DNA of 64,000 bases from assembly GCA_944392775.1 (NCBI GenBank), contig CALXXV010000003.1, positions 61,279 to 125,278 of the forward strand. The letters are read 5' to 3'. The stretch comes from an uncultured Alphaproteobacteria bacterium (GTDB lineage: Bacteria > Pseudomonadota > Alphaproteobacteria > Rs-D84). The notes beneath the pieces were generated by a model that was not told the origin of the DNA, did not search any database, and saw nothing but the letters and a program-made list of their open reading frames with translations. Shown piece after piece: positions 1-64,000 of this stretch; the first letter of the stretch is position 1, and the number at the start of each line of letters is the position of its first letter. Position numbers and translations under genes: made by a program.

Positions 1-489
1 ACGTAACAATCGTATTTGACTTCCAAAGATAATTCTATATATGCGTTCAAACTCTGTTGCTATCCTATAATTTGTCGAATCCCTAACCATTATATCTATT
101 TTTTTATACGGCGATTCCGCTAAGTCTTTCTTTAACTTATTTTCTATTTCTAATGTATAAGCCTTCAACCCCGTATCAGGCAATTCTGGAAGATCATATT
201 CTGTCTTACGCTTTTTTAACTTCTTATCAGAAGTAGTTGCAGGAATATCAAATAATTTGTCTTGTGTGCTATTTTGAATATCTGGCTGATTTGAGTCACC
301 AAGTGAAAATTTATTGTCTTTTACTCGTAAATCTTCTCTGATCTTCTTTAACATACCAACTATATGCTTTTTCAGAGCAAAAAAGATTAGAAATACAATA
401 AAAGGCCAGCTAGTTAGCAACCCCACTATCGTTTTCACAATATAATCACCACCAATTCCTAAATATTCCAAGATGCTACATGTATTCAT
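1..489 (-). CDS. Hypothetical membrane-anchored protein (3' end truncated by window edge). ATG at 487-489, N-terminal hydrophobic segment, last gene of the R-M-like operon
   Basis: Hand translation of the reverse complement of 1-489 is stop-free (MNTCSILEYLGIGGDYIVKTIVGLLTSWPFIVFLIFFALKK...). Same strand as the upstream R-M genes and only 28 nt downstream of them. Confidence 0.45.
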   Translation of the reverse strand, partial: MNTCSILEYLGIGGDYIVKTIVGLLTSWPFIVFLIFFALKKHIVGMLKKIREDLRVKDNKFSLGDSNQPDIQNSTQDKLFDIPATTSDKKLKKRKTEYDLPELPDTGLKAYTLEIENKLKKDLAESPYKKIDIMVRDSTNYRIATEFERIYRIIFGSQIRLLR

Positions 490-516
490 TTAAACTTCCT
501 ATATTTATACTTAAAA

Positions 517-1887
517 TTAGTCTACCACCCCATAGATTTTTTTGATTTCTTCCAATGGTATATTTAACCCTATTGCTCTATATTTATGAGAAATAGCATT
601 AAACAATGTTTCTATCATGCGGGCCTTTACTTCCTTCGTACCATAATGGAAAGCCTTGTGACAGTTTGGACACAAAGAGACCAAATTTTCAACACAATCT
701 ATGTTTTTATGATACTTGTTCCATACAGCCTCCTGATTTGCTACCGGAATCAAGTGATGGGCCTCCATATATTGCTTATGAGTTCTGTTCGACATAAAGG
801 TTTCATGATCATGGTTAAATTCGCAACAATAATATGCCCTTTTGATCGCTATTTTACCCAAAATAGGATTCGTCTTCGGTCTTCTACCGTGTCCTTTTTT
901 TCCTTCTACAGCTATTGGTTGTACATCGTAAGCCTTTAATGCGATATCTTCATTGACATTATCTTCTTTAATCGCATCAACCTTTTCTAAGTACTCTCTT
1001 TCATCTGTTTCTTCATCATACACAGGCTGAACGACCTTTTCTTCCACGTCGTCTGCTGCCTCTACTACTGGTACATCAACCAAATCTATATTAAAATGTT
1101 GATTATTATACAGCATATATGAATAATCGATATCTCGTAAAAGTTGATTATGCAACTCATCCATTTCATGTTGTTTTATAAATTTTTTGAAAAAATAATT
1201 ATCAAAGTCTGGATTTATAGAGATAGCACTCGCAGTAACTGTAAAAAGAGAGATATTATTTCGTATAATGGTCAAAATACGACTGTTTCCTTCATATGCA
1301 TCCACATATTGTGAGACAGGCCCATTATTAGCTATAAATTCCGCAGCCTTATCTACATCAGAATATGAGTTACATGTAGCAATATAGGTCCAGAAATGAC
1401 CTTTTGATACTTCATTTATTTTGTATTTAGTCTGCAGCTTTTTTAATACCAAATAAATAAAAACAACGGGGAGTACACTATAGTCCTCATTGTTGTGTGC
1501 CGTATCAATGATGGAATGTATTTTTAATTTTAAAATTTGTTCTGTTTTTATTTTATTATACAGTTCAGAACCAACTTGTTCGTCTTTTATCAAATCAAAG
1601 ATTTCTGTTGGACGCTCTTTATTATAATGGTTGCCTCTGGTGTAGAAAGGTGTTTTTGTAATCAACCCATAAAGCTGTGCTATTACTAAAACACGATGCC
1701 TATCTGTTCTTATGCCATATTCTTGATGATGATTTGCAAAATACTGTTCAACATTTATATTCGGATCATAACAAATGTCCGCAAAAAGTTTAGCGGCCTT
1801 TACGGCCTCTTCAAAACTTGCATCTTGTTTAGTAAACACCCATGCTGATTTATTTGTTAGCGTCTTCAGATATTCTTGTGCTGTCAT
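517..1887 (-). CDS. HNH-family endonuclease, putative restriction endonuclease of the adjacent MTase pair (HphI/KpnI-like HNH REase class)
   Basis: C-terminal HNH motif YYCCEFNHDH...EAHHLIP...NLVSLCPNCHKAFH. Overlaps the upstream C5-MTase gene by 38 nt (translational coupling). Confidence 0.55.
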   Translation of the reverse strand: MTAQEYLKTLTNKSAWVFTKQDASFEEAVKAAKLFADICYDPNINVEQYFANHHQEYGIRTDRHRVLVIAQLYGLITKTPFYTRGNHYNKERPTEIFDLIKDEQVGSELYNKIKTEQILKLKIHSIIDTAHNNEDYSVLPVVFIYLVLKKLQTKYKINEVSKGHFWTYIATCNSYSDVDKAAEFIANNGPVSQYVDAYEGNSRILTIIRNNISLFTVTASAISINPDFDNYFFKKFIKQHEMDELHNQLLRDIDYSYMLYNNQHFNIDLVDVPVVEAADDVEEKVVQPVYDEETDEREYLEKVDAIKEDNVNEDIALKAYDVQPIAVEGKKGHGRRPKTNPILGKIAIKRAYYCCEFNHDHETFMSNRTHKQYMEAHHLIPVANQEAVWNKYHKNIDCVENLVSLCPNCHKAFHYGTKEVKARMIETLFNAISHKYRAIGLNIPLEEIKKIYGVVD

Positions 1888-2971
1888 CTTTTAATATCCT
1901 TTTAATCATTGTAGCAAAAAAGTAAGCAAGTTTTGGGGGAACCGCATTACCAATCTGTTTACATATGCTGGTTTTTGAACCTATAAATTGAAAACCATCT
2001 GGGAAACTTTGAATACGTGCTGCTTCTCTAGGAGTTAAAGTACGATCATAAAATGGATGCGTAAAACATCCGCCAGAAGGCGTATCGAAACGGGTCGTTA
2101 TTGTTGGTGCTACTCCATCAGGTATTAAGCGCCCATAAGAACCACTATGTACAGATTTTACAGGTTCTTTAAGTACCTTAAAATTTTTACCCTGTTGAAC
2201 TTCCTTCATGCGCCGCATTGCTATTTTATTATGTTTGGTTGCAATGTGGTTATATAAATTTGGGGATTGAGAATGTAATGAAGTTGTATATTCATTATTT
2301 GGTGTAACATTCGAAATTATCCCAGTATCACTCGGGCTTGGTAAATTGGAAATCGCATCCCATACGGATACCGCATTAAAGAAACCAGGCGTTTTTTTAG
2401 CTAAATATTTTTTAGTTTGTTCTATTTCAGTCTGAAGATCAAAATCAACCAAACTACCAATAAGTATTGTTCTCTCCCTAGCTTGTGGTATTCCAAAATC
2501 TTTTGCTTTAGCAATTGTGTACTGAAGTTTATACCCCAAACTTTCAAAAGCCTTTCTTATTTCTGCAAACACGCGCCCTTTATCATAACTGATAATGCCT
2601 TTGACGTTTTCAAAGATAAATATCTTAGGTTTAACAAGTTTCACTATGTTAAAATAATGTTTAAACAAATAGTTACGCGGATCGTCTATAAACCCATGAC
2701 GAATTCTTGCCCCTGCTGTAGAAAACCCCTGACATGGAGGACCACCAACTATTATATCTGCCATATGTTTAGAAAAATTCTTTCTATTATCCACATTCTT
2801 TATATCATCTACAATCATCTTGGTTTTTGGATGATTGTGAACATAAGATGCCGCAATGTCTTTATCATACTCAACAGCCACTATTACAGGTATACCTGCT
2901 TGTGAAAAACCGCACGAAAAACCACCACACCCCGCAAACAAATCTATAGCTTTAATCATCCGCTCCTCCAC
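1850..2971 (-). CDS. DNA (cytosine-5)-methyltransferase
   Basis: Motif I DLFAGCGGFSCGF, PC motif GGPPCQGFS, ENVKG motif. Confidence 0.85.
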   Translation of the reverse strand: MEERMIKAIDLFAGCGGFSCGFSQAGIPVIVAVEYDKDIAASYVHNHPKTKMIVDDIKNVDNRKNFSKHMADIIVGGPPCQGFSTAGARIRHGFIDDPRNYLFKHYFNIVKLVKPKIFIFENVKGIISYDKGRVFAEIRKAFESLGYKLQYTIAKAKDFGIPQARERTILIGSLVDFDLQTEIEQTKKYLAKKTPGFFNAVSVWDAISNLPSPSDTGIISNVTPNNEYTTSLHSQSPNLYNHIATKHNKIAMRRMKEVQQGKNFKVLKEPVKSVHSGSYGRLIPDGVAPTITTRFDTPSGGCFTHPFYDRTLTPREAARIQSFPDGFQFIGSKTSICKQIGNAVPPKLAYFFATMIKRILKDDSTRISEDANK

Positions 2972-4610
2972 TTATACGATATTTCAGAGCAAAATTCTTT
3001 ACATAATCTAACTCTTCCGGAGACAATTGATAAATTGTCGCTAAACAATCATCAATTTCATCAATCTCTGCCTTGCACAATTTGTGCTTATACTCATATG
3101 TAGTCTGTTTTGTACCTATATATTTCTTTGTTTTTTCTAACTTGTTCTCAAGTAATTTGGCTAATTTTTTAACTGTTTTATCATGTGGAATTTTATCCGG
3201 GACAGAAAACCCTTCCAGATCCTTGTTCGTAATATGCCAACAATCCGATATAATGGTCCAATAGAGCCAGAACAAACTAGAATTAAGAACGCATAACATA
3301 AAAGGCAGGTATTCTTCTTTGTATTTAAATTGTTTATACTCGTTAGACCCAGGATCAAAGGAGAAGGCTTTTATCCAAAAACATGCTCTCATATTCAAGA
3401 AAATATCCTTGCCCGCATTGGCTTGTGTGCTCAATATGTTGCCATTGAACAAAGAGGAAATTTTTTTATATATGCTATACTCAAGCTTATTACCAATTTT
3501 CGGTATATATAATTTATCATTTCCTTTTACATCAAAGATTTCTCTTCCATTCAATAATTCTTGTCTTTCATTTTTATACCAATGCTTATACGTGGAAGAA
3601 AAGGTTTTACATACATCATTCCCCTGTTTAGCAATAAGGATTGATATCTTTTGATGTGCACCAACGAACAAACAATCTGGCCGATCCGCAAAATTCAATA
3701 CTATTTGTTTTTCGCATTTGTTGGTTACAAATTCACGAAGTTTTCCCATACGACTAGTGGACACATATGATAAAGGTAATATAAGTCCCAACGAACCATC
3801 TTTATGCAACAGATTCAAACTATTGACTAAAGTATCTGCATACAAATTTCCATAGTTAGTATGCAATTCTTTGTGTCTAGGATATTTTCCATATTCTACG
3901 TACGGGGGATTACCTACTATATAATCAAACTTATTGTGTATTTTTTTATAATCCAGAATAAAATCATAGTGGTAAAAAGTAGAATTTATCATTTCTGCTA
4001 ATTTCATGTAAGATTCAGCATTTTTCATGCATGGAATAATTGCAAAGAATATTCTCATTTTTGCAATATCAATTGATTCTGTTTCTATATCATTCCCAAA
4101 TACAGTGCCACATATTTTGATAACATCATCGTCAGATAGAGGTATCTTGGCAACATTACACAATTCTAATTTCCACTCTATTACGCTGATCAAAAACTCT
4201 CCTGATCCACAGGTAGGATCCATAAATGTACGACTAAAAACAAGATCTTGTATCTGCCCCTTATTCAAGGTGGCAATCTTTTTTATTGCATCTTTCGTTT
4301 TTAATAATTTTCCAACAGATAATAAACTGGATGCTATTGTGTTGGAAACGACATAATCAGCAACGTCTCGCTGAGTATAATAAATACCTTTCTGCTTACG
4401 ATGTGTTTTAGAAAAAATATCTTGAAATGTCCTTATGGATATGTCTATATCGGATTTCTTGCTTAAAATATTATCTAAATTATATTTTATATAATTGCCA
4501 TTCAATAATATATGTAAAGCCTTCGTTGCCATGCCGACATCGATACTACCACAATTACGACTATTGCACCAACCAGCACATATAATATCTTCTATATTTT
4601 GCACAAACAT
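2952..4610 (-). CDS. N6-adenine DNA methyltransferase, gamma-class (Eco57I/TaqI-like), with C-terminal TRD
   Basis: Motif I FMDPTCGSGEF then motif IV GNPPY. The track start at 4637 is a GTG; ATG at 4610 (MFVQNIEDII) has an AAGGAA RBS, so the start was adjusted. Confidence 0.8.
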   Translation of the reverse strand: MFVQNIEDIICAGWCNSRNCGSIDVGMATKALHILLNGNYIKYNLDNILSKKSDIDISIRTFQDIFSKTHRKQKGIYYTQRDVADYVVSNTIASSLLSVGKLLKTKDAIKKIATLNKGQIQDLVFSRTFMDPTCGSGEFLISVIEWKLELCNVAKIPLSDDDVIKICGTVFGNDIETESIDIAKMRIFFAIIPCMKNAESYMKLAEMINSTFYHYDFILDYKKIHNKFDYIVGNPPYVEYGKYPRHKELHTNYGNLYADTLVNSLNLLHKDGSLGLILPLSYVSTSRMGKLREFVTNKCEKQIVLNFADRPDCLFVGAHQKISILIAKQGNDVCKTFSSTYKHWYKNERQELLNGREIFDVKGNDKLYIPKIGNKLEYSIYKKISSLFNGNILSTQANAGKDIFLNMRACFWIKAFSFDPGSNEYKQFKYKEEYLPFMLCVLNSSLFWLYWTIISDCWHITNKDLEGFSVPDKIPHDKTVKKLAKLLENKLEKTKKYIGTKQTTYEYKHKLCKAEIDEIDDCLATIYQLSPEELDYVKNFALKYRISGGADD

Positions 4611-4699
4611 TCCTTCTTTTCGCAACAAGATTAGCACTTATATTTGTTTTTATCAAGCTCCAAAAACGCAACATATTTTGTGAAACTCTTGCATGTTAA

Positions 4700-5190
4700 T
4701 ATACAACTTGAAGAGTTGTGTAGCCAGACGAGTGTTTATATATCAAAATTATACATTCGTTATATTTGTAATTTTGCATGAATTTATACATGGCATATAT
4801 ATTTTGGGATTATACAGTTGCTATACGCGATGTTATACGGATTTGGCGAATTTTTATATGACCATGAAATTTTTATGTTGTTATACAAGTGTATAAAAAT
4901 GTATCGCACAGCATCCCAATTTTTCGGGTTTTATCCAAAATTCATACAAGGCAAAAAATCGCATAAAAATCAAACGGAAAAATTTAAAACAAAATTACGG
5001 AAAATTCGCCAAAACCCACGGAAAACATTGGATATATTTGCATTATGTTCCAACAAAATACAATCGCAAAATTATACATTTGTTATACCGCTATTTTTAC
5101 TTATACAAAAATTATACGAAAAATCGGCTGTAAGCCACGCTCACCGCGGACTTAAAAAATACACTACATTCAATTGCTTATCTCTGTTAA
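4700..5190. repeat. Repeat-dense non-coding tract. At least 10 copies of TTATAC(A) and a 22-nt near-identical direct repeat CAAAATTATACATT(C/T)GTTATA at about 4745 and 5062. ACGGAAAA recurs 3 times at about 22-nt spacing (4970-5020). A 10-nt inverted repeat GGCGAATTTT/AAAATTCGCC lies at 4843 and 5000
   Basis: Direct reading. Expected chance count of TTATAC in 400 bp of this composition is below 1. Confidence 0.6.
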
Positions 5191-5195
5191 TCCGT

Positions 5196-5228
5196 ATGTC
5201 ACTGGTTCGAGTCCAGTTGCCCGAGCCA
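5196..5228 (+). other. Orphan tRNA 3' fragment: variable region, perfect T-arm ACTGG-TTCGAGT-CCAGT, 3' acceptor strand TGCCCGA, discriminator G, and CCA. No matching 5' acceptor strand upstream. Likely an attR-type remnant of island integration
   Basis: T-loop TTCGAGT with a 5-bp perfect stem. CCA at 5226-5228. The required 5' strand TCGGGCA is absent within 110 nt upstream. Followed immediately by a terminator. Confidence 0.6.
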
Positions 5229-5235
5229 CGAATTT

Positions 5236-5262
5236 CCGCAGATTTCTGCGGATTTTTTATTG
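5236..5262 (+). terminator. Rho-independent terminator CCGCAG-ATTTC-TGCGG followed by ATTTTTTATT
   Basis: GC stem-loop plus T-tract directly after the tRNA-fragment CCA. Confidence 0.6.
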
Positions 5263-5378
5263 TCTGTCGGTCGCCCCATTTTTATGCAAAATTGGACAAG
5301 ACTTGCCCTAATGATATTTTATAAAAAATATGTCCTGAAGTCACTTACGACTTCAGGACCCAAAACAAATCAATCTTA

Positions 5379-6236
5379 TTATTTCAACTTATTGTATTCT
5401 TCATCAGAAACCGGCTCTAGCCATTCATTAGAAGTGTCTTCTCCTTCTAACTCAAACGCCAAATGTGAGAACCAAGAATCTGGTGCCGCGCCATGCCAAT
5501 GCTTTACACCAGCCGGAATATGAATAACCGTACCCTCTTTTATCTCTACCGGCTTCTTACCCCATTCTTGATAGTAGCCATGTCCGCCAACACCAATCAA
5601 CATCTGACCACCACCAGTTGTAGCATGGTGTATATGCCAATTATTTCTGCACCCTGGTTCAAAAGTAACATTAGAAAACTTTACTTGTTCCGTTGAAACT
5701 GGTGCCAGATAACTTTGTCCAACAAAGTATTGTGCATATGCATCATTCGGCTCTCCAATAGGAAACATTATTGTTTTTGCATATTCTTCTTTGCCCATTT
5801 GTTGAGCCGTATCTGCATCTGTCCAAACATTTTTAGCAAGATTAAATACTGCCCACGCCTTTGGCCAACCAGCATAAAATGCATTATGCGTAATAATACC
5901 TGCAATTTCAGATTTTGTTACACCATTATTTTTTGCGGTTTGTAAATGATATGTCAGGGAAGAATCTGTTATACCTTGGCTCATCAAAGATACAACTGTC
6001 ACTATGCTTTTGGTTTTTAAATCTATCTTGCCGTTGTTCCAATTTTCACCGAACAAAATATCATCGTTATAGTGCGCAAATTCTGGTGCGAAATCCCCCA
6101 GTTGATTACGACCTGCGGTTTGAACTATTTTTTCACCCATATTATCTTCCTTTGGTTGAGCTGTAGAATTATCTGGTGCAGAATCACATGCACCTAATGT
6201 TGTAATCAACGCCAATGCTGTTAACGTTTTTCTCAT
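5379..6236 (-). CDS. Lipoprotein with an N-terminal carboxymuconolactone decarboxylase (AhpD-like) domain and a C-terminal cupin domain
   Basis: Lipobox LGAC. CMD-like region ...GWPKAWAV..., cupin HIHH...HWHG. Confidence 0.6.
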   Translation of the reverse strand: MRKTLTALALITTLGACDSAPDNSTAQPKEDNMGEKIVQTAGRNQLGDFAPEFAHYNDDILFGENWNNGKIDLKTKSIVTVVSLMSQGITDSSLTYHLQTAKNNGVTKSEIAGIITHNAFYAGWPKAWAVFNLAKNVWTDADTAQQMGKEEYAKTIMFPIGEPNDAYAQYFVGQSYLAPVSTEQVKFSNVTFEPGCRNNWHIHHATTGGGQMLIGVGGHGYYQEWGKKPVEIKEGTVIHIPAGVKHWHGAAPDSWFSHLAFELEGEDTSNEWLEPVSDEEYNKLK

Positions 6237-6248
6237 ATTTTCTCCTTA

Positions 6249-6674
6249 TTATTTCACTGAAAATGTAACCTCTACATCGCCATAACCGCCAAAGAAATCA
6301 AGCATCTGCTGTCTTGTCATATTTGGTATTCTGCCAATTCGTGTGAAGTTCCAACTGTTGGTGTCATAATATATAGCAATCGTATTACCTAGATATAAAA
6401 TCACATCACCTGCAGAGGTGGTTATATTCTCGTCTGCCTTTGGTAAATCAAATCCTAGCGATCCCGTTTTTTCAAAATTCCCATAATCAGACATTTTAAC
6501 TGTTATATCCCCAGAAGACACTTTTTCGGCAAAAGCCTTGGCAGATGAATTGTCTGCCAGTTCTATATTTAACGATTTGTTTCCACAATATATTTTCATT
6601 GTATCTTCCTGTGCGATTGCTGGCGCACTTTGTAGTGCAACAAACAATCCAATTAGTCCAAAAAAGTTCCACAT
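6249..6674 (-). CDS. Secreted hypothetical protein (signal peptide)
   Basis: N-terminal signal FGLIGLFVALQSAPAIAQ. Co-oriented in the TetR operon. Confidence 0.5.
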   Translation of the reverse strand: MWNFFGLIGLFVALQSAPAIAQEDTMKIYCGNKSLNIELADNSSAKAFAEKVSSGDITVKMSDYGNFEKTGSLGFDLPKADENITTSAGDVILYLGNTIAIYYDTNSWNFTRIGRIPNMTRQQMLDFFGGYGDVEVTFSVK

Positions 6675-6688
6675 TTTGAAACACACAT

Positions 6689-7726
6689 TTATTTCAGATT
6701 TGTCTTAAAGAAGGCTTCTATTTTATCAAACGGAATCTTGTCATGATTCTTGCCCCCGTCATACAAATCAACATGAACAGCATCAGGAATAATCATCAGT
6801 TCCTTGTTATCACCCGTCAATTTCTTAAACGCGTCTTCGCTAAAATACCGACTGTGTGCATTTTCACCATGAATCATCAACACAGGCGTACGAATTTCAT
6901 TTATGTATGACAATATTGGCAAGTTCATAAATGGCAACGATGTCGTTAGTGTCCAATCTGTGTTAGAATTCTTGGAACGACCATGATATCCACGTGGCGT
7001 TTTGTAATAATCATAGTAATCTTGAACATATTGCGGTTCGGTACCTGTTATTTTTTTTGGCAGCCCATCGCCAACAGCATAAGTCCCAGATGCAAAATCT
7101 GCTGTGCGCTGTGCATTCAATTTTTCTTTTAAAGCATGTCTATCTTCTGCACTCATTGAATCAAAATAACCGTATGCATTTACACGGCTCATATCATACA
7201 TAGTTGATGTAACAGTTGCCTTAATACGTGTATCTATTGCCGCAGCACTTAACGCAAATCCACCAAAACCGCAAATACCAAGTACACCAATTTTATCTGC
7301 GTCTACATCTTTGTTGTTTGATAAGAAATCTACTGCAGCAGACATATCTTCGACACTGATTTCAGGTGATGCAATATTACGTATGTCACCGCCGCTTTCA
7401 CCAGTAAAAGACGGATCAAAAGCCAATGTTATAAAACCACGGCTGGCTAACTCCTGCGCATAAAGGCCTGATGCCTGCTCTTTATCAGCACCAAATGGCC
7501 CAGATATAGCAATTGCAGCAGATTTATCAGCCAATTTATCCTTTGGCATATATAAATCGCCAACCAGTTCTATACCAAAACGGTTTTTGAATTTTACTTT
7601 TTCAACTGTAACATTATCGTTTTTTGGGAACGTTTTATCCCAAGGTTGTTTTGTCATACTTCTTACTCCTATTGCTATTGCGGTGATTCCGATTAAAGTT
7701 AAAGCGATTGTTATTACTGTTTTCAT
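6689..7726 (-). CDS. Alpha/beta hydrolase, dienelactone-hydrolase-like (Cys nucleophile), secreted
   Basis: Signal peptide. Nucleophile elbow GICGFGG. Confidence 0.6.
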   Translation of the reverse strand: MKTVITIALTLIGITAIAIGVRSMTKQPWDKTFPKNDNVTVEKVKFKNRFGIELVGDLYMPKDKLADKSAAIAISGPFGADKEQASGLYAQELASRGFITLAFDPSFTGESGGDIRNIASPEISVEDMSAAVDFLSNNKDVDADKIGVLGICGFGGFALSAAAIDTRIKATVTSTMYDMSRVNAYGYFDSMSAEDRHALKEKLNAQRTADFASGTYAVGDGLPKKITGTEPQYVQDYYDYYKTPRGYHGRSKNSNTDWTLTTSLPFMNLPILSYINEIRTPVLMIHGENAHSRYFSEDAFKKLTGDNKELMIIPDAVHVDLYDGGKNHDKIPFDKIEAFFKTNLK

Positions 7727-7739
7727 TTTGCTTCCTTTG

Positions 7740-8231
7740 TTATTTTATACTTTCTGCCCATGTCTTGAGTTCATTTTCGCTGACACTTGCCGAAAAGCGT
7801 CTGCCATTTATTATTTCTGGGTTGCCTGTTGCGTCTTTCTGTAAATCTGACGCAGTATCTCCAAGACCGCTACTGCCAGATGTTGCGAACAATATTACTT
7901 TCTTCCCCGACAGGTCATAACTCTTTACAAACTGATTTACTATTTTAGGAGACGTTCCCCACCATATCGGGAAACCCAAAAATATTGTATCATAGTTTTT
8001 AACAGGTGCCTTCAAATCCGCTAATTCGGGGTACGGCAACATATTAGCCATTTCCAAAGAAGAACGACTGTTTTCATCATTCCAATTCAAATCTGCATCA
8101 GTATAAGGTTGCGCCGGTTGTATCTCATAAATAGGTGCATTCAATGCTGACGCCAATTTTTGTGCAACATTTGCCGTCGTTCCTGTCGCAGAAAAATATG
8201 CAATAAGAACAGAAGATAAAATGCTATTCAT
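7740..8231 (-). CDS. Flavodoxin-like protein
   Basis: IAYFSATGTTANVAQ flavodoxin FMN-binding N-terminus. Confidence 0.65.
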   Translation of the reverse strand: MNSILSSVLIAYFSATGTTANVAQKLASALNAPIYEIQPAQPYTDADLNWNDENSRSSLEMANMLPYPELADLKAPVKNYDTIFLGFPIWWGTSPKIVNQFVKSYDLSGKKVILFATSGSSGLGDTASDLQKDATGNPEIINGRRFSASVSENELKTWAESIK

Positions 8232-8859
8232 TTACCCCCCCTTGGTTACTTAATAGTGAAAATATTGTTTGATACGCAAAGTCATAAACTCTTTTGGTTG
8301 GAAATTTTATACCAGCAGAAGTCATCGCATCTTTTTGTTTTTGCGTAACATTTGCATAAGGATAAAGCCCAAACATAAATGGAAAGAATATATATATGAA
8401 CTTATTTATATCTGTCCTGCCCTTTTGCGGGAAGTATACCACCAATAAATGTTCTACGGTGTCCAAAGCACGCTTGTATTCTTGCTTAAACACTGTCAGT
8501 TCATCTAAAGAACAACTTTCTTCTAAATCGTATAAATTCATAGAAAGCAATTTTAATAGTACAGGACGATTTTCCAAGGTCTGAGCCAATTTACTTGAAA
8601 AATCTTTGACGCTTAGTTTTTTATATTTTTTTACAATGCGATCCATATCATCGCACCAAAAGGCATATTCTTCACGAAAGATTTCCAGAAAAATACTTTC
8701 TTTTGTCGTAAAATAATTATAAATAGAAGGTCTAGAAAAACTTGTATATTCACTGATTTCTTTAATTGTAATTTCTTTAAAAGACATAGTCTGATATAAC
8801 TCACGACAGGCATGTACTATTTCAGACTTTCTTTTATCGGTATGCGATAAAGATTCCAT
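8224..8859 (-). CDS. TetR-family transcriptional regulator
   Basis: HTH SRPSIYNYFTTKESIF. Start adjusted to MESLSH (RBS GAAAGGAAAGGGGA) so that the operators lie upstream. Confidence 0.75.
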   Translation of the reverse strand: MESLSHTDKRKSEIVHACRELYQTMSFKEITIKEISEYTSFSRPSIYNYFTTKESIFLEIFREEYAFWCDDMDRIVKKYKKLSVKDFSSKLAQTLENRPVLLKLLSMNLYDLEESCSLDELTVFKQEYKRALDTVEHLLVVYFPQKGRTDINKFIYIFFPFMFGLYPYANVTQKQKDAMTSAGIKFPTKRVYDFAYQTIFSLLSNQGGVNE

Positions 8860-8876
8860 AAAGTCCCCTTTCCTTT

Positions 8877-8918
8877 CTGACACAATGTCAGAATATCACA
8901 AAAACTGACACAGTGTCA
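8877..8918. promoter_or_regulatory. Two palindromic operator-like sites, CTGACACAATGTCAG (8877-8891) and TGACACAGTGTCA (8906-8918), upstream of the tetR operon
   Basis: Near-perfect 13-15 nt palindromes, 27 nt apart, immediately 5' of the TetR gene. Confidence 0.55.
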
Positions 8919-9059
8919 ATTTGTATTTTTACACATTGAAAATTATTTATTTCTTCAAAGGGGACAAAAAATTATCATAATCTTAATTTATAAGTCATAA
9001 AAATATGCTTTTACGGATTTTTATTATATTTCCATTAAAATAAAAAAGAGCTAGAAGTT

Positions 9060-9689
9060 TTATTTACTTCTTTCAAAAACGTGTATTCGTATTAATTTTT
9101 CATAAATATCATAATCTTGGCAAAACACATCATCAACTATTAAGTTCGCCAAACCAGGTAAATCAGATGTAGACACCTGTCCAGGAAGTATACAATGACG
9201 CGTCGATGTATAAAGCCATTTCTTTGGTACTGGTAATATTTTTCCAGTCTTTTTATCGCGACAAACTATGGTCCCAGCAAACCCGGTTTCACCCAAGAAT
9301 TTTGCATTCGGCTTAACATATCTTGGACGTCTTATAACCTGTCCAACAAAAGGGCTGTTAGAATACGGATATGGACATATACTTAATGAAACCACCGCTA
9401 CTAAATCGTAGTAAGTATTAAAACGGGCATCCTTTTGCAAAATGTTTCTAAAACTTTTATAAATTCTATCATCAGATTTTGAAATGATCCCCCCATCATT
9501 ACGACGCCAAATATCATAATCAAACCATTCTATAAACTTATAATTTTCACCGAATAAATCTTGTTCTTTATTCAATGTTAATAAAGTTTCTTTGAAATTC
9601 TCTTTCTTGATCATATTTTTTATAATTAACATAATATTTATTTTATGCAATAATTTTATAATTCTACAATTATAAAACCATGAAATCAT
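9060..9689 (-). CDS. Hypothetical protein (start uncertain; possible internal start at MIKKENF)
   Basis: ORF only. Divergent from the HExxH gene. Confidence 0.4.
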   Translation of the reverse strand: MISWFYNCRIIKLLHKINIMLIIKNMIKKENFKETLLTLNKEQDLFGENYKFIEWFDYDIWRRNDGGIISKSDDRIYKSFRNILQKDARFNTYYDLVAVVSLSICPYPYSNSPFVGQVIRRPRYVKPNAKFLGETGFAGTIVCRDKKTGKILPVPKKWLYTSTRHCILPGQVSTSDLPGLANLIVDDVFCQDYDIYEKLIRIHVFERSK

Positions 9690-9745
9690 TTATAAATACT
9701 TTTATAAAAACAAATATGCTATAATTATTTCCAAAGGAAGCCATT

Positions 9746-10723
9746 ATGAAGGAAAAGACCAAACTTTTTCAAAGCTCTGCTGAAAAATTAAAGCAAAATT
9801 TAGAAATAACTAATGCCAAAGAACAAGTTCAATTATTAAAAAAATATAAACTAGAAAAAAACAAAGAAATTAAAGAAAAAATATATAACGAACTTTCTTT
9901 TGAAGTAAAACTATTATTAAAAAATTTTAAACCAGAATATATAATAAAAAAATTGGAAAAAGCTATTCAATTAGATGATTTTCGCCCTAGGAATTTATCA
10001 ATTTACACTTTTGCGATGGATCCCGATTTAAATTATGTAAATGGAGAATTTTCTACTTTTGATGAATTTTTATCTGCCATGATAAGAAACAATGAAAACC
10101 CAAATAAAGTTAGAAAATATGCCGCAAAAGAAATTTATAATAGAATAAACGTTGCTAAACAATACGCAAATGACATAAATAAAATCTTGGACGAATATCC
10201 AGCACAAAAAAAACAAGCCTTAAATTCTTACATAATCGAAAACACAAATGCATATACAAATTTATTACAAACGATATCTGATAAACTATGTGAAGATTTA
10301 AAAATTGTAGATAGACCAATAATAAAAGTTATAGATTTTTGGGACGAGCTGCCCAAATATTTCCCAAAATTAAACAATACAGAAACATTATATGGAATAC
10401 ATTTTTCTTATAAAATCCCAGGCGAAACTAAATATCACACAGAAATATATATAGCAAGACAAATGCTATATAACTATATAGACAAAAAAACGAAAAAAGA
10501 ATTATTTAAAGAAATAATTTCAACTTTTGCCCATGAGTTCGGTCATGCAGTTGATAATTTACAGGCCAACAAAGGTGCATTAGGTAACCAAAAAGCTAAC
10601 ATTGGGAAAAAAATTTATGTTCAAGCAAGTGCAGATAAAGAGAAACAATATCATACGAATCCTACTGAAGTTAGTTCAGAAACTATATATAATGAAGTTT
10701 TGAAATCTTTAGATCGAATATAA
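9746..10723 (+). CDS. Lys-rich hypothetical protein with a zinc-metallopeptidase HExxH motif (FAHEFGHAVD); effector-like
   Basis: HEFGH motif near the C-terminus. No signal peptide. Confidence 0.5.
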   Translation: MKEKTKLFQSSAEKLKQNLEITNAKEQVQLLKKYKLEKNKEIKEKIYNELSFEVKLLLKNFKPEYIIKKLEKAIQLDDFRPRNLSIYTFAMDPDLNYVNGEFSTFDEFLSAMIRNNENPNKVRKYAAKEIYNRINVAKQYANDINKILDEYPAQKKQALNSYIIENTNAYTNLLQTISDKLCEDLKIVDRPIIKVIDFWDELPKYFPKLNNTETLYGIHFSYKIPGETKYHTEIYIARQMLYNYIDKKTKKELFKEIISTFAHEFGHAVDNLQANKGALGNQKANIGKKIYVQASADKEKQYHTNPTEVSSETIYNEVLKSLDRI

Positions 10724-10790
10724 CCAATATATCACATTTGAAAAGAACTTATGCAACATAAACAAATAGCACAAGATTAAATATTTTTTG

Positions 10791-11708
10791 CTACTTTACT
10801 CCAAAAGCTATATCCATTTTTATATTAGATAAATCTTCTTTAAATCTTACCGAACCAACAGCTTCAGTTGGAATACTTTTTTCTGGATCCTGACCATAAT
10901 ATTTTATAACCATATTCGCACCATGATTTACAATTTTTTCAAGACTGTTATCTTCTTTAAATTTTACTATATTATCTTTATTTTTATAATTACTAAATTC
11001 TATTGTACCAGCTGCATCATCTTTTACAAAAATATCATACCAATTTTCGAATGTTGCGTCCAACGTGCTAACACCCGTTACATTATCAAAATTTAACCTT
11101 ACATTACCATCCAATTTTACAAATTCAGAACCTTTGCTGGCATTACCTATTGCACGACCAGAAAAAACAACGTCCTTTTCAATGTTAATAGCATCTATTC
11201 TTTTCGTATCGTCACCATTAATAAAAACATCGTTTTCTATACCAGCAAAATTTACAAAAGCATCATTTTCTATTTTGTAAGACCCAAAATCAGAGTAAGA
11301 AAGTCCTAAATCTTTTCCTATAGATACATAATCGATCTTTTTACCTAGTTTTTTCGTTTGCAAAACGGCCTGTCTATTTTCACGCGAAGGACGACTACCC
11401 CGTTCAGAATTCACGATGTTTTCTGCATCATTTCCTCGATTACTACTGGGGGTATAATTTACATTATCCCCGCGTTCTTCTTCTGTCGGTTCAAGGTTAG
11501 AATTATTTCCCCTATCATCACTTGGTTCTGGCGTTGTTTCGCCACGATCAGTACTTGGTATATAATTAGAGCTATTTCCACGTCCAGACGTTGGAACATG
11601 CTTAGTACACCCTTCTTCAGAATTAACACATGATGGAGTATATCCACCACCACCACCACCACAAGCAGTTAAAAAAACAAATAACATAAAATAAAGTACT
11701 TTTTTCAT
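10791..11708 (-). CDS. Surface lipoprotein with a Gly6 tract after the lipobox Cys, RG-rich repeats, and a C-terminal beta-rich domain resembling TbpB/fHbp-type lipoprotein handle domains
   Basis: Lipobox LTAC followed by GGGGGG (encoded by a (CCA)6 repeat on the + strand). C-terminal alternating beta pattern. Confidence 0.5.
   Translation of the reverse strand: MKKVLYFMLFVFLTACGGGGGGYTPSCVNSEEGCTKHVPTSGRGNSSNYIPSTDRGETTPEPSDDRGNNSNLEPTEEERGDNVNYTPSSNRGNDAENIVNSERGSRPSRENRQAVLQTKKLGKKIDYVSIGKDLGLSYSDFGSYKIENDAFVNFAGIENDVFINGDDTKRIDAINIEKDVVFSGRAIGNASKGSEFVKLDGNVRLNFDNVTGVSTLDATFENWYDIFVKDDAAGTIEFSNYKNKDNIVKFKEDNSLEKIVNHGANMVIKYYGQDPEKSIPTEAVGSVRFKEDLSNIKMDIAFGVK
11641..11660. repeat. Trinucleotide repeat (CCA)6, i.e. 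(GGT)6 on the coding strand, inside the lipoprotein gene
   Basis: tatCCACCACCACCACCACCAcaagc read directly. Confidence 0.8.
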
Positions 11709-11851
11709 TATTTTGTTATCTATATATTTACATTTGTAATTATAACATATAACGTTATTATAAACAATAGTCTTATTCTTTACAATTACTTAAAAATACT
11801 GGCACGAACATATTTACTTGAAAAATTTTTTATAACTTTTATCTTTCTTAT

Positions 11852-12592
11852 ATGACCAAATATGTAGATTGCCATTGCCATTTAATAAAATCGATAAATC
11901 ACTGCGCTGATAATATAAGTAAAGCACGTAGTATGGGTATCGACACCTGCTTGTGTAATGCAACAAATGAAAATGATTGGGATGCTTTATTAGCCTTATC
12001 AAAAAAAATCCCGGAAATTCGTGTGGCGTTTGGAATACATCCTTGGTTCATATCAAATATAAAAAGCAATTGGAATAAAAGGTTAACTAAAATTCTTCTT
12101 AGTAATTCTAATTTTATGGTTGGGGAAATCGGTCTAGACAAAAACAAAGCTTTATTTGACTTACAAGAAAATATTTTTAATATCCAAATGGAAATCGCAG
12201 CAAGATTAAACAGGTGCGTAACCATTCATTGCTTAGGCGCATGGGATAAAATATTACAATATCTGAAAAGAAACGAAAAAGAACTGCCTCCTTGTATCAT
12301 ATTTCATTCTTATAACGGGAATGAAAAATTAACAACCGATTTATTAAATAAATGTAATGCTTATTTTTCGTATTCATTATTAAATTTAAATAATATAACC
12401 AACAAAACAAAAATATTAGTAAAAAGTACTCCTATTGATAAAATTTTGATTGAAAGTGACAGCGACAATATAAAAAATACAATACTAGCGTTTGATAAAA
12501 TTGCATCTATTCTTGATATAGATAAAGAAAATTTATCAAAACAAATATATGCAAACAGCCAAAAAGTTTTAAACCATGGACAAACTAAATAG
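11852..12592 (+). CDS. tatD: TatD-family deoxyribonuclease
   Basis: DCHCHL metal-binding motif; typical length. Confidence 0.7.
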   Translation: MTKYVDCHCHLIKSINHCADNISKARSMGIDTCLCNATNENDWDALLALSKKIPEIRVAFGIHPWFISNIKSNWNKRLTKILLSNSNFMVGEIGLDKNKALFDLQENIFNIQMEIAARLNRCVTIHCLGAWDKILQYLKRNEKELPPCIIFHSYNGNEKLTTDLLNKCNAYFSYSLLNLNNITNKTKILVKSTPIDKILIESDSDNIKNTILAFDKIASILDIDKENLSKQIYANSQKVLNHGQTK

Positions 12593-13274
12593 AATTCGTT
12601 TATTGCTTGGGGATGAAGCCATAGAAAAGCTAAAAAAATCAACCGTTATGATTGTCGGTTGCGGTGCAGTTGGTTCTTTCGCAATAGAAGCCCTTGCAAG
12701 AAGTGGTATAGGTAATTTACTTTTAATAGATTTTGATAATATAGAAGAAACAAATATAAACCGACAACTATTTGCACTAGAATCTACAATAGGACAACCT
12801 AAAGTAAACGTTGCGAAACAAAGAATTCAAGACATATCAAAAGACATAAAAGTCGACATAAAAAACATTTTTTTTGATGAAAATACAAATTTAAATATCA
12901 AACCAGACTTTGTAATAGACGCTATAGATACCGTAAAATCGAAGATAGCCATTTACAAATGGTGTCAAAAAAATAACATTCCTTTTATTTCTAGTATGGG
13001 TGCAGCAAGGAAAAAAGATATCTCTCAGATAAAAATTTCTAAAATTTTAAAAACCAAAGTTTGCCCTCTTGCCGCTAAAATAAGAAAAATCGTAAAATTG
13101 GAAAATTTGAATAATTTTGACGTGGTTTATTCTACAGAAACTGCAGATGATAATGTTCACGGGAAAAATTTTGGTTCAATAATAACCGTTACCGGAACTT
13201 TCGGATTATACCTAGCAGAATTCGCAATCAATCATATTATACAGAAACAAAGTTGCGGCAATGCAATCTTGTAA
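12576..13274 (+). CDS. tcdA: tRNA threonylcarbamoyladenosine dehydratase (ThiF/E1-like; TcdA/CsdL family)
   Basis: VMIVGCGAVGSFAIEALARSGIGNLLLIDFDNIEETNINRQ Rossmann/E1 motif. Confidence 0.65.
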   Translation: MDKLNRIRLLLGDEAIEKLKKSTVMIVGCGAVGSFAIEALARSGIGNLLLIDFDNIEETNINRQLFALESTIGQPKVNVAKQRIQDISKDIKVDIKNIFFDENTNLNIKPDFVIDAIDTVKSKIAIYKWCQKNNIPFISSMGAARKKDISQIKISKILKTKVCPLAAKIRKIVKLENLNNFDVVYSTETADDNVHGKNFGSIITVTGTFGLYLAEFAINHIIQKQSCGNAIL

Positions 13275-13408
13275 AACAAGACAAAAACCAACATTTCCTA
13301 AGACAAGAACCTTTTCCTAAATACAGCATTGCGATTGAAAGCTAATAAAAAACTGTATATAATTATTTTGTCTTAGGACAAAAACAAAATTTCTAAAAGG
13401 AGAAAGAG

Positions 13409-13621
13409 ATGAGAGGATTTACAGATTACGTTCTGAAACCATTGACTTTTATAGGCGCTCTAAATTGGGGGTTAATCGGTATATTCGGTTTCGATTTAGT
13501 CGCATTTATATTCGGCCCAGGAACTCTGGCCAGCAGCATTGTATACAGTCTTGTTGGTATTGCCGCACTTATATGGTTAATATGGATGTTCATAAATAAA
13601 AGCGATAATAGTGAAAAATAA
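13409..13621 (+). CDS. DUF378-family small membrane protein
   Basis: MRGFTDYVLKPLTFIGALNWGLIGIFGFDLV; strong RBS AAAGGAGAAAGAG. Confidence 0.6.
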   Translation: MRGFTDYVLKPLTFIGALNWGLIGIFGFDLVAFIFGPGTLASSIVYSLVGIAALIWLIWMFINKSDNSEK

Positions 13622-13640
13622 TATTTAATGTTCATGTCTT

Positions 13641-13668
13641 CGCGCCCTTATATCAGGGCGCTTTTTAT
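13641..13668 (+). terminator. Rho-independent terminator GCGCCC-TTATATCA-GGGCGC-TTTTT
   Basis: GC stem plus T-tract after the DUF378 gene. Confidence 0.6.
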
Positions 13669-13809
13669 ATGTAAAAACAACAACTATCTTTATGATTTTT
13701 CTAAAAAATCCTAAGATTTTTAGGAATGTATACTTCTCGAAAAACAACTCTTTTTATAGTAATACAAATTAAATGTAAATCGTTCATTTATTGGGAATGG
13801 GGGTAAATC

Positions 13810-15333
13810 ATGAAAATTATCATTCAGGCAGGCGGTCTGGGATCCAGAATGAAAGCGTTGACACACGTAAAACCCAAAAGTCTAATTTCTGCAAAATATA
13901 TGCCAATAATATTTCATCTGTTTAAGAAATATCCAAATGATGAATTCATAATAATCGGAGATTATAAATTTGACGTACTAGATAGATACTTATCTACGTT
14001 CGCCAAAAACGTAAATTATATGCTAATAAAATCAACAACAAAGGGAAATGCCGCAGGAATAAAAGAAGCGGTATCCTATATACCAGATAATGAACCGTTT
14101 ATGATAATATGGTCCGACATTATATTATCAGATACCTTTTATATAAATGAAATTACCAAGGGTTGCCAAGTAGGTTTAGTAGATTTCCATTGTTCTTGGA
14201 GCTTAAAAAATGGGACTTTAATAAACGAAAGCATCCCAGGTAAAGGTGTAGCCGGATTATATATTTTTGATAATAAAAGTTGGTTTGACGACTTTCCTAT
14301 AGAAGGTTCTTTTACAAATTGGCTGGCAGAAAAAAACATACCTTTAACCCCAATATCTTTAATGGGTAGCATAGATGTAGGAACTTTAGAAGCTTATAAC
14401 GAAATTTCAACGACCCTAAATCGCTGTAGACCTTATAATAAAATAGAATTTATCGACGGTAAAGTCGTAAAAACAGGTCTAACCAAAGAAGCGGAAAAAC
14501 TAATTGAACGAGAAATCGTGTGGTATAAAAAAATGGAAATGTGTGGTTTTGAGGCCATACCTAAAATATATAACACCAATCCACTAACTATGGAACTAAT
14601 TCGTGGAAAAAATATATTCCTTACAGAAATGGATGATGCAAATAAAAAAGAAACCATTCGTAAAATGGTTCATGCTTTACAAACTATGCATGGTTACGAA
14701 AAATCGTCCGCTTCTGCATGGGATTTATATACCGAATACTTAAAAAAAACAATTCACAGACTGCAAAGCATAATTTTCGCAATTCCTTTCGGAAACGAGC
14801 AATTTATAAAAATCAACGGAAAAAAATGTAAAAACATAATGTGCAATATAGATATTTTAAGACAGGCCGTCTTAAAAAATTTAATGACAACATATTATGG
14901 TCCAATTCATGGTGATTGCCAACTTACAAACACAATGATTGATGATTGTGGAAAAATATTCTTTATTGACGCACGTGGCTATTTCGGCAAAAGCCAAGTC
15001 TTAGGAGATGTTAGATATGATTGGGCAAAAATGTATTACGCCATACACGGTAATTTTGACCAATTTAACGTAAAAAGATTTACTCTTGATATTTCAGATC
15101 AAGAAGTTTCTTTCGATATCCATAGTGGAGGCTGGGAACATCTAACTGAATATTTCTTAAACCTTATACCCAAAGAAGAAGCAAGCGTAAAAGAAATAAA
15201 ACTTATACATGCAATAATATGGCTATCTTTAGCTTCGCATGCTTGGGAAGACTATGACTCTATGTGTATAGCGTTTTATAACGGAACCTTTTTATTTAAC
15301 GAATGGTTATCGGAGTACGAAAATGAACAGTAA
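13810..15333 (+). CDS. Bifunctional sugar-1-phosphate nucleotidyltransferase (N-terminal) fused to an APH/choline-kinase-fold sugar kinase (C-terminal). LicC-LicA-like or MurU-AmgK-like fusion
   Basis: N-terminal MKIIIQAGGLGSRM NTP-transferase motif. C-terminal Brenner motif IHGDCQLTN and FIDARGYFG. Confidence 0.65.
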   Translation: MKIIIQAGGLGSRMKALTHVKPKSLISAKYMPIIFHLFKKYPNDEFIIIGDYKFDVLDRYLSTFAKNVNYMLIKSTTKGNAAGIKEAVSYIPDNEPFMIIWSDIILSDTFYINEITKGCQVGLVDFHCSWSLKNGTLINESIPGKGVAGLYIFDNKSWFDDFPIEGSFTNWLAEKNIPLTPISLMGSIDVGTLEAYNEISTTLNRCRPYNKIEFIDGKVVKTGLTKEAEKLIEREIVWYKKMEMCGFEAIPKIYNTNPLTMELIRGKNIFLTEMDDANKKETIRKMVHALQTMHGYEKSSASAWDLYTEYLKKTIHRLQSIIFAIPFGNEQFIKINGKKCKNIMCNIDILRQAVLKNLMTTYYGPIHGDCQLTNTMIDDCGKIFFIDARGYFGKSQVLGDVRYDWAKMYYAIHGNFDQFNVKRFTLDISDQEVSFDIHSGGWEHLTEYFLNLIPKEEASVKEIKLIHAIIWLSLASHAWEDYDSMCIAFYNGTFLFNEWLSEYENEQ

Positions 15334-15718
15334 AGAAATTAGATTGTCCAAATTACAACATACTTGGATCCTAGATTTTGATGGAACTTTAGTAAAACAT
15401 AACGGATATAAAGACGGCATTAATAACATAGACGAATGGTTGCCAGGCGCATTGGAATTTCTACGTAATATACCAGAGAACGATTATATTTTAATTTTAA
15501 CCGCCAGAGAAGATAACACTAATGTAAGACAACGAACTATAAAATTTATCAAAGATGCAGGTATAAGATTTAATGATATTAAATTTGGTATCCCAATGGG
15601 TGAAAGGATTTTGTTTAACGACAATAAACCTAGTGGCTTATGTTGCGCCCATGTGTATACACCTGAAAGGAACCAAGGTCTAAAAAATCTTTCCGTAATA
15701 TTTGATAACAATTTATAA
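15323..15718 (+). CDS. HAD-superfamily phosphatase, small HAD-IIIA/GmhB-like
   Basis: Motif I DFDGTL, ILTAR, NDNKPSG. Confidence 0.6.
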   Translation: MNSKEIRLSKLQHTWILDFDGTLVKHNGYKDGINNIDEWLPGALEFLRNIPENDYILILTAREDNTNVRQRTIKFIKDAGIRFNDIKFGIPMGERILFNDNKPSGLCCAHVYTPERNQGLKNLSVIFDNNL

Positions 15719-15732
15719 AACAAGGATAAATC

Positions 15733-16629
15733 ATGCAAATACTTAAACCTATCGTACACGAAACTATATGGGGGGGGAATAAACTAACGCCCTATTCCGG
15801 ATCAGACTGCAAAAAAATAGGCCACTTATATTCAGCAATTGATACAGCAGATTTTAAAAATGAAATCATTTACGGTAAAGACAAAGGAAAAAATCTTCAT
15901 GAATGGTTCTTGGAAAATCGTGACAAATACGGTTTAAGCAACTATCAAGAACTTCCTATATTAATGGCACTGGTAGAAGCAGATGACGATCTTTCAATAC
16001 AGGTACACCCCGACGATGACAAAGCAAAAGAGCTAGAAAATAAACCATTTGGTAAAAATGAATCTTTTTATACATTACAGGCGCCTAAAAAGGGCTGGAT
16101 GTATAATGGTTGCAAAGCTAAGTCTGTAGAAGAAATGCGTACCAAAATAAAAGAAGGTAAAATATCAGAAACATTGGATACAATGCCTTGTTCTGTCGGA
16201 GATTACATTTATATCGTAGGTGGAACTTTACATGCAGCCACCGCAGGTTCCATACATTTTGAAATAGAAGAAAACTGCGAAAAAACCTATAGATTTTATG
16301 ACTATGACAGAGTTGATAAAAACGGGGAAAAACGTCCATTACAATTGGATAAAGCTTTAGCATGTTTAGATGTAAACAAAAAATCTTCTATTCGTCATTA
16401 TAAAAAAGGTGAACCCATTGAAGAAAGAATGTATTCTACGGAATTAGTAAAAGATGTAGATGTTTTTGAAAATAACGGCAATATGTTCGCCTTTGCCGTT
16501 TTACTAAACGGAGAAAAAGAAATTGATGGAATAAAAATTTTCCCGGGTACCGCAATTCTTTTAGACCCTAAAGAAAAATTAGATGTTTCAAATTGCGAAT
16601 TTATAATTGCCAAACCCAAAAGAGCATAA
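15733..16629 (+). CDS. manA: Class I mannose-6-phosphate isomerase (cupin)
   Basis: ETIWGG, LSIQVHPDD zinc-site motif, YRFYDYDR. Confidence 0.7.
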   Translation: MQILKPIVHETIWGGNKLTPYSGSDCKKIGHLYSAIDTADFKNEIIYGKDKGKNLHEWFLENRDKYGLSNYQELPILMALVEADDDLSIQVHPDDDKAKELENKPFGKNESFYTLQAPKKGWMYNGCKAKSVEEMRTKIKEGKISETLDTMPCSVGDYIYIVGGTLHAATAGSIHFEIEENCEKTYRFYDYDRVDKNGEKRPLQLDKALACLDVNKKSSIRHYKKGEPIEERMYSTELVKDVDVFENNGNMFAFAVLLNGEKEIDGIKIFPGTAILLDPKEKLDVSNCEFIIAKPKRA

Positions 16630-16630
16630 T

Positions 16631-17284
16631 ATGAAAGTAAAAGTATTGTGTCCTTCTATTATGTGTGCTGATTTTGGTAGCTTTCGTTCAGAAATTGCGC
16701 AAATGGACGCTGCAGGTATAGATCAATATCATATGGATATAATGGACGGAGAATTCGTACCTAACTTTGCGCTATCTTGGGCAGATTTTGCGGCAGTTAG
16801 AAAAATGACAGAAAAACCTTTAGATGCACACTTAATGGTAAAAGACCCAAGCATACACTTACCTTATGCATTTAAATATGGGGCAGATATAATATACGTA
16901 CATTTTGAATCTGGAAATGCAGCTAAACATTTATACGAAATAAGAAAAAACGGTAGAAAAGTCGGTCTTGCCATAAACCCAGAAACAAGTATAGAAAAAG
17001 TACAAACTCTTTTCCCGATAATTGATTCTTTATTAGTAATGCGGGTTCATCCAGGATTTTCAGGTCAAATTGCTATACCAGAAGTTGAAGAAAAGCTAGA
17101 TAAATTGGCAAAAATAAAAAATAGAAAATTTTCAATACGTTTAGATGGTTGTGTATCACCAGACGTAATTGACAAATGGGCAAAACTGGGTATAGAAGAA
17201 TTCGTATGTGGAACAGCTTCTGAAATGTTCGGGGAAAAAAGAGGCAATCGTTCTTATAAAGAAATAATAGATATTTTAAGGTAA
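16631..17284 (+). CDS. Ribulose-phosphate 3-epimerase-family protein (Rpe/AlsE-like hexulose- or pentulose-phosphate 3-epimerase)
   Basis: HMDIMDGEFVPN, DAHLMV motifs. Start set at MKVKV. Confidence 0.65.
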   Translation: MKVKVLCPSIMCADFGSFRSEIAQMDAAGIDQYHMDIMDGEFVPNFALSWADFAAVRKMTEKPLDAHLMVKDPSIHLPYAFKYGADIIYVHFESGNAAKHLYEIRKNGRKVGLAINPETSIEKVQTLFPIIDSLLVMRVHPGFSGQIAIPEVEEKLDKLAKIKNRKFSIRLDGCVSPDVIDKWAKLGIEEFVCGTASEMFGEKRGNRSYKEIIDILR

Positions 17285-17291
17285 TTTAATC

Positions 17292-18218
17292 ATGAAAAAA
17301 TTTTTTGTAAACGCAGTATGTTCTTTTATTCCATCTAAAACTCATAGAGATTATCTAAGACAAAAAATGATGTATAATCCAATAAATAATATACAAGAAC
17401 AAATAGATAATATAAAAAAAGAGCTAAATAACGCTATAACAAAAATAGATGACGCAGCAACAAAAACAGAAGTATCAAAGATTGAAAAATCTTTATGGCA
17501 ATCAATTACACCACCATTACCCCCAACGGATTATTCTTTCAATGGGCAAAACAACAAACTGCTAGTCTGGGATAAAGAAAAATCAGAATATATTGAAACA
17601 ACAAAAATTATACCGGGTTTATTTTTAAACATAGAAGGTAACAATAATACAATAAAAATCAAAGCTCCAGAAATAATTGAAAGATTAGAACTAACAATGT
17701 TAGGTGATAATCATAAATTCTCTTTAGGCGATTTTACAAACAAGATATATGATAAAAAAATAACTTATCTTATTATATTTATGACTTGCGGAGATTGCGA
17801 ATTAACAATTGGCGACAATCTTGTTGTCAATCCAATGGTTATAATCCACATGTGTGAACGTGGCGTAAAATGCTTTATAGGAGACAACGTGCGATTGGCC
17901 GCAGAATCAAAAATATACGTAAGTGATGCCCACCCAATAATAGATATAGAAAAAAACAAAATAATAAACTATGGCGATTGCAAAAGAGTTTTAAAAATAG
18001 GCAACAACTGTTGGATAGGAACCGGCTGTTTTATAGGCAAAAGCGCCAATCTACCGGACTATACAATCGTCGCAGCACAAAGCAATGTTGTTAAACCATT
18101 TGACGAATCTTACACAGTTATAGGTGGCAATCCTGCACACGTCTTAAAAAGAGGTGTAAAAAGAATTGATACGTGGGAAGAAGCTTTTGAAATAACTAAC
18201 AGTAAAATTAAAGGGTAA
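17292..18218 (+). CDS. Hexapeptide-repeat (left-handed beta-helix) acyl/acetyltransferase with an N-terminal extension
   Basis: Repeated [LIV]GxxxxI hexapeptides: IGDNLVV..., FIGDNV..., KIGNNCWIGTGCFIG. Confidence 0.6.
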   Translation: MKKFFVNAVCSFIPSKTHRDYLRQKMMYNPINNIQEQIDNIKKELNNAITKIDDAATKTEVSKIEKSLWQSITPPLPPTDYSFNGQNNKLLVWDKEKSEYIETTKIIPGLFLNIEGNNNTIKIKAPEIIERLELTMLGDNHKFSLGDFTNKIYDKKITYLIIFMTCGDCELTIGDNLVVNPMVIIHMCERGVKCFIGDNVRLAAESKIYVSDAHPIIDIEKNKIINYGDCKRVLKIGNNCWIGTGCFIGKSANLPDYTIVAAQSNVVKPFDESYTVIGGNPAHVLKRGVKRIDTWEEAFEITNSKIKG

Positions 18219-18222
18219 CACT

Positions 18223-19335
18223 ATGAAAAAGGTAAAAATAAGATTTGTAAATGGAGATAAAATAAGACGCTTTTATGTTTTTAACAAACCCCTTTTTCAA
18301 TATATGAGAAAAAACGGTAGGTTAAAAATAGAAATGTGTAAAAAAAGAAAACCTAAACCGGGTCAAAGAGTATTTTATTTAAAAGTTCATCGCGTTCATC
18401 AAACTAGTTTCGATTGCATACAACATTGGTTAGACATTATAGCGAGAATGGATGCCTTTGTTTATTTTGTTTGTGATAACAAACAAATGTGGAAAGGAAT
18501 TTTTAAAAAACCATGTTTTTTTTATAACCAAGATTTTGATTTTATAAAAAGTGACAGAAAAACGTTAAAAAAAGAAATACCTTTGATTTTACATAACGTA
18601 ATAAGACAAAAATTATGGCATAGAATTGCTTATTCAATGATGACGCCTTTTGTACACGCTGCTAAACATAATTATTCACGAACGTATAATATAGACGCAG
18701 ACGATATAATGATTCTTACAAAACCAGAATTAATTGCGGAAGGGTTAAAAAAAGCCGAATTTTATGCCGAAGAAAATGATCTTGATTGTTTTAATTTTGA
18801 TATGTTCGTTTCAAAATCTTTCGGTGTACATTGGTCTTTCGGTATAGTTTATGTACGCAAACCACAAAAATGTTTGAATATAATAAAAGAAAATATCGGA
18901 TGGCGCTATAATGAATACTTAATAAAAAAATATTCTACTTATTATGTAAACGAATTTAATTTTAACGTCGATTGGCTATTTACTTTTCTAAGAGACACCC
19001 AACAATTAAACTTAAAAACGTTTTATATAGAAGGTTCTATGGTAATTCATATGCCTGATATAGCTATTTCCAGACATTGGGCTTTCGTTCTTAAATGGAA
19101 AGATGGCACCCTTTATTTACCTGTTCTGGAAAGATTATATAACGATAAAACATGGCGTAACATCCCAATATTTAAAAATTGTATAAAAATTGATATCGGT
19201 CTTACAGATGAATGCGTCTCGGATTTCTTAAATGAATTCTATATGACAGATTATGTTTTTGAAAATAGCATATTAAATATAGCAAAAGAAAGAAGACTTA
19301 TTTCAAACACAATGTATCAAAAATATATAAGCTAG
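18223..19335 (+). CDS. Hypothetical protein in the glycan cluster (possible glycosyltransferase)
   Basis: Context only. Confidence 0.35.
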   Translation: MKKVKIRFVNGDKIRRFYVFNKPLFQYMRKNGRLKIEMCKKRKPKPGQRVFYLKVHRVHQTSFDCIQHWLDIIARMDAFVYFVCDNKQMWKGIFKKPCFFYNQDFDFIKSDRKTLKKEIPLILHNVIRQKLWHRIAYSMMTPFVHAAKHNYSRTYNIDADDIMILTKPELIAEGLKKAEFYAEENDLDCFNFDMFVSKSFGVHWSFGIVYVRKPQKCLNIIKENIGWRYNEYLIKKYSTYYVNEFNFNVDWLFTFLRDTQQLNLKTFYIEGSMVIHMPDIAISRHWAFVLKWKDGTLYLPVLERLYNDKTWRNIPIFKNCIKIDIGLTDECVSDFLNEFYMTDYVFENSILNIAKERRLISNTMYQKYIS

Positions 19336-19352
19336 AAACGTTAGAGGAAAAC

Positions 19353-20498
19353 ATGTCACTTTGTCGGATGTTTTTTTATAAAAAAATATGCCGTAATAAC
19401 CCTTGGGCCCAAGAAGATATTTTTTATATTTTGTTTGGCATATTTCGTTTAAAAAAAACATCCCTAGGTGGCAAAGATTTGCGCCTACTGGGAATAAGAA
19501 TTTTTGTACAAAAAATACAATGCCATTATAAAATAACAAAATTTTTTGGGATCACATTTTATAGACAAAATTTACAAAAAAAACTTTTAAAAAAAATATT
19601 TAAAAAATTACCAAAACAATTTAAAGATATTTATATCATACGCCACAATATAGGAGAAAGTTATATATATCTTACCCATTTAAAAGCTTGGATTTCAGCA
19701 AACAAAAGTAAAAAACCATTACTCGTAATATGGCAAAAAAAATATAAGTCCTTTTATAAAATGTTTGCAGACAAACAAATCGCTATGAAGTACATAGATA
19801 TAAAACAAAACGATATTCAATCTGCTCTGGATTCTGAAATAATACATTACAAAGGAAGAACTATATTTTGCCCTACTCCAAATATAGGGAATGCTATAAA
19901 TTCATTATTTGAAAAAGATGAAAAAACAAATTTTTATTCTTACATCTGTAAAGATTTTAATCTAACTAAAAAAGCCAATATACAAAAGCCTAAAAATTCC
20001 TATAAAACCGATAGCCTAATAAATAATAAAATTAAAAAACATATAAAACTGCCATTTGTAATAATACTGCCTTTCGCAAAATCTTTATCGGAATTGTCGG
20101 AAGATTTTTGGACAAGATTAGTATCGGAATTTAAGAAAAAAGGTTACGATGTATTCATAAACGGAAATACAACGACTTTATCAGAACGACTTAAAGAAAA
20201 TACCGTAAATTTTAAAACAGATCTTTCAGAAATATTTGCCTTAGCAAAAAAATCCTCTGGGATCATAGGTCTTGCTTCGGGTTTATCTGTATTTTTAACA
20301 GCAAGTAATCGCCCAATGGATTTAATATACACTCAATTTAAAGTTTTTGAACCGCAAATATCATCTGGACAAGTTATGAAATTATATTCCGTTCATCACT
20401 TACCTAATGTAAAAGGAAACGTTAGAGAGTACGACATACAAAAATATTCAGAATCACAATTAATAAACAAAATTATCAAAAACTATAAAAAACAATAA
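19353..20498 (+). CDS. Hypothetical Lys-rich protein in the glycan cluster (possible glycosyltransferase). N-terminal ~100 codons are low-complexity and contain A8/T8 tracts, so the true start is uncertain
   Basis: Context. Homopolymer tracts at 19373-19395, 19448-19456, 19575-19610. Confidence 0.3.
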   Translation: MSLCRMFFYKKICRNNPWAQEDIFYILFGIFRLKKTSLGGKDLRLLGIRIFVQKIQCHYKITKFFGITFYRQNLQKKLLKKIFKKLPKQFKDIYIIRHNIGESYIYLTHLKAWISANKSKKPLLVIWQKKYKSFYKMFADKQIAMKYIDIKQNDIQSALDSEIIHYKGRTIFCPTPNIGNAINSLFEKDEKTNFYSYICKDFNLTKKANIQKPKNSYKTDSLINNKIKKHIKLPFVIILPFAKSLSELSEDFWTRLVSEFKKKGYDVFINGNTTTLSERLKENTVNFKTDLSEIFALAKKSSGIIGLASGLSVFLTASNRPMDLIYTQFKVFEPQISSGQVMKLYSVHHLPNVKGNVREYDIQKYSESQLINKIIKNYKKQ

Positions 20499-20513
20499 AA
20501 GTCAGGTCTTTCT

Positions 20514-22298
20514 ATGAAAACACCTAATAAAATAAAAAATCGCATAGCAAATAATATGTTTGTAAAAAATTACAAACGTATGTGGCCGTACATAAAACCA
20601 TATTGGTTTCCTGGTTTAATGTCATTAGTAATAACTATTCCTATAGGATCTTTGGATGCAGTAATTGCTTTGTCATTAAAACCTTACATGGATTTAGTTA
20701 TGGTTGAAAAATCGGTACAAACTGCGTGGTATATACCACTTGCCATAATAGCTTTTACCTGTATTCAAGGCGGGTTAACTTATGCCGCAAATTATTTAAA
20801 TACGTGGGTCGGTGCAAAAATAACAAACTTGTTAAAACTTGACCTTTATAAAAAAATGTTAGATTTTGAAACAAACTTCTTTAATACAAGAAATTCAGGC
20901 GACATAATATTTATGTTCAATAATAACGCAGATCTAGCCTGCGCAGGTCTGCTTACAAATCTTAAAAACTTTGTACAAAAACTATTTACAGCAATATTTC
21001 TTATCGCGGTATTGTTTTATAATTCTTGGCAACTTGCTTTTTTATGCGTTGCTATTCTAATAGGTGCGTTTTTACCAATGAGTTCTCTTAGAAAAAAAAT
21101 AGACTCGGTAATGAGTCAATCTATTGCGGCAGACGCAGCATTATTAACGGCATATAACGAATCTTATTCTGGAAACAAAACTGTAATATCTTATAACCTG
21201 TCCGAACACCAAAAAGGAAAATTTAATAACGTTCTTGATGGCGTTTTTCGCCTAAAAATAAAAATGTTACAAAAAACCAGATGGCTTACCCCTGTAATGC
21301 ATGTAATTCTTTCCGTTGGTATCGGTTTATCAATTTGGTTCGGGTCTTTCTTGATATTAAATGGAGAAATCTCAGCCGGTAATTTTGTATCTTTTTTAAC
21401 CGCACTTGTCATGCTTTATACCCCTATGAAAAGTATAGGATCAAATTATAATTCTGTTTTAATGTCTTTTATGGCAATAGATAGGGTATTTGACATATTA
21501 AATACTACCCCTGCAATAACGGATAAACCAAACGCTAAAGAAATGCCAAAACACCATAAAACAATAGAATTTAAAAACATAGGCTTTGAATACACACATA
21601 ATGTTCCCGTTCTTAAATCAATAAACCTTACGGTAAGACAGGGCGAAACTATTGCATTAGTTGGAAATTCTGGTGGCGGGAAAACAACACTTGTAAATTT
21701 ATTACCACGCTTCTATGACGTTACAAATGGTCAAATTTGCATTGACGGTACAGATATAAGAGATTTTACCTTGCAATCATTACGACAAAATATAGGGGTC
21801 GTATTTCAAGACAATTTCTTATTTGCAGGAACAATCCGAGAAAACATTATGCTGGGGAACAAAAACGCAACAGAAGAAGAATTAAACAACGCAGTAAAGA
21901 TGGCATATCTTGATAACTTCGTTTCTAGTTTAAAAGACGGTCTAGACACAGAAATTGGTGAACGTGGTATATTGCTATCAGGCGGCCAAAAACAAAGAGT
22001 TGCAATTGCTAGGGCTTTTTTAAAAAACGCCCCTATATTAGTATTAGATGAAGCAACATCCGCACTTGATAATCGCGCAGAGTCGGTTGTTCAAAAAGCA
22101 ATAGAAAACCTGATGCACGACAAAACAGTGTTTGTAATTGCTCACAGATTATCAACGATCAGAAACGCATCAAAAATAGTTGTTATAAATAACGGAGAAA
22201 TAGTAGAAACAGGAACCCATGAAGAACTTATAAACCTAAAATGTGGCGCATATAAAACTTTATACGACATGCAATTCAAAGACAATGATAGAAAATAG
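20514..22298 (+). CDS. ABC transporter, fused permease-ATPase (MsbA-like lipid/glycolipid exporter)
   Basis: Six-TM N-terminus. Walker A GNSGGGKTT, signature LSGGQKQRVAIARA, Walker B ILVLDEATSALD. Confidence 0.8.
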   Translation: MKTPNKIKNRIANNMFVKNYKRMWPYIKPYWFPGLMSLVITIPIGSLDAVIALSLKPYMDLVMVEKSVQTAWYIPLAIIAFTCIQGGLTYAANYLNTWVGAKITNLLKLDLYKKMLDFETNFFNTRNSGDIIFMFNNNADLACAGLLTNLKNFVQKLFTAIFLIAVLFYNSWQLAFLCVAILIGAFLPMSSLRKKIDSVMSQSIAADAALLTAYNESYSGNKTVISYNLSEHQKGKFNNVLDGVFRLKIKMLQKTRWLTPVMHVILSVGIGLSIWFGSFLILNGEISAGNFVSFLTALVMLYTPMKSIGSNYNSVLMSFMAIDRVFDILNTTPAITDKPNAKEMPKHHKTIEFKNIGFEYTHNVPVLKSINLTVRQGETIALVGNSGGGKTTLVNLLPRFYDVTNGQICIDGTDIRDFTLQSLRQNIGVVFQDNFLFAGTIRENIMLGNKNATEEELNNAVKMAYLDNFVSSLKDGLDTEIGERGILLSGGQKQRVAIARAFLKNAPILVLDEATSALDNRAESVVQKAIENLMHDKTVFVIAHRLSTIRNASKIVVINNGEIVETGTHEELINLKCGAYKTLYDMQFKDNDRK

Positions 22299-22304
22299 TA
22301 TGTT

Positions 22305-23327
22305 TTATTTTTGATATAAATTCCACAGGTAATCAAACTGCTTGGTAAAGGCTTTATCTTCTTGCTCAAAAAACATACAATTTTCTGCGTTTGATTCCGT
22401 CGCACTTTCTGTCCAGTTATAGCTACCGCTTTCTATTCTTTTTCCGTCAAATACAGCAAACTTATTATGCATTATCTTATGACCAGTATTTGTTATAACA
22501 GGAATTCCAGCTGATTCAATTTCATCAACCAACGAATACTTGCCTTTTGATTGCAACCTATCTGTAATTACTCTTATTTTTGCGCCACGTTCTTTGGCAT
22601 CTATTATCGCATCAACTATATTCTGGTTGGTGATAGAATATACTGCAATGTCTATCTTCTTTGCCTGATTGATTTCGGCAATTATATTATTTTCACATTC
22701 GGAACCTGGGGTAAAGTAAATTTCTATCCACTTTTTATCAGAAACAGCAGCGACAGGATCTTGTATATAATCGGTTTCAATCTCTTTATTATCCTTACCG
22801 AACAATTTTTTCCAGAAAGAAACTTTATCATCGTTTTTTATTTTCAACCCCAGCGTATCATATACCTGACGTTCAAAATCACTTCCTTTTTGTGCAATTA
22901 ACAATAAAATTTCTTCGTCGTCCTTTCTGGCGATTACCAAAGTATCACCGGCATACGCTGCCCGCATAACATCGTTTTTACGATAGTATAATTTATACTT
23001 ACGATTTCCATTTAATGATTTCGGTGTATAATAATACCAAGTTGTTTCACCCTCATGTTCAATTTCTTTATCACCTTTATACACAAACTGGGTATCATAA
23101 TAAACTTTATCAGCTCCAAGTACATTTATAAGTGCTTTAGTCCCTTGAATTTCTACGCTGGTACTATTATTGCCTTTATACAAAGAATCATTCTTTGCAA
23201 GCGTTTTTACCGCAATGGTTGAATATTTCGCTAAATCTGAAACATTAAAAGCCAAAACTTGTACGGGAATTAAAAACAAAAAAATTCCCATAGACAATTT
23301 CACGAAAAATCGTCCGACTATTTTCAT
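22305..23327 (-). CDS. Secreted phospholipase-D-superfamily protein with a single HKD motif (Nuc-like nuclease or PLD)
   Basis: HNKFAVFDG...GSYNWT HKD motif. N-terminal hydrophobic signal. Confidence 0.6.
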   Translation of the reverse strand: MKIVGRFFVKLSMGIFLFLIPVQVLAFNVSDLAKYSTIAVKTLAKNDSLYKGNNSTSVEIQGTKALINVLGADKVYYDTQFVYKGDKEIEHEGETTWYYYTPKSLNGNRKYKLYYRKNDVMRAAYAGDTLVIARKDDEEILLLIAQKGSDFERQVYDTLGLKIKNDDKVSFWKKLFGKDNKEIETDYIQDPVAAVSDKKWIEIYFTPGSECENNIIAEINQAKKIDIAVYSITNQNIVDAIIDAKERGAKIRVITDRLQSKGKYSLVDEIESAGIPVITNTGHKIMHNKFAVFDGKRIESGSYNWTESATESNAENCMFFEQEDKAFTKQFDYLWNLYQK

Positions 23328-23349
23328 ATACTGTATTATTTTACACAAA

Positions 23350-24228
23350 TCACATATTTTGCAAGTGCAAAAGAACTTGTTCGGACACCAAACGGACGCA
23401 ATCAGGTATTATGCCATTACCAAGTTGTTTTCTTATTCGTGACGACGATAAATCTTCGGGGAATACAAACGTATCCGGCAACCCCATTACTTTTTTCGTT
23501 TCCGATAGTGTTATTTCATGTTCAATGCCATCAACCAAATAAGACATCCAATTATAAGGTTCTTTATATCTTTTATGGTTATGCGCCGTTAATATCGTAT
23601 ATCCAACATCTCTATTACAAGTTTTGCAATTAAAAACATCATGCATAGTAAATTTTAATGGTACGGGGTCTGGAAACCTAAACGTACTGGTTTCCTGATT
23701 TTCACCCAGAAACCCAACCATAAAGACCCGTTGTCTTATTTGCGGTATGCCACAATCACAACCTTTGATTACTTTATAATGAAACGAATAACCGGCGTTT
23801 CTAAACAAGTCGTGAATTATGCGAAAACTTCTGCCTCCTTCTGCCGTCAGCAATCCTTTTACATTTTCTAAAATAAACGCTTTTGGCATGCATTGTTTTA
23901 TTATATTCAAGACATAAAAGAACATATTACCTTTATCGTCTTTGTCGTCTTTCAGACCTTTACGAAGTCCAGCCATAGAAAACGACTGGCACGGCGGACT
24001 GCCGACCAAGATATCAAATTCGGGAATATCACTTGGATTAAGCTCACGAATATCCGTTGGATAATTATTATTTCTAACGCAAGGCAGGTCTGGAAAGTTT
24101 GCAAGAAAGGTCTGACGGGCATATTTATCAATTTCGCACGATAAAACATTTTCCATTGGCAAGTCTTGCAGTCCCAGTTCCCAGCCACCGATACCAGAAA
24201 ACAAGTTTATATATTTATATTTTTGCAT
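23350..24228 (-). CDS. DNA (cytosine-5)-methyltransferase (orphan; no cognate REase evident)
   Basis: INLFSGIGGWELG, GSPPCQSFSMAG, ENVKGL. Start adjusted to MQKYKY with RBS AAGGAG. Confidence 0.8.
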   Translation of the reverse strand: MQKYKYINLFSGIGGWELGLQDLPMENVLSCEIDKYARQTFLANFPDLPCVRNNNYPTDIRELNPSDIPEFDILVGSPPCQSFSMAGLRKGLKDDKDDKGNMFFYVLNIIKQCMPKAFILENVKGLLTAEGGRSFRIIHDLFRNAGYSFHYKVIKGCDCGIPQIRQRVFMVGFLGENQETSTFRFPDPVPLKFTMHDVFNCKTCNRDVGYTILTAHNHKRYKEPYNWMSYLVDGIEHEITLSETKKVMGLPDTFVFPEDLSSSRIRKQLGNGIIPDCVRLVSEQVLLHLQNM

Positions 24229-24369
24229 GAAGGCTCCTTGAGAATAAAAAAGCCCGCTATAAAACGCAGGCAAAGAAAAAACGGGCGACAATGCCGTCCG
24301 TTTTATGCAAATCAGTATATCATATTTTTTATAAAAAATCAAACAAAAAACAAAAAACCGCAGAAGTCT

Positions 24370-24445
24370 GCGGCTTTATTCTGGTGGGGACACAGGGACT
24401 CGAACCCTGGACCCAATGATTAAAAGTCATTTGCTCTACCAACTG
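24370..24445 (-). tRNA. tRNA-Lys (anticodon TTT)
   Basis: Reverse complement folds as a cloverleaf: acceptor GGGGACA/TGTCCCC, anticodon stem AATGA/TCATT with loop CTTTTAA, T-arm CAGGG-TTCGAGT-CCCTG, CCA encoded. Confidence 0.8.
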
Positions 24446-24494
24446 AGCTATGTCCCCAAAACTGAACCGGAAACAAAATACTTTAAAAGTATCT
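24446..24494. terminator. Long near-perfect hairpin CTGAACCGGAAA...TTTCCG(T)GGTTCAG with an internal palindrome ATACTTTAAAAGTAT. Probable bidirectional terminator between the membrane-protein gene and tRNA-Lys
   Basis: Direct reading. Flanked by A/T runs. Confidence 0.45.
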
Positions 24495-24572
24495 TATTTC
24501 CGTGGTTCAGGGGCAATTTTGACACAAAAAAATATAAATTGCAAGAAAAAATAATACTTTTTTACATTTTTA

Positions 24573-25238
24573 TTATAAATCGTCAGGACTATCTTCTGAA
24601 ACATTGTTTTCAACACCAATAGGCTCAGAAGCAGTTACATCTTGCCACTCCACTATTTTAGATATTATGTTCTTGACATGTTTGGCCACAATTGTTTTAT
24701 CCCTGCGAAAATTATGTTCGGTCATCAAATGCGATATTTCCCGACTTAACGAAGACAATATTTGTTCTTGTTCACCGGTTAAAACATTGCCTTTGCTTGC
24801 ATGATATATTATCTCGTCTATCTCATACCGATATGCACGCAAGTTATTTATCTCGGATCTGGTTATTTTTAAACGAGACGATATCTTTTTTAAAGACCAA
24901 TCTTGAAGTTTATTAAACGCTTCTAAGCGAACATTTACCTTTAAACCCAATGAGTGACGCAAGAAAAACACCATATTTAATATTACAGAATTTAATTTAT
25001 CAGAAATATTACTTGCAAGGCTTCGATTTACCTGACGCGAAATTCTATAATTCGTATAATCATACAACAAGAAAACCAGCGGGATTGATAGCAAAGACGC
25101 AGCAATATTATCTATTAAACCGCTGACATTAGGATCCCTTACTTTATCCAACGATATTAAAAATAAAGTAATGCCACCTATTACAGATAATAAATATGGA
25201 ATTGTTTTTAACAAAAGATTTTTCAGCATAGTATTCAT
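24573..25238 (-). CDS. Hypothetical membrane protein
   Basis: N-terminal TM helices. ORF. Confidence 0.45.
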   Translation of the reverse strand: MNTMLKNLLLKTIPYLLSVIGGITLFLISLDKVRDPNVSGLIDNIAASLLSIPLVFLLYDYTNYRISRQVNRSLASNISDKLNSVILNMVFFLRHSLGLKVNVRLEAFNKLQDWSLKKISSRLKITRSEINNLRAYRYEIDEIIYHASKGNVLTGEQEQILSSLSREISHLMTEHNFRRDKTIVAKHVKNIISKIVEWQDVTASEPIGVENNVSEDSPDDL

Positions 25239-25302
25239 GCTGATATTTTAATAAAAAACATTGCTTTTTTATATAAGAACCCTTACCTATTTTTATATCA
25301 TA

Positions 25303-26547
25303 TTATTTACTTGCGGGTCGTAAAGCTTTAAAGCTTTCATCTTCTATATCAACTTCATTTGGAATACGAGAACATTTATCTTTAACAAACATCATTGCCC
25401 ATATTCCTGTTAAGAATAATAATGTCCCAGCAAAAAAGGTACCGTATGACCAACTGCCTAAAGATCCGCCTAAACCTATTAATAAACTCATAAATATATA
25501 AGTTAAATTATCGCCCATGCTATATAAAGATAATATCACAGGTCTGTATAACGTTGGTGTAAAATTTTGTAACCTTGCATATAATAATACAAATAACATA
25601 TTACGCAAAACATATACAAAACCAAGGAAAAACAAAGCAGGAATAGAATAAAACAATGAAAACATTATTAAGCTAATACCTAAAACACATATGGCCGTAT
25701 ATAAAACCCAATCTTTAACCTTAATAAAAAGATACGCAAATTTTTGCCCCAAGAAAGAACACCCTAAACAAAAAAATACTATTCCTCCGACATACTCTAC
25801 AGGTATACCAATTTCTAATCCGATAAGGCTTAAATAATCATCTAGATAAGCAAAATTTACCGTTGCCCATAATACAATAGCTAACATAAATATACATGGA
25901 GTCTTTTTGCAAACTTTATAGACCGTTTTAAAAAAAGATAAAGAATGTATTTTTTGTACATTTACTTTTCTTTTGTTATTTTTACGTTTTGTTTTAATGG
26001 CTGTTATAAATAAAGTTGATATAAATAATGCAATAACAGAAAATAATGTAACCCAGCCATAACCCAAAAACATCAGCAAAGATCCAGAAGCAGCAAAGGC
26101 AACAGCAACTGATTGTATACTATATACATTACCCAATATTTTTGCATAAATATCTTGACGTCCCCTAGCCTTCAGCTCATCATAAACCAATGTTTGAAAT
26201 GACACATTATATATTGCCGTTTGAGTTCCCCACAAAAACATACCTATTGCAAAACCTATATAATTTGGGAAAAAGACCCATAAAATGAAAGCAACTGCCT
26301 TTAAAAACTGTCCAAAAATTATTGAATATTTATGACCTATTTTATTAGCTAACCACGTTACAGGTATTTGCACACCAACTATACCTATAGAAAAAATAAT
26401 GAACAAAGACGAAATCTGCATATCTGTCATGCCATTATTTTGCATGAACACAGAATAAACCGGTGCCAATAATAACATTTTATTAAAAAAAGCGAAGCCA
26501 TATATACAAGATAGGAAATATTTTATAGACCCTTTCACTTTTTTCAT
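25303..26547 (-). CDS. MFS-type transporter
   Basis: About 12 predicted TM segments, MFS-like layout. Confidence 0.6.
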   Translation of the reverse strand: MKKVKGSIKYFLSCIYGFAFFNKMLLLAPVYSVFMQNNGMTDMQISSLFIIFSIGIVGVQIPVTWLANKIGHKYSIIFGQFLKAVAFILWVFFPNYIGFAIGMFLWGTQTAIYNVSFQTLVYDELKARGRQDIYAKILGNVYSIQSVAVAFAASGSLLMFLGYGWVTLFSVIALFISTLFITAIKTKRKNNKRKVNVQKIHSLSFFKTVYKVCKKTPCIFMLAIVLWATVNFAYLDDYLSLIGLEIGIPVEYVGGIVFFCLGCSFLGQKFAYLFIKVKDWVLYTAICVLGISLIMFSLFYSIPALFFLGFVYVLRNMLFVLLYARLQNFTPTLYRPVILSLYSMGDNLTYIFMSLLIGLGGSLGSWSYGTFFAGTLLFLTGIWAMMFVKDKCSRIPNEVDIEDESFKALRPASK

Positions 26548-26619
26548 AACCCGTCCTTACACAAACAAAAATTGTTTATAGATTATAAACTAAGCATATC
26601 ATTATTTGTACTAAAAATA

Positions 26620-26648
26620 TTGAATTTTTTGTCAAAAAGTGTTATAAT
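26620..26648 (+). promoter_or_regulatory. Sigma70-like promoter TTGAAT-N17-TGnTATAAT
   Basis: TTGAAT 26620-26625, extended -10 gtgtTATAAT 26643-26648. Lies 4 nt upstream of the 812-aa ORF. Confidence 0.5.
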
Positions 26649-26651
26649 TAT

Positions 26652-29090
26652 TTGGGTATAAAGCAACAGAGGTTTCTGATGGCAGATGTAAATATGAACG
26701 ATTTTCTTTTGCAATATTATATGCAGTTGCATTTCAATGCAATGCCACCTGAAATCTTTGCTAAATATCAAGATTATGTAAAAGCAGATGACTTCCGTGG
26801 TAATATGAAAGACTGGAAGTCAAAATTAATGCATCAAGACAATAGTGGTAAATGGGTAAAAAATGGCCTACCTGATCCAAATGATGCAAACGGGAATTTC
26901 CATCTGACTGATGATGAATGGAAAAAATTATTTAATGCCTTCCAAGGCGCTATGCGCAGTATGTCTGCCAATACAAAAAGTTTCGCAGAAAACGCCAAGG
27001 CAAATGCTTTCCTTGAAGAATATTTTGGTGACCCTGCAACCCACCTTTTCTCGAACGGAACCGCAAATCAGACTGCAGAAGCACAAATTCAAGTCCTGAA
27101 AAATTTGCTGTCTGATAACAATTTTCGATCAACTTTAAATTTCTATATAAAAGATCTTTTAAAAGAAGCAGAAATTTCTTACTCTGATTTATTGAGTGGT
27201 ATTAATTCTAAAAAATATAATACTGACCCTAAATTCCAAACAACTTTAAAACAAGTTGCAAGTTATATGAACTATTATGTTCATAACGACCAAAATTTAG
27301 CCACCTCACCTTATGGTTCACAAGATTTTTCAGCAATTGAATCTGGTTTTGACGATACAACCGTTCCACAAAACAAACTTGATTACTTTAAAAGAAATTA
27401 TAAAACGCTTTTAAATACTCTGCATAACGATTCCAAAGTTTATGAAGTATTTAAAAGTTTTGACAAAGGTAAAATCTCTAAATCTTTAGATGCAGCATTA
27501 AGCAAAGTAGATTATGCAAATAAAGATAGCAAAGATTATGTCCCTCCAAAACGCAGTGACGAATTAACCCCATGGCAACACTTACAAGGTGAAATAAGCG
27601 ACACCCTAGAAGATTACATGGGAAAATATATTCATCTGCGTGGTGATAGATTATATTTTTCTGATTCAGCAAAACTAATTATAAAAGCAATTGACGGAAC
27701 AAAATTTAAACCAACTGACGGTATTGCCAAAGTATTAGAAAACACGGGAAAAATAAAAGAAAACTTACTTTATAAATCCCCACGTGCCACAGACCATTTT
27801 GATTGGTTTTCTAAAACGTTGGGCGAATTAAAATCCACTATGCCCAAGGCTTTTGAAGGTGCTTTAAAAAATGCACGCCAAATGAAAGCGCTGATAGAAG
27901 AAATGATTATCAAAGCAGTCCGCGAAAATAAAATAGATGAAGCAAAAACTGCTATGGAAGTTCTATCCGTAATTAAGTACGGCTATACAACCAGTAAAAT
28001 TATGGACGCCTTTAGCAAAGAACAATTAACAATTTTCTCTGACGGTGGATTGTCTTGGAATAAAAATGAAGGGGTAAAATTTGTTACAACGGCTATGGAC
28101 AAAAGCATAAAATCCGCATTTATGGGTGTTGGTTATGCTATTACTATGGCAGGAAATGCATACAAACTATCTGGCAGTAAATTTAACGGAAAAACAAACC
28201 GCATAAAAAGCCAAAGGGATGCATGGCTTAATGACAATGCCACAAGATTGCAAGTTGCAACACAAAAACGAGATACAGAAAATCAAATTGATATAGCAGA
28301 CCGAAGCAATCAAGAAGCTATACTACAAGGTACCGGCATAACCGACCAAACAATAGCCCAAGAAAAACAAAACCTTGAAACTTTAAAACAAGATGCAGAA
28401 CAAAAACACTCTGCTTTAGAAAATGCTTCGACAACTTATAATAATGCAAAAAATCTTATCGATGAAGATGCATCTTATACTGCACAAATAAATCAATTAA
28501 ATGCTGATATGCAAAAAATTGCTGCAGATATAGCACAAATAGATAATGATTTACGAAATCCTAATACTTTTGCAGGAATACCGCCTGCTGTTGCAAATGC
28601 GCTTGCAAATGACCTAATAAAGCAAAAGCGCGACAAACAAAACCTTGGTCAAAAGAAATTAAAACAAGCACAAGATTTAAGAAATCAACAAATGCAAATT
28701 AATCCGCAAGCCTTAGCAAATGCACATGCTAATATCGGACAATATCAACAAAATTTTGTAAACGCAGAAAGAGATTATAATACTGTACAAGCAAGCTCAG
28801 ATGATTTAAGTACAAAAATAAATGATTTTACACTTGCGTCAAGCCGTATAAAAGAACTTAACGACAGAATAAACAAAAGAAATGAAGAGGTTTCAAACTG
28901 GGATAATAACAATAAAGATAAATATAAAGAACTTATGGCATACTGGGACTTCTTAGAATCTGGTCGGGATTCTCATACAGGCAAAATGTATTCTTGGATG
29001 CTGGGCAGCGCAAAGAAAAAGCAAGCAAAATTTGACGCGAATAAAATTGCTCAACTTCAGGCGTATATGTCTAATTATAATGTTGCTTGA
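26652..29090 (+). CDS. Large hypothetical protein (812 aa) with a coiled-coil-rich, Q/N-rich C-terminal half; effector-like
   Basis: Long ORF with own promoter and terminator. No recognisable enzymatic motif. Confidence 0.5.
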   Translation: MGIKQQRFLMADVNMNDFLLQYYMQLHFNAMPPEIFAKYQDYVKADDFRGNMKDWKSKLMHQDNSGKWVKNGLPDPNDANGNFHLTDDEWKKLFNAFQGAMRSMSANTKSFAENAKANAFLEEYFGDPATHLFSNGTANQTAEAQIQVLKNLLSDNNFRSTLNFYIKDLLKEAEISYSDLLSGINSKKYNTDPKFQTTLKQVASYMNYYVHNDQNLATSPYGSQDFSAIESGFDDTTVPQNKLDYFKRNYKTLLNTLHNDSKVYEVFKSFDKGKISKSLDAALSKVDYANKDSKDYVPPKRSDELTPWQHLQGEISDTLEDYMGKYIHLRGDRLYFSDSAKLIIKAIDGTKFKPTDGIAKVLENTGKIKENLLYKSPRATDHFDWFSKTLGELKSTMPKAFEGALKNARQMKALIEEMIIKAVRENKIDEAKTAMEVLSVIKYGYTTSKIMDAFSKEQLTIFSDGGLSWNKNEGVKFVTTAMDKSIKSAFMGVGYAITMAGNAYKLSGSKFNGKTNRIKSQRDAWLNDNATRLQVATQKRDTENQIDIADRSNQEAILQGTGITDQTIAQEKQNLETLKQDAEQKHSALENASTTYNNAKNLIDEDASYTAQINQLNADMQKIAADIAQIDNDLRNPNTFAGIPPAVANALANDLIKQKRDKQNLGQKKLKQAQDLRNQQMQINPQALANAHANIGQYQQNFVNAERDYNTVQASSDDLSTKINDFTLASSRIKELNDRINKRNEEVSNWDNNNKDKYKELMAYWDFLESGRDSHTGKMYSWMLGSAKKKQAKFDANKIAQLQAYMSNYNVA

Positions 29091-29130
29091 TTTTTTGGTG
29101 CTTTTATGTTATAATCACATGCATGATTTA

Positions 29131-29160
29131 ACCGCCATTCTGGCGGTTTTCTTTTTTCTT
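29131..29160 (+). terminator. Rho-independent terminator ACCGCCA-TTC-TGGCGGT followed by TTTCTTTTTTCTT
   Basis: 7-bp GC stem plus U-rich tail, 40 nt after the stop of the 812-aa ORF. Confidence 0.65.
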
Positions 29161-29190
29161 AAAATCAACTATCAACTAAAGGATTTTATT

Positions 29191-29763
29191 ATGGCTCGCA
29201 TTTTACAAATTCGTCGTGGCACAACTGCTCAAAACAATAATTTTACAGGGCTTTCCGGTGAAATTACCTTCGATACAGATGCAAAAACAATTCGCGTTCA
29301 TGACGGTCAAACACTTGGTGGGTTTCCGCTTGCCCGCGCAGACGACACATCTTCTGCCAATGATACAAACTTTGATATAAATTCTGTTCCAGATGAATTC
29401 TGGACGGAATTATTCGCCAATTTTAATCTTGTGCCATTTAACGTATTAGAAAGCAGCCTTTTACCAGTTGTAAATAGCACTTTCTTGGATTACACTTTTA
29501 ACTGTGATCAAATCGCTAAAATCGTCCAGACATTTTTAGTATGTCAAACACCAGAAGCAGGTTATAGCATCAATGAAAAAGTCTCTTCCTTTGGAATAGC
29601 AGATAGGACAAACCCCATTCCAAACACATATTTAGAAGAAGATGGTTTACACGTAAGGCTACCAATAGATCAAAAATCTTTCTGGGTTAGCCACAAAGAA
29701 ACAGGCGCAACAACAAATATAACTAACGATAACTGGAAAATTTTATTCAGAGTTTACTGTTGA
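29191..29763 (+). CDS. Phage tail-fibre-like protein with an Mtd_N-type N-terminal domain. Paralog of 51814-52275
   Basis: MARILQIRRGTTAQNNNFTGLSGEITFDTDAKTIRVHDGQTLGG matches the conserved phage tail-fibre/Mtd N-terminal motif (QIRRGT..GE...DT.....DG.T.GG). Confidence 0.55.
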   Translation: MARILQIRRGTTAQNNNFTGLSGEITFDTDAKTIRVHDGQTLGGFPLARADDTSSANDTNFDINSVPDEFWTELFANFNLVPFNVLESSLLPVVNSTFLDYTFNCDQIAKIVQTFLVCQTPEAGYSINEKVSSFGIADRTNPIPNTYLEEDGLHVRLPIDQKSFWVSHKETGATTNITNDNWKILFRVYC

Positions 29764-29813
29764 AACATATAAATTCATCTGCTATGCTTGCCCCATAGAA
29801 AAAGAGGATAAAA

Positions 29814-31055
29814 ATGTACATACTTGCTTTGAATTGCGGTTCTTCTTCATTAAAGTACCAAGTCTTTGACGCAGACTCTAAAAAAGTCGTTGTTGGGGGG
29901 AATGTTGAAAAAATAGGTCTGCCAGACTCTTTCATTACCCAGAAATATCCAGATGGTACAAAACAACGCAAAGAAACAGAAATGAAAAACCATAACGAAG
30001 CATTAAATGTTGTTTTGTTTATGCTACGCGAAGCTTCAATTGATATGAATGAAATAAAAGGCGTTGGTCATCGTGTTGTTATGGGTGGGGATAAATTCGC
30101 TTCTTCTGTAGAAATTAACGAAGACGTGATAAAAACCATTGAAGAGCTTTCTTCTATTGCACCGTTACATAATCCATCTGCTTTGATGGGAATTGTTACG
30201 GCAAAACAATTATTACCAAATGCAACCCAAGTTGCTGTTTTTGATACAGCATTTCACCAAACAATGCCAGACTATGCATATAGATATGCAGTTCCAAGTG
30301 CGTGGTATACAGAATTGGGGGTTCGCAGATACGGATTTCACGGCACATCACACCTTTATGTTTCTAAACGAGCTGCAAAATTATTAGGAAAACCAGCTTC
30401 TGAATGTAACTTAATCACATTACATATTGGTTCTGGGGCTTCAGCAACCGCCATAAAAAATGGTATATCTATTGATACCTCTTTAGGAATGACACCACTT
30501 CCTGGGTTAACTATGGGTACAAGACCCGGTGATTTAGATCCTGGAATCGTCTTGTATGTAATGCAACGGCTCGGTTTAACAGCAGACCAAATGCAAAAGC
30601 ACTTAAACAAAGATTCTGGATTGCTTGGTTTAACAGAATGTTTTGTAGATCGTCGCGACGTTGAACAAAATAGGGAAACGAATGATAAATGCAGGCTAGC
30701 TATTGAAATGGAAGCCCATAACGTAAAAAAATATATCGGTGCTTTTATGGCAGAACTAGGTCATACAGATGCCCTAGTATTTACTGCAGGGGTCGGTGAA
30801 AATGACGATTATTTACGTGAAAAATTCTGCAGCGGTCTAGAAGAGCTGGGTATAAAATTAGATAAAGAAAAAAATTCGAATGCCTTAGCACGTAAAGGCG
30901 TAGAAGAAGCAGAAATTAGTGCACAGGATAGCAAAGTAAAAATATTTATGATCGCCACAAATGAAGAGTTGGTTATCGTAGAAGATACTTTGGCTATTAT
31001 GAATGGCACATATAACCCAAGTCATCTAGAAATGGATTATTCTTTTGCAAAATAA
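29814..31055 (+). CDS. ackA: Acetate kinase
   Basis: ILALNCGSSSLKYQVF N-terminus. Typical length. Confidence 0.85.
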   Translation: MYILALNCGSSSLKYQVFDADSKKVVVGGNVEKIGLPDSFITQKYPDGTKQRKETEMKNHNEALNVVLFMLREASIDMNEIKGVGHRVVMGGDKFASSVEINEDVIKTIEELSSIAPLHNPSALMGIVTAKQLLPNATQVAVFDTAFHQTMPDYAYRYAVPSAWYTELGVRRYGFHGTSHLYVSKRAAKLLGKPASECNLITLHIGSGASATAIKNGISIDTSLGMTPLPGLTMGTRPGDLDPGIVLYVMQRLGLTADQMQKHLNKDSGLLGLTECFVDRRDVEQNRETNDKCRLAIEMEAHNVKKYIGAFMAELGHTDALVFTAGVGENDDYLREKFCSGLEELGIKLDKEKNSNALARKGVEEAEISAQDSKVKIFMIATNEELVIVEDTLAIMNGTYNPSHLEMDYSFAK

Positions 31056-31080
31056 AAACGCCCTTTTGGGCGTTTTTATT
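31056..31080. terminator. Bidirectional terminator AAAAACGCCC-TTTT-GGGCGTTTTT
   Basis: Between convergent ackA and the M48 peptidase gene. Confidence 0.65.
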
Positions 31081-32389
31081 TAACTAATTCTTTCGCTTTT
31101 ATATACTCTGGTGTATTTTTATCTAATTTTTTCATCGCGTTTTTTGCATATTTTATAGCTTTTTTTTCGTCTCCTAACATATGATAATATTCTGCACGCG
31201 CCCAATCAGATCTGCCATCTTCATAAGTTTTTGCCAAAACCCAATAAGTAAGTGGGGCTGGTTCTACCAATAAAGAACGTTTGCATAATTCAACAGCCCT
31301 CTCTTTATCGCCATTTTTATTTCTTTCTGTTAAAACTAATGCCAGTGCAGTTTCTATTTGTGGGGCATTGTCCTGCAAAGATAAACTTTTTTCATACGCA
31401 TCTACACTATCATCATAATACCCTAATTGATAATCTATATCACCCAATAACTCGTAAAAGTATGGATTGTCTGGATTTCTTGAAATTAATGCTTGCGTTC
31501 CAACACGTGCATCTTCTAATTTTCCCGCCTGCATAAGTGCTATGGCACGCGCATATATCGCCGCATCTGATTTATCTGAATTCGGATATAATGAAGCCAC
31601 CCTATCTGGACTATCAAGATAACCTATCAATTTTGCCTGTATTAATTTAAATTCTTCTTCTTGCTTTTTAGTTGGCGCATTAGATGCAACATAATCAGAA
31701 TCTATGTTCTTTATCTGCGTCTTTACATTATTCAGTCGTTCGGATGTCAGCGGGTGGTTTATCCTATTTGGATTCACCTTAGATTCCAAAACAGAAGTCA
31801 TTTCACCCATTTGTTCTAAAACTTGAACAAAACCATCTGGATCAAGTTTTGCTTTTACCAACAACTTTAACCCCATATCATCCGCAATTCTTTCTTCGTC
31901 ACGAGTAAACGCAAGCATAGATTGTTGCGCCACCCCACTGGACCCTGCTAAGACCCCCGCACCAAGTGACGGATTTCCACCGGCAACCATTAAACCAATA
32001 CCCAGCGCCTGTATCAACATGGCACGTTTTAACTCTGCTTCCATACGCGATGACATCTGTGCCATATGCCCACCAATAGTATGTCCCATTTCATGTGCTA
32101 TTACTGCCTGAAGCGCAGATGGCGACTTTATCTGTGTAAGTAAGCCTGTATAAATATAGATATATTCACCACCCATTACAAACGCATTAAAATCGTCACT
32201 ATTTATAATATGAACTTTCAATCTGCCGTCTGGGACATCTGCAGCACGACCAATGGGCGCCATCAATTCCATTAAAACTTTTTCTGTTTCTGTATCATTT
32301 ATTAATGATGCCGCATGTGCAGAAATAGAAAATAAAACTCCTATAAAAATCGTTAGGATCTTACGCACTGATTCCCAGCCCCCTATCAA
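31076..32389 (-). CDS. M48-family zinc metallopeptidase with C-terminal TPR repeats (BepA-like), signal peptide
   Basis: HEMGHTIGGH; TPR-like C-terminus. Confidence 0.7.
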   Translation of the reverse strand: MIGGWESVRKILTIFIGVLFSISAHAASLINDTETEKVLMELMAPIGRAADVPDGRLKVHIINSDDFNAFVMGGEYIYIYTGLLTQIKSPSALQAVIAHEMGHTIGGHMAQMSSRMEAELKRAMLIQALGIGLMVAGGNPSLGAGVLAGSSGVAQQSMLAFTRDEERIADDMGLKLLVKAKLDPDGFVQVLEQMGEMTSVLESKVNPNRINHPLTSERLNNVKTQIKNIDSDYVASNAPTKKQEEEFKLIQAKLIGYLDSPDRVASLYPNSDKSDAAIYARAIALMQAGKLEDARVGTQALISRNPDNPYFYELLGDIDYQLGYYDDSVDAYEKSLSLQDNAPQIETALALVLTERNKNGDKERAVELCKRSLLVEPAPLTYWVLAKTYEDGRSDWARAEYYHMLGDEKKAIKYAKNAMKKLDKNTPEYIKAKELVK

Positions 32390-34412
32390 AAATATACATC
32401 AAATCCCGAGTCCATGCATCAGGAACATCTACATCCCTTGCAGCATTTGCCGCCAACTTAAACAAATCATGGTGCATTCTATAATCTACAAAGTGATAGT
32501 TTATCCAACCACTTTGACGCGTCCCAAGCAATTCACCAGTACCACGCATTATTAAATCTTGTTCTGCTATCTTAAATCCGTCTTCGGTTTCTGTTAAAAC
32601 CTCTAATCTCTTTAAACCTTCTTCGCTGATATTACGACTATATACTAATATACAATAAGACTGTAAATTACCGCGCCCCACACGACCACGCAACTGATGT
32701 AATGCGGCAAGCCCGAACCTTTCAGCATTTTCTATAACTATTATAGAAGCAGACGGTACATCTATTCCAACCTCTATCACGGTTGTCGCAATCAATATAC
32801 GCATATCAGACTTATTGTCTGCAAATTTAGCCATAACTGCGTCACGTTGCTTCTTGTCCATCTGCCCATGAACAAGCCCGGCATCAGGAAAATATTTCTT
32901 TAAATCATCATATCTTGATTCAACAGCAGTCATATCCGATTGCTCAGACTCTTCAACCAAAGGGCATACCCAAAATACTTTGGCACCACCGGCAATCTGC
33001 GTGCGCAGACGCGCGACAAGTTCTTCTAATCTTGCAATCGATAACTTAGCAGTTTTAATAGGTAATCTTCCAGCCGGTTTTTCATTTATAATAGATACGT
33101 CCATATCGCCATAAATTGTCATAGATAAAGTTCGCGGTATAGGGGTCGCAGATAAAGCAAGCAAATCCGGATTTTCCCCTTTTGCACGCAAAGCCTCGCG
33201 CTGAGATACTCCAAACCTATGCTGTTCGTCCACAATAACCAAGCCTAAATCTTTATATTCTACGTCTTCTGAAAAAAGTGCATGCGTACCAACAATTATC
33301 TTTGTCCTGCCCGAACGCAACGACACTAACTTTTCGCGTCTGGACACACCTTTGTCACGCCCCGTTAAAACATCGCACACTATACCAATTTTATCGCACA
33401 TCGGTTTTATCTTTGCGTAATGTTGCTGTGCCAAAGTATCTGTCGGTGCAAGTAATGCTGTCTGCGCACCGCTTTCCGCCATCTTTACCGCTGCAGCAAG
33501 CGCAACTATTGTTTTACCGCTACCTACGTCCCCCTGCACTAAGCGCATCATAGGAATATCACGCGCCATATCATCAAATATTTCTTTAACTGTTCGCGAC
33601 TGCGCACCAGTCATGGAAAAAGGAAGAACAGAATAAAACTTTTCTAACAAATCGTATTTCTTTGCCCTGACCTTTCGCTTGTTCCGTGCGTCTTTTCTGT
33701 TTTTGCGACTAATCACAATAGCAGATTGATGCGCCAATAGTTCCCAATACGCAAGTTTTGCCATATATACAGAATTTGGGTTTAAGTCATCCGCACTTTC
33801 CGGAAAATGTACGTGACGAAGCGCATCAAAGAACTCTATAACCTGTACGTCCGTTTCATAGGCAATTTTTTCTGGCAGAATTGCGAATATCTGGTCACGA
33901 ACATTTGCGAATGTCTTTTGCGTTAAACCTTCGCCAGATGGGTATACCGCCTGAATAGATGGTATCTTTTCTGCGTTCTGCATTTCTTCTATGAAATCGG
34001 GATGATTTATAACCGCACGATTGCCTTTTTCTAGTTTTCCACTTATCATGCGCCACTGACCAATAGGAAGTTTCTTTAACCAATAATCTAAAAAGTTAAC
34101 ATTAAAAAACTGAATTAAAACTGTATTACCCATTTTATCCGCGCATGTAATCTGCGTAGGTGTGCGCCTGCCACGAAAAAAGCCACCCTTTTTATGCGAT
34201 TTAATCAATAAAGGAACCGTCACAATGTCCCCCGCAAGTGCAGTTGAAATATCTTCGTTAATTCCACGTGCGCGAATATAAACAGGCGCATGCAACATAA
34301 AGTCAAGCACCCTGCGTCCACCAAGAACATCTTCAAAGCGCGCCGCCAAAACCGGACCGACCCCTTTTATAAATTGTAAATCTGTATTTAAAAAATCAAA
34401 CAGTTCTTTTTT
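32361..34412 (-). CDS. recG: ATP-dependent DNA helicase RecG
   Basis: GDVGSGKT, DEQHRFG helicase motifs, wedge domain. Start adjusted to MKKELFDF. Confidence 0.85.
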   Translation of the reverse strand, partial: KKELFDFLNTDLQFIKGVGPVLAARFEDVLGGRRVLDFMLHAPVYIRARGINEDISTALAGDIVTVPLLIKSHKKGGFFRGRRTPTQITCADKMGNTVLIQFFNVNFLDYWLKKLPIGQWRMISGKLEKGNRAVINHPDFIEEMQNAEKIPSIQAVYPSGEGLTQKTFANVRDQIFAILPEKIAYETDVQVIEFFDALRHVHFPESADDLNPNSVYMAKLAYWELLAHQSAIVISRKNRKDARNKRKVRAKKYDLLEKFYSVLPFSMTGAQSRTVKEIFDDMARDIPMMRLVQGDVGSGKTIVALAAAVKMAESGAQTALLAPTDTLAQQHYAKIKPMCDKIGIVCDVLTGRDKGVSRREKLVSLRSGRTKIIVGTHALFSEDVEYKDLGLVIVDEQHRFGVSQREALRAKGENPDLLALSATPIPRTLSMTIYGDMDVSIINEKPAGRLPIKTAKLSIARLEELVARLRTQIAGGAKVFWVCPLVEESEQSDMTAVESRYDDLKKYFPDAGLVHGQMDKKQRDAVMAKFADNKSDMRILIATTVIEVGIDVPSASIIVIENAERFGLAALHQLRGRVGRGNLQSYCILVYSRNISEEGLKRLEVLTETEDGFKIAEQDLIMRGTGELLGTRQSGWINYHFVDYRMHHDLFKLAANAARDVDVPDAWTRDLMYIFDRGLGISA

Positions 34413-34515
34413 CATATAATATAAAATTAGCCAAAAACCTAAACTTTCGCAATAAAATAAAAAACATAAAAAGCGCCCCCAAATGGACACTTTTTATTCC
34501 TTTCACAGTAACTGT

Positions 34516-34902
34516 TTATCTTTGCCAATTTATGGAATCGGTTAATATATGAGCCAAAACCTTATCTATGTGCTTTTCATCAAAGTCTTTATCTTTAATG
34601 GGTTGTATACGAGAAAAATCTACTTTTGCCGGATATTTTGCAGCTCCGAACACATATTCCACATATGCACAAGAGGCAGGCAACAATTCATTATTCAGAA
34701 CAATATCTAAATTAGCTTTCCGACAGTTACCCTTTTCTGCTTCTATTCTCTTTTTATAGATTTTGCATGCCTTGGTTGAACAATTTAAATGCTCGCAACA
34801 AAAATCTGTATATAAAGTAACGTTTTTAAATCCTGATGATAATTTTATCAAACAGCATAAGCCACATTTTTTACAAAGCGCATCCCATTCTTTCGGTGTC
34901 AT
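34516..34902 (-). CDS. YkgJ-family Cys-cluster (zinc/iron-chelating) protein
   Basis: CKKCGLCC...C clusters. Confidence 0.5.
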   Translation of the reverse strand: MTPKEWDALCKKCGLCCLIKLSSGFKNVTLYTDFCCEHLNCSTKACKIYKKRIEAEKGNCRKANLDIVLNNELLPASCAYVEYVFGAAKYPAKVDFSRIQPIKDKDFDEKHIDKVLAHILTDSINWQR

Positions 34903-34963
34903 ACGACGACTCTCTTTAATTGTTCAGGGGGCAGCTTTATTGCCTTGTTATCTGATAATATAT

Positions 34964-35680
34964 TTATTCTAAAACTTGTTTCTGTAATTCTATTAAACGT
35001 GTGCAGCCTTTTGATGCCATATCCATCAATTTTACAAGCTGTTCTTGAGTAAAAGGATGTTGTTCCCCTGTCGCCTGAACTTCTATAAACTTTCCAGACC
35101 CAGATATAACAAAGTTAGAATCTAGTTCTGCGACACAATCTTCCTCATAATCTAGATCTAAAATCAAATCTCCATTCCAAAGCCCCGCCGAAATCGCGGC
35201 AACATGTTCTTGTATTGGATTTTCACGAATGCGTCCTTTCTCCAGCAACCAGCGCACCGCCAGTGCCATAGCGACAAAACCACCCGTTATTGATGCACAT
35301 CTGGTACCACCGTCTGCTTGAATAACGTCACAGTCAATTGTTATCGTATGACGTCCTAATTTTTCCATATCAACGACACTGCGCATTGCACGCCCTATCA
35401 ATCTTGATATTTCCGCACTACGATGATCTTTCATTAACGTTTCACGCGTTTTCCGTGTACCAACTGCACGTGGCAACATAGAATATTCCGCTGTTACCCA
35501 ACCACCTGTTTTATTCTGTAAACGCTTCCACAAAGGTTGATTTAAGTCAACAGATGCGGTACACAAAACCTGAGTGCCCCCCATTTTTATAAGGCACGAA
35601 CCTTCTGCCCACTTGTTTACCCCGGTCTCCATTGATACCGGTCGAACCTGATCTGATTTTCTCAAAGATGGTCTCTGCAT
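34964..35680 (-). CDS. rph: Ribonuclease PH
   Basis: Full-length RNase PH fold; conserved TRKTRE-type phosphate-binding region. Confidence 0.85.
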   Translation of the reverse strand: MQRPSLRKSDQVRPVSMETGVNKWAEGSCLIKMGGTQVLCTASVDLNQPLWKRLQNKTGGWVTAEYSMLPRAVGTRKTRETLMKDHRSAEISRLIGRAMRSVVDMEKLGRHTITIDCDVIQADGGTRCASITGGFVAMALAVRWLLEKGRIRENPIQEHVAAISAGLWNGDLILDLDYEEDCVAELDSNFVISGSGKFIEVQATGEQHPFTQEQLVKLMDMASKGCTRLIELQKQVLE

Positions 35681-35802
35681 AAAATAACCTTTAATTTATA
35701 AAACATTTTGTTAGTATATTATAAGAATAATAAATTGCAATTTTTTTTAGGTTTGCTTTTTGTCTTATATATTGCTATCCTGCCAAGCTGAAAAGGATTT
35801 TT

Positions 35803-36834
35803 ATGTCGGCACAGACAAAACGCCTATTTAAAAAAATTATAAGTTATTCGGGAATTTTCTTCTTTGCCCTTGCGGCTTTTATGCTGTGGTGGCAGTTGCG
35901 GGAATATAGTATATACGACATAATTCATGCAATTCTTAGTATACCAATAGTAAATTTAATTGCCGCATGTATTGCCTGTTTTGCCGGATACTTATCATTA
36001 TCTTTGTACGATTTTTTAGCTCTACGATACGTTGGCGGACACGTTTCTTGGTGGAAATGGATGCTTGCAGGGATGCTTGGATTTGCGATAAGCAATAACG
36101 CAGGTCATGCCGTCGTTAGCGGTGGCGCAATTCGATACAGGCTTTATACAAGATGGCGAATAAGTGGCGGTGACATCGTAAAAATGCTTACTTTTTCTGG
36201 TTTTACATTTTTCTTGGGCTGTTCCGCAATTTTAATTATCGGTTATTTTCTTGTACCTTCTGCACTACTATCCAGATCCGTTGGGGCAAGTTTGGGCATA
36301 AACACTTTATTTATAATATGCGCATCGGCTGTAATCGTATATTTTGTAGCAACATTGTTTTTTCAGAAAAAAAGCATAAAAATAGGCAACCTAAAATTTC
36401 AAATTCCAACAACCAAGACCGCTTTTTTTCAAATGCTATTAGGTGCAACAGACAGCCTTCTTGCAGGCTTGGTTCTATATTTTTGCCTATTACCGTTTGT
36501 TCAAATTCCTTTTGGTACATATATAGGGCTTTTTGTAATAGCGCAAACGACCGGCGTTTTTAGTCAGGTTCCTGGGGGCATAGGGGTTTTTGAAACAATA
36601 TTTTTGTTGGCTTTACCAGAACACGTCGATAAAGCAGATATTTTTGGGGCATTATTAGCATACAGAATAATTTACTATTTGTTGCCACTAATTGGTGCGG
36701 GCGGATTATTTTTAATATATGAAAACTGGTTACGGGCGCGCATGAAAAAGTGGCTGGCAGAGGCGAAAGAAAAAATTCCACAAATACCAGCAAAAATCAA
36801 AAGCATAAAAAATCTTAAAAATAAGAAAAAATAA
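35803..36834 (+). CDS. Integral membrane protein, lysylphosphatidylglycerol-synthase TM-domain / UPF0104 flippase-like family
   Basis: About 8 TM helices; family-like layout. Confidence 0.5.
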   Translation: MSAQTKRLFKKIISYSGIFFFALAAFMLWWQLREYSIYDIIHAILSIPIVNLIAACIACFAGYLSLSLYDFLALRYVGGHVSWWKWMLAGMLGFAISNNAGHAVVSGGAIRYRLYTRWRISGGDIVKMLTFSGFTFFLGCSAILIIGYFLVPSALLSRSVGASLGINTLFIICASAVIVYFVATLFFQKKSIKIGNLKFQIPTTKTAFFQMLLGATDSLLAGLVLYFCLLPFVQIPFGTYIGLFVIAQTTGVFSQVPGGIGVFETIFLLALPEHVDKADIFGALLAYRIIYYLLPLIGAGGLFLIYENWLRARMKKWLAEAKEKIPQIPAKIKSIKNLKNKKK

Positions 36835-37040
36835 ATACCTTGCCATACCATATATTTGCATGGTATGCTGTAATTTATCGTATGACATGGGGTTAATATA
36901 AGTGTTTGTATTGTCACTATTTTCTTTAATCCGATCTGCGCTGTTTGTAATCATTGCGCATTCCCTTGGCATGGGCTTGGACGCCCCACGGGGACGGATT
37001 ATTTCCATCGCATACGCATATAAAACAAAAGGATTATTAA

Positions 37041-38837
37041 ATGTCAAAGAAGATTTATGTGGACGCAGTCCACCCGGAGGAAACAAGGGTAGTAGTAGTA
37101 GATACTGCTACTAATCGCGTTTCTGATTTTGACGTTGAAACAACAACAAAACCGCAGATAAAAGGGAACATTTATCTGGCAAAAGTCATCCGCGTTGAAC
37201 CTTCCTTGCAGGCAGCGTTTGTTGATTATGGTTCTGGAAAAAACGGTTTTTTACCATTTTCAGAAATACATCCAGATTATTATCAAGTAACTCCTGAACA
37301 GAAAAAGAAATTATTAGAACTGGCTCATGCTAATATCGTTGACGACGATGAAGACCCAGATGATGAAAACGACGAAGTTGCAGAATATGACGATCAAAGT
37401 GCTGGTGAAGATAATAAAGAATTTACCAAACGCGCACATGAATTTAAAATTCAAGACGTTATAAAACCAAAACAAATTTTGCTGGTTCAGGGGGTAAAGG
37501 AAGAACGTGGTCAAAAAGGCGCATCAATGACAACTTATTTGTCATTAGCGGGGCGCTTTGCCGTTTTAATGCCAAATTCCAGAAAACGCAACAGTTATGG
37601 TATTTCTAAAAAGATTTCTGATAAAGCAGAACGCGCACGCTTGCGAGAAATACTACACGAACTTAAAATACCAAAAGGTATGACTGTCGTTTTGCGTACT
37701 GCTGCTTTTGAAGCAAATGCGGCAGAAATTGCAAAAGACTATGATTACTTGGTTAACTTATGGAATGAAATCCGTAAAACTACCTTGGAATCTGTTGCAC
37801 CTGTTACAATTCATACAGAAGACTCTTTATTACGTCGCGTAGTTCGTGATTTTCTGTCTGACAAAGAAGACGTTTTAGTTGTTCAAGGAGAAGAAGCTTT
37901 TGATGCAGCAAAACAATATTTTCAACAGATGTATGGACGCGCACCACGCAAACAGTTGATTCAATATAAAGACGCTGCAGTTCCTTTAATGGTAAAGGCA
38001 GGTGTTGAAAAACAATTAGAAGGTTTGCATGGTCCATATGTTCAATTACCTTCTGGGGGGTCTTTAGTTATAAACCAGACAGAAGCAATGGTGACAATCG
38101 ATGTAAACTCGTCCCGTGCTATCAAGGAAAAAGATATTGAACAAACTGCACTGAACACTAACTTAGAAGCAGCAGAAGAAATTGCACTGCAACTACGTCT
38201 TCGTGACTTGGCGGGTATTGTTGCTATCGACTTTATCGATATGGAAGAAGAAAAGAACAACCGCAAGTTAGAAATGAAAATGCGCGAAGTTATGAAACGT
38301 GACCGCGCACGTACACAAGTTGCAAAAATAAATAACTTTGGCGTTTTAATGCTATCACGTCAACGCTTGCGCAGTAGTTTTATGGAATCTTCATACGTTC
38401 AATGCCCACACTGCATGGGTGCAGGCGTAGTTCCAAGCATACAGACAGCGGCAATAATCTTATTCCGTCACTTGCAAGAAAAGTTACTGGCAAAAAGTGC
38501 ACAAAAAATCATCATGACAGTACCAACAGACGTTGCGATTTATCTTTTAAATCATAAGCGCGCTGAATTGGCAGCAATGGAAGCCGAATTTGAAACAGAA
38601 ATTGTTATAGTCGGTGATGACAGTTTGATGAATATAGACCAATATTCAATTCAACGCGTTGCACCAGAACAGAACAAGACAGAAGAATTATTGAGCGCAT
38701 ATGAACCATCTACAGATGTGAAAAAGAAAAATGCACAGCATGTAGAAGCAAAGAAAACGACAATGAACGCACCACGTCGTCGTCGTAAAAATAGTAACAA
38801 AAAGAAATCAAGCCTGTGGCATAAGCTGGTTGGTTAA
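37041..38837 (+). CDS. rne: Ribonuclease E/G catalytic protein (short form) with an acidic insertion in the S1 domain
   Basis: S1, DNase-I-like and Zn-link (CPHC) regions. DDDEDPDDENDE insertion. Confidence 0.85.
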   Translation: MSKKIYVDAVHPEETRVVVVDTATNRVSDFDVETTTKPQIKGNIYLAKVIRVEPSLQAAFVDYGSGKNGFLPFSEIHPDYYQVTPEQKKKLLELAHANIVDDDEDPDDENDEVAEYDDQSAGEDNKEFTKRAHEFKIQDVIKPKQILLVQGVKEERGQKGASMTTYLSLAGRFAVLMPNSRKRNSYGISKKISDKAERARLREILHELKIPKGMTVVLRTAAFEANAAEIAKDYDYLVNLWNEIRKTTLESVAPVTIHTEDSLLRRVVRDFLSDKEDVLVVQGEEAFDAAKQYFQQMYGRAPRKQLIQYKDAAVPLMVKAGVEKQLEGLHGPYVQLPSGGSLVINQTEAMVTIDVNSSRAIKEKDIEQTALNTNLEAAEEIALQLRLRDLAGIVAIDFIDMEEEKNNRKLEMKMREVMKRDRARTQVAKINNFGVLMLSRQRLRSSFMESSYVQCPHCMGAGVVPSIQTAAIILFRHLQEKLLAKSAQKIIMTVPTDVAIYLLNHKRAELAAMEAEFETEIVIVGDDSLMNIDQYSIQRVAPEQNKTEELLSAYEPSTDVKKKNAQHVEAKKTTMNAPRRRRKNSNKKKSSLWHKLVG

Positions 38838-38839
38838 TA

Positions 38840-38870
38840 AAAATCCCGTAGTTGCGGGATTTTTATTATT
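38840..38870 (+). terminator. Rho-independent terminator AAAAATCCCG-TAGTT-GCGGGATTTTTATT
   Basis: After the rne stop. Confidence 0.7.
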
Positions 38871-38887
38871 CTGGGGCGGATGACCGG
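38871..38887 (-). repeat. Exact 17-nt copy of the tRNA-His 3' end (CTGGGGCGGATGACCGG). attR-type direct repeat bounding the 2.4-kb islet
   Basis: Identical to 41262-41278; chance expectation for a 17-mer in 64 kb is about 1e-5. Confidence 0.75.
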
Positions 38888-39022
38888 GACACCTGCGCCA
38901 GGCAATTTTATTGTCTGGCTTCGTATTGTTCGCTTATCGCACCTAATGGTGCTGCTCACCACTCGTTCTCGTTCGACTTCCCTTCGTTCGGAAAGGAGTG
39001 CAAATATCGAGAAGAAAAATTT

Positions 39023-39649
39023 TTATGATTTTTTTAGTTTTTTCCATTTTATTTGCTGGTCTTTATATATGGGTTCTAAATTTTGTTTTATTTCTTCTCC
39101 GATATCAAAAATCCTTTTAGATATTGGATTGTTGATATCATTTGCAAAGGCTATTGCTTCGAATTCTAGATTGTTTGGATTTTCATACAGCATTTCAGAA
39201 GCTTGCCTGATTTTGCCCAAAAATGAGTACATTTCTACAAGTAATTTGTAAATATCTTCACCAAAATATATAAGGCATTTGTTAAGTATTTCAGAGAATT
39301 TTTCTATAGTTTCAGAACTTTTGTTTAATCTGTGTATTGGAAGTAAGCACGCCAATCTATCTTCATATATAGGCCATAACATAGAATTCGGAATATTTTG
39401 TTTTCTTGTGTTAACTTCGCATAACCAATTTCTTATTTCTGATAATTCCATGGGCGAAGTTACGTGGTTTCTGGCCGATATTATAATGTCTTGAAAATCC
39501 ATAACTATAATCATTATTTCCGATGCCAGCTCAATTTGCTTTTTGCCAAGATATTCTTTTCTCCACGCACGAATGGCACTTCCTGCCATAAAAGCCATTG
39601 CAAGTGTCCCAAGTGCAGTAAAAATGTCGGCAATACTACCTGTTGTCAT
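39023..39649 (-). CDS. Hypothetical protein with a single N-terminal TM helix. Partner of the HNH protein (putative immunity/regulatory component)
   Basis: ORF lies 15 nt downstream of the HNH gene on the same strand. Confidence 0.45.
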   Translation of the reverse strand: MTTGSIADIFTALGTLAMAFMAGSAIRAWRKEYLGKKQIELASEIMIIVMDFQDIIISARNHVTSPMELSEIRNWLCEVNTRKQNIPNSMLWPIYEDRLACLLPIHRLNKSSETIEKFSEILNKCLIYFGEDIYKLLVEMYSFLGKIRQASEMLYENPNNLEFEAIAFANDINNPISKRIFDIGEEIKQNLEPIYKDQQIKWKKLKKS

Positions 39650-39664
39650 ATCTAATTCTCTTTG

Positions 39665-40963
39665 TTAGTCCCACCACCATGATTTAGACGGTTTGTTAAC
39701 TAATTTTTTTAATCCGTCTAAGTCATTCGGAGAATCTAGTTTGTGTATCAATTTGTGACAGTTGGGACATAAAATAAGAAAATCATCGGCTTTAACTTCT
39801 CTGGTTTCACCTTCGGTTATTTCTGAATACGGGCTTTTATGGTGTGCTTCCAGTATGCTTTTCATGTGGGCTCCGTATTCTTCTGCAGGGTTTAATCCGC
39901 AAGCCATACATACATAACCAAAATGCTCTTTTATTGTCTGTATATCTTTGTTGCTAAGACGCCCTTCATATTTAGTGTGTTTGTCTATTCTTTTTTTCTT
40001 TTCTTTAAAAGTTACAATTTCATGAACAATTCCATCAAAATCGTTTTTTGAAATTTTATCATCAAATGATTTTACTTTATCTAACAGTTTTGTTTTTATT
40101 GAATCGTCTTCAAATTCACTTTCTGTGATTAGTTTATTTAAGTGCGCCTCTCTTGCAGGATAAATGTCTGTGCGATTAAATCTGTCACTTGCAAGTTTGC
40201 CTTTTTCTTCATCTCCAAAGTGTTCAATAAACAGTTTTTCTCTCTCTTCATCTGTCTTATCATTTGCCAAAACTTTCCAGCCCAATCCTTTGTCGTTTAG
40301 CGCTTTTAAGGCGTTGTCCATGTCTGCTGACGAAATATATGTGCTTGATACCGAATAGGCGCGCGAACCAGAGCCGCCGCCTCCTGAATAACTGCCAGAG
40401 TATCCGCCACCGCTGTCGCCGCTATCTCTACTACCGCCGCCAGAATGTCCACTTCCACCTGAATAACCGCCAGAACGATATCCGCTTGATGTATAACTGT
40501 TTGATGCTTTATGTGGTTTTGAACTGCTTTGTTCAATAAGTTTTTGTATTTTGGAATTAGATAAAGTTGTAAAATAGGGAGGTATATCTTTCAAAAAGTG
40601 AGTTATAAGTTTACCTGTTGCAATACATGACAAATAAAACAGCAAGTAAAATAACGCTGGGTGCAAGAAAATCATAGCTAAGCCAATCCAATCGCCTAGA
40701 AGTTGCTCGCCAAAAGCAGCAAAGATTACAATGAATATAATATAAAAAATAAATCCTGATATAACTGCGACCCAACTTACATTGTCATTCCACCATTCTA
40801 ATATAGATATTTGTTTTTCTAACTGTACTAGGTTCTCCCAATCGTCGGACGATTTTTCTCTTACAAAAAAGGTACTTTTATCTTTTTTAAACAGGTCTGA
40901 TTTCAGATTGTCTACAAAAAATGTTTTGGTAGCAGTAGTTATTTTATATCGTTCGTTTGACAT
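39665..40963 (-). CDS. Membrane-anchored HNH endonuclease-domain protein: two TM helices, a Gly/Ser/Tyr-rich low-complexity linker, a middle domain and a C-terminal HNH domain
   Basis: HNH motif CMACG...EAHHKSP...LILCPNCHKLIHK. TM segments VSWVAVISGFIFYIIFIVIFAAF and WIGLAMIFLHPALFYLLFYL. Linker GYRSGGYSGGSGHSGGGSRDSGDSGGGYSGSYSGGGGSGS. Confidence 0.6.
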   Translation of the reverse strand: MSNERYKITTATKTFFVDNLKSDLFKKDKSTFFVREKSSDDWENLVQLEKQISILEWWNDNVSWVAVISGFIFYIIFIVIFAAFGEQLLGDWIGLAMIFLHPALFYLLFYLSCIATGKLITHFLKDIPPYFTTLSNSKIQKLIEQSSSKPHKASNSYTSSGYRSGGYSGGSGHSGGGSRDSGDSGGGYSGSYSGGGGSGSRAYSVSSTYISSADMDNALKALNDKGLGWKVLANDKTDEEREKLFIEHFGDEEKGKLASDRFNRTDIYPAREAHLNKLITESEFEDDSIKTKLLDKVKSFDDKISKNDFDGIVHEIVTFKEKKKRIDKHTKYEGRLSNKDIQTIKEHFGYVCMACGLNPAEEYGAHMKSILEAHHKSPYSEITEGETREVKADDFLILCPNCHKLIHKLDSPNDLDGLKKLVNKPSKSWWWD

Positions 40964-41262
40964 CTGTTTGCCTTTTAACTGTTGAGATTATAGTCTTGCT
41001 TGTACGTAAAAACAACGATAAATATCATTATTTGTATTCGGTTTGAAAAAAGATAAAAAAGTCAATTTGTTCGATATCTTATAAAAATATATGGTTATAA
41101 AAATTAAGATTATTGGACTCGTATTATGCCGGGAAAAACCGCTCCATCGAAGTAGGTTGTAAATTGTGGCTCGTCTTACTGACTCGTATGCGAACCTCGG
41201 TTCGAACCCGACCCGTCCAAAGTTATAAAAAATACCGGCATAACGCCAGCATTTTTTATAAC

Positions 41263-41340
41263 TGGGGCGGATGACCGGATTCGAACCGGCGACATTTGGT
41301 ACCACAAACCAACGCTCTAACCAGCTGAGCTACATCCGCC
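41263..41340 (-). tRNA. tRNA-His (anticodon GTG) with encoded G-1 and CCA
   Basis: Cloverleaf: G-1 + GCGGATG acceptor, D-arm TAGCTCAGCTGGTTAGAGC, anticodon stem TTGGT/ACCAA with loop TTGTGGT, T-arm with TTCGAAT. Confidence 0.8.
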
Positions 41341-41356
41341 ATACTGAATTCTTAAT

Positions 41357-41432
41357 TGGTGGAGCTGATCAGACTCGAACTGACGACCCCTTGCATGCCA
41401 TGCAAGTGCTCTACCAACTGAGCTACAACCCC
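41357..41432 (-). tRNA. tRNA-Ala (anticodon GGC) with G3:U70
   Basis: Acceptor GGGGTTG/CAGCTCC (G3:U70), anticodon stem CTTGC/GCAAG with loop ATGGCAT, T-loop TTCGAGT, CCA encoded. Confidence 0.8.
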
Positions 41433-41513
41433 ATGCGAAGCATTATTCTATATTTCTTCTTGCAAAAAGTCAAATCAATTTGCTAACCTTTTTACACATA
41501 AGGAGACTAAAAT

Positions 41514-42074
41514 ATGGATTATCAATCTTTGAAAGCAGAAGTAGAACAAAAAACTCTACAAACATTAGAAGTTTTAAAAAATGAATACGCTGGTTTGCGT
41601 ACTGGTCGTGCTTCCATTCACCTTTTAGACGGTGTACGTGTACCTGTTTATGGATCTGATATGCCTTTAAATCAACTTGCAACAGTCGCGACACCAGATA
41701 ATCAAACTTTAACCGTTACTGTATGGGATATAAACAATGCCGGGGCAGTTGAAAAAGCAATTCGTGATTCTGGGTTGGGTTTAAACCCTATGACTGCAGG
41801 TGGTGTTATTCGCTTAAACATGCCGCCTCTTACAGAAGAACGTCGTAAAGAACTGACAAAAGTTGCGGGCAAATATGCAGAAGAAGCAAAAATTTCTATG
41901 CGCAACATCCGTCAAGATGCTATGGGTAAAATTAAACGCGCAGTCACAGATAAAGAAATTTCCGAAGACGATCAACGCAAATTTGAAGATGATTTACAGA
42001 AAGTTTTTGATGCAAAAAGTGCGGATGTTGATACACTTGCAAAACAAAAAGAAGCTGACATTATGTCTGTTTAA
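41514..42074 (+). CDS. frr: Ribosome recycling factor
   Basis: Full-length RRF; RBS AAGGAG. Confidence 0.85.
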   Translation: MDYQSLKAEVEQKTLQTLEVLKNEYAGLRTGRASIHLLDGVRVPVYGSDMPLNQLATVATPDNQTLTVTVWDINNAGAVEKAIRDSGLGLNPMTAGGVIRLNMPPLTEERRKELTKVAGKYAEEAKISMRNIRQDAMGKIKRAVTDKEISEDDQRKFEDDLQKVFDAKSADVDTLAKQKEADIMSV

Positions 42075-42097
42075 TTCAAAAACATATCGGATAAAAA

Positions 42098-42859
42098 ATG
42101 TTAAATTTATTCAAAAAGAAAATATCATCTAAAAATACAGAACCCGCAAAATTACCGCAACACATTGCTTTTATATGCGATGGTAATCGTCGTTGGGCAG
42201 AAGCTCGTGGATTACCACCACTTATGGGACATAAAGCAGGTATTTCTAACTTTGAAAATTTGGTTGATTGGTTCATCGCTCGCGGTGTGTCAACCATTAC
42301 CTTTTTTATCTTTTCAACAGAAAACTGGAATAGGTCAAAAGAAGAAATCGATTTTCTAATGGATTTATTCTATACGGAACTGAAAAAAAATATGCAACAT
42401 GCAATTGAAAAAAATCTACGTTACAGAGTGATCGGTTCACGAGATAGACTTCCTAAAAAATTGGCGACTCTTTGCGACGAGCTGGAACAAAAATCTGCAG
42501 AGAACACTTCTGGTACAGTTGTTTTTGCGCTTAATTACGGCGGTCAAGATGAAATCGTCAATGCTGTAAATGACGCAATTGCTGCAGGTAAACCAGTAGA
42601 TAAAGAAACGTTTGAAACATTCTTAGATACAGGCGAACTTCTACCAATTGACTTAATGGTTAGAACAAGTAATGAATATAGAATTTCTAACTTTTTATTA
42701 TGGAAACTGGCATATGCCGAATTGCTGTTTTTACCGCAACATTGGCCAGATTTAGTAAAAAATGAAAAATTATGGCAATATACGTTAGATAAATTCGCAA
42801 AAAGAAACAGACGTTTCGGTGGTGGTAAGAAAGCTAACTATGCAGGGGATAAAAAATAA
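42098..42859 (+). CDS. uppS: Undecaprenyl-diphosphate synthase
   Basis: FICDGNRRWA motif. Confidence 0.85.
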   Translation: MLNLFKKKISSKNTEPAKLPQHIAFICDGNRRWAEARGLPPLMGHKAGISNFENLVDWFIARGVSTITFFIFSTENWNRSKEEIDFLMDLFYTELKKNMQHAIEKNLRYRVIGSRDRLPKKLATLCDELEQKSAENTSGTVVFALNYGGQDEIVNAVNDAIAAGKPVDKETFETFLDTGELLPIDLMVRTSNEYRISNFLLWKLAYAELLFLPQHWPDLVKNEKLWQYTLDKFAKRNRRFGGGKKANYAGDKK

Positions 42860-42868
42860 GGGTTATAC

Positions 42869-43513
42869 ATGTCTAATACATCACAAAGAATAATAGTAGG
42901 TATTATAATGGCAGCAATCGCGATTCTTGCGGGTGTAGCTGAGTATTTTGGTTATCCGGCAGTTAAATACCTTGGGATTTTTATAGGAATTGTGATGATT
43001 TTAGAAATGATCATCGGAATCACGCATATATCAAAAGAAAACCTTAAACAAAATTGGTTAGCTTACTTTATTTTCTTAGCTTTGTTAGTTATCTTTTTGT
43101 TCGCTGCAAATAACGTAGGTGAACATCCTTGGATTATGTTATTACTTTTGATGATTATATGTTGCGCTGATATCGGGGCATGGTTTTTCGGTAGATTGGT
43201 TGGAGGGGATAAAATGTGGGAAAGACTATCTGCCGGGAAAACTTGGTCTGGGCAAATCGCAGGAATTTTATGTGGCACACTTGCATCAATTATGTACGGT
43301 CTATTAGGAACAGATACTTTTTTACCGCAATTAATGTGGATTGGAATTAGTATTTCTCTACTTAGCCAATATGGCGATTTAACTGCTAGCTGGATAAAAC
43401 GAAAAATGGGCATAAAAGATTTTAGTCGAATCTTACCAGGTCATGGTGGCATGCTAGATAGATTTGACGGTTGGATTTATGCACTACCTTTAATATGGCT
43501 TGTTATGTTATAA
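42869..43513 (+). CDS. cdsA: Phosphatidate cytidylyltransferase
   Basis: SWIKRKMGIKDFSRILPGHGGMLDRFD signature. Confidence 0.8.
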   Translation: MSNTSQRIIVGIIMAAIAILAGVAEYFGYPAVKYLGIFIGIVMILEMIIGITHISKENLKQNWLAYFIFLALLVIFLFAANNVGEHPWIMLLLLMIICCADIGAWFFGRLVGGDKMWERLSAGKTWSGQIAGILCGTLASIMYGLLGTDTFLPQLMWIGISISLLSQYGDLTASWIKRKMGIKDFSRILPGHGGMLDRFDGWIYALPLIWLVML

Positions 43514-43538
43514 ATCTTTTTAATAAAGGAAAGGCATT

Positions 43539-44597
43539 ATGCAAATTATTTTAACCATAATCGCATTACTTATTGTTCTGGGTGTGGTGGTTTTCGTTCA
43601 TGAATTAGGTCACTTCTTAGCAGCACGTTGGGCAGGGGTTCAAGTAAATACTTTTTCTATTGGATTTGGACCTGCGATAATAAAATGGCATGACAAAAAG
43701 GGAACCGTTTGGAAAATTGCCTGTATTCCATTAGGTGGATATGTGTCTATATATGGTCAAGAAGATATGTTTGACCGCAAAAAATATAAAAATTTACCCG
43801 ATGACAAAAAAAAGGGTCATTATTTATCTGCACCTGCATGGAAACAATTTATAATTATTGCGGCCGGCGTTTTTATGAATTTTATTCTAGCGTGGGGCAT
43901 TTATTCCGCAATATTTATGTTGAAACCAAAAAATGTTCAGTTGCCTGTAGTTGGGCAAGTAATACAAGAAAGCGTCGCTTTTAATGCCGGGGTTAAACCG
44001 GGTGATGTTATCGTTCAAATAGACAACGAAAAAATAACAAATTGGGGTGAACTTATAATTGCAAAAGAATTAGCCGCTAATCGTAATGCAAATGTCCTTA
44101 TCATAAGGAAAGACAAACTTGTTAAAGTCCAATTATCTCCATCTGAAAAATGGGGATTAGTTGCAGACGGTAGTAAAACGGAATTGCGTAAAAAAGGTTT
44201 TTTTGGTGCCTTATATTCTGGTGCCAGGGAAACATATTATCAATCTAAGACACTGCTTGTCGTGCTAAAACAGATTATAACAGGAGAAAGGTCGTCAAAA
44301 CAATTAGGCTCTTTCATAACTATTGCCGAAGTTTCAGGAAAAGCAATGGCAATGGGTTTCTTTGCCTTATTGTCAATTATTGCATTGCTGTCTGTAAATT
44401 TAGCTGTTATAAATTTATTACCCTTACCTGTTCTTGATGGTGGGTATCTTTTGATTTTGATCATAGAAGCAATTACCAGAAAAAAACTTGAAGGTAAAGG
44501 TATGGAAATAGCAATAATGATAGGCTGGTTATTAATTTTTGGTTTATTTGCGCTTACTATGTGGAATGATCTGGCTAGAGTATTTGGATTAAATTAA
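43539..44597 (+). CDS. rseP: RIP zinc metalloprotease RseP (site-2 protease)
   Basis: HELGH in TM1, PDZ domain, LDGG. Confidence 0.85.
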   Translation: MQIILTIIALLIVLGVVVFVHELGHFLAARWAGVQVNTFSIGFGPAIIKWHDKKGTVWKIACIPLGGYVSIYGQEDMFDRKKYKNLPDDKKKGHYLSAPAWKQFIIIAAGVFMNFILAWGIYSAIFMLKPKNVQLPVVGQVIQESVAFNAGVKPGDVIVQIDNEKITNWGELIIAKELAANRNANVLIIRKDKLVKVQLSPSEKWGLVADGSKTELRKKGFFGALYSGARETYYQSKTLLVVLKQIITGERSSKQLGSFITIAEVSGKAMAMGFFALLSIIALLSVNLAVINLLPLPVLDGGYLLILIIEAITRKKLEGKGMEIAIMIGWLLIFGLFALTMWNDLARVFGLN

Positions 44598-44598
44598 C

Positions 44599-46872
44599 AT
44601 GAAAAAAAATAAATATTTAATTTTTACACTTTATTATTTTGGAACCGTTGCTGTAGCGAATGCCGCAACTGTATCGAAAATTGATATAAACGGCAATCAA
44701 AGAATGGATGCGGAATCTATTAGAATTTTATCCGATGTTAAACTTGGAGAAAATGTATCAACAGAGCGTGCTAATCAAATAGCAAAAAAACTACAAGAAA
44801 CTGGATATTTTTCCAAAATAAGTGTTCAAATGTCAGGTAATACTTTAAAAATTGACATTCAAGAAGCGCCTACTGTAAACATGGTAACAGTAGAAGGGAA
44901 CGATGAAGTTTCCACAGAAGACCTAAAAAAAGAACTTCGTATGAAAGAACGCGCTTCTTATGATGAATCTGTAATAGGTGCAGACGTTCAAAGAATGCTT
45001 ACCATATATCAAAGAAAAGGGTTTTTCGGAACTAAAATTGAACCAAAAAAAATCGAACTTGAAGACAATAGAGTGAATATCGTATACGAAATAAAGGAAG
45101 GACATCCTACTTATATTTCTGAAATAAAATTTGAAGGTAATAAAAAATTTCGGGACAGTACTCTACGCGGTGAAATTTTATCAAAAGAACATACTTGGTG
45201 GCGTTTTATGACCCAATTTGATGTTTTTGATGAAGATAGAATAAAATATGATCAACAAATGTTGCGACAATTTTATATGAGGAATGGTTATGTTGATGTG
45301 CAAATAACTGATGCAAACGGAACTTTCACACCAGATAGACAGTATTATTCTGTGATATTTACAATTGATGAAGGTGAAAAATATAAATTCGGTGATCTTA
45401 AAATAACAAACCCTTTCCCAGATGTACCAGATGAAGTTCTATATGATGCAATAGTAATGAAAAAAGGCAACGTCTATAATATAGATGAAGTTGATGAAAC
45501 CATGTCAGCGCTAAGAGGTGCAGTCGCAGACTATGGTTATGCTTTCATAAACGTAGAACCAATTCCAACAAAAAATGATGAAACAAAAACTATAGATATA
45601 GAATTTAAAATACAGAAAACCAATAGAATTTACCTAAATTCTATAAATATATTAGGGAACGTTCGAACTTTTGATACAGTTATAGAACAACTAATTCCTA
45701 TGCGTTCGGGAGATCCGTTCTCGTTACAAACAATTGAAGAAGGTCGTCAAAATTTAATGCGGACACGCTATTTCAAAGATGTTCAAATGGTGCCAAGCCG
45801 TATAGCAGACGCGAACATGATGAACCTTGACATAAAAGTAGAAGAACAACCAACCGGAGAATTATCTGGTGGATTTGGTTGGTCAAACATAAATGGTTTT
45901 ATGGTTGACGCAGGTATAACCGAAAGTAATTTTATGGGACGAGGTCAAATAGTACAACTACGCGGATCCATTGCACAATATCAAAAACAAGCATTATTTA
46001 GTTTTACAGAACCTTATCTATTTGGGCGGCAATTATCCGGTGGCTTTGACATATCTTATACAATGTATGACTATTCATCTTTAGGTGGATTCGGATATGA
46101 TAGAGATTCTTTTAACATATCCGGAAGAATGGGATGGAAGCTTACAGATCATTGGTCACAAACTGTCAGATTATCAGCCTCTTTTGACCAAAATTATGAC
46201 TTACAATCTACAACTGGATGGCGTGACGCAAAATTGTATACATTGGGCACAAATTTAAGATACTATAACTTGGATACAAATTTTGAACAAAATACCCATA
46301 CCGGAGTTGTCGGAAATTTAGGAGTTGCATATACCGGTTTCGGTGGGACAGAAACTTATATGCGATACAGCGGTGATATTATAGGTATGGTAAAATTCTT
46401 TGATGATAGATGGCAGTTACGTTCATCATTAGAATTCGGAATATTACAATCCATCGGTGGCGACTATATATCACGTGTGTATAGATACTTCTTAGGTGGT
46501 GAATCACTACGCGGTTTTGATATTGCAGGGGTAGGCTCTAGAAACTGGGCGTACACAACTTATTCACTTGGGGGGTTATGGAAAGTTAATGGTTCTACGC
46601 AGTTGAATTTCCCGATTTTCATACCTGATGAATATCAAATAAAAGGTTTCATTTTCGCTGACTATGGAATACTTGGCAAACCACCAAAAGAAGAATATTA
46701 CTTCGCGGGCAGACCTAATTATATAGACGATAATTTAAGAACCTCTGTCGGTGTCGGTATATATTGGAATACTCCTATGGGTCCAATGAACTTCAGTTGG
46801 GGTTGGCCTTTGAAAATGGATAAATATGATGAAGAACAACGTTTCTTATTATCTTTTGAAACACAATTCTAA
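44599..46872 (+). CDS. bamA: Outer membrane protein assembly factor BamA
   Basis: Signal peptide, POTRA repeats, C-terminal beta-barrel ending in F. Confidence 0.85.
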   Translation: MKKNKYLIFTLYYFGTVAVANAATVSKIDINGNQRMDAESIRILSDVKLGENVSTERANQIAKKLQETGYFSKISVQMSGNTLKIDIQEAPTVNMVTVEGNDEVSTEDLKKELRMKERASYDESVIGADVQRMLTIYQRKGFFGTKIEPKKIELEDNRVNIVYEIKEGHPTYISEIKFEGNKKFRDSTLRGEILSKEHTWWRFMTQFDVFDEDRIKYDQQMLRQFYMRNGYVDVQITDANGTFTPDRQYYSVIFTIDEGEKYKFGDLKITNPFPDVPDEVLYDAIVMKKGNVYNIDEVDETMSALRGAVADYGYAFINVEPIPTKNDETKTIDIEFKIQKTNRIYLNSINILGNVRTFDTVIEQLIPMRSGDPFSLQTIEEGRQNLMRTRYFKDVQMVPSRIADANMMNLDIKVEEQPTGELSGGFGWSNINGFMVDAGITESNFMGRGQIVQLRGSIAQYQKQALFSFTEPYLFGRQLSGGFDISYTMYDYSSLGGFGYDRDSFNISGRMGWKLTDHWSQTVRLSASFDQNYDLQSTTGWRDAKLYTLGTNLRYYNLDTNFEQNTHTGVVGNLGVAYTGFGGTETYMRYSGDIIGMVKFFDDRWQLRSSLEFGILQSIGGDYISRVYRYFLGGESLRGFDIAGVGSRNWAYTTYSLGGLWKVNGSTQLNFPIFIPDEYQIKGFIFADYGILGKPPKEEYYFAGRPNYIDDNLRTSVGVGIYWNTPMGPMNFSWGWPLKMDKYDEEQRFLLSFETQF

Positions 46873-46874
46873 AA

Positions 46875-46905
46875 AATACGGGCATATTGCCCGTATTTTT
46901 GTCTT
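46875..46905 (+). terminator. Rho-independent terminator AAAATACGGGCA-TAT-TGCCCGTATTTTT
   Basis: After the bamA stop. Confidence 0.7.
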
Positions 46906-46965
46906 TTAGACTTGACCTAATAAAAGAAAATTTCTTATAATTCTACTATATAAGGGAGAAAATAC

Positions 46966-47112
46966 ATGAAGAAAGTTATTATTAGCTTTTTCGTAGCATT
47001 AGTGTTAGCTGGTTGCGGACAAATTTATGATCGTGAACCCGTAGGTGTAGGATACGACAATAATGAATTAAAACTAAGTCCCTGTGCATGCATAATGGTA
47101 TATCAAGCCTAA
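46966..47112 (+). CDS. Small lipoprotein (48 aa), absent from the ORF track
   Basis: RBS AAGGGAGAAAATAC-ATG. MKKVIISFFVALVLAGCGQIY... lipobox LAGC. Confidence 0.45.
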   Translation: MKKVIISFFVALVLAGCGQIYDREPVGVGYDNNELKLSPCACIMVYQA

Positions 47113-47142
47113 TCAAAATAAAATGCTGAGGGAGAAATATAA

Positions 47143-47844
47143 TTGGAATATCCAGATAATTTTGAAATACCGACGTTTCCTGCAGGTAAACGTATTGCCG
47201 TTTCTCGTTTTATGGCAATAGGGGTATCTATATTATTCTTGATAACAATTTTCTTATGTTTTTTAATTTTATGGTCTTCAAAATCTCAAAGAATAGATCC
47301 TTTTCTGATATCTATTGACAATGTAACTGGGCAATGGATTGATGTAGGTCATTCACATACAAACGGTCCTATTAAATATACTGCCGCAAGATTACTTCAA
47401 GAATCTGTACTGGGGAAATTTACTGAAAAATGGTTCTTAATAACCCAAGATGAACAAGTAAATGATTCTATCTGGCAAACATGTCAAAGAGACCTTTCTT
47501 GCATAAACAATAATTCAATAGCATACGGAGAAAACGAATGTTCTCTGTTCTGTTTGTCGGGCGAAGAACTGTTTTCAAAATTCATATATGATGTTGTTCC
47601 AGATTATCAAAATAGATTTTTTATGGGCGAAGTATGGTTTATAGATAAGGCATCCATCCAAATGGAACCGGTAAGCCAAATTTCTAATATCGGTGGGACA
47701 TGGCGTATATTCGCAAAAATAAAATCTAATTTAACAGAAGAAATAAATATCTTGGCCTTTGCAAAAATTGCACGAAACCAGAATAACTATCCGCAAACAT
47801 TAGGATATTATGTCGCGGATTTTAATGCATATAAGATAAATTGA
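47143..47844 (+). CDS. Bitopic membrane protein with a periplasmic domain (VirB8-like topology; identity uncertain)
   Basis: About 20-aa cytoplasmic N-terminus, one TM helix, about 190-aa C-terminal domain. Confidence 0.4.
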   Translation: MEYPDNFEIPTFPAGKRIAVSRFMAIGVSILFLITIFLCFLILWSSKSQRIDPFLISIDNVTGQWIDVGHSHTNGPIKYTAARLLQESVLGKFTEKWFLITQDEQVNDSIWQTCQRDLSCINNNSIAYGENECSLFCLSGEELFSKFIYDVVPDYQNRFFMGEVWFIDKASIQMEPVSQISNIGGTWRIFAKIKSNLTEEINILAFAKIARNQNNYPQTLGYYVADFNAYKIN

Positions 47845-48485
47845 TGAAAAAAATTATTTTATTCTTTATCGCTTTATTTTTATTAGTACTTACTTTTGGT
47901 ACACTATATTTTACGGGTGCCATATACGATGCAGGTCGAAACATGGTCATACGTCCATACTTCTTTCAACCAAACTTTTTATCTGAATACAGACCGGGAA
48001 CCCCAAAAACCCAAGCAGATATAGGTGATAGTAAATTTATGGATTTATTAGTAAAAAAATATATAAATGAATATTTTTATGCATCTCCTGACCCAGAAAA
48101 CATAGCAAAAAGACTTCGTAACAATAGTATAATAGCTAAACTATCTTCCCAAAAAGTATTTAATGAATGGGAAAAAACAGAAGGTGAAATTATAAAAGAC
48201 TTAGCAGAAAAAAAAGCCCTAAGAATCGCACGTGTTCTGGATGAAATATATAAACCATCAAACAGTGATTATTGGGTAATAAATTATGAACTAAAAACAT
48301 GGACCAAACCAAATGATTTTAGTATTGTTCCAGAGACAGAACGTGGTACACTATACATGAAAATACTATACGAGCCGGGTATGCGTGATGATGTTAATTT
48401 AGAACTAATTCATGAATACCTAGAAAACGGTAATGACCCAGCTGCAGTATTTAAATTCCGAGTCATAGAATTATTAAAAGGCTGA
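47841..48485 (+). CDS. Bitopic membrane/periplasmic protein, same architecture as the preceding gene (start overlaps by 4 nt)
   Basis: N-terminal TM; translationally coupled. Confidence 0.4.
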   Translation: MMKKIILFFIALFLLVLTFGTLYFTGAIYDAGRNMVIRPYFFQPNFLSEYRPGTPKTQADIGDSKFMDLLVKKYINEYFYASPDPENIAKRLRNNSIIAKLSSQKVFNEWEKTEGEIIKDLAEKKALRIARVLDEIYKPSNSDYWVINYELKTWTKPNDFSIVPETERGTLYMKILYEPGMRDDVNLELIHEYLENGNDPAAVFKFRVIELLKG

Positions 48486-48491
48486 TATTAA

Positions 48492-49280
48492 ATGAAAAAA
48501 TTGGTACACAAAAACATAAATATAATTGCATTATTCTTGCTGTTACCAATACCCGTACTGGGGGCAACAGATTCTTTTGACTTTAACAATTTTATAATAA
48601 CAGACAGTGCAGATGCAGATCTTACGACCAGTGCAATTACAATGAATGCAGACGCAGAACCTGTTGACGTAAGTAATTTTGATATTGCGGGAATTATTTT
48701 AGGAACACCTTTTGAAAATGTAGAAAGTTTATTTTTTAAGAACAACGGTTTATATGCCCCGCGTTCAAAAAACGCAATAATATATACAATAAATAAAGAT
48801 TGGAAATATAATCTTGACTACGAATGCCGCTTACAAGGTATTGTTGCACCGGCAGAACTAGAACAATGTATAAATACCTTAGCCAAAAACAGAGGGTTAT
48901 TGTATGCATCAGAAGTCCATCTGCTGCGTGAAAATACAGGCGAGACAATTACAGTATATTTTACAAGCAACGCAACAGATAACCTTGTATGGAAAATTGT
49001 ATATAATAATGATGTTAACGAAATAGAAGGCGATCACGAAAAATTCGAAAATCAACGCGAGAAAAAAATTCTTGTATTTTGGCAAAACGTCTTGGATAAA
49101 TATGGCGCTCCAAATTCTGGAACCGATAAATGGATAACCACGACGAATCCATATGATCCAATTATGACGGCATATTATGGGGCACTAGAATTAGTTGACT
49201 TGGGACGCTATAGTTCTGATGAAGCTAAGAATATTCAACAAGCACGAGAAAATTTTAAGGCAAAATCTTACGCTTTCTAA
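48492..49280 (+). CDS. Secreted hypothetical protein (signal peptide)
   Basis: N-terminal signal LLLPIPVLGA. Confidence 0.45.
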   Translation: MKKLVHKNINIIALFLLLPIPVLGATDSFDFNNFIITDSADADLTTSAITMNADAEPVDVSNFDIAGIILGTPFENVESLFFKNNGLYAPRSKNAIIYTINKDWKYNLDYECRLQGIVAPAELEQCINTLAKNRGLLYASEVHLLRENTGETITVYFTSNATDNLVWKIVYNNDVNEIEGDHEKFENQREKKILVFWQNVLDKYGAPNSGTDKWITTTNPYDPIMTAYYGALELVDLGRYSSDEAKNIQQARENFKAKSYAF

Positions 49281-49339
49281 AGTTTTTATAAAAACCCTTT
49301 ACAAATATCCATAATAAAATTACAATTAGTACGGATTTC

Positions 49340-49545
49340 AATAGGGATTGAAGTTCGGGACTTAGAAACTCCCATCATTTATGCCCGATGCGAAAGCATC
49401 GTTTATACAAAAGATGCATTCGCATCGTTATCCCGGCAAACTGGTCGGGAAGCCGTTGGTTATACAACAGGGCTTGCCCAAAGACCAAACGGGGTCATCT
49501 GGCACAAGTGACGTTTCTAACTTCCCGACCGCCAATTTTTATTGG
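49340..49545 (+). ncRNA. Candidate structured non-coding RNA (about 200 nt), locally GC-rich, ending in an intrinsic terminator. Family not recognised
   Basis: Nested helices: GNRA hairpin CGATGC-GAAA-GCATCG; GATGC-ATTC-GCATC; 10-bp long-range pairing GGTCGGGAAG (49433-49442) with CTTCCCGACC (49511-49520). Terminator ACCGCCAA-TTTTTA-TTGGTGGT-TTTTC. Confidence 0.4.
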
Positions 49546-49559
49546 TGGTTTTTCTTTAC

Positions 49560-49660
49560 CTAGTGTTTCCGACTTTATTCCCAAACGGGTGGATGCGCAT
49601 GTCATATATTGAAAGCATGCGGGATTAGAAAAAGCTTTTCTGATTGTTTGAACATCCACC
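49560..49660 (+). promoter_or_regulatory. Structured leader upstream of the RgpF-like gene: 9-bp stem GGGTGGATG...CATCCACCC enclosing CGCATG...CATGCG
   Basis: Direct reading. Lies between the candidate RNA terminator and the start codon at 49689. Confidence 0.35.
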
Positions 49661-49688
49661 CCCAAAAGTAAAAAAGGCTAGGAAAAAA

Positions 49689-50588
49689 ATGTCAAAAAGA
49701 TTGTTTATATTTGCTGCATATGATAAAGATAGTATTATAGATGAAACATTATTTTATTATTTAAAAAAACTATCTGAACTTGGCGACATTATATTTACAA
49801 TGGATAATGATAATGTCAGCAAAAATGAATTAAATAAAATTGCAAAAATCCCAAACGTGTTAAGCGTAATGGCGAAAAGACATGGTGAATATGATTTTGG
49901 GTCTTATAAGCGCGGATATAGCTATGCAAAAAATCATAAAATTTTAAAGAACTATGATTTTATATATTTTGTAAATGACTCTGTATACGGTCCATTATTT
50001 GATTTAAAACCAGTGTTGGAAAAAATGGAATCTGAAAACGCGGGTAACGCATGGGGAATGATGGGGCTTCATAACACCGAAAAAGAACAATACGGTTATC
50101 CTGACCATGTACAATCTTGGTTTGTCGGAATTGCAGGAAAAATTTGCCAAGAATCTTGGTTCGATGAATTTATGAGTAATATAAAACATCAAGATTCAAA
50201 AGAACAAGTTGTTTGGAAATATGAAATAGGTTTAAGTCAATTACTAATGGAACATAACATACAAATAGGAAGACTTGAAGAAAAAATATGCGGTTTAAAA
50301 ATTTATAATGGTCCTATTAAAGGTATACCCTTCTTAAAAAAATTATCAATTCACAATATTCCGAAAACAAAAAATTTATTAAAAATAATCCCACAAGATT
50401 TACAAAATGCTTTTATGGGAAGTATTACTCGATTAGAACTACATAAATCGCCCTATACGACTATTTGGAAAATAAAATTATTTAATAAGATTACAATATT
50501 AATGTTTGAATGTAAAAGAGATAAAAGCGAATATATATTATGGTTATTTAAATTGTTCCCCATAAAATATTTGTGTTACAAAAAATAA
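49689..50588 (+). CDS. RgpF-like (rhamnan synthesis protein F family) polysaccharide biosynthesis protein
   Basis: Family-like sequence. Start adjusted to MSKRLFIF with RBS. Confidence 0.5.
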   Translation: MSKRLFIFAAYDKDSIIDETLFYYLKKLSELGDIIFTMDNDNVSKNELNKIAKIPNVLSVMAKRHGEYDFGSYKRGYSYAKNHKILKNYDFIYFVNDSVYGPLFDLKPVLEKMESENAGNAWGMMGLHNTEKEQYGYPDHVQSWFVGIAGKICQESWFDEFMSNIKHQDSKEQVVWKYEIGLSQLLMEHNIQIGRLEEKICGLKIYNGPIKGIPFLKKLSIHNIPKTKNLLKIIPQDLQNAFMGSITRLELHKSPYTTIWKIKLFNKITILMFECKRDKSEYILWLFKLFPIKYLCYKK

Positions 50589-50631
50589 TATTTACACTAT
50601 TACAAACTATATATAATAAGCCGAATAAAAC

Positions 50632-51804
50632 ATGATAAAAATTATTGAAAACTTAAATTTCCTAAAAAAACTTTCTAAATGGGTTGACGATTTAAAACAA
50701 AACAAATCTTTATTTATACCTATTACAGATAAGCCCTATATATTTACGAAACATAGTCCTAAAATATTCGCATATTATTTACCTCAATTTCATAGCATAA
50801 AAGAAAACGATGAGGCTTATGGAAAAGGTTTTACAGAATGGACAAATGTAGCGAATTGTATACCCCAATTTTATGGACATTATCAACCTAAAATTCCCTA
50901 TGATGTAGGTTTTTATGATTTAAGCCATGTAGACGTAATGTACAGACAAGCAGAACTAGCAAAAATGTATGGAATTTATGGTTTTTGTTTTTATTATTAT
51001 TGGTTTTCCGGGAAACGTTTATTGTATAAGCCTTTAGAAAACTTTCTGAAATCTAACATTGATCTTCATTTTCATTTTTGTTGGGCAAATGAAAACTGGT
51101 CAAAATTATGGGACGGCGGAGATAAAGAAGTATTCTTAAAACAAGAAATAAAAGAAGAAGATGCCAAACATTTTTTTCAAGATATATTACCCTTTATTAA
51201 AGATAAACGTTATGAAAAAATAGATAACAAACCAATTCTTATGATATATAACCCGACCATTTTTAATAAAGATATATTAAAATCTTTTTTATCTGAATTA
51301 ACATACCTATCAAAAAAAGCGGGGTTCAATGGCTTTTATTTTACCGCTAGCGATTTTAAAAAATTTAATCAACCAACCGAATGGGGATTTGATGCCATTA
51401 CAGAATTTCCGCCTCATACAATATCAGAGCTACATAAAGTTCATAAAAAATTTTTATCAAAAAACGCAAATTTCAATGTTATAAACATTGATAACTATAT
51501 AAAAAATAAAAAATTTTTATACTCGACGGATCATACCGTTTTTAAAGCATGTTTCCCCTCATGGGATAATACCCCAAGAAAAACCTATACACAAGGTTGG
51601 TCAATAGAATTTTCTGATATTCTATTTGAAAAATGGTTAGATGAAATAATAAAATGGACAAAAGAAAATAATGATTCTAATAAACAATATATCTATATAA
51701 ATGCATGGAACGAATGGGGCGAAGGTGCCATGCTAGAACCAGATATAAGATATGGTTATAAAAATTTAAATATTGTAAAAAAATGTTTAGAAAAAACCGG
51801 GTAA
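50632..51804 (+). CDS. WbsX-like glycosyltransferase/glycoside-hydrolase-fold protein (LPS/O-antigen associated)
   Basis: KIFAYYLPQFH...GFTEW...YGFCFYYYWF motif pattern. Confidence 0.5.
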   Translation: MIKIIENLNFLKKLSKWVDDLKQNKSLFIPITDKPYIFTKHSPKIFAYYLPQFHSIKENDEAYGKGFTEWTNVANCIPQFYGHYQPKIPYDVGFYDLSHVDVMYRQAELAKMYGIYGFCFYYYWFSGKRLLYKPLENFLKSNIDLHFHFCWANENWSKLWDGGDKEVFLKQEIKEEDAKHFFQDILPFIKDKRYEKIDNKPILMIYNPTIFNKDILKSFLSELTYLSKKAGFNGFYFTASDFKKFNQPTEWGFDAITEFPPHTISELHKVHKKFLSKNANFNVINIDNYIKNKKFLYSTDHTVFKACFPSWDNTPRKTYTQGWSIEFSDILFEKWLDEIIKWTKENNDSNKQYIYINAWNEWGEGAMLEPDIRYGYKNLNIVKKCLEKTG

Positions 51805-51830
51805 CCCCGGTTTTTATGCACCGAAACATT
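51805..51830. terminator. Bidirectional terminator AAAAACCGGG-TAAC-CCCGGTTTTT
   Basis: Between convergent genes. Confidence 0.65.
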
Positions 51831-52275
51831 TATCTATGTACACGTTTGATACACCACTTCCTTTAATAACACTTCCCTTTTTTACCATAACATAAGTACT
51901 TTTATTTATATATGAAGAACCACTTTGTTCTGAAAAAACCAGAACATCATCAACATACAAAAAAAGATTTGAATTATTTTGTATAAATGTTGCAAAACAA
52001 TAACCATTATAGGGCATTGTATAAGGCAACGTTACTTGTTTTCTGCTAGAGGTATCAGGCATCAATAATTCCATTATGCAATCTTTTTGAACAGCTGATA
52101 GATTCGATAAATCTAAAATTTCGCTTTTCTTCGCTAATACTGTTCCCCCAACCGTTTCTCCGTCATGAACACGAAGGGTTTTGTTCGTAGTATCCATAGT
52201 AACTTCACCTATAACCCCAGTAAAATTTTCGTGTTCTACAGAAGTTCCCCTACGTATTTGTATTTGTCTGGACAT
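51814..52275 (-). CDS. Phage tail-fibre-like protein, Mtd_N-type N-terminal domain. Paralog of 29191-29763
   Basis: MSRQIQIRRGTSVEHENFTGVIGEVTMDTTNKTLRVHDGETVGG. Confidence 0.55.
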   Translation of the reverse strand: MSRQIQIRRGTSVEHENFTGVIGEVTMDTTNKTLRVHDGETVGGTVLAKKSEILDLSNLSAVQKDCIMELLMPDTSSRKQVTLPYTMPYNGYCFATFIQNNSNLFLYVDDVLVFSEQSGSSYINKSTYVMVKKGSVIKGSGVSNVYIDKCFGA

Positions 52276-52345
52276 TTTTTCTCCTTTTTTTTAGTCCAGC
52301 TTTCTGATCGTTTGAATTCTTTCATTTCTGTGCTATGATACTGCC

Positions 52346-52687
52346 ATGAATTCTTATAAAACTGGTTTATTTGCCGAATTCGTTACGTGCATCTATCTGC
52401 GCCTGCACGGGTTTAAAATACTAAAAAGACGATACATAACAGGAAAATTTACAGGGCGCGCAGAAATTGATATTATCGCAAAAAAAAATAACCTTATCAT
52501 TTTCGTAGAAGTAAAAAAAAGACCCGATATTATTACGGGGCTTGATGCAATATCACAAAAACAAATTTATCGCTTACGAAATGCCGCCGAAACATACATA
52601 ATCCAAAATAAATGGACGGGAAACGCCAGATTTGACGTAATCGTCGTTACCCCTTTTAAAATCAAGTGGTTTAAGGGGGTTATATAA
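52346..52687 (+). CDS. YraN/UPF0102-family endonuclease-like protein
   Basis: RGE.DII..K.NLIIFVEVKKR pattern. Confidence 0.55.
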   Translation: MNSYKTGLFAEFVTCIYLRLHGFKILKRRYITGKFTGRAEIDIIAKKNNLIIFVEVKKRPDIITGLDAISQKQIYRLRNAAETYIIQNKWTGNARFDVIVVTPFKIKWFKGVI

Positions 52688-52751
52688 ACTTGAAAAAAGG
52701 CTTTAATTCCTTTATAATAAACTTACGCGTTCTATAGAAAAGGAGTAAATC

Positions 52752-52901
52752 ATGAAAAAAGTTATGTTGGCGCTATTTGCTGTTTTAACATTGGCCGCTT
52801 GCACAGGATCTTATAAACAAGGCAACTGCGAATATGATTTCTTATTACACAAAGATATTTCTATTTCTAAACTTATAGGTAATGCAACAGGTGGTTGCTA
52901 G
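52752..52901 (+). CDS. Small lipoprotein (49 aa), absent from the ORF track
   Basis: Strong RBS AAAGGAGTAAATC-ATG. MKKVMLALFAVLTLAACTGSYKQGNCEY... Confidence 0.5.
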   Translation: MKKVMLALFAVLTLAACTGSYKQGNCEYDFLLHKDISISKLIGNATGGC

Positions 52902-52911
52902 GTAAAAGATT

Positions 52912-52940
52912 TTAAATCCCGCATAAACGCGGGATTTTCT
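52912..52940. terminator. Terminator AAATCCCGC-ATAAAC-GCGGGATTTT (bidirectional)
   Basis: GC hairpin flanked by A/T runs. Confidence 0.6.
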
Positions 52941-53198
52941 TTATTTTATAACGGCGGTTTTTATTAAAGCGACATCATCTTTTATTCCGTCTAGTTTTAT
53001 TTGCAATTGTCCTATACCAGTTTCTAATATAGTTACTCGATTCTCTAATGTTGTTATTCTGTGATCTGCCCGTTCTAAATCTGCCAGTGAAGAATCTTGA
53101 CGAGCAACCCAATATATCATTCCAGCAACGAAAGCTATCAAAAACCAACTATCCCTTAAAAAATCTATGATGCTCGTCGCTCCTGGTTGCATGGACAT
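52941..53198 (-). CDS. Small single-TM protein with a coiled-coil tail (holin/spanin-like?), at the end of the phage module
   Basis: TM WFLIAFVAGMIYWV followed by heptad-like sequence. Confidence 0.35.
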   Translation of the reverse strand: MSMQPGATSIIDFLRDSWFLIAFVAGMIYWVARQDSSLADLERADHRITTLENRVTILETGIGQLQIKLDGIKDDVALIKTAVIK

Positions 53199-53389
53199 TA
53201 TTTTCCACGCTCTATCAGATTTTCAATCTGATGAACTAAGGCGCGTTGCGCCTCTAGGCCACGTAATTCTGAATCACTGGCATTTGGCCCAAGAACTCTT
53301 TCTATCGTTATTTTTCGCAGATGCGCCAATACCGCCATACCGGCAGCGGTAGAAAACGCTCTGACATAATTTTGTTCTATTTCTTTCAT
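53198..53389 (-). CDS. Small hypothetical phage-module protein
   Basis: ORF only. Confidence 0.3.
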   Translation of the reverse strand: MKEIEQNYVRAFSTAAGMAVLAHLRKITIERVLGPNASDSELRGLEAQRALVHQIENLIERGK

Positions 53390-53402
53390 TTTTTATTCCT
53401 TT

Positions 53403-54626
53403 TTATAATAATGTTTCTTCTAATGCCATTTTGGCAATCGGGGCAATATATTTTAATTCTGCATCACTATGCAAAGATATTTTATCTATCACACCTCGAC
53501 GTGACAAAATTTGTAAACCGCGTTCACATAACGGTCTTATAAATTCGTGCAATAATCTACCATATGTTGCCCCAAGAATTCTCATCATATCGGCATTACG
53601 CGCCATTATTTCGGTTGCGGTCATTTCTTTTTCTGACAGTAACCCTAATCTATCTGCTAATAACGCATGTCTTATTCTTTCACGCAAATCTTTTAAAACT
53701 ATCTGAGATACATCAAAATCCGCCCCAGAAGATAACGGCGTCAAACCCGAGCTTCCAACTGCTTTTGGAATTATTGCCCCCGGTGTTAAATTTATATTAG
53801 ATAAATTTATAACCCCATCATCATCAGCTTGCCAAATACCAGATACCGCTATTGTTGCATTCTTTAAAACTAGTTCTACTACTTTATTCGCTGTTTTTAT
53901 GTCAGGTAATGCACGCAATACGGGACCTCTTCCATAAAGTTCACCACTGGCAACAGACCAACGGAAAATTAAATACGGGTTAGTTTCGAAAGTCCCCTTG
54001 GATACAATGTTATTTTCTATTTCCCCACCAACGTCTAGCCATGCTGTAAATTCTGTACCAACTAGACTTTGAACCAATCTTAAAGGATAGTCTGGATCTT
54101 TTTTTATAACATCTCTTATATCTAATGGTGGGGTCCAAGACGGGTATTTTTCTATAACTTCTTTGGCCGGCATAGAGGTTGTATGAAATATAGCGTTGGG
54201 TAATATCGCAATATCTCTCATTGGAATCGCAGTAAATGAAAACGCAGAATCTGCACCGATTGGATTTTCAGCCATAAACAAACAGGCAGTTCCCAGAATT
54301 ACTAAATCAAGATAACATTGATGTATTGTCGTATAAAAGTTAGAATCATTTAAATTGGCACGTAATGCGTTTGTTGCATTTATTGCATTTGGAGACTCTT
54401 CACTTTCTGGAATCAAAGAAATCCATAAAGATTCAGGTGGCGTCAATAAAGAATACATCGATGCAGCTAGATTATCAACCGCATCGGCGGCAGTCGCGTC
54501 AAATAACATAGCAACTTCATCGTCTGCCGTAGGCATTGTATAACGTAGCGCGCTGTCCCATCTATTTAACCATGGAGCACGTAAATCGAGTGCTCTACGA
54601 TACATTTGTTGTAAATTATTTTGCAT
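53403..54626 (-). CDS. Putative phage portal (head-to-tail connector) protein
   Basis: About 400 aa, immediately downstream of the terminase nuclease half. Start adjusted to MQNNLQQMYRR. Confidence 0.45.
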   Translation of the reverse strand: MQNNLQQMYRRALDLRAPWLNRWDSALRYTMPTADDEVAMLFDATAADAVDNLAASMYSLLTPPESLWISLIPESEESPNAINATNALRANLNDSNFYTTIHQCYLDLVILGTACLFMAENPIGADSAFSFTAIPMRDIAILPNAIFHTTSMPAKEVIEKYPSWTPPLDIRDVIKKDPDYPLRLVQSLVGTEFTAWLDVGGEIENNIVSKGTFETNPYLIFRWSVASGELYGRGPVLRALPDIKTANKVVELVLKNATIAVSGIWQADDDGVINLSNINLTPGAIIPKAVGSSGLTPLSSGADFDVSQIVLKDLRERIRHALLADRLGLLSEKEMTATEIMARNADMMRILGATYGRLLHEFIRPLCERGLQILSRRGVIDKISLHSDAELKYIAPIAKMALEETLL

Positions 54627-54643
54627 TTTTGCTCCTTTTTTTA

Positions 54644-55507
54644 TTACAACGTAAAATCCGTATTTGCGGTAAAAGGTTTTATTATGTGTCCCTGCGGACG
54701 AACTGGCATTGGTAACGCACATATAGCACCTGCAACTGCATCTAAACCATCATCATGACCGGTATTGCCTATAGGTGACCACCCAAGCATTTCTGACAAT
54801 AAAGGAGTACTTTGAACGCGTCTATGTGCATGAAGACGCCCTGTGGTCAAGACAGGTTCAATAGAATCTAAGATTCTTGTTTCCTTTTTTTCATGATTTA
54901 GTATTTTTTGAACTTGTAAGCTTATACCACGACGTTGTGTTATATTTCTCATTATTTCTGGTAATGCATTACCCATACCATTTGTTTCTATATAAATTTT
55001 ATGCAATGAATATTTTGATAAGAAATCAAGAACCATTTCGCACTGACTTGCTAATGGATACATATCTTCATCTGATACCAATAAATATTTAACATCATGT
55101 ATAAAAAAATGTTTATTTTTATCATCCCTGTAAATCAAAACGCATACACTACCATCTGATTTTTTTCGTCCGGACGAAGGGTCCCAGTATGCAGTTACAC
55201 CAGTAATTAAAACATCACCTATCTTTGCCGTTCTGGAATCAAATTCACTTTCATATAAATGTAAAGAATCGGGATCTAATCTTGCCCTATCTGGAGCTAC
55301 AAATTGTAACATCATTTGAGCAGAAAAATATCGTGCCCCGACAACATTTCGTAATTCGTCTATTTTCTGCATAGAAAATACTTCGGGCCACGCAGGGTTT
55401 CCCATTTCATCAACTATAGGTATTTTTAATTCACGATAACCACGTAAAAAAGGCGTTGAAAAAACAAAATTTTTATATACTATATCTGACATGGACTTTA
55501 CTCCCAA
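54644..55507 (-). pseudogene. Large terminase subunit, C-terminal nuclease-domain fragment (second half of the split gene)
   Basis: RNase-H-like nuclease region with acidic residues. In-order continuation of the ATPase fragment at 58822-59472. Confidence 0.55.
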
Positions 55508-57044
55508 AACTTTGCCGACAAATCTAGAGGCCGAACAAGCGGTTTTGGCTGCAGTTCTTATGAATAACCGAGCATTAGAACGTGTTTCTGAATTTCTAAG
55601 GCCCGAACACTTTTCTCATCCAGCGCACCAAGAAATTTATAAGCTTGCAGAAAGACAATTCTCTGCGGGCGTACCTTTTGATATAATCACAGCAAAAAAT
55701 TATTTAGACCAACAAGGTGTTCTTGAATCTGTCGGGGGAATAGATTATCTAACCCAATTATCAAGCGCAGGTGCAACTGTTGTAAACGTTGAACAATATG
55801 GTCGAATAGTTTACGAAAACGCACTAAGACGTGATCTTATAAATCTTGGGCAATCAATTACAGATGCCGCTTTTGTCGAGGATCTTGATAATCCTGTATC
55901 TGCACAAATAGAAACTGCTGAACAAAAACTTTTTGAAATGGCGTCTGCCGGTGTTTCTGAACGTGAAGTTACTTCGATTGCAACAGCTTTGCAAGGGGCT
56001 TTACAAGAAGCAGAAATTGCATATAAAGCAGATGGCAAACTATCGGGTTTAACAACAGGGTTAACAGCTTTGGATAAATCAATAAGCGGGTTACACCATT
56101 CCGATTTAATAATCATTGCAGGACGTCCTGCAATGGGTAAAACAACATTAGCAATGAATATTGCTTTTAACGCTGCAAACGCAATTTTATATGGCAGGGC
56201 TAATGAAAAATATAAAGGTGCTGTCGCATTTTTTAGCTTAGAAATGTCTTCTTCTCAACTTGCTGCACGAGTACTATCTTCTCAATCAAAAATACCCGCA
56301 TCTGCCATGCGTGAAGGAAATCTAACAGATGAAGATTTTCTTAAAATGTCACAGTATTCCGCAGCGATCGGTCGTGTACCTTTATATATAGATGATACAC
56401 CGGGTATGTCCGTACCAATGATGAGAACACGCGCAAGACGTCTGGCTAGAAAATGCGGAGGAATCGCATTAATAGTAATTGACTATCTACAGCTTATGAC
56501 GTCACCCGGGGGTAAACGTAGCGATAACCGTGTACAAGAAATCTCTGAAATAACACGCGGTTTAAAAATGTTAGCAAAAGAACTAGACGTTCCTGTAATT
56601 GCCCTGTCACAATTGTCGCGTAGCGTAGAATCTCGCGATGATAAAAGGCCACAATTAGCGGATCTTCGTGAATCCGGATCTATTGAACAAGATGCTGACA
56701 TTGTCATGTTCGCTTACCGAGAAGAATATTATCTAGAAAACAGAGATCCTTCACAAAGAATTTCTGGTAATACAAACGATAAAATAATTGAAAGTTATCA
56801 AAAGCGTTTAGAACGTGCACGTGGCAAAGCAGATGTCATTATTGGCAAAAATCGACATGGACGTCCAGAAACAGTTCATTTAGCTTTCTTTGGTGATTAT
56901 AGTTTATTTGATAATCTAGACGAAATGGCAAATCGTATGAACGAAGAATTTATAAACACAAATACATCATTACAAACAGAGCTATCAACGTCAGATAATC
57001 AGATTATTAATGCAGACGAAATTCCAGACGATATGCCACTGTAA
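55491..57044 (+). CDS. dnaB: Replicative DNA helicase DnaB-family protein
   Basis: N-terminal domain LEAEQAVLAAVLMNN, Walker A GRPAMGKTTLAMN, SLEMS, QLSRSVE motifs. Confidence 0.8.
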   Translation: MDFTPKTLPTNLEAEQAVLAAVLMNNRALERVSEFLRPEHFSHPAHQEIYKLAERQFSAGVPFDIITAKNYLDQQGVLESVGGIDYLTQLSSAGATVVNVEQYGRIVYENALRRDLINLGQSITDAAFVEDLDNPVSAQIETAEQKLFEMASAGVSEREVTSIATALQGALQEAEIAYKADGKLSGLTTGLTALDKSISGLHHSDLIIIAGRPAMGKTTLAMNIAFNAANAILYGRANEKYKGAVAFFSLEMSSSQLAARVLSSQSKIPASAMREGNLTDEDFLKMSQYSAAIGRVPLYIDDTPGMSVPMMRTRARRLARKCGGIALIVIDYLQLMTSPGGKRSDNRVQEISEITRGLKMLAKELDVPVIALSQLSRSVESRDDKRPQLADLRESGSIEQDADIVMFAYREEYYLENRDPSQRISGNTNDKIIESYQKRLERARGKADVIIGKNRHGRPETVHLAFFGDYSLFDNLDEMANRMNEEFINTNTSLQTELSTSDNQIINADEIPDDMPL

Positions 57045-57114
57045 AATAATTTTATGCTTGCCAACCATATAAAAATTGACTAATATTTTGTCAAGAATCC
57101 AAGGAGTTTTTACT

Positions 57115-58122
57115 ATGGCGCAAGAAGAAATAATTTTCCCTAATAATATAAGAAACATCCGTCTAGCAAATGGGATGAAAATGACCGATCTGGCGCGTCA
57201 GGCAAACTTATCTTTATCAGCAGTTTCAAAAATTGAAAAGGGTGTACGCCGGTTAAATCAAAAACAGCTTTTAAACATTTGTAATATCCTTGGTTGTAAA
57301 TTATCTGACATATTCATCAAAGAATCTGATGAAGTCGCAAATAAATGGCAGGAAGAAATAAAACGCCGTATGAACGACAACGAAGACAGCGGATTAAAGA
57401 TATTCGGCAGTGGCCTTCGTAAAATTAGACAACAAGCCGGAAAAACAATTGCTCAGGCAGCAAAAGATGCCGGTATGACACTATCTGTTTATCATAAAAT
57501 AGAAGTAGGACAACGAGAAATATATCAAAATGAAATCGAACCATTAGCAAAATCTTTTGCGCTTAGCGTTGAAACTTTATTTGATAAAATTGCCAATCTG
57601 TATAAATCTGGCGAATTAAACAAACAAATAAATAAAGTTAAAGAACGCGTAAAATCTGTGTTGATTCCAGGTAACCCTTTGTCTGGTATTGATGTACACA
57701 GTAGCTTATATGGTGCAAAATTATACGATAGTGCCAGGAAAAAATTAGTTCCTGTGTTTGGTATGCCTTCTGGTAAATCAATTTCTTTCAAAAAGTCAGA
57801 CGAAACCATGATTGTAGCACCAATGCCTTTAGAAGGTAGAAAAGGCATATATGCAATTGTCCCTAATTCTAAACGTACAAATGGTTTTATTCCCGAAAAA
57901 TCTTATGTTTTTGCAGATGCGGACACGCCAGCAACAGTAGGCGATTTGGCTATATCAATTGATGCAGATTTTGAGTCAATGGATGCCGGTGATACAGCAA
58001 TTGCTAATATAGTTACCGTACGCCAAGATTCCAAAGGTAAAATTTACGGTCAAATATCTTCCCCAGAAGAAAAAATTATCGGCAAAACATTACATAAAGT
58101 AGTAATGATTGTAACGGAATAA
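57115..58122 (+). CDS. Tandem XRE-type HTH transcriptional regulator with a C-terminal CI/LexA-like (possible degenerate S24) domain
   Basis: Two HTH_XRE-like segments, then ...DFESMDAGDTAI...KGK. Start at MAQEE with RBS AAGGAG. Confidence 0.5.
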   Translation: MAQEEIIFPNNIRNIRLANGMKMTDLARQANLSLSAVSKIEKGVRRLNQKQLLNICNILGCKLSDIFIKESDEVANKWQEEIKRRMNDNEDSGLKIFGSGLRKIRQQAGKTIAQAAKDAGMTLSVYHKIEVGQREIYQNEIEPLAKSFALSVETLFDKIANLYKSGELNKQINKVKERVKSVLIPGNPLSGIDVHSSLYGAKLYDSARKKLVPVFGMPSGKSISFKKSDETMIVAPMPLEGRKGIYAIVPNSKRTNGFIPEKSYVFADADTPATVGDLAISIDADFESMDAGDTAIANIVTVRQDSKGKIYGQISSPEEKIIGKTLHKVVMIVTE

Positions 58123-58144
58123 ACCCATTAAATCGGAGGGAAAA

Positions 58145-58825
58145 ATGAAAACAAAAATCAATACAACAGCGCAAAAGTTATTAAACTTATACCGTCAAGA
58201 ACATGTTATATTCGGCGGTTGGGCTGCTGTGAACGAAGTTTTCATAAACGAAGCCACACCAGAAGTATTAAAAGCCTTAAAAGAACTTCCCACAGGTAAA
58301 AATTTAGTTCATCACATAGAAAACCTACGTAGCGGGAAAACCCCTATGAATACCATTGAACGTGAGTTATTGCCTTATGGTGGTATGATGGCAGAAACGA
58401 TCGCAACCATACCTTTAACACAATCAGAATGGGAAGAATTGCAAAATGGTATAAACAATTTCACTCCGGATGAAGACGGGTTGAACAGGTTACAACAATT
58501 ATCCGTAATAAAAAAATTCGGTGACCAATGGTTAGTTGCTATACGTTCTGCAATATCAGAAAAACCAGATCTTATGGAAAAGTGGTCTATTATTACAAAA
58601 ACATATCGAGCATATTATTTGTGGAAAGTTGCTAGTGATATGTTAAATCAACCGCTGTCAGAACGTGCACGTGCTCAATTACAAGCAGATATGCCAGAAT
58701 ATGAAACATACCTGCCCATGTTCGGGGAAGCAGGCGTTGCATTATTAGAAAAATTACGTTCTTTCATTACTACGATGAAACCCTTAGATACAGATAACGC
58801 ACCAGATACTCCAACATCTATTTAA
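58145..58825 (+). CDS. Hypothetical protein
   Basis: ORF with RBS GGAGGG. Confidence 0.4.
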   Translation: MKTKINTTAQKLLNLYRQEHVIFGGWAAVNEVFINEATPEVLKALKELPTGKNLVHHIENLRSGKTPMNTIERELLPYGGMMAETIATIPLTQSEWEELQNGINNFTPDEDGLNRLQQLSVIKKFGDQWLVAIRSAISEKPDLMEKWSIITKTYRAYYLWKVASDMLNQPLSERARAQLQADMPEYETYLPMFGEAGVALLEKLRSFITTMKPLDTDNAPDTPTSI

Positions 58826-59472
58826 TCATCTTCTTGCGTTCTATAAATTGTATCCATTGTATGTGGCGTACCAATATAGATCATGGCCCCTGAAGGAGAA
58901 AGAATAAAATCTAATTCTCTCAGTTTTTCTCGTAAACTATCTCTCTTTTGGGCTGTATTACAAGTATTCGGGACCTCTACATCATCACAAATTATTAAAT
59001 CCGCCCGCATGCCTGTTATATTTCCATGAACACCTTGGCATATAACCGAAGGTTCCCTAATACCTATAGGCCGATTTACTGTAATCCTACCTTGCGCCCA
59101 TTCTTTTTTTGTTTGTGGAATCAAGTTGGAACATTTCGGATGATTTTCCAACACATGTCTTATATGAGAAACCATTCTTGAAGCCAAACCACTTTCAGCA
59201 GAAAGTATCAATATTCTAGTTTCTGGTCTAAGATATAATACGCATGCAGCAAATATACCAACAACAGTTGACTTTCCAGAATGTCTGAAAGACATCAAAA
59301 GCCCACGTTTTGGTTCAGTTGTCCAAACAGATACAAGAAAATCCATTATTGTTTTATGATGCAAAGGTGTAGAAAAGCCTAATAATTCATTCCATTCATC
59401 TAAAAAATTATAAAATTCCGTAATCATCACGAGTTTCATTCGGTGCAAGCTCGGTAATACTGCCATAATCAT
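58822..59472 (-). pseudogene. Large terminase subunit, N-terminal ATPase-domain fragment (first half of the split gene)
   Basis: Walker A FRHSGKST, Walker B LIICDDVE, motif III-like IGTPHT. Confidence 0.55.
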
Positions 59473-59956
59473 TTATAAGCTTCGGTAATGCATTTTCTAG
59501 AACAGAGACTAGATTGTTATATAATCCTAAAACACTTCCCCCAGAAAGTTTATCTTCTATTACCTGCAAATTATACTGCAAAAAAGCCATTACATTATCA
59601 TGGGTATTTTGCCATTCCGAAATATTTATATCTATTGAATGTAAATCACGAAAAGCTTCTAATAAAAAATTAAAATCAGCATTTAAACTTTCAGGATCTA
59701 TCTTAGATGTTGGTTGATAATCAACAACTCTATTTAAAGAGATCTGACGAAAGATATCTATTTTTACTCCTTGACTTGGAGCCTCTATGAAAACGACATT
59801 TCCTCCATCAAAATTTTCATTTGCAACAACAGAATAGTTTGAATTTTGTAAAATTTCTTCGTCCAAAGCCACTTTAATATCTTCATCCTGAAAGAACGGA
59901 AAAGCAAATAGGAATTCAGTAGTTACACCATCTCCTATATAAGATATTTTATACAT
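59408..59956 (-). CDS. Tail-fibre N-terminal (tail-attachment) domain protein, T7 gp17 N-terminus-like, lacking a distal receptor-binding region
   Basis: YKISYIGDGVTTEFLFAFPFFQDEDIKV resembles the T7 gp17 N-terminus (YQLDGSNRDFNIPFEYLARKFVVV). Confidence 0.4.
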   Translation of the reverse strand: MYKISYIGDGVTTEFLFAFPFFQDEDIKVALDEEILQNSNYSVVANENFDGGNVVFIEAPSQGVKIDIFRQISLNRVVDYQPTSKIDPESLNADFNFLLEAFRDLHSIDINISEWQNTHDNVMAFLQYNLQVIEDKLSGGSVLGLYNNLVSVLENALPKLINDYGSITELAPNETRDDYGIL

Positions 59957-59973
59957 AAGTCCCCCCTATTAAT

Positions 59974-60321
59974 TTAATCAATCAAATCTTCGAATTTGTC
60001 TAAGACAGATTGCAATAAATTTGGTTTGCTGACTTTTATTTTTTTTAATTTCTCTGAATTAACCTTACGTTTCGTTTCATATGGTTCTTCTACCTCTGAT
60101 TTAAGTCTTTTTAATACAGCACCTTCTGTCATTCCGCGTCCCGACATACCTGATGCACCATATTTAGCACGTTGGGTTGCTAAAGTTTTTTTTACAAGAT
60201 TAGTTTTTTCTTTTTCGTCTGCTGCCATATCTGCGATAATTTTTTGTCGCTCTGTTTCTGCTTCTTTTTTTGCATTTTTATAATTTAAAACATCTGTTAC
60301 ATCTGACACTAACTGTCCCAT
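59974..60321 (-). CDS. Hypothetical phage-module protein (basic, coiled-coil)
   Basis: ORF only. Confidence 0.3.
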   Translation of the reverse strand: MGQLVSDVTDVLNYKNAKKEAETERQKIIADMAADEKEKTNLVKKTLATQRAKYGASGMSGRGMTEGAVLKRLKSEVEEPYETKRKVNSEKLKKIKVSKPNLLQSVLDKFEDLID

Positions 60322-60338
60322 TTTTAGCTCCTTTTAGT

Positions 60339-62054
60339 TTATACTAAATAATAACCATACATACTTACTGATAAAACAGTAGCTGGCAATTGTTCGCTGC
60401 TTTTTATAGACCATGGCGCATCAATACAATTACGTTGGCACCCTAATAAATTCACACAAACATCACCGCTATAACCATTTGATGTTTCATCATATATATC
60501 ATTTGGTAAATCTGTTCTTGCCCCATTTATAAATAAAGTTTTTGTATCCAAAACGCGTGCACATATTTTCCGCAATCTTATCTTATTAGCATTATGCCCA
60601 GATGCCCTAACAGGTAACGCAGATGCAGTAAAGGAAAAACCGTATTTACCGGCATCCTGTAAAGCGTCATTTGAAAATTTTTCAATAGAATATTCATCTT
60701 GTCTTAAAACTACTACAAACGTTTCTCCGTCTATTACTGCGACAGATATAAACTTACCCTGCGTTTTATAAGTACCCCACGCAGAAATACCCAGTGCAGA
60801 ATTTTGATTTAATACGGCCATATCTCCCGATTCCATAATAACGAACAACTGTCTTGTTAAATCGTTATAGGCTAAATCAACAGGATCTTTCATAAGGTGT
60901 TTGGATAAAGCACACAAATCTGTTGCATTATAATTTTCGCCTAACTGATCTAAACTTAATTCTCGAATATCTTTTTTACTGCCGGAAATAAAAACAGTTG
61001 CCCCTTCTATTTTTTGTGGTGGCAAATAACGTCCTACTACACTTCCGACAGAAGTATGTTGTTTTATATCTACTGCTGCAGGTGTTAAAGGTTTACTAGA
61101 AATTGCCCATTCCCCAGCAGAAGTCAGGATTTGTAAATTATCACTGCTGACGACAGTACATATCTGCTGTCGTTGCTCTGAAAGTAGTGTTATAAAAATT
61201 GCTTCATCATCTAAACCTGTACCGACATCAAAATTATTATGCTTTCCTACTTTTGACATCCATACACCACTTGGCCAAGATCTAGAGCCACCAAAAACCA
61301 GTCTATCTTGATGAAACGTTATACTACACGGCCATCCGCGACGAGTACTAAAAGCTGCTTCAAACCAATCAGAAACAGGTTCATCAGGAACTGTATATGA
61401 AGAATTTACATGTGCGGTAACAGTTTTTGAATCTATATATTCAGTAATAGTCCATTGCTTATTTAATAATAAAAATCGACCATCTACATCTTCTGGAACC
61501 CAATAATTTTTATCTGTTTTAAATGTTGCAAAGTTATTTCCAGAACTATTCGTTGTTACAGTAATTTTTATACCTTCTGAGTCATCAAACCTCATGAATG
61601 GTATATTCACACTCATATCATCATCGTTTCTAGAAAAATCGAACTGAGATAGATCAAATGAATCATCAACTTTTTTTAATATATAAGGTCTATAATCAGG
61701 GTGTACAAAAATCATCGTTCCGAACCGTTGGGCATATTGTAACTTTGATAGATCACTACTTTCCCACGGAGCAATCATACTTTTTATAATTTCCCCATTA
61801 GAAAATATTGACAACTGCTCGTCAGTTAATGCGATAAGATAACTTTCATTTTCACTTACAGAAAACGATATCAATCTTGCAGAAGTATCAATATCTGCAA
61901 TTTTAACCAATCCAGGTCGTCTCGATAATCCGCCACCAGCCAATACATACATATTTTCTAACTTTGAAAGACCATTTAAATTATCCCGCGCAAAAAATTC
62001 TTGTGAGACTTCCCCGTCTGCAAAAGAATTTTGCGTTTTTATAAAATCTCCCAT
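60339..62054 (-). CDS. Large phage structural protein (tail tubular protein B-like by size and position)
   Basis: 571 aa; lies between the putative gp11-like protein and the fibre gene in T7-like order. Confidence 0.35.
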   Translation of the reverse strand: MGDFIKTQNSFADGEVSQEFFARDNLNGLSKLENMYVLAGGGLSRRPGLVKIADIDTSARLISFSVSENESYLIALTDEQLSIFSNGEIIKSMIAPWESSDLSKLQYAQRFGTMIFVHPDYRPYILKKVDDSFDLSQFDFSRNDDDMSVNIPFMRFDDSEGIKITVTTNSSGNNFATFKTDKNYWVPEDVDGRFLLLNKQWTITEYIDSKTVTAHVNSSYTVPDEPVSDWFEAAFSTRRGWPCSITFHQDRLVFGGSRSWPSGVWMSKVGKHNNFDVGTGLDDEAIFITLLSEQRQQICTVVSSDNLQILTSAGEWAISSKPLTPAAVDIKQHTSVGSVVGRYLPPQKIEGATVFISGSKKDIRELSLDQLGENYNATDLCALSKHLMKDPVDLAYNDLTRQLFVIMESGDMAVLNQNSALGISAWGTYKTQGKFISVAVIDGETFVVVLRQDEYSIEKFSNDALQDAGKYGFSFTASALPVRASGHNANKIRLRKICARVLDTKTLFINGARTDLPNDIYDETSNGYSGDVCVNLLGCQRNCIDAPWSIKSSEQLPATVLSVSMYGYYLV

Positions 62055-62069
62055 ATTTATTCTCCTGAA

Positions 62070-62588
62070 TTAAAAACGTGCATTGATTAAAGAGAAATTT
62101 TCAATATCCTGACTTACAGAAGTCGTACTATCTATAAATTTTGCAGATTGCATTTCAGTTTCATATAAAGCCGCCAACATACGAAAAACATTCTGTTCAC
62201 CGATTAAAGGTATACAAAATTCCATAGCCAATTTAGTAGCTGCTAAAGAAACAAAATAACTTGGAAATTTTTCTACAGGCACACGAACAATCGCTAATAC
62301 AGACGTTGTTTCTGCAGAAGAAATAATTTTATCTCCGACGATGTTACCGTCACATTTTAAAATTCGCAAACAATCGGCAGGAATCAAGAATTCACCGTCA
62401 GCGTTTTTGGTTAAATCAAAAGACTTACAAGCAAAACGCCAAGGATGTGAAGATAGCAAAGTATCTACCACCGGATCAAATAAAGTTCTACTAAGTTGCG
62501 CGGCCGGTGTATCATCTAATAAAGACTGAATGGATTTTTCACCAAGTTTTAACAACGCCATAGAACATAAATCTATTTTTGTAAGCAT
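62070..62588 (-). CDS. Phage structural protein (tail tubular protein A / adaptor-like by position)
   Basis: Position and size only. Confidence 0.3.
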   Translation of the reverse strand: MLTKIDLCSMALLKLGEKSIQSLLDDTPAAQLSRTLFDPVVDTLLSSHPWRFACKSFDLTKNADGEFLIPADCLRILKCDGNIVGDKIISSAETTSVLAIVRVPVEKFPSYFVSLAATKLAMEFCIPLIGEQNVFRMLAALYETEMQSAKFIDSTTSVSQDIENFSLINARF

Positions 62589-62663
62589 ATTATGTCCTTT
62601 ATAATTTAAATGAAAAAATTTGAGGCGACCTTTAAAAAGTCGCCTCTTTATATATCTATTCTA

Positions 62664-62891
62664 CTAAGCTACACTACCAATCGTCACATTTGTAGATACT
62701 GTAATTTTCTTTATCGATGTATTATCAGATGCATTGATTATGACAAGATCTCCTGTATTCATCAATGTTTTAACGCCGTCAAAATAACCTGATGCAGTTA
62801 TTGTTGATAGTGTTTCATTTGCTGCATAATGCCATAATGTAAAACCGTTTGCATATGCAATTACGGATAAATTTTTATTCTGAAAAGCCAT
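62664..62891 (-). CDS. Small hypothetical phage-module protein
   Basis: ORF only. Confidence 0.25.
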   Translation of the reverse strand: MAFQNKNLSVIAYANGFTLWHYAANETLSTITASGYFDGVKTLMNTGDLVIINASDNTSIKKITVSTNVTIGSVA

Positions 62892-62917
62892 TTCTTAATT
62901 CCTTTCATTATCAAATG

Positions 62918-63748
62918 TTAAACAGTTTCATCACTATCAGAACACTTCAAGCGAACAATACCGTCATTATCAATAAGTACTGCACCTTGAGACATACTGT
63001 TGCTTATAAAATGCGCTGCCCTTTCACCGTGCCAAGAAATATCTGTTTTTACTTCCTGACCGCATGCATGCCCCAGACTGGTCGAGTGATATATAAAACA
63101 ATCGCGTTTTTCTTCTGTAACAGGTAGGTTATTATGCAAAATCCATGTAATACCCAACCATTTTTTTGATGCGCCACCTGATACTAAAGGTAAATCGTTA
63201 CCGACATAATCTGCAGATATAAATTCATCGATTGATAATAATTCATTCCATTGATGCACCCCAACAACAGCAAATCTTCGTCCATCATCTGGAACATCTT
63301 TATTATTTAGTTCTTCTACTGCAGCTAATATTAAATCTTTAGTTAATCCTGTGCTATAATCGCCAACATAATTATTAGCGCTATTCATCGCGGCAATTAT
63401 TAATTCGTCCGTTTTACGACCTAATGCATATGCACCAGCAGATGCAACGACGCGACGTTCATCAACATTAGTCTTTAATTCATCCAAGGCATCAACCCAA
63501 TCACCTGCATAATAATCTTGCAACAAACACTCTACAGGTTCATGATTTAAATTCATTACCGGTACAATACCATGACGAGATTTTGTACTTGCTGTACCGC
63601 GGCCTACTTTTTGAAAAGTCGTAGAAGCACCAACGACACCAGACTTACTACGAACGGTCGCCCTTAATTTTGTGCCCATTTGCTGATAAGCTAAATGAAC
63701 ATCTGCTTCGAATTGTTTCACGAAGACTTGATCTATGGAAACAGACAT
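62918..63748 (-). CDS. Putative phage major capsid/structural protein
   Basis: First gene of the co-oriented structural module. Preceded by terminator-rich intergenic DNA. Confidence 0.35.
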   Translation of the reverse strand: MSVSIDQVFVKQFEADVHLAYQQMGTKLRATVRSKSGVVGASTTFQKVGRGTASTKSRHGIVPVMNLNHEPVECLLQDYYAGDWVDALDELKTNVDERRVVASAGAYALGRKTDELIIAAMNSANNYVGDYSTGLTKDLILAAVEELNNKDVPDDGRRFAVVGVHQWNELLSIDEFISADYVGNDLPLVSGGASKKWLGITWILHNNLPVTEEKRDCFIYHSTSLGHACGQEVKTDISWHGERAAHFISNSMSQGAVLIDNDGIVRLKCSDSDETV

Positions 63749-63964
63749 GTATTTTTCCTTTATATTATTAAATAAAAAAACGCATTAAAATGCGCCGATT
63801 TAAATTTTGTTTTATGGTTATGCAAAAAATTGCGCCGTATAACAAAACGATCAAGGTCCGACAATATTTGGATTATCTTGAAAATTCTTAGTTAGACATT
63901 TATATCTAACTAAAAATTTTATTAAAAAAACCGCATAACGCGGAAACATTATTATATTAATAAA

Positions 63965-63995
63965 AATCCCCGCTAAGCAGGGATTTTTATTATTT
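63965..63995. terminator. Hairpin AATCCCCGC-TAAGCA-GGGATTTTTATT (terminator)
   Basis: GC stem plus T-tract. Confidence 0.5.
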
Positions 63996-64000
63996 TCTTT

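What the first reader, a model, noticed from the sequence alone, without database searches (positions are those of the whole stretch)
1..4637. Three-gene R-M operon with two methyltransferases of different chemistry and an HNH nuclease, plus a trailing membrane-protein gene
Tightly overlapping, co-oriented genes: gamma-class N6-adenine MTase, then C5-cytosine MTase (20-nt overlap), then a 456-aa HNH protein (38-nt overlap), then a membrane-anchored ORF. An m6A plus m5C MTase pair with an HNH REase is the architecture of Type IIS systems such as HphI, where each MTase protects one strand of an asymmetric site. The extra membrane protein is not a standard R-M component and may indicate an additional accessory or defence function.
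Basis: partly seen in the sequence, partly recalled or inferred. Interest (0 to 1): 0.55.

Follow-up and report, generated by a model that had tools for sequence, protein, structure and literature searches.

The report
Type IIS-like restriction-modification operon, HNH nuclease
This is an ordinary but intact three-gene restriction-modification cassette (an adenine methylase, a cytosine methylase, and a nuclease built like a Type IIS restriction enzyme) carried on a small island inserted at a tRNA-Asn gene. The membrane-protein gene behind it is a separate neighbour, not part of the cassette.

Summary
On the minus strand, three overlapping genes encode a gamma-class N6-adenine MTase (Eco57I/N6_Mtase), a C5-cytosine MTase (Pfam E=1e-78) and a 456-aa protein with a C-terminal HNH domain. 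A fourth ORF starts 27 nt later and runs off the window.

- **Conservation:** The trio occurs in the same order, abutting or overlapping, in 37 of 37 related loci from many phyla. No other gene is conserved beside it.
- **Interpretation:** The Type IIS reading (one MTase per strand of an asymmetric site, HNH cleavage beside it) is well supported by architecture. The recognition sequence is unknown, and kinship with HphI or Eco31I could not be shown.
- **Trailing gene:** It encodes a 237-aa membrane-anchored winged-helix protein that is absent from all 37 distant loci. In the window's own lineage its family also trails Type III R-M operons.
- **Location:** The cassette lies at the far end of a tRNA-Asn islet.

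Verdict: a new member of a known kind, of modest interest.

The parts
2952..4637 (-). Gene 1: gamma-class N6-adenine DNA methyltransferase (Eco57I-like) with a C-terminal target-recognition region. The maximal ORF is 561 aa from GTG 4637. The probable start is GTG 4604 (550 aa) or ATG 4610 (552 aa).
   Evidence: Pfam Eco57I 3.8e-15 and N6_Mtase 1.4e-08. PADLOC MTase_II and the MTase/TRD part of a Type IIG enzyme, 3.6e-32. Motif I at aa 140 precedes NPPY at aa 243. Gene calls of 550 and 552 aa on L038 and L052. Ribosome-binding site AAGAAGGA.
1850..2971 (-). Gene 2: C5-cytosine DNA methyltransferase. The maximal ORF is 373 aa from GTG 2971. The probable start is ATG 2959 (369 aa), which overlaps the gene 1 stop codon by 8 nt.
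   Evidence: PF00145 1.3e-78 over the full length. TIGR00675 dcm 7e-69. M.HaeIII 1e-39 in the PDB. All catalytic motifs are present. Junction analysis of 39 loci.
517..1887 (-). Gene 3: 456-aa restriction endonuclease candidate. Its start overlaps the gene 2 stop codon by 38 nt.
1063..1887 (-). Gene 3, aa 1-275: sequence-recognition domain with the BpuJI / N.BspD6I / FokI-type fold (tandem winged-helix subdomains).
868..1062 (-). Gene 3, aa 276-340: variable, acidic, low-confidence interdomain linker.
   Evidence: pLDDT 44-75 for aa 280-340. Alignment columns are unconserved. 20 D/E residues among the 70 residues aa 271-340.
520..867 (-). Gene 3, aa 341-456: HNH (beta-beta-alpha-metal) nuclease domain. 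Invariant residues are H377, H378, N401, H410 and H414. The putative zinc ligands are C355, H361, C406 and C409.
1..489 (-). Neighbour, not part of the module: the first 163 codons of a 237-aa protein. It has an N-terminal transmembrane helix (aa 21-39), a disordered linker and a C-terminal winged-helix domain. It starts 27 nt after the gene 3 stop codon and is cut by the window edge.
4638..5183 (.). Non-coding spacer upstream of the operon. It holds sigma-70-like promoter candidates on the minus strand (for example 4836-4809, ATAACA-16-TATAAT) and a cluster of seven TGTATAA heptamers (4749-5107).
   Evidence: Promoter scan; these are consensus matches only and are no more frequent than in shuffled sequence. 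Heptamer cluster. The spacer is 93% conserved in L056.
5184..5228 (+). 45-nt copy of the 3' part of tRNA-Asn(GTT), running from the anticodon loop to CCA. It is the distal direct repeat (att remnant) of the islet that carries the operon.
   Evidence: Identical over all 45 nt to the 3' part of the intact tRNA-Asn of L038. In L056, the same fragment and an intact tRNA-Asn bracket a roughly 7-kb segment holding this operon.
5235..5252 (+). Terminator-like hairpin followed by a T-run, just after the tRNA fragment. It is probably the original tRNA terminator and marks the chromosomal side of the junction.

Best explanation
This is a self-contained, horizontally mobile Type II restriction-modification cassette of the Type IIS kind.

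**Expression.** One transcript, starting in the 550-bp spacer upstream, is read as three translationally coupled genes with the MTases first.

**Modification.** Gene 1 (gamma-class m6A MTase with its own C-terminal recognition region) and gene 2 (m5C MTase) each modify one strand of a short asymmetric recognition sequence.

**Restriction.** Gene 3 is the cognate endonuclease.
- Its N-terminal 275-aa domain has the BpuJI/BspD6I/FokI fold and reads the unmethylated site.
- A flexible acidic linker positions the C-terminal HNH domain.
- The HNH domain has one active site (H377/H378, N401, H410/H414) and a structural zinc site. It cuts at a fixed short distance to one side.
- Because each chain has a single active site, a double-strand cut needs either transient dimerisation (as in FokI) or two sequential cuts.

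**What is shown and what is inferred.**
- Shown: gene content, intact catalytic motifs, conserved synteny and junction overlaps, and the two-domain fold of the nuclease.
- Inferred: strand-specific methylation, methylation sensitivity of the nuclease, cleavage outside the site, and the identity of the site.

**Setting.** The cassette sits at the distal end of a small islet integrated into tRNA-Asn. The downstream membrane-anchored winged-helix gene is a separate islet gene.
For: - Domain assignments and intact motifs.
- 37 of 37 related loci from at least seven major lineages keep N6-C5-HNH in this order.
- The C5 start overlaps the N6 stop in all 39 loci with both junctions (37 distant loci minus L024, plus L038, L039 and the window); the HNH start overlaps the C5 stop in all but two, where it lies within 2 nt.
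- No other gene is shared by more than 5 of the 37 loci.
- Its C-terminal domain matches HNH nucleases.
- The recognition domain is as conserved as the catalytic domain across 61 homologues, as expected for a fixed specificity.
- The literature states that Type IIS systems with asymmetric sites generally use two MTases, one per strand, and that HNH Type IIS enzymes exist, namely MnlI, HphI, Eco31I and HpyAV (PMC4081073; PMC2441816; PMC5714182).
- Mobility: the 45-nt tRNA-Asn repeat and three different flanking contexts for near-identical cassettes.
Against: - No biochemical or methylome data exist, and the recognition sequence is unknown.
- No sequence of a characterised Type IIS HNH enzyme could be compared.
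- The only sequence-level matches of the nuclease are to the HNH domain of Type IV enzymes: PADLOC mREase_IV at 3.9e-07 and EcoKMcrA. An automated annotator would therefore call it McrA-like, and one source does so.
- The N6 MTase scores far below the cut-off of the one named Type IIS MTase family it touches (TIGR02987, 54 versus 353 bits).
- Pooled k-mer counts in host loci gave no clear depleted asymmetric site attributable to this system.
Confidence: 0.8

Rival explanations
1. Gene 3 is a Type IV (McrA-like) modification-dependent HNH nuclease that merely sits beside two MTases of unrelated specificity.
For: The best sequence matches of the HNH domain are EcoKMcrA (E=1e-4; 1e-6) and PADLOC mREase_IV. 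Some sources name homologues 'McrA'.
Against: The similarity is confined to aa 325-434. The N-terminal 275 aa match sequence-specific Type IIS recognition domains, not the 5mC-reading N-domain of McrA. The nuclease is found with both MTases, with overlapping reading frames, in 37 of 37 loci. A methyl-dependent nuclease fused in an operon to two active MTases would risk self-restriction.
Confidence: 0.05
2. The functional unit has four genes: the membrane-anchored winged-helix protein works with the R-M system, for example as a regulator, sensor or back-up effector.
For: The gene starts 27 nt after the nuclease stop codon, on the same strand, with its own ribosome-binding site. It follows the same cassette in L038 and in L056/L057 despite different flanks. 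Family members also lie directly after, and co-oriented with, Type III Mod-Res operons (L040-42) and SNF2-DUF4391-Mod-Res operons (L059-61).
Against: It is absent from all 37 distant loci that keep the three-gene cassette. It also occurs without an adjacent co-oriented R-M operon (L048, L049-51, L043, L058). Its history is discordant with the nuclease: the window's HNH protein is 98.5% identical to that of L056, but the membrane protein only 72%. It has no defence-family match, and its fold is a generic winged helix.
Confidence: 0.1
3. The genes are two or three independent entities, such as an orphan m6A MTase, an orphan m5C MTase and a selfish or homing HNH nuclease, juxtaposed by chance in a defence island.
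For: Many HphI-family HNH proteins lack MTase neighbours and were suggested to be homing-like (PMC2441816). The locus lies in an islet rich in unrelated defence genes.
Against: Order, orientation and junction overlaps are conserved across phyla in 37 of 37 loci, while every flanking gene changes. All 75 representatives found with the recognition domain carry it at the N-terminus of the protein where the N-terminus is present. The nuclease is not in an intron, intein or phage context.
Confidence: 0.03

Closest known systems
HphI R-M system (Haemophilus parahaemolyticus, GGTGA 8/7)
   Same: Type IIS system with three co-oriented genes. It has one m6A and one m5C MTase, and a restriction enzyme whose catalytic domain is a C-terminal HNH of the Pfam HNH_2 type behind a variable N-terminal domain (PMC5714182 group 6; PMC2441816; gene content from memory of Lubys et al. 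1996).
   Different: From memory, the HphI gene order is C5-N6-R; here it is N6-C5-R. No HphI sequence was available, so homology is untested. GGTGA is not depleted in host loci (observed/expected 0.99), which is weak evidence against the same specificity.
Eco31I / Esp3I / Alw26I family (GTCTC-core Type IIS systems)
   Same: An HNH restriction enzyme with a single active site (PMC2441816), plus a gamma-class m6A MTase and an m5C MTase. The best NCBIfam hit of gene 1 is this family's adenine MTase model TIGR02987. From memory, the fused M.Alw26I and M.Esp3I have the same m6A-then-m5C order.
   Different: Gene 1 scores 54 bits against a 353-bit cut-off, so it is not a member. From memory, the Eco31I HNH site is mid-protein (D311/H312/N334) rather than C-terminal.
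BpuJI, N.BspD6I (PleI/MlyI group) and FokI
   Same: The same fold of the N-terminal sequence-recognition domain, and the same domain logic of recognition domain, linker and separate cleavage domain.
   Different: Their cleavage domains are PD-(D/E)XK; here it is HNH. There is no detectable sequence similarity, and identity in the structural alignments is 13-16%.
MnlI (CCTC 7/6)
   Same: A Type IIS enzyme with an N-terminal recognition part and a C-terminal HNH domain, grouped with McrA-type HNH domains (PMC5714182 group 1). From memory, it protects with both m6A and m5C activities.
   Different: From memory, the MnlI MTase activities are fused into one protein. No sequence comparison was possible.
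EcoKMcrA (Type IV)
   Same: The HNH domain is the closest solved relative.
   Different: McrA has an N-terminal 5mC-reading domain, has no cognate MTases and attacks modified DNA. Here the N-terminal domain is of the Type IIS recognition type and two MTases are always attached.

Membership tests
Type II R-M system, subtype IIS | Separate restriction and modification genes forming one unit | tested here: met
   Three separate, overlapping genes, syntenic in 37 of 37 loci.
Type II R-M system, subtype IIS | Restriction enzyme built from a sequence-recognition domain and a separate cleavage domain | tested here: met
Type II R-M system, subtype IIS | Two methyltransferase activities, one for each strand of an asymmetric site | tested here: inconclusive
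   Two MTases of different chemistry are always present. Strand assignment cannot be tested by computation.
Type II R-M system, subtype IIS | Asymmetric recognition sequence with cleavage at a fixed distance outside it | not testable with these tools
   This needs a methylome and in-vitro cleavage mapping. The k-mer depletion test was uninformative.
HphI-family restriction enzymes (HNH_2, His-Me finger group 6) | Sequence homology to R.HphI over the catalytic domain | not testable with these tools
   The protein matches Pfam HNH_2, but that model is shared by groups 1, 6 and 38. No R.HphI sequence was accessible, and the original paper is not held.
HphI R-M system | Gene order hphIMC (C5), hphIMA (N6), hphIR | tested here: not met
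   The order here is N6, C5, R. The HphI order is recalled from memory.
Alw26I/Eco31I/Esp3I adenine MTase family (TIGR02987) | Score at or above the curated cut-off of 353.5 bits | tested here: not met
   53.9 bits, with partial matches only.
C5 cytosine DNA methyltransferases (PF00145 / TIGR00675) | Full-length match above the cut-off, with motifs I, IV (PCQ), VI (ENV), VIII and X | tested here: met
   265 bits against a cut-off of 22, and 233 against 100.65. Motifs located.
Gamma-class N6-adenine DNA MTases (Eco57I / N6_Mtase) | Motif I (FxGxG-type) N-terminal to motif IV (NPPY), with the recognition region C-terminal | tested here: met
   DPTCGSG at aa 140 and NPPY at aa 243. Pfam hits above cut-off. 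The C-terminal 330 aa match the MTase/TRD end of a Type IIG enzyme model.
Type IV McrA-like enzymes | N-terminal modified-base-reading domain and no cognate MTase | tested here: not met
   Only the HNH domain aligns with 6ghc. The N-domain matches Type IIS recognition domains. MTases are present in 37 of 37 loci.
HNH homing endonucleases | Free-standing or intron/intein-encoded gene in a phage or mobile-intron context, without MTases | tested here: not met
   The gene is always the third gene of the MTase operon. No phage or plasmid record holds a full-length homologue (plasmids).

The most novel reading that the evidence does not exclude
The trailing 237-aa membrane-anchored winged-helix protein may be an undescribed accessory or stand-alone defence component that attaches to the 3' end of unrelated restriction operons. 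It follows this HNH Type IIS cassette, Type III Mod-Res operons and SNF2-DUF4391-Mod-Res operons, always co-oriented and 16-27 nt behind the last gene. It might tether or sense DNA at the membrane, or regulate the upstream operon. Separately, the cassette itself may have a Type IIS specificity not yet represented among characterised enzymes.
Probability: 0.15. Interest if true: 0.55.

Novelty: new member of a known kind. Interest (0 to 1): 0.3.

Why it matters
As an R-M system it adds little conceptually. Two-MTase Type IIS systems with HNH nucleases have been known since the 1990s.

It does have practical value. This is a compact, widely distributed family (410 homologue clusters) whose recognition domain is conserved. 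One characterisation would assign a specificity to hundreds of gut and rumen metagenomic genes, and could yield a new Type IIS reagent.

It also illustrates domain shuffling. The same recognition domain is joined to HNH here and to McrB-like AAA+ modules in relatives.

The membrane-anchored winged-helix gene that recurs behind different restriction operons is the only element that might lead to something new.

Tried and rejected
1. **Naming the system.** No REBASE was available. The HphI cloning paper (PMC146015) and the Eco31I HNH paper (PMC2754561) are not held. The afdb50 fold library, which might have listed R.HphI by name, was not installed. A tblastn search of plasmids found only isolated HNH domains, with at most 35% of the query covered. 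Profile and sequence searches of the PDB matched only the HNH domain.
2. **Inferring the recognition site.** I pooled 646 kb of host loci and compared k-mer counts with a Markov expectation. The strongest depletions are common palindromes (GATC, GGCC, CCGG). Among asymmetric 5-mers, GCAGC, CCATC, GAAGC and GTCTC are modestly low, and GGTGA is not. Without matched genomes lacking the system, nothing can be attributed to it, so I rejected this as evidence.
3. **Recovering the window's own contig to the left.** Exact look-ups of the HNH and C5 proteins returned only contigs of 2-6 kb. I used the close relatives L038 and L056/L057 instead.
4. **McrA-type reading.** Rejected on domain architecture and synteny.
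5. **A conserved controller (C) protein or Vsr gene.** None was found. Small HTH ORFs occur upstream in only 3-4 of 37 loci.
6. **Integrase identity of the 385-aa gene next to tRNA-Asn in L038.** It has no Pfam match, so this was left open.
Full report
**1. What is in the sequence**

All genes of the finding lie on the minus strand.
- The ORF 2952..4637 (561 aa as a maximal ORF) matches Pfam Eco57I (3.8e-15) and N6_Mtase (1.4e-08). It also matches PADLOC Type II MTase models, and its C-terminal 330 aa match the MTase/target-recognition end of a Type IIG enzyme model (3.6e-32). Motif I (DPTCGSG, aa 140) precedes motif IV (NPPY, aa 243), which is the gamma-class order.
- The ORF 1850..2971 (373 aa) is a full-length C5 cytosine MTase: PF00145 at 1.3e-78, TIGR00675 at 7e-69 and M.HaeIII at 1e-39. 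Motifs I, IV, VI, VIII and X are intact.
- The ORF 517..1887 (456 aa) has an HNH_2 domain near its C-terminus (6e-08).
- A fourth ORF starts at 489, 27 nt after the HNH stop codon, behind an AGGAAG ribosome-binding site, and runs off the left edge. Residues 21-39 are strongly hydrophobic (Kyte-Doolittle mean 2.41).

- The N6 MTase probably starts at GTG 4604 or ATG 4610. Gene callers on related contigs give 550 or 552 aa, and an AAGAAGGA ribosome-binding site precedes it.
- The C5 MTase probably starts at ATG 2959, which gives an 8-nt rather than a 20-nt overlap. Several homologous loci offer only that ATG.
- The 38-nt C5/HNH overlap stands.

**2. Is it one system?**

The nuclease has 410 homologue clusters, nearly all about 455 aa and alignable end to end. 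A scan of one genome per species returned 37 loci. They come from Clostridia, Christensenellaceae, Muribaculaceae, Alphaproteobacteria, Gastranaerophilales/Vampirovibrio, Neisseriaceae, Tenericutes, Mucispirillaceae and Bacilli.
- In all 37 loci, tblastn finds the N6 MTase, then the C5 MTase, then the nuclease, on one strand and abutting.
- In all 39 loci where both junctions are present (37 minus L024, plus L038, L039 and the window), the C5 start overlaps the N6 stop (1-23 nt, mostly 4-17 nt). In all but two loci the nuclease start overlaps the C5 stop (4-80 nt); in L025 and L026 it follows within 2 nt.
- Clustering all other ORFs within 4 kb showed nothing shared by more than 5 loci. The commonest were serine recombinases.

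The three genes therefore behave as a single, self-sufficient, horizontally moving unit.

**3. What kind of nuclease?**

By sequence, only the C-terminal 110 aa match anything known: the HNH domain of the Type IV enzyme EcoKMcrA and the PADLOC mREase_IV model.

Foldseek independently ranked N.BspD6I, EcoKMcrA, BpuJI and ScoMcrA at probability 1.00.

The resulting architecture is as follows:
- **aa 1-275:** a Type IIS recognition domain.
- **aa 276-340:** a variable, acidic, low-confidence linker.
- **aa 341-456:** an HNH domain with invariant H377, H378, N401, H410 and H414, and a C355/H361/C406/C409 zinc-type site.

The N-terminal domain is as conserved as the catalytic one across the family. 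That fits a fixed sequence specificity. This is the FokI/MnlI-style design of a Type IIS enzyme, not the design of McrA.

**4. Mechanism proposed**
- **Shown:** three intact enzymes, a coupled operon with the MTases first, and a two-domain nuclease.
- **Inferred from established knowledge of Type IIS systems** (PMC4081073): the site is asymmetric. The m6A MTase marks one strand and the m5C MTase the other. The nuclease binds unmodified sites as a monomer and cuts a short fixed distance away. Because there is one HNH site per chain, it either dimerises transiently or cuts the strands in turn.
- **Promoter:** candidates lie in the 550-bp spacer (for example 4836-4809), but such matches are no more frequent than in shuffled sequence.

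**5. Comparison with known systems**

HNH Type IIS enzymes are known (MnlI, HphI, Eco31I, Hin4II/HpyAV; PMC2441816). Pfam HNH_2 covers both the McrA/MnlI group and the AlwI/BbrI/HphI group of His-Me finger nucleases (PMC5714182).
- **HphI.** I could not test homology because no sequence was accessible. From memory, the HphI gene order is C5-N6-R.
- **Eco31I family.** The best NCBIfam hit of the N6 MTase is the Alw26I/Eco31I/Esp3I adenine MTase model, but at 54 bits against a 353-bit cut-off. It is at most a distant cousin.
- **Other libraries.** No PADLOC restriction-enzyme model covers the N-terminal domain, and no plasmid record holds a full-length homologue.

I therefore file it as a new member of a known kind, with unknown specificity.

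**6. The trailing gene**

The complete protein in relatives is 237 aa and belongs to a small family of 22 clusters.
- **Not part of the cassette.** It is absent from all 37 distant cassette loci.
- **Contexts within its own lineage:**
  - It follows this cassette in L038 and L056/57.
  - It follows Type III Mod-Res operons (L040-42, 24-nt gap).
  - It follows SNF2-DUF4391-Mod-Res operons (L059-61).
  - It sits near other MTase/nuclease genes or an ABC-type ATPase.
- **Downstream neighbours.** These are also defence genes: Mrr, GmrSD, the PADLOC candidate PDC-S42, and a SocA/Panacea toxin-antitoxin pair.
- **Discordant history.** The window's nuclease is 98.5% identical to that of L056 but its membrane protein only 72%. 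Against L038 the figures are 88% and 97%.

It is best seen as an independent islet gene. A general role alongside restriction operons cannot be excluded.

**7. Genomic setting**
- Window 5184-5228 (+ strand) is a 45-nt copy of the 3' part of tRNA-Asn(GTT). It is identical to the corresponding part of the intact tRNA-Asn in L038 and is followed by a terminator-like hairpin.
- In L056 the same fragment and an intact tRNA-Asn bracket about 7 kb containing the cassette, the membrane-protein gene and a toxin-antitoxin pair. The window therefore shows the distal end of a tRNA-Asn islet. The other end lies beyond the left edge.
- Near-identical cassettes occur in three different flanking contexts.
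- Identity to L038 is mosaic: 99-100% across most of both MTase genes (window 4000-2200), but 81-87% across the nuclease gene. This indicates recombination within the operon.

**8. Verdict**

It is a routine kind of system, well preserved and widely spread. Interest is modest (0.3).

Noticed in passing
window 5184-5228 (+), with the hairpin at 5235-5252; L056:6265-6309 and L056:13314-13389; L038:17521-17596: A 45-nt 3' fragment of tRNA-Asn(GTT) lies 550 bp upstream of the operon. In L056, the fragment and an intact tRNA-Asn bracket a roughly 7-kb islet (R-M cassette, membrane protein, SocA/Panacea pair) that contains no integrase gene. A tyrosine integrase with an HTH_17 gene lies on the other side of the tRNA.
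   Followed up: partly
window 4749-5107: Seven exact TGTATAA heptamers (six on the minus strand) lie within 360 bp of the non-coding spacer, against 36 in the whole 64-kb window. The spacer is 93% conserved in L056. L038 has GTATGT/ACATAC repeats at the equivalent place. These may be recombinase arm sites or regulator-binding sites.
   Followed up: no
window 1-489 (-); L038:11393-12106; L040:6001-6720; L059:6001-6717; L061:7001-7714: A family of 237-aa membrane-anchored winged-helix proteins recurs as the last co-oriented gene, 16-27 nt behind three unrelated kinds of restriction operon. It is flanked downstream by Mrr, GmrSD, PDC-S42 or SocA/Panacea genes. It has no family assignment in Pfam, PADLOC or NCBIfam.
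   Followed up: partly
window 600-4800 compared with L038:7090-11900 and L056: Similarity is mosaic. Most of both MTase genes (window 4000-2200) is 99-100% identical to L038, while the nuclease gene is 81-87% identical. The window's nuclease is 98.5% identical to that of L056, while the adjacent membrane protein is only 72%. This implies recombination breakpoints inside the operon and at its 3' end.
   Followed up: partly
proteins P0207, P0208, P0210, P0256, P0261 (relatives of window aa 1-275 of the nuclease): The same N-terminal recognition domain is fused in longer relatives (637-857 aa) to AAA_5 (McrB/dynein-type) ATPase domains instead of HNH. This suggests the recognition module is shuffled between single-chain HNH enzymes and McrBC/LlaJI-like motor-driven restriction systems. 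The whole domain family is small: 75 representatives among 1.84 billion proteins.
   Followed up: partly
loci L004, L009-L015, L030 versus the other L001-L037 loci: Identity of the N6 MTase to the window falls into three classes (about 50%, 41% and 33%). The C5 MTase and the nuclease stay at about 50-65% throughout. The adenine MTase either evolves faster or has been exchanged within the cassette.
   Followed up: no
L038:1-21365: A related genome carries the cassette inside a dense defence island. The island holds an OLD-family AAA_15/TOPRIM nuclease, small HNH genes, an Mrr-type enzyme, a reverse transcriptase, DUF488, an EcoRI-like methylase with a GmrSD/HNH protein, and a resolvase.
   Followed up: no
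window 12578-13593 versus L038:3513-4538: Housekeeping-type genes (ThiF, DUF378) of the window and L038 are only 70-74% identical at the DNA level and lie in the opposite relative orientation. The R-M cassette is about 92% identical. This is consistent with recent horizontal transfer of the cassette between different species.
   Followed up: no

Follow-up and report, generated by a model that had tools for sequence, protein, structure and literature searches.

Displaced tRNA-Asn half and phage-type attachment arm at the end of a probable integrase-less restriction-modification island in a Candidatus Enterousia-like alphaproteobacterium

The segment from position 4742 to 5258 of the 64-kb stretch of DNA analyzed here (the window) is best explained as the attR site and P arm of a phage-derived restriction-modification (R-M) island of approximately 7 kb, which lacks an integrase gene, is inserted in the anticodon loop of a tRNA-Asn(GTT) gene, and could be moved in trans. 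We assign a probability of roughly 0.75 to this reading. The island resides in an alphaproteobacterium of the gut or rumen that resembles Candidatus Enterousia. Structures of this class are well known; the twist here is that the island has no integrase of its own.

The segment lies in a gap between genes (4638 to 5378) that has the R-M operon on its left and a CMD-cupin gene (5379 to 6236, minus strand) on its right, beyond which ordinary metabolic genes follow. The G+C content is approximately 31 to 33% to the left of this gap, versus 37 to 40% to its right. The features discussed below are as follows; related loci are designated by the letter L and a number.

1 to 489, minus strand: 5' part of the gene for a 237-amino-acid membrane-anchored protein, cargo; the gene exits the left edge of the window
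517 to 4637, minus strand: R-M operon, island cargo (Pfam matches)
517 to 1887, minus strand: HNH endonuclease (Pfam)
1850 to 2971, minus strand: C5 cytosine methyltransferase (Pfam)
2952 to 4637, minus strand: Eco57I/N6-type methyltransferase (Pfam)
4742 to 5183, plus strand: P-arm module, conserved and non-coding, 442 bp, 93 to 98% identical in L124 and L132 to L137
4749 to 4896: distal TTATAC cluster of six copies, candidate arm-type integrase sites (4749, 4784, 4810, 4833, and 4881 on the plus strand; 4891 on the minus strand)
4974 to 5025, plus strand: three phased copies of ACGGAAAA (4974, 4997, and 5018), candidate excisionase (AlpA/HTH_17) sites
5072 to 5117, plus strand: proximal TTATAC cluster, candidate arm-type integrase sites (doublets 5072/5083 and 5101/5112, with 11-bp spacing)
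5126 to 5136, plus strand: small hairpin GGCTGTAAGCC, 58 nt before the core, with a terminator-like score on the minus strand
5184 to 5228, plus strand: displaced native tRNA-Asn(GTT) 3' half (tRNA positions 32 to 76, including CCA), core side of attR
5184 to 5190, plus strand: CTGTTAA of the tRNA-Asn anticodon loop, inferred 7-nt crossover (overlap) region
5184 to 5201, plus strand: the first 18 nt, the part that is kept where the remaining tRNA half is replaced (junctions CTGTTAATCCGTRTGTCA(G))
5229 to 5311, plus strand: native DNA flanking the tRNA on its 3' side; it contains the intrinsic terminator (stem 5235 to 5252, T run to 5258)

An earlier note on this DNA had recognized the 3' piece of a tRNA at 5196 to 5228. 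Its identification as a tRNA 3' end with CCA was borne out, and its extent had to be revised: identity to the tRNA-Asn of the clade begins at 5184, with the CTGTTAA of the anticodon loop, so that the fragment is 45 nt long (5184 to 5228). The tRNA-Asn(GTT) of related loci is 76 nt in length (TCGGGCATAGTTCAGTCGGTAGAACAACGGACTGTTAATCCGTATGTCACTGGTTCGAGTCCAGTTGCCCGAGCCA), and the 28-mer ACTGGTTCGAGTCCAGTTGCCCGAGCCA, which occurs a single time in the 64-kb window (5201 to 5228), is its exact 3' end. Positions 5184 to 5217 also match annotated tRNA-Asn genes of E. coli and Klebsiella phages at 100%. The 5' half (TCGGGCATAGTTCAG...) is absent, in agreement with the earlier remark that the fragment has no 5' acceptor partner. 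ARAGORN detected no tRNA or tmRNA at 4700 to 5262, and the Rfam search of the region matched no RNA family (best E = 1.8); the segment from 4700 to 5262 thus holds neither a complete cloverleaf nor a covariance-model match, and what stands at this place is a tRNA-Asn half and not a complete tRNA. The end of a tmRNA or permuted tmRNA was dropped as a candidate once the piece proved to be a tRNA-Asn half. Since the fragment begins in the anticodon loop, the crossover is placed in this loop and not in the T arm.

The strong terminator expected after the CCA is present (stem at 5235 to 5252 plus T run, folding energy of -13.3 kcal/mol, z = -5.4). The flank from 5229 to 5311 is 86 to 93% identical to the DNA downstream of full tRNA-Asn genes elsewhere (L040, L063, L108, L116, and L127), which indicates that the orphan and its terminator are the original 3' end of the gene. 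As far as can be judged from sequence comparison, these data show that the tRNA 3' half at 5184 to 5228 originally belonged to the host gene, from which it was apparently displaced by recombination within CTGTTAA, and that the native terminator still stands behind it.

The same site is occupied repeatedly in related genomes. When one genome per species was scanned, at least 119 tiles (consecutive 8-kb contig pieces) proved to contain the exact 28-mer. The tiles listed derive nearly all from gut or rumen alphaproteobacterial metagenome-assembled genomes (MAGs), many of them named Candidatus Enterousia, and among these tiles the 28-mer ends approximately 84 full tRNA-Asn genes and approximately 30 orphan 3' halves. 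A Bacteroidota origin, to which TAnnTTTG motifs had seemed to point, was rejected, as these relatives are Alphaproteobacteria. Nearly all listed orphans begin at the first base of CTGTTAA, whatever lies upstream (two have loop substitutions), and the orphan 5' halves among the tiles listed, 12 in number, all end exactly with CTGTTAA. Because this heptamer is common to 3' and 5' fragments, we infer that it is the crossover (overlap) region. In at least seven contigs, a full tRNA-Asn gene is followed by a same-orientation orphan 2.6, 2.6, 5.1, 6.7, 7.0, 8.1, or 9.2 kb downstream, whereas the members of an eighth pair (L030/L053) are approximately 20 kb apart. The earlier suggestion of an integrated-element end at a tRNA is thus corroborated by at least seven other contigs in which the same orphan half, downstream of a full tRNA-Asn, brackets an island. 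An intact same-orientation tRNA at the other end is seen in these contigs; the left end of the island in the window lies off-window. The DNA between the full and orphan copies encodes mostly R-M and other defense-type genes. In the island formed by L107 and L122 a tyrosine integrase adjoins the tRNA, and one bracketed island carries a small serine recombinase. When the proteins of seven islands were compared all against all, methyltransferases were the only shared genes. Other orphan families have repeated motifs of their own in the equivalent place (GCTACAC, TTTGCTAC, and TATTCTATG), a pattern that fast-evolving arm-site specificities would produce.

The repeats that had been described in the DNA next to the tRNA fragment were all recovered. 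(i) TTATAC(A), reported as at least 10 copies against fewer than 1 expected, occurs as 10 copies of TTATAC within 4749 to 5117 (9/10 on the plus strand) against an expectation of 0.64 under a local first-order Markov model; 10 copies were reached in 0 of 20,000 simulations, and the Poisson probability of the clustering at the whole-window rate is approximately 8e-10. (ii) The direct repeat pair (4746 to 4765 and 5069 to 5088) is 90% identical over 20 nt and 81% identical over 32 nt. (iii) The three phased copies of ACGGAAAA are spaced by 23 and 21 bp, and the whole 64 kb contains nine copies of this motif. (iv) There are several inverted repeats, such as 4839 to 4854 with 5001 to 5016 (16 nt, 94%). 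The sole other TTATAC cluster in the 64 kb (five copies at 22986 to 23181) lies in a coding ORF and has mixed strands, which argues that TTATAC is not a generic intergenic repeat. As a possible related element, this cluster at approximately 23 kb was rejected on account of its position within a coding ORF. No core-like site (TCCGTATGTC or GACATACGGA) other than the real core turned up in a search of the module. The region is covered by an ORF of 168 amino acids (4818 to 5324), which is broken by a 1-nt insertion in the L132 copy; the ORF is, by this comparison, spurious and the module non-coding, as had been proposed.

Window positions 4742 to 5239 are 97% identical to L124, a sheep-rumen MAG in which both flanks are unrelated. 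In all, at least seven other copies of the module were found, 93 to 98% identical and beside at least three unrelated cargoes; the six copies beyond L124 were retrieved from metagenomes with both proximal doublets as the query. The left boundary at 4742 is common to L124 and L132, whose cargoes differ. Such constant boundaries beside unrelated cargoes indicate that the 442 bp are a discrete module and not part of the cargo. BLAST searches of 4640 to 5260 against phage and plasmid databases matched the tRNA part alone, and an exact 33-mer of the module had no match in IMG/VR.

The layout of the whole island is seen in two sister islands, L136 and L137, which are 93% identical to window positions 4 to 5201 and reach further left. 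From left to right, they consist of an orphan tRNA-Asn 3' half with its terminator, a left arm, a small gene (orfX), a SocA/Panacea toxin-antitoxin system, the 237-amino-acid gene, the HNH, C5, and N6 operon, the module, and the core, in approximately 7.0 kb that contain no recombinase gene. Their left arm carries the doublet TTATACATTTGTTATAC approximately 120 nt after the CCA, and their left partner is another orphan 3' half, as in a tandem array, not a full gene. The same R-M operon is present in L135, L136, and L137 (92 to 98% amino acid identity), and its occurrence together with the module and core in a 93%-identical island supports the earlier view of the operon as cargo adjoining attR. 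Homologues of the 237-amino-acid protein (236 to 239 amino acids) sit inside defense islands, the protein has the same position in island L136, and no tRNA was seen in the genomic context obtained for the homologues. In a further island, L132 (4.85 kb), the tRNA end at the contig start is followed by the same left arm, by orfX, by a different cargo, by the module, and by the orphan; its upstream tRNA is cut by the contig start and is probably a full gene. Between L132 and L136, the 68-amino-acid gene orfX differs at 33 nucleotides and 3 amino acids, which argues for a real gene. In its T stem, the L132 orphan carries a compensatory allele (GCTGG/CCAGC) that the upstream tRNA copy lacks, a difference that fits an orphan of host DNA and a restored half of element DNA.

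The doublet TTATACATTTGTTATAC occurs in the P' arms of L136, L132, L075, and L022. A motif distinct from the core is thus present in both arms, namely, the P arm of the window and the P' arms of the sister islands. The partner tRNA of the island in the window is deduced from the sequences of the 93%-identical L136/L137 and of L132, and by analogy with L136/L137 the left att site should lie approximately 1.8 to 1.9 kb beyond window position 1. Searches toward the left with proteins of the window yielded nothing beyond short metagenome contigs arranged in the same way and, for a 19-kb NCBI contig, a gene map alone; neither a circle junction nor an empty site of this island was recovered from these look-ups and short contigs. 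The right flanks of L133, L135, and L136 have no nucleotide similarity to the 64-kb window, from which it follows that the same island sits in different contexts. Besides these different flank contexts, the tandem placement of a TTATAC-type island beside a prophage (L152) was noted as an indirect sign of movement. In L133 to L137 and in the phage contigs L145 to L151, only CTGTTAATCCGTRTGTCA(G) (18 to 19 nt) is kept, followed by other, partly mutually similar sequence; such junctions may represent secondary sites, short-core attP sites of phages, rearrangements, or decayed orphans that have maintained their functional core alone.

The integrase that the earlier note had suggested looking for is not in the island, to judge from the complete homologous islands: no integrase or excisionase homologue was found in L132, L136, or L137. 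In addition, tblastn searches of the 64-kb window with ten tyrosine integrases and one excisionase gave nothing at E < 0.4. Such genes are present in relatives. At L035, six TTTATAC copies mark a diverged arm that stands directly between an orphan and a divergently oriented gene pair encoding an HTH_17/AlpA excisionase (excisionase PHROG) and a tyrosine integrase (Arm-DNA-bind_3 and Phage_integrase domains). The closest relatives of this integrase (67 to 70% identity) are encoded by prophages that also have genes for a terminase, a ParB-methylase, and a Y-family polymerase. An integrase with an N-terminal arm-binding domain (PF13356) is thus found in the relatives L035 and P0022 to P0025 and not among the genes of the window island. 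We compared the layout of the module with those of the prophage arms L035, L143, L146, L150, and L151, with positions counted from the core:

Arm length: module, 442 bp; prophage arms, 465 to 510 bp
Distal TTATAC cluster: module, -293 to -435; prophage arms, approximately -300 to -490, starting 1 to 6 nt from the xis ATG
ACGGA repeats: module, -210, -187, and -166; prophage arms, -169, -179, and -189
Proximal TTATAC copies or doublets: module, -72 to -112; prophage arms, -82 to -124
GGCT...AGCC hairpin: module, -58; prophage arms, -47 to -69 (L035, L143, L150, and L151)

This alignment of features shows that the module corresponds in layout, element by element, to the space from the xis start to the core in prophages encoding P4-type tyrosine integrases, and the left boundary at 4742 thus corresponds to the point where xis would start. 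The interpretation of the repeats as arm-type sites, already favored in the earlier note, is strengthened by TTATAC in the opposite arm and by this match to the P arm beside xis-int in prophages. A direct neighborhood of both kinds of element is seen at L152, where a prophage with an integrase of this family lies directly upstream of the left end (left arm plus orfX) of a TTATAC-type island. The pairing of motif and integrase is imperfect: the L035 integrase is 56 to 60% identical to integrases with GCTACA-type arms versus approximately 50% to those of L121 and L037, which also have TTATAC.

We propose the following mechanism. An island with its own copy of the tRNA 3' half would recombine with the host gene within CTGTTAA, and the host half would be pushed away. 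The TTATAC copies, many of them 11-bp doublets and nearly all in one orientation, would be arm-type sites bound by the N-terminal domain of the integrase, the catalytic domain of which would act at a core made up of CTGTTAA plus TCCGTATGTCA; the three ACGGAAAA copies would be excisionase sites. The island may descend from a prophage that lost everything between its arms except orfX and subsequently gained defense cargo. Excision and integration would then occur only when a co-resident related phage or element supplies Int and Xis. The predicted circle junction reads ...CAATTGCTTATCT-CTGTTAATCC...GAGCCA-terminator-P' arm, and the predicted empty site is a full tRNA-Asn joined to CGAATTTCCGCAGATTTCTGCGG....

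In attachment sites (attP) of the lambda/P4 type, P and P' arms that bear Xis sites and arm-type Int sites lie on either side of core-type sites; a system of this kind is reportedly the subject of the KplE1 IntS/TorI study. The structure described here resembles this type in several respects: a motif distinct from the core is present on both arms, phased repeats of a second class are found between arm clusters and core, the integrases of relatives bind arms through a predicted N-terminal domain, and in these relatives the arm adjoins a gene for an HTH_17/AlpA excisionase. It differs in that the arm is long (approximately 440 to 510 bp) and rich in motifs (9 to 10 copies), with a role as arm sites that is deduced from sequence, and in that the arm in the window is separated from any int-xis genes. 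Cis-mobilizable elements (CIMEs) derive from integrative and conjugative elements (ICEs), e.g., ICESt1/ICESt3 of Streptococcus thermophilus. As in CIMEs, recombinase-free DNA is bounded here by att sites that belong to a family of autonomous elements, and tandem placement (accretion) with an integrase-bearing element occurs at the same tRNA site (L152 and the arrays). Unlike in CIMEs, a temperate phage and not an ICE is likely as parent and helper, the cargo consists of defense genes, and mobilization is putative.

In the Islander collection (PMC4383910), the crossover is centered on the anticodon loop in 2,083 of 3,919 islands, and 3' fragments are found in 3,760 islands versus 5' fragments in 159, so that anticodon-centered sites and a minority of 5'-fragment islands are established categories. 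Like Islander islands, the island in the window has a displaced tRNA fragment at its far end and a crossover in the anticodon loop, and in the related contigs the split tRNA gene is restored and has the same orientation as the fragment; under the Islander definition, 5184 to 5228 is such a displaced fragment, equal to positions 32 to 76 of the intact tRNA-Asn(GTT) of the clade. The same definition requires a tyrosine integrase gene inside the island, whereas the complete homologues of the window island have none. In the tycheposon-shaped islands of Prochlorococcus, successive integrations push older elements inward and leave partial tRNAs (bioRxiv 10.1101/2020.12.28.424599). The two cases have in common a small streamlined genome, a tRNA hot spot, degenerate elements, and an island rich in defense and cargo genes, but they belong to different phyla and integrase lineages; moreover, tycheposons are defined by an integrase and replication modules of their own, and the window island has neither.

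The main rival to an att-only mobile island is an inert fossil, in which the arms would be leftovers of a decayed prophage that serve as homology anchors, with cargo turnover through homologous recombination after DNA uptake. We consider this rather unlikely. It would account well for the lack of an integrase in the island and the 64-kb window, for arms that are 96 to 98% identical around unrelated cargo, as flank-mediated homologous replacement would give, and for the failure to find a circle junction or empty site; many junctions do look degraded, with the 18-nt core only, and similar degenerate remnants exist in tycheposon islands (10.1101/2020.12.28.424599). However, a fossil does not readily explain why 442 bp of AT-rich non-coding DNA should remain 93 to 98% identical in eight copies beside three or more cargoes, with boundaries that are sharp and shared, nor why both arms should be co-conserved with an orfX that has 3 amino acid versus 33 nucleotide changes. 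Furthermore, the 18-nt core outlives the rest of the tRNA half, which suggests selection on a recombination site, and the island is found in different right-flank contexts.

The iteron and regulator-site alternatives that the earlier note had left standing are not favored, given the lack of a rep gene and the presence of the module beside unrelated cargoes. That TTATAC represents iterons of the replication origin of an integrated plasmid-like replicon is very improbable. A short motif in one orientation within AT-rich non-coding DNA, some copies of which are 11 bp apart, might recall iterons, but its core is 6 to 7 nt long versus 17 to 22 nt for an iteron, and tandem 17- to 22-bp iterons beside a rep gene were not found; the complete islands L132 and L136 encode no replication initiator. 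In addition, the copies form two clusters around other repeats and occur on both sides of the att core, the same layout stands directly upstream of xis-int in prophages, and plasmid matches are limited to the tRNA part. We give equally little credence to the repeats as operator or promoter elements of the adjacent R-M operon: although the start of the N6 methyltransferase gene (4637) is downstream of the module and promoter-like hexamers occur on the minus strand, the module boundary at 4742 is approximately 100 bp from the gene, the module is unchanged beside unrelated genes in L124 and L132, and the phage arm flanks xis-int, so that a promoter role there would concern xis-int and not R-M. 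Least probable of all is that the module gives rise to a structured non-coding RNA whose 3' end is tRNA-like and whose transcription stops at 5258; a promoter-like site (5037 to 5064, plus strand) and the strong terminator after the CCA could be cited in its favor, whereas no Rfam family matches, the tRNA-like part is the half-gene of approximately 30 listed orphans with unrelated upstream DNA, and the terminator is the native one of the tRNA.

For the att-only island, the analysis has several consequences. (i) It provides single-nucleotide boundaries for a defense island in an uncultured small-genome clade of gut and rumen alphaproteobacteria and pinpoints positions 32 to 38 of tRNA-Asn as the main integration hot spot of this clade. 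(ii) It defines a testable set of recombination sites, i.e., the 18-nt core, the TTATAC arm sites, and the candidate ACGGAAAA repeats, and names a candidate family of helper integrases (L035/P0023 to P0025 type). (iii) More tentatively, the tRNA-Asn anticodon loop may act as an integron-like capture site, at which att-only defense cassettes, each made up of two arms of phage origin, a small conserved gene, and exchangeable cargo, would parasitize the Int and Xis of a family of resident temperate phages, form arrays, and cross species, the 18-nt core CTGTTAATCCGTRTGTCA being kept by selection even after decay of the remaining displaced tRNA half. (iv) If such islands are still mobilized by phage Int and Xis, they would offer a route for the spread of R-M and other defense genes among streamlined genomes without conjugative elements.

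Among the related contigs compared with the window, we found 12 orphan 5' halves of tRNA-Asn, each of which stops precisely after CTGTTAA, the anticodon loop of tRNA-Asn(GTT) and the inferred 7-nt crossover (L012, L013, L026, L034, L052, L057, L058, L062, L078, L086, L097, and L110). In several contigs, the orphan 5' half is located 3 to 7 kb upstream of a full tRNA-Asn, and the defence cargo enclosed between the two, with DUF3644 and SLFN/AlbA_2 genes, contains no integrase. The order in CADARU010000011 is 5' orphan, 3.4 kb, full tRNA, 6.7 kb, and 3' orphan. Some orphan halves, such as those of L132 and L130, carry compensatory T-stem alleles (GCTGG/CCAGC and GTTGG/CCAAC), and the element-borne tRNA copy beside them is the ACTGG/CCAGT allele; these orphans keep the native tRNA allele of the host.

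In another set of loci, divergently oriented integrase and excisionase genes from the L035 family (P4-type tyrosine integrases with Arm-DNA-bind_3) precede a full tRNA-Asn by approximately 280 to 390 bp, and the intervening DNA contains the tRNA promoter. It appears that such elements bring this promoter together with the 5' half of the tRNA and regenerate the gene at their right end. They were observed in L079, L065, L089, and L153, the last being an IMG/VR contig that terminates exactly at CTGTTAA, and at the following positions:
L121, 392-2236: integrase and excisionase
L037, 5042-6873: integrase and excisionase

In three loci (L058, L097, and L052), a 5' orphan and either a tRNA-Asn or a 3' orphan are found on opposing strands, a few hundred base pairs apart. 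Such pairs would fit a recombinase-mediated inversion between inverted att sites. The positions in L058 are as follows:
4434, plus strand: 5' orphan
4833-4908, minus strand: full tRNA

At the right junctions of L133 to L137 and at the junctions of L145, L146, and L149 to L151, only CTGTTAATCCGTRTGTCA(G) is retained before the sequences diverge, and the sequences past these junctions are partly alike one another (GTCAGTTnAGCAGAT...). These junctions may represent decayed orphans, attP sites with a short core, or secondary sites. In the P arm of L152 (about 55 nt before the core) and in the P' arms of L132 and L075, the core half-site is repeated in inverted orientation across a 7-nt spacer; examples are the perfect repeat GACATACGGA-CTAGCGT-TCCGTATGTC and GACATACAGA-ATGCTAC-TCCGTATGTC. 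These inverted repeats resemble symmetric pseudo-core sites. A search of the window's own P arm module (4742-5183) retrieved none.

The left arm of the TTATAC-type islands, which carry the TTATAC arm motif, is adjoined by a conserved gene of 68 to 80 aa (MKYKHFREIEPSNKTDF...), also present in L152:
L136, 1957-2169: 68- to 80-aa gene
L132 (oriented), 634-876: 68- to 80-aa gene
This gene is under strong purifying selection, has no match in Pfam or PHROG, and could be a directionality or regulatory factor.

Several further observations concern the window and the records. Metagenome contigs assembled independently, with different assemblers and from different samples, break off at identical window positions, 4578 (L004 and L005) and 5147 (L006 and L007), a hint that these points contain repeats or vary between strains. 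A further TTATAC/GTATAA cluster, smaller than that of the P arm module (22986-23181; five copies on mixed strands), is located within an ORF on the minus strand (22305-23348) and appears to be coincidental and coding. L081, L031, and L085, which contain this alphaproteobacterial tRNA-Asn, have been assigned to bins of Bacteroides fragilis, Acutalibacteraceae, and Oscillospiraceae, probably through binning contamination. A 2.6-kb island, identical in two MAGs (L042, 3035-5643; L018 plus L060), lies between a full tRNA-Asn and an orphan and carries the gene for a serine recombinase of the resolvase type (199 aa) along with a divergent S-adenosylmethionine synthetase-like gene.

In other contigs (L131, L128 to L130, and L121, 4757-7996), the 237-aa gene seen at the left edge of the window comes after a Res/Mod pair of type III-like character, inside a larger defence island that also contains an SNF2 helicase, DUF4391, AlbA_2-Fic, and GmrSD. 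The region downstream of tRNA-Asn is a multisystem defence island throughout the clade.

What the first reader, a model, noticed from the sequence alone, without database searches (positions are those of the whole stretch)
13810..22298. Glycan cluster encoding a phosphomutase-independent route to a nucleotide sugar (fused NTase-anomeric kinase, HAD phosphatase, PMI, RPE-like epimerase)
Consecutive co-oriented genes: a fused sugar-1-P nucleotidyltransferase/APH-fold kinase, a small HAD-IIIA phosphatase (start overlaps the fusion gene), class I mannose-6-P isomerase, an RPE/AlsE-family 3-epimerase, a hexapeptide acyltransferase, two unknown putative transferases and an MsbA-like exporter. No phosphomanno- or phosphoglucomutase is present. 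By analogy with MupP-AmgK-MurU (MurNAc recycling) and LicA-LicC, the logic would be: hexose-6-P (made by PMI and/or the 3-epimerase, possibly a rare 3-epimer such as a psicose/allulose-derived sugar), then phosphatase, then anomeric kinase, then NDP-sugar, then transfer, O-acetylation and export. This would be an unusual way to make a surface glycan precursor.
Basis: inference. Interest (0 to 1): 0.65.

Follow-up and report, generated by a model that had tools for sequence, protein, structure and literature searches.

The report
Mutase-free rare nucleotide-sugar pathway island
A gut bacterium carries an eight-gene surface-glycan operon that seems to activate a rare sugar without a phosphomutase, reusing enzymes recently shown in phages to make UDP-arabinofuranose but fed by two different upstream enzymes, so the product is probably a different, still unidentified sugar.

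Summary
Window 13810-22298 (+) is a tight eight-gene operon: a nucleotidyltransferase/APH-fold kinase fusion, a 131-aa capless HAD, a PMI-like isomerase, an RPE/AlsE-family 3-epimerase, a hexapeptide acyltransferase, an unknown protein, a GT9-like glycosyltransferase and an MsbA-like exporter.

The fusion is a full-length homologue (27-36% identity) of the phage enzyme typified by AfhE and RB69 gp52:53. As summarised in PMC13326640, AfhE phosphorylates D-arabinose-5-P at C1 and also makes UDP-arabinose. The HAD partner AfhF removes the 5-phosphate from the 1,5-bisphosphate in between. By that homology the likely order here is kinase, then phosphatase, then nucleotidyltransferase, not phosphatase first.

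Fusion, HAD, PMI-like and RPE-like genes co-occur in 39 loci across many gut and rumen lineages. A sister clade, and 60 of 80 viral loci, carry an arabinose-5-P isomerase instead; no viral locus has PMI or RPE.

The sugar is unresolved. D-altrose (from fructose-6-P through allulose-6-P) is my leading candidate and D-lyxose the runner-up.

Verdict: a new cellular variant of a recently described kind of pathway.

The parts
13642..13661 (+). Intrinsic-terminator-like hairpin ending the upstream small membrane ORF (13409-13621). It marks the 5' boundary of the operon.
   Evidence: 7-bp stem, 6 G-C pairs, T-run; sequence.
13810..15333 (+). Bifunctional fusion (507 aa). The N-terminal domain is a sugar-1-P nucleotidyltransferase (residues ~1-190). 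The C-terminal domain is an APH-fold kinase (residues ~200-507). It is an AfhE-type enzyme, predicted to act as a sugar-phosphate C1-kinase and an NDP-sugar pyrophosphorylase.
   Evidence: NTase. (APH fold; invariant H-G-D...N...D). (27-36% full-length identity to phage homologues, including RB69 gp52 and JS10). Function of the phage enzyme from PMC13326640.
15323..15718 (+). Small capless HAD phosphatase (131 aa; DFDGT, LTAR and NDxKPSG motifs). Predicted to remove the distal (C5/C6) phosphate from the sugar bisphosphate, as AfhF does.
   Evidence: It is 53% identical to the HAD that follows the fusion in Synechococcus phage S-SRM01. It is present in 56 of 67 related loci.
15733..16629 (+). 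PMI-like cupin aldose-ketose isomerase (298 aa). Predicted to convert the epimerised ketose phosphate into the aldose phosphate.
   Evidence: The QVHP / NES / T[LMI]HA metal-ligand motifs are conserved in 42/42 orthologues. It always accompanies group-A fusions and is never found in group B or in viral loci.
16607..17284 (+). RPE/AlsE-family ketose-phosphate 3-epimerase (the ORF is called from TTG 16607; the probable start is ATG 16631).
   Evidence: AlsE-like states at four motif positions in all 39 orthologues.
17292..18218 (+). Hexapeptide-repeat (LbH) O-acyltransferase-like protein with an uncharacterised ~170-aa N-terminal region. An accessory gene.
   Evidence: Found in only 8-9 related loci.
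18223..19335 (+). Unknown 370-aa protein with an invariant N-I-D-A-D-D motif. Possibly a DxD-type transferase; the fold was not determined.
   Evidence: no Pfam, NCBIfam or PDB match. Orthologues in 14 loci, next to the cassette.
19353..20498 (+). GT-B glycosyltransferase with a GT9 (heptosyltransferase)-like fold. This family is the near-universal partner of the fusion and is predicted to be the cognate transferase for the NDP-sugar.
   Evidence: pLDDT 87.7. (WaaF 1psw 4e-8, WaaC, TibC).. The family is present in 54 of 67 loci, often directly upstream of the fusion.
20514..22298 (+). MsbA-like half-size ABC exporter (594 aa). Predicted to be the flippase for the lipid-linked product.
   Evidence: TIGR02203 510 bits, below the cut-off of 602. 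Copies 62-64% identical sit next to the cassette in Melainabacteria/Gastranaerophilales loci L018, L057 and L056.

Best explanation
This is a horizontally mobile surface-glycan (probably LPS/LOS-type) operon. It builds a nucleotide-activated rare sugar by a bisphosphate route that needs no phosphomutase.

Inferred steps:
1. The AlsE-like 3-epimerase inverts C3 of a central ketose phosphate. Fructose-6-P to D-allulose-6-P is my leading candidate.
2. The PMI-like cupin isomerase converts the product to the aldose phosphate. With PMI's stereochemistry that would be D-altrose-6-P. Its C2-C4 configuration equals that of D-arabinose.
3. The C-terminal APH-fold kinase domain of the fusion phosphorylates C1, giving the 1,6- (or 1,5-) bisphosphate.
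4. The small HAD removes the distal phosphate.
5. The N-terminal nucleotidyltransferase domain makes the NDP-sugar. The nucleotide is probably UDP, by homology.
6. The GT9-like GT-B transferase, and possibly the 370-aa protein, transfer the sugar. The hexapeptide enzyme acylates it. The MsbA-like transporter flips the lipid-linked product.

What rests on what:
- Steps 3-5 rest on homology to an enzyme pair reported as characterised in phages (AfhE/AfhF). I could read that work only in secondary summary.
- Steps 1-2 and the sugar identity are inference.
- Step 6 rests on fold and gene neighbourhood only.
For: - Homology to the phage enzyme. The fusion aligns end to end with phage homologues: 377 phage records; S-SRM01 35.6% identity, E 9e-87; JS10 27% over 536 aa, E 2e-30; RB69 gp52 kinase part 28%, E 4e-23. 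PMC13326640 reports that HY126 AfhE is a D-arabinose-5-P kinase plus UDP-arabinose pyrophosphorylase. It also reports that AfhF is the Mg-dependent HAD converting Araf-1,5-P2 to Araf-1-P.
- Same gene order in phages. Phage loci run SIS isomerase, fusion, HAD.
- Conserved cassette. Fusion, HAD, PMI and RPE co-occur, co-oriented, in 39 loci. These come from Alphaproteobacteria, Gastranaerophilales, Akkermansia, Sutterella, Mailhella, Selenomonas, Lachnospiraceae and Campylobacteraceae.
- Mutually exclusive front ends. The sister clade (~40% identity) has a KpsF/GutQ-type arabinose-5-P isomerase directly after the fusion in 13 loci and no PMI or RPE. Of 80 viral loci, 60 have the SIS isomerase and none has PMI or RPE. 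So PMI + RPE occupy the slot of the sugar-phosphate isomerase.
- Epimerase character. All 39 orthologues carry AlsE-like rather than RPE-like residues at SxMC, GF[A/S]GQ, DG[A/C/S] and GT. The gene is never missing where the contig is complete.
- Isomerase is probably active. PMI metal ligands are conserved in 42/42 orthologues.
- Kinase is not choline-specific. It has an APH fold and is about equidistant from LicA, APH(2''), MTR kinase and maltokinase. Only 2 of 55 members touch the Pfam Choline_kinase model.
- Transferase. It has a GT9-like fold, and its family is found in 54 of 67 loci.
Against: - No activity was measured.
- The primary phage paper (He et al. 2026) is not in the held library. 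I rely on a secondary summary. Table 1 of that same paper still lists the alternative order (phosphatase on Ara5P, then kinase on free arabinose).
- The window HAD shows no detectable sequence similarity to the T4-like phage HAD gp51. It is similar only to the cyanophage one.
- Identity to the characterised type of phage enzyme is only ~27%, so substrate and nucleotide specificity cannot be transferred.
- The epimerase scores equally against AlsE (3ct7, 5.9e-37) and RPE (1tqj, 6.7e-37) and is below both equivalog cut-offs. Two of the four AlsE-marker positions listed in PMC12216980 are not in the AlsE state.
- Glycan clusters often carry redundant housekeeping genes. The constant presence of the epimerase therefore does not prove a non-housekeeping reaction.
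- The acceptor, the lipid carrier and the final glycan are unknown.
Confidence: 0.6

Rival explanations
1. Same bisphosphate route, but a pentose. The RPE-like enzyme makes xylulose-5-P from ribulose-5-P. The PMI-like enzyme converts it to D-lyxose-5-P (xylulose-5-P is fructose-6-P shortened by one carbon, and lyxose matches mannose in the same way). The product is an NDP-D-lyxofuranose, or a xylofuranose.
For: The homologous kinase of phages acts on a pentose-5-phosphate (PMC13326640), and probably so does that of the sister clade. The epimerase passes the RPE subfamily model NF004076 (172.6 against 165). It keeps the RPE state at some positions: mostly N in VNPG, and L in the LLVM segment.
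Against: Xylulose-5-P is made by every cell's housekeeping RPE, yet the cassette epimerase is retained in all 39 complete loci. Its phosphate-loop motifs are AlsE-like, never GFGGQ or DGG. The lyxofuranose ring differs from arabinofuranose at C3, whereas altrofuranose does not.
Confidence: 0.25
2. The HAD first dephosphorylates the sugar 6-phosphate to the free sugar. The APH-fold domain is then an anomeric kinase on the free sugar, followed by nucleotidyl transfer (MupP-AmgK-MurU logic).
For: Precedent exists (PMC5371407, listed). APH-fold anomeric kinases of free sugars are known, such as MTR kinase and maltokinase, which appear among the fold hits. Table 1 of PMC13326640 still annotates DLP3 gp81/gp82 in this order.
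Against: The text of PMC13326640 reports that AfhE acts as an arabinose-5-phosphate kinase and AfhF acts on the 1,5-bisphosphate. The HAD is a 131-aa capless type, like GmhB, KdsC and Pnkp-type enzymes that act on larger phosphorylated substrates, and unlike the capped MupP type. The MurU equivalog score is 31 bits against a cut-off of 250.
Confidence: 0.18
3. The product is the same as in phages (UDP-D-arabinofuranose). The PMI-like enzyme would be a non-orthologous replacement of arabinose-5-P isomerase acting on ribulose-5-P, and the RPE-like enzyme would only boost ribulose-5-P supply.
For: The C2 stereochemistry of PMI matches arabinose. PMI + RPE and the SIS isomerase are mutually exclusive partners of homologous fusions.
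Against: This needs two genes where one suffices. The epimerase would be redundant, yet it is never lost. The fusions of the two clades are only ~40% identical and form separate groups, which suggests different substrates.
Confidence: 0.12
4. A LicC/LicA-type pathway. The kinase phosphorylates choline, ethanolamine or another amino alcohol. The NTase makes the CDP-alcohol for phospho-substituent transfer. PMI and RPE would be unrelated neighbours.
For: The domain order matches LicC-LicA fusions. LicA is nominally the top structural hit (E 1.7e-6). One related locus (L001) has a LicD gene.
Against: Only 2 of 55 members weakly hit Pfam Choline_kinase, against 47 of 55 for APH. LicA identity is 13-15% and no better than APH(2''). 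The window has no LicB or LicD. The fusion is homologous over its full length to the phage sugar enzyme. It is strictly linked to sugar-phosphate isomerases in 39 + 13 + 60 loci.
Confidence: 0.03

Closest known systems
Phage UDP-D-arabinofuranose pathway for arabinosyl-5-hydroxycytosine DNA. It comprises arabinose-5-P isomerase, AfhE (bifunctional Ara5P kinase / UDP-Ara pyrophosphorylase) and AfhF (HAD phosphatase). Equivalents are RB69 gp55, gp53:52, gp51 and DLP3 gp83, gp82, gp81 (He et al., Nat Chem Biol 2026, as summarised in PMC13326640).
   Same: - The fusion has the same two-domain architecture (NTase then kinase).
- It shows significant full-length sequence similarity (27-36% identity).
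- A small HAD gene lies adjacent.
- A sugar-phosphate isomerase gene lies adjacent.
- No mutase is needed.
   Different: - The isomerase here is a PMI-type cupin plus an AlsE-like 3-epimerase, not a SIS-type arabinose-5-P isomerase. No viral locus has these.
- The setting is a cellular glycan operon with a GT9-like transferase, an acyltransferase and an ABC exporter, not DNA hypermodification.
- The HAD is not detectably similar to the T4-like phage HAD.
- The predicted sugar is different.
Nucleotide-heptose pathway: GmhA (isomerase), HddA/HldE (kinase), GmhB (HAD 1,7-bisphosphate 7-phosphatase), HddC/HldE (nucleotidyltransferase).
   Same: - Identical chemical logic: ketose-P, aldose-P, 1,n-bisphosphate, aldose-1-P, NDP-sugar.
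- The HAD is capless.
- The NTase domain has weak hits to HddC (PDB 6jq8 and 5xhw).
- The transferase has a heptosyltransferase-like fold.
   Different: - The isomerase is a cupin, not SIS.
- The kinase has an APH fold, not GHMP or ribokinase-like.
- An additional 3-epimerase is present.
- Every equivalog score is far below its cut-off. This is an analogue, not a member.
MupP-AmgK-MurU (MurNAc recycling) and LicA-LicC (phosphocholine).
   Same: An APH-fold kinase is paired with a small NTP_transferase-family nucleotidyltransferase. In the MurNAc case a HAD phosphatase is also involved, and no mutase is needed.
   Different: - In those pathways the kinase acts on an unphosphorylated substrate.
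- No equivalog threshold is met (MurU 31 bits against 250).
- The fold similarity to LicA is generic (13-15% identity).
- The cassette is linked to sugar-phosphate isomerases instead.
E. coli AlsE (D-allulose-6-P 3-epimerase, PDB 3ct7) and Bacillus subtilis class I PMI (PDB 1qwr).
   Same: These are the best solved relatives of the two front-end enzymes (5.9e-37 and 2e-31). Catalytic and metal residues are conserved. The epimerase shares AlsE states in its phosphate-loop motifs.
   Different: AlsE and ManA are catabolic or central enzymes. Here both score below their equivalog cut-offs (156.5 against 271; 61.8 against 116.2). They are also locked into a biosynthetic cassette.

Membership tests
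AfhE/AfhF-type bisphosphate route to an NDP-sugar (phage UDP-D-Araf pathway) | One polypeptide with an N-terminal sugar-1-P nucleotidyltransferase and a C-terminal protein-kinase-like/APH-fold kinase | tested here: met
AfhE/AfhF-type bisphosphate route to an NDP-sugar (phage UDP-D-Araf pathway) | Sequence homology of the fusion to the phage enzymes (RB69 gp52:53 and relatives) | tested here: met
   (377 phage records, 364 of them covering at least 80% of the query). (JS10, 27% over 536 aa, E 2e-30). (RB69 gp52, 28%, E 4e-23). HY126 itself was not checked individually.
AfhE/AfhF-type bisphosphate route to an NDP-sugar (phage UDP-D-Araf pathway) | Adjacent small Mg-dependent HAD phosphatase homologous to AfhF / gp51 | tested here: inconclusive
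   A HAD is adjacent and is 53% identical to the HAD of cyanophage S-SRM01. Its profile shares the PDB neighbour 1xpj with DLP3 gp81. There is no detectable sequence similarity to RB69 gp51.
AfhE/AfhF-type bisphosphate route to an NDP-sugar (phage UDP-D-Araf pathway) | SIS-type arabinose-5-phosphate isomerase as the supplier of the sugar phosphate | tested here: not met
   No SIS protein is in the operon. Its place is taken by PMI-like and RPE-like genes.
AfhE/AfhF-type bisphosphate route to an NDP-sugar (phage UDP-D-Araf pathway) | Kinase acts on the sugar phosphate, the HAD acts on the bisphosphate, and UTP is the nucleotide donor | not testable with these tools
   Needs enzyme assays.
LicC/LicA phosphocholine activation | Kinase domain belongs to the choline/ethanolamine kinase family | tested here: not met
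   Pfam Choline_kinase was hit weakly by 2 of 55 family members, against 47 of 55 for APH. The LicA structural hit has 13-15% identity, equal to APH(2'').
LicC/LicA phosphocholine activation | Companion LicB transporter and/or LicD phosphocholine transferase | tested here: not met
   None is in the window operon. LicD was seen in only one related locus.
MupP-AmgK-MurU | NTase is a MurU equivalog | tested here: not met
   NF045761 scores 31.4 bits against a cut-off of 250.
GDP/ADP-heptose pathway (GmhA, HddA/HldE, GmhB, HddC) | SIS isomerase GmhA, GHMP or ribokinase-type kinase, GmhB, HddC at equivalog level | tested here: not met
   HddC scores 28 bits against 300. GmhB gives E ~1.2-1.4. The kinase has an APH fold. 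The isomerase is a cupin.
Class I mannose-6-phosphate isomerase (ManA) | Family-level membership and metal-ligand residues | tested here: met
   Pfam PMI_typeI_cat scores 31.5 against 22. 1qwr gives 2e-31. Motifs are conserved.
Class I mannose-6-phosphate isomerase (ManA) | ManA equivalog score (same function) | tested here: not met
   TIGR00218 scores 61.8 bits against 116.2.
Ribulose-phosphate 3-epimerase family | Family membership and catalytic His/Asp/Met residues | tested here: met
   Pfam gives 8e-48. NF004076 scores 172.6 against 165. HxDxMDG and DxHLMV are conserved.
Ribulose-phosphate 3-epimerase family | Equivalog of housekeeping Rpe (TIGR01163) or of AlsE (NF007266) | tested here: not met
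   Rpe scores 172.8 against 212.6 and AlsE scores 156.5 against 271. Motif states are mixed, leaning to AlsE.
Glycosyltransferase family 9 (heptosyltransferases) | GT-B fold closest to WaaC, WaaF and TibC | tested here: met
Glycosyltransferase family 9 (heptosyltransferases) | Sequence-level membership (Pfam or NCBIfam thresholds) | tested here: not met
   No Pfam hit. TIGR02193 scores 16.9 bits against 185.
MsbA lipid A flippase | ABC_membrane + ABC_tran architecture, and the equivalog score | tested here: inconclusive
   The architecture is met. TIGR02203 scores 510.3, below its cut-off of 602. Copies 62-64% identical travel with the cassette in another phylum, which argues for a cassette-specific exporter.

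The most novel reading that the evidence does not exclude
The cassette makes a nucleotide sugar I found no report of. The candidates are UDP-D-altrose (possibly the furanose, the hexose homologue of UDP-D-arabinofuranose) or an NDP-D-lyxofuranose. Members of a new GT9-like transferase family would then install it on envelope glycans. The whole module would have spread by horizontal transfer among gut and rumen bacteria of at least six phyla. A sister module reaches methanogen-related archaea and viruses.
Probability: 0.5. Interest if true: 0.75.

Novelty: new variant of a known kind. Interest (0 to 1): 0.62.

Why it matters
If the prediction holds, many gut and rumen microbes decorate their envelopes with a rare sugar that standard glycan and pathway annotation misses. 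These include Akkermansia, Sutterella, Selenomonas, Lachnospiraceae, Melainabacteria and uncultured Alphaproteobacteria. All four core genes are currently labelled with generic or misleading names.

- It would extend the kinase / HAD / nucleotidyltransferase bisphosphate strategy from heptoses and phage DNA arabinosylation to a modular system. In that system, swapping the front-end isomerase changes the sugar.
- It would give glycoengineers a compact four-gene route from central metabolites to a rare NDP-sugar.
- It would point to a surface epitope relevant to phage receptors and host immunity.
- The question can be tested directly with four recombinant enzymes.

Tried and rejected
- Sequence search of the kinase domain alone against PDB found nothing. 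Only the fold search placed it, and that could not separate choline, aminoglycoside and sugar kinases.
- Profile searches for the 370-aa protein found nothing in Pfam, NCBIfam or PDB.
- Five literature searches found no description of the PMI + RPE cassette. They covered a capsule or cellular pathway with these enzymes, allulose-6-P with a nucleotidyltransferase, anomeric kinase fusions, UDP-arabinofuranose in bacteria, and altrose or lyxose glycans.
- The primary AfhE/AfhF paper and the AlsE structure paper are not in the held library.
- A profile comparison of the HAD with RB69 gp51 was negative.
- The JS10 ORF upstream of its fusion, which I first took for the HAD, is unrelated. The real one is the gene mis-annotated as 'phosphoheptose isomerase'.
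- PMI-like matches in the phage collection are ordinary ManA genes at ~30% identity on records named for Listeria, Staphylococcus and Enterococcus phages and on faecal contigs. They are probably host-derived sequence, not a viral version of the cassette.
- The promoter scan was uninformative in this AT-rich DNA (45 sites found against 47 expected).
- Housekeeping rpe and manB/pgm could not be checked. Only 64 kb of the genome is available, and none was found in the 38 ORFs scanned.

Full report
**1. What is in the sequence**

Window 13810-22298 holds eight co-oriented ORFs on the + strand. Junctions range from an 11-nt overlap to an 18-nt gap. A clean terminator hairpin at 13642-13661 precedes them. 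A convergent PLD-like nuclease / C5-methylase pair follows them.

| Coordinates | Size | Assignment | Evidence |
|---|---|---|---|
| 13810-15333 | 507 aa | N-terminal sugar-1-P nucleotidyltransferase domain; C-terminal region with HGDxxxxN...IDxRG | |
| 15323-15718 | 131 aa | HAD with DFDGT; weak BT0820-family hit | |
| 15733-16629 | 298 aa | Class I PMI family (Pfam above threshold; B. subtilis PMI 1qwr E 2e-31) | |
| 16607-17284 | 225 aa | RPE/AlsE family (Pfam 8e-48); probable start ATG 16631 | |
| 17292-18218 | 308 aa | Hexapeptide O-acetyltransferase-like C-terminus | |
| 18223-19335 | 370 aa | No family detected | |
| 19353-20498 | 381 aa | Only a faint heptosyltransferase hit by sequence | |
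| 20514-22298 | 594 aa | MsbA-like (TIGR02203 510 bits, cut-off 602) | |

For the C-terminal region of the fusion, 47 of 55 family members hit Pfam APH and only 2 hit Choline_kinase. No phosphomutase family appears in the operon or in 30 further window ORFs.

**2. Origin and distribution**

The fusion protein has more than 1,200 relatives at the 90%-cluster level. It has 165 representative clusters at E <= 1e-30 among 1.84 billion representatives. A scan of one genome per species returned 65 loci.

- The nearest loci (87-88% identity, whole operon syntenic, MsbA-like 90-91%) are uncultured gut Alphaproteobacteria MAGs. The window is from such an organism.
- Other carriers are Gastranaerophilales/Melainabacteria, Akkermansia, Sutterella, Mailhella, Selenomonas, Lachnospiraceae, Campylobacteraceae, Helicobacter, Desulfovibrionaceae and Methanomethylophilaceae archaea.
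- Identities of 50-60% between phyla point to horizontal spread among gut and rumen microbes.

**3. The conserved cassette**

I called ORFs in the 67 cellular loci and clustered them. Two groups emerge.

- Group A has 42 loci, with fusions at roughly 44% identity to the window or more.
  - All 42 have the small HAD and the PMI-like gene.
  - 39 have the RPE-like gene. The three without it appear to be cut short by contig ends.
  - In the 39 complete loci all four genes are co-oriented. In 26 they are strictly contiguous in the order fusion, HAD, PMI, RPE.
- Group B has 25 loci, mostly with fusions at 38-44% identity. A few truncated contigs with closer fusions also fall here.
  - It has no complete PMI-like or RPE-like ORF.
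  - In 13 loci the gene directly after the fusion is a ~197-aa SIS protein. It matches the KpsF/GutQ arabinose-5-phosphate isomerase family (kpsF 4e-29, KdsD 2e-26).
  - The HAD is present in 14 loci.
- The family of the 381-aa protein is the most constant additional partner. It has 104 members in 54 of 67 loci, often ending at the fusion's start codon and sometimes fused into ~760-aa proteins.

**4. The known relative**

A literature search led to Lee et al., NAR 2026 (PMC13326640). That paper summarises He et al., Nat Chem Biol 2026. In phages that carry arabinosyl-5-hydroxycytosine DNA, the reported pathway is:

- ribulose-5-P is isomerised to arabinose-5-P;
- AfhE, with an N-terminal nucleotidyltransferase and a C-terminal kinase, phosphorylates Ara5P to Araf-1,5-bisphosphate;
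- AfhF, a Mg-dependent HAD, removes the 5-phosphate;
- AfhE then forms UDP-arabinofuranose.

RB69 gp55, gp53:52 and gp51, and DLP3 gp83, gp82 and gp81, are the equivalents.

The window fusion is a homologue of this enzyme.

- It matches 377 phage records, 364 of them over at least 80% of its length.
- It is 27% identical over 536 residues to the JS10 protein (E 2e-30).
- It is 28% identical to the RB69 gp52 kinase part (E 4e-23).
- It is 35.6% identical to Synechococcus phage S-SRM01 (E 9e-87). That phage has the gene order SIS, fusion, HAD, and its HAD is 53% identical to the window HAD.
- The RB69 and JS10 loci show the same three genes.

The HAD profile's PDB neighbours are Pnkp1 and 1xpj. 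1xpj is also the top hit reported for DLP3 gp81. Direct similarity to RB69 gp51 was not detectable.

**5. What differs**

Among 80 IMG/VR viral loci carrying the fusion, 60 have the SIS/API gene next to it. None has a PMI-like or RPE-like gene. PMI-like matches in the phage collection are ordinary ManA at ~30% identity on records named for Listeria, Staphylococcus and Enterococcus phages and on faecal contigs, probably host-derived sequence.

So PMI + RPE occupy, in cellular genomes only, the slot that the arabinose-5-P isomerase occupies elsewhere. They must supply the aldose phosphate on which the kinase acts.

**6. Mechanism**

By homology, the most likely order is epimerase, isomerase, C1-kinase, HAD (distal phosphate), then nucleotidyltransferase. 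This is the logic of the nucleotide-heptose pathway (GmhA/HddA/GmhB/HddC).

This step order is inferred, not shown. I have only the secondary account of the phage biochemistry, and Table 1 of that paper still lists the other order.

The kinase model (pLDDT 92) has an APH fold. It is equidistant, at 10-16% identity, from LicA, APH(2''), MTR kinase, maltokinase and glucosamine kinase. The fold alone therefore does not decide the substrate. The gene linkage and the phage homology do argue against choline.

**7. Which sugar?**

Three observations make a hexose my leading candidate.

- (a) In all 39 orthologues the epimerase carries the E. coli AlsE state, not the RPE state, at four motif positions around the substrate and phosphate loops:

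| Cassette epimerase | RPE |
|---|---|
| SxMC | SIL[S/A] |
| G[F/H/N][A/S]G[Q/R] | GFGGQ |
| DG[A/C/S/Q] | DGG |
| GT | GS |

- (b) The epimerase is never lost from complete cassettes, although every cell already makes xylulose-5-P.
- (c) This point is stereochemical inference from textbook configurations. Applying PMI's C2 selectivity to D-allulose-6-P gives D-altrose-6-P. Its C2-C4 configuration is that of D-arabinose. The homologous kinase, HAD and NTase would then see the same ring as their phage and group-B relatives, extended by one carbon.

Several points weigh against this.

- The epimerase scores equally against AlsE and RPE structures.
- It falls below both equivalog cut-offs and passes only an RPE subfamily model.
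- It matches only some of the AlsE-clade marker changes listed in PMC12216980.

The pentose alternative is ribulose-5-P to xylulose-5-P to D-lyxose-5-P. A simple replacement of the arabinose-5-P isomerase, giving the same product as in phages, also remains open.

My estimates are: hexose (altrose or allose) 0.4, lyxose or xylose 0.25, arabinose 0.12, and anything else the remainder.

**8. Downstream genes**

- The 381-aa protein was modelled at pLDDT 87.7. It is a GT-B glycosyltransferase whose nearest structures are the heptosyltransferases WaaF, WaaC and TibC and a GT9 protein. GT9-like phage proteins top the viral structure library. It passes no sequence threshold for GT9. Its near-universal linkage makes it the likely cognate transferase.
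- The 370-aa protein has an invariant NIDADD motif and orthologues in 14 loci, but no detectable relatives of known function.
- The acyltransferase is accessory (8-9 loci).
- MsbA-like copies 62-64% identical to the window's lie directly beside the cassette in Melainabacteria loci. This suggests an exporter that travels with the island rather than the housekeeping lipid A flippase.

**9. Verdict**

The finding is real. Its central idea, a mutase-independent route to a nucleotide sugar with a rare 3-epimer, is supported by comparative evidence. The proposed step order is probably wrong.

The enzyme core is no longer unprecedented, since it was described in phages in 2025-2026. The epimerase + PMI front end, the cellular glycan context, the GT9-like partner family and the product sugar are not described in anything I could search.

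I class it as a new variant of a known kind. Interest is moderately high because it is widespread in gut microbes and can be tested directly.

Noticed in passing
L040-L053 (Lachnospiraceae), L042 and L046 (Thermoplasmata / Methanomethylophilaceae archaea), L044 and L059-L061, L066 (Helicobacter): A sister clade of the fusion (~38-44% identity) sits in cellular glycan loci. It has a KpsF/GutQ-type arabinose-5-P isomerase and/or the small HAD, plus members of the GT9-like family. This suggests that the phage-type UDP-D-arabinofuranose pathway also serves cell-surface glycans in Gram-positive gut bacteria, Helicobacter and archaea.
   Followed up: partly
L068 (Synechococcus phage S-SRM01, record 190687-202168): In this cyanophage the SIS, fusion and HAD genes lie inside a block of GDP-fucose synthesis genes, fucosyltransferases, GT2 genes and a methyltransferase. 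They are not beside a thymidylate-synthase-like gene. Here the pathway looks glycan-directed rather than DNA-directed.
   Followed up: no
L018, L056, L057 (Melainabacteria/Gastranaerophilales-type loci), about 7090-8889: An MsbA-like gene 62-64% identical to the window's lies immediately upstream of the GT9-like gene and the fusion. That identity is unusually high across phyla, so the exporter appears to be transferred together with the cassette.
   Followed up: partly
window 22305-24342 (-) and 517-4637 (-): Two probable restriction-modification modules. The first, directly downstream of the operon, is a PLD-family nuclease-like protein plus a C5-cytosine methylase. The second is an HNH protein, a dcm-type methylase and an Alw26I/Eco31I-family adenine methylase-like protein.
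   Followed up: no
window 26652-29763 (+): An 812-aa ORF with no Pfam or NCBIfam match is followed by a 243-aa ORF carrying a major-tropism-determinant N-terminal (Mtd_N) domain. This is reminiscent of phage receptor-binding or diversity-generating retroelement targets.
   Followed up: no
window 49644-51804 (+), and 53403-55507 (-): A second small glycan locus (RgpF-like and WbsX-family glycosyltransferases) lies in the lowest-GC patch of the window (28%). Next to it are a phage portal gene and a terminase fragment, so this is possibly a prophage remnant bringing glycan-modifying genes.
   Followed up: no
window 13409-13621 (+): A 70-aa two-helix membrane ORF lies just upstream of the operon, with its own strong promoter-like site (13335-13363, 11 of 12 matches) and terminator. 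From memory it resembles the DUF378 family; I did not test this.
   Followed up: no
L069 (phage JS10) 6653-7051 and L070 (RB69) 9709-10095: The small HAD phosphatase of the T4-like phages is annotated 'phosphoheptose isomerase' in the RefSeq records. In PMC13326640, Table 1 and the main text give opposite step orders for DLP3 gp81 and gp82.
   Followed up: partly
L001, L002, L012 and other group-A loci: Many Firmicutes and Melainabacteria versions of the cassette are flanked by polysaccharide pyruvyl transferases. Some of these are fused to FrhB/ferredoxin-like domains. Radical-SAM proteins, methyltransferases and a conserved ~170-aa protein of unknown family also occur there. This hints that the sugar or glycan is further modified.
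   Followed up: no
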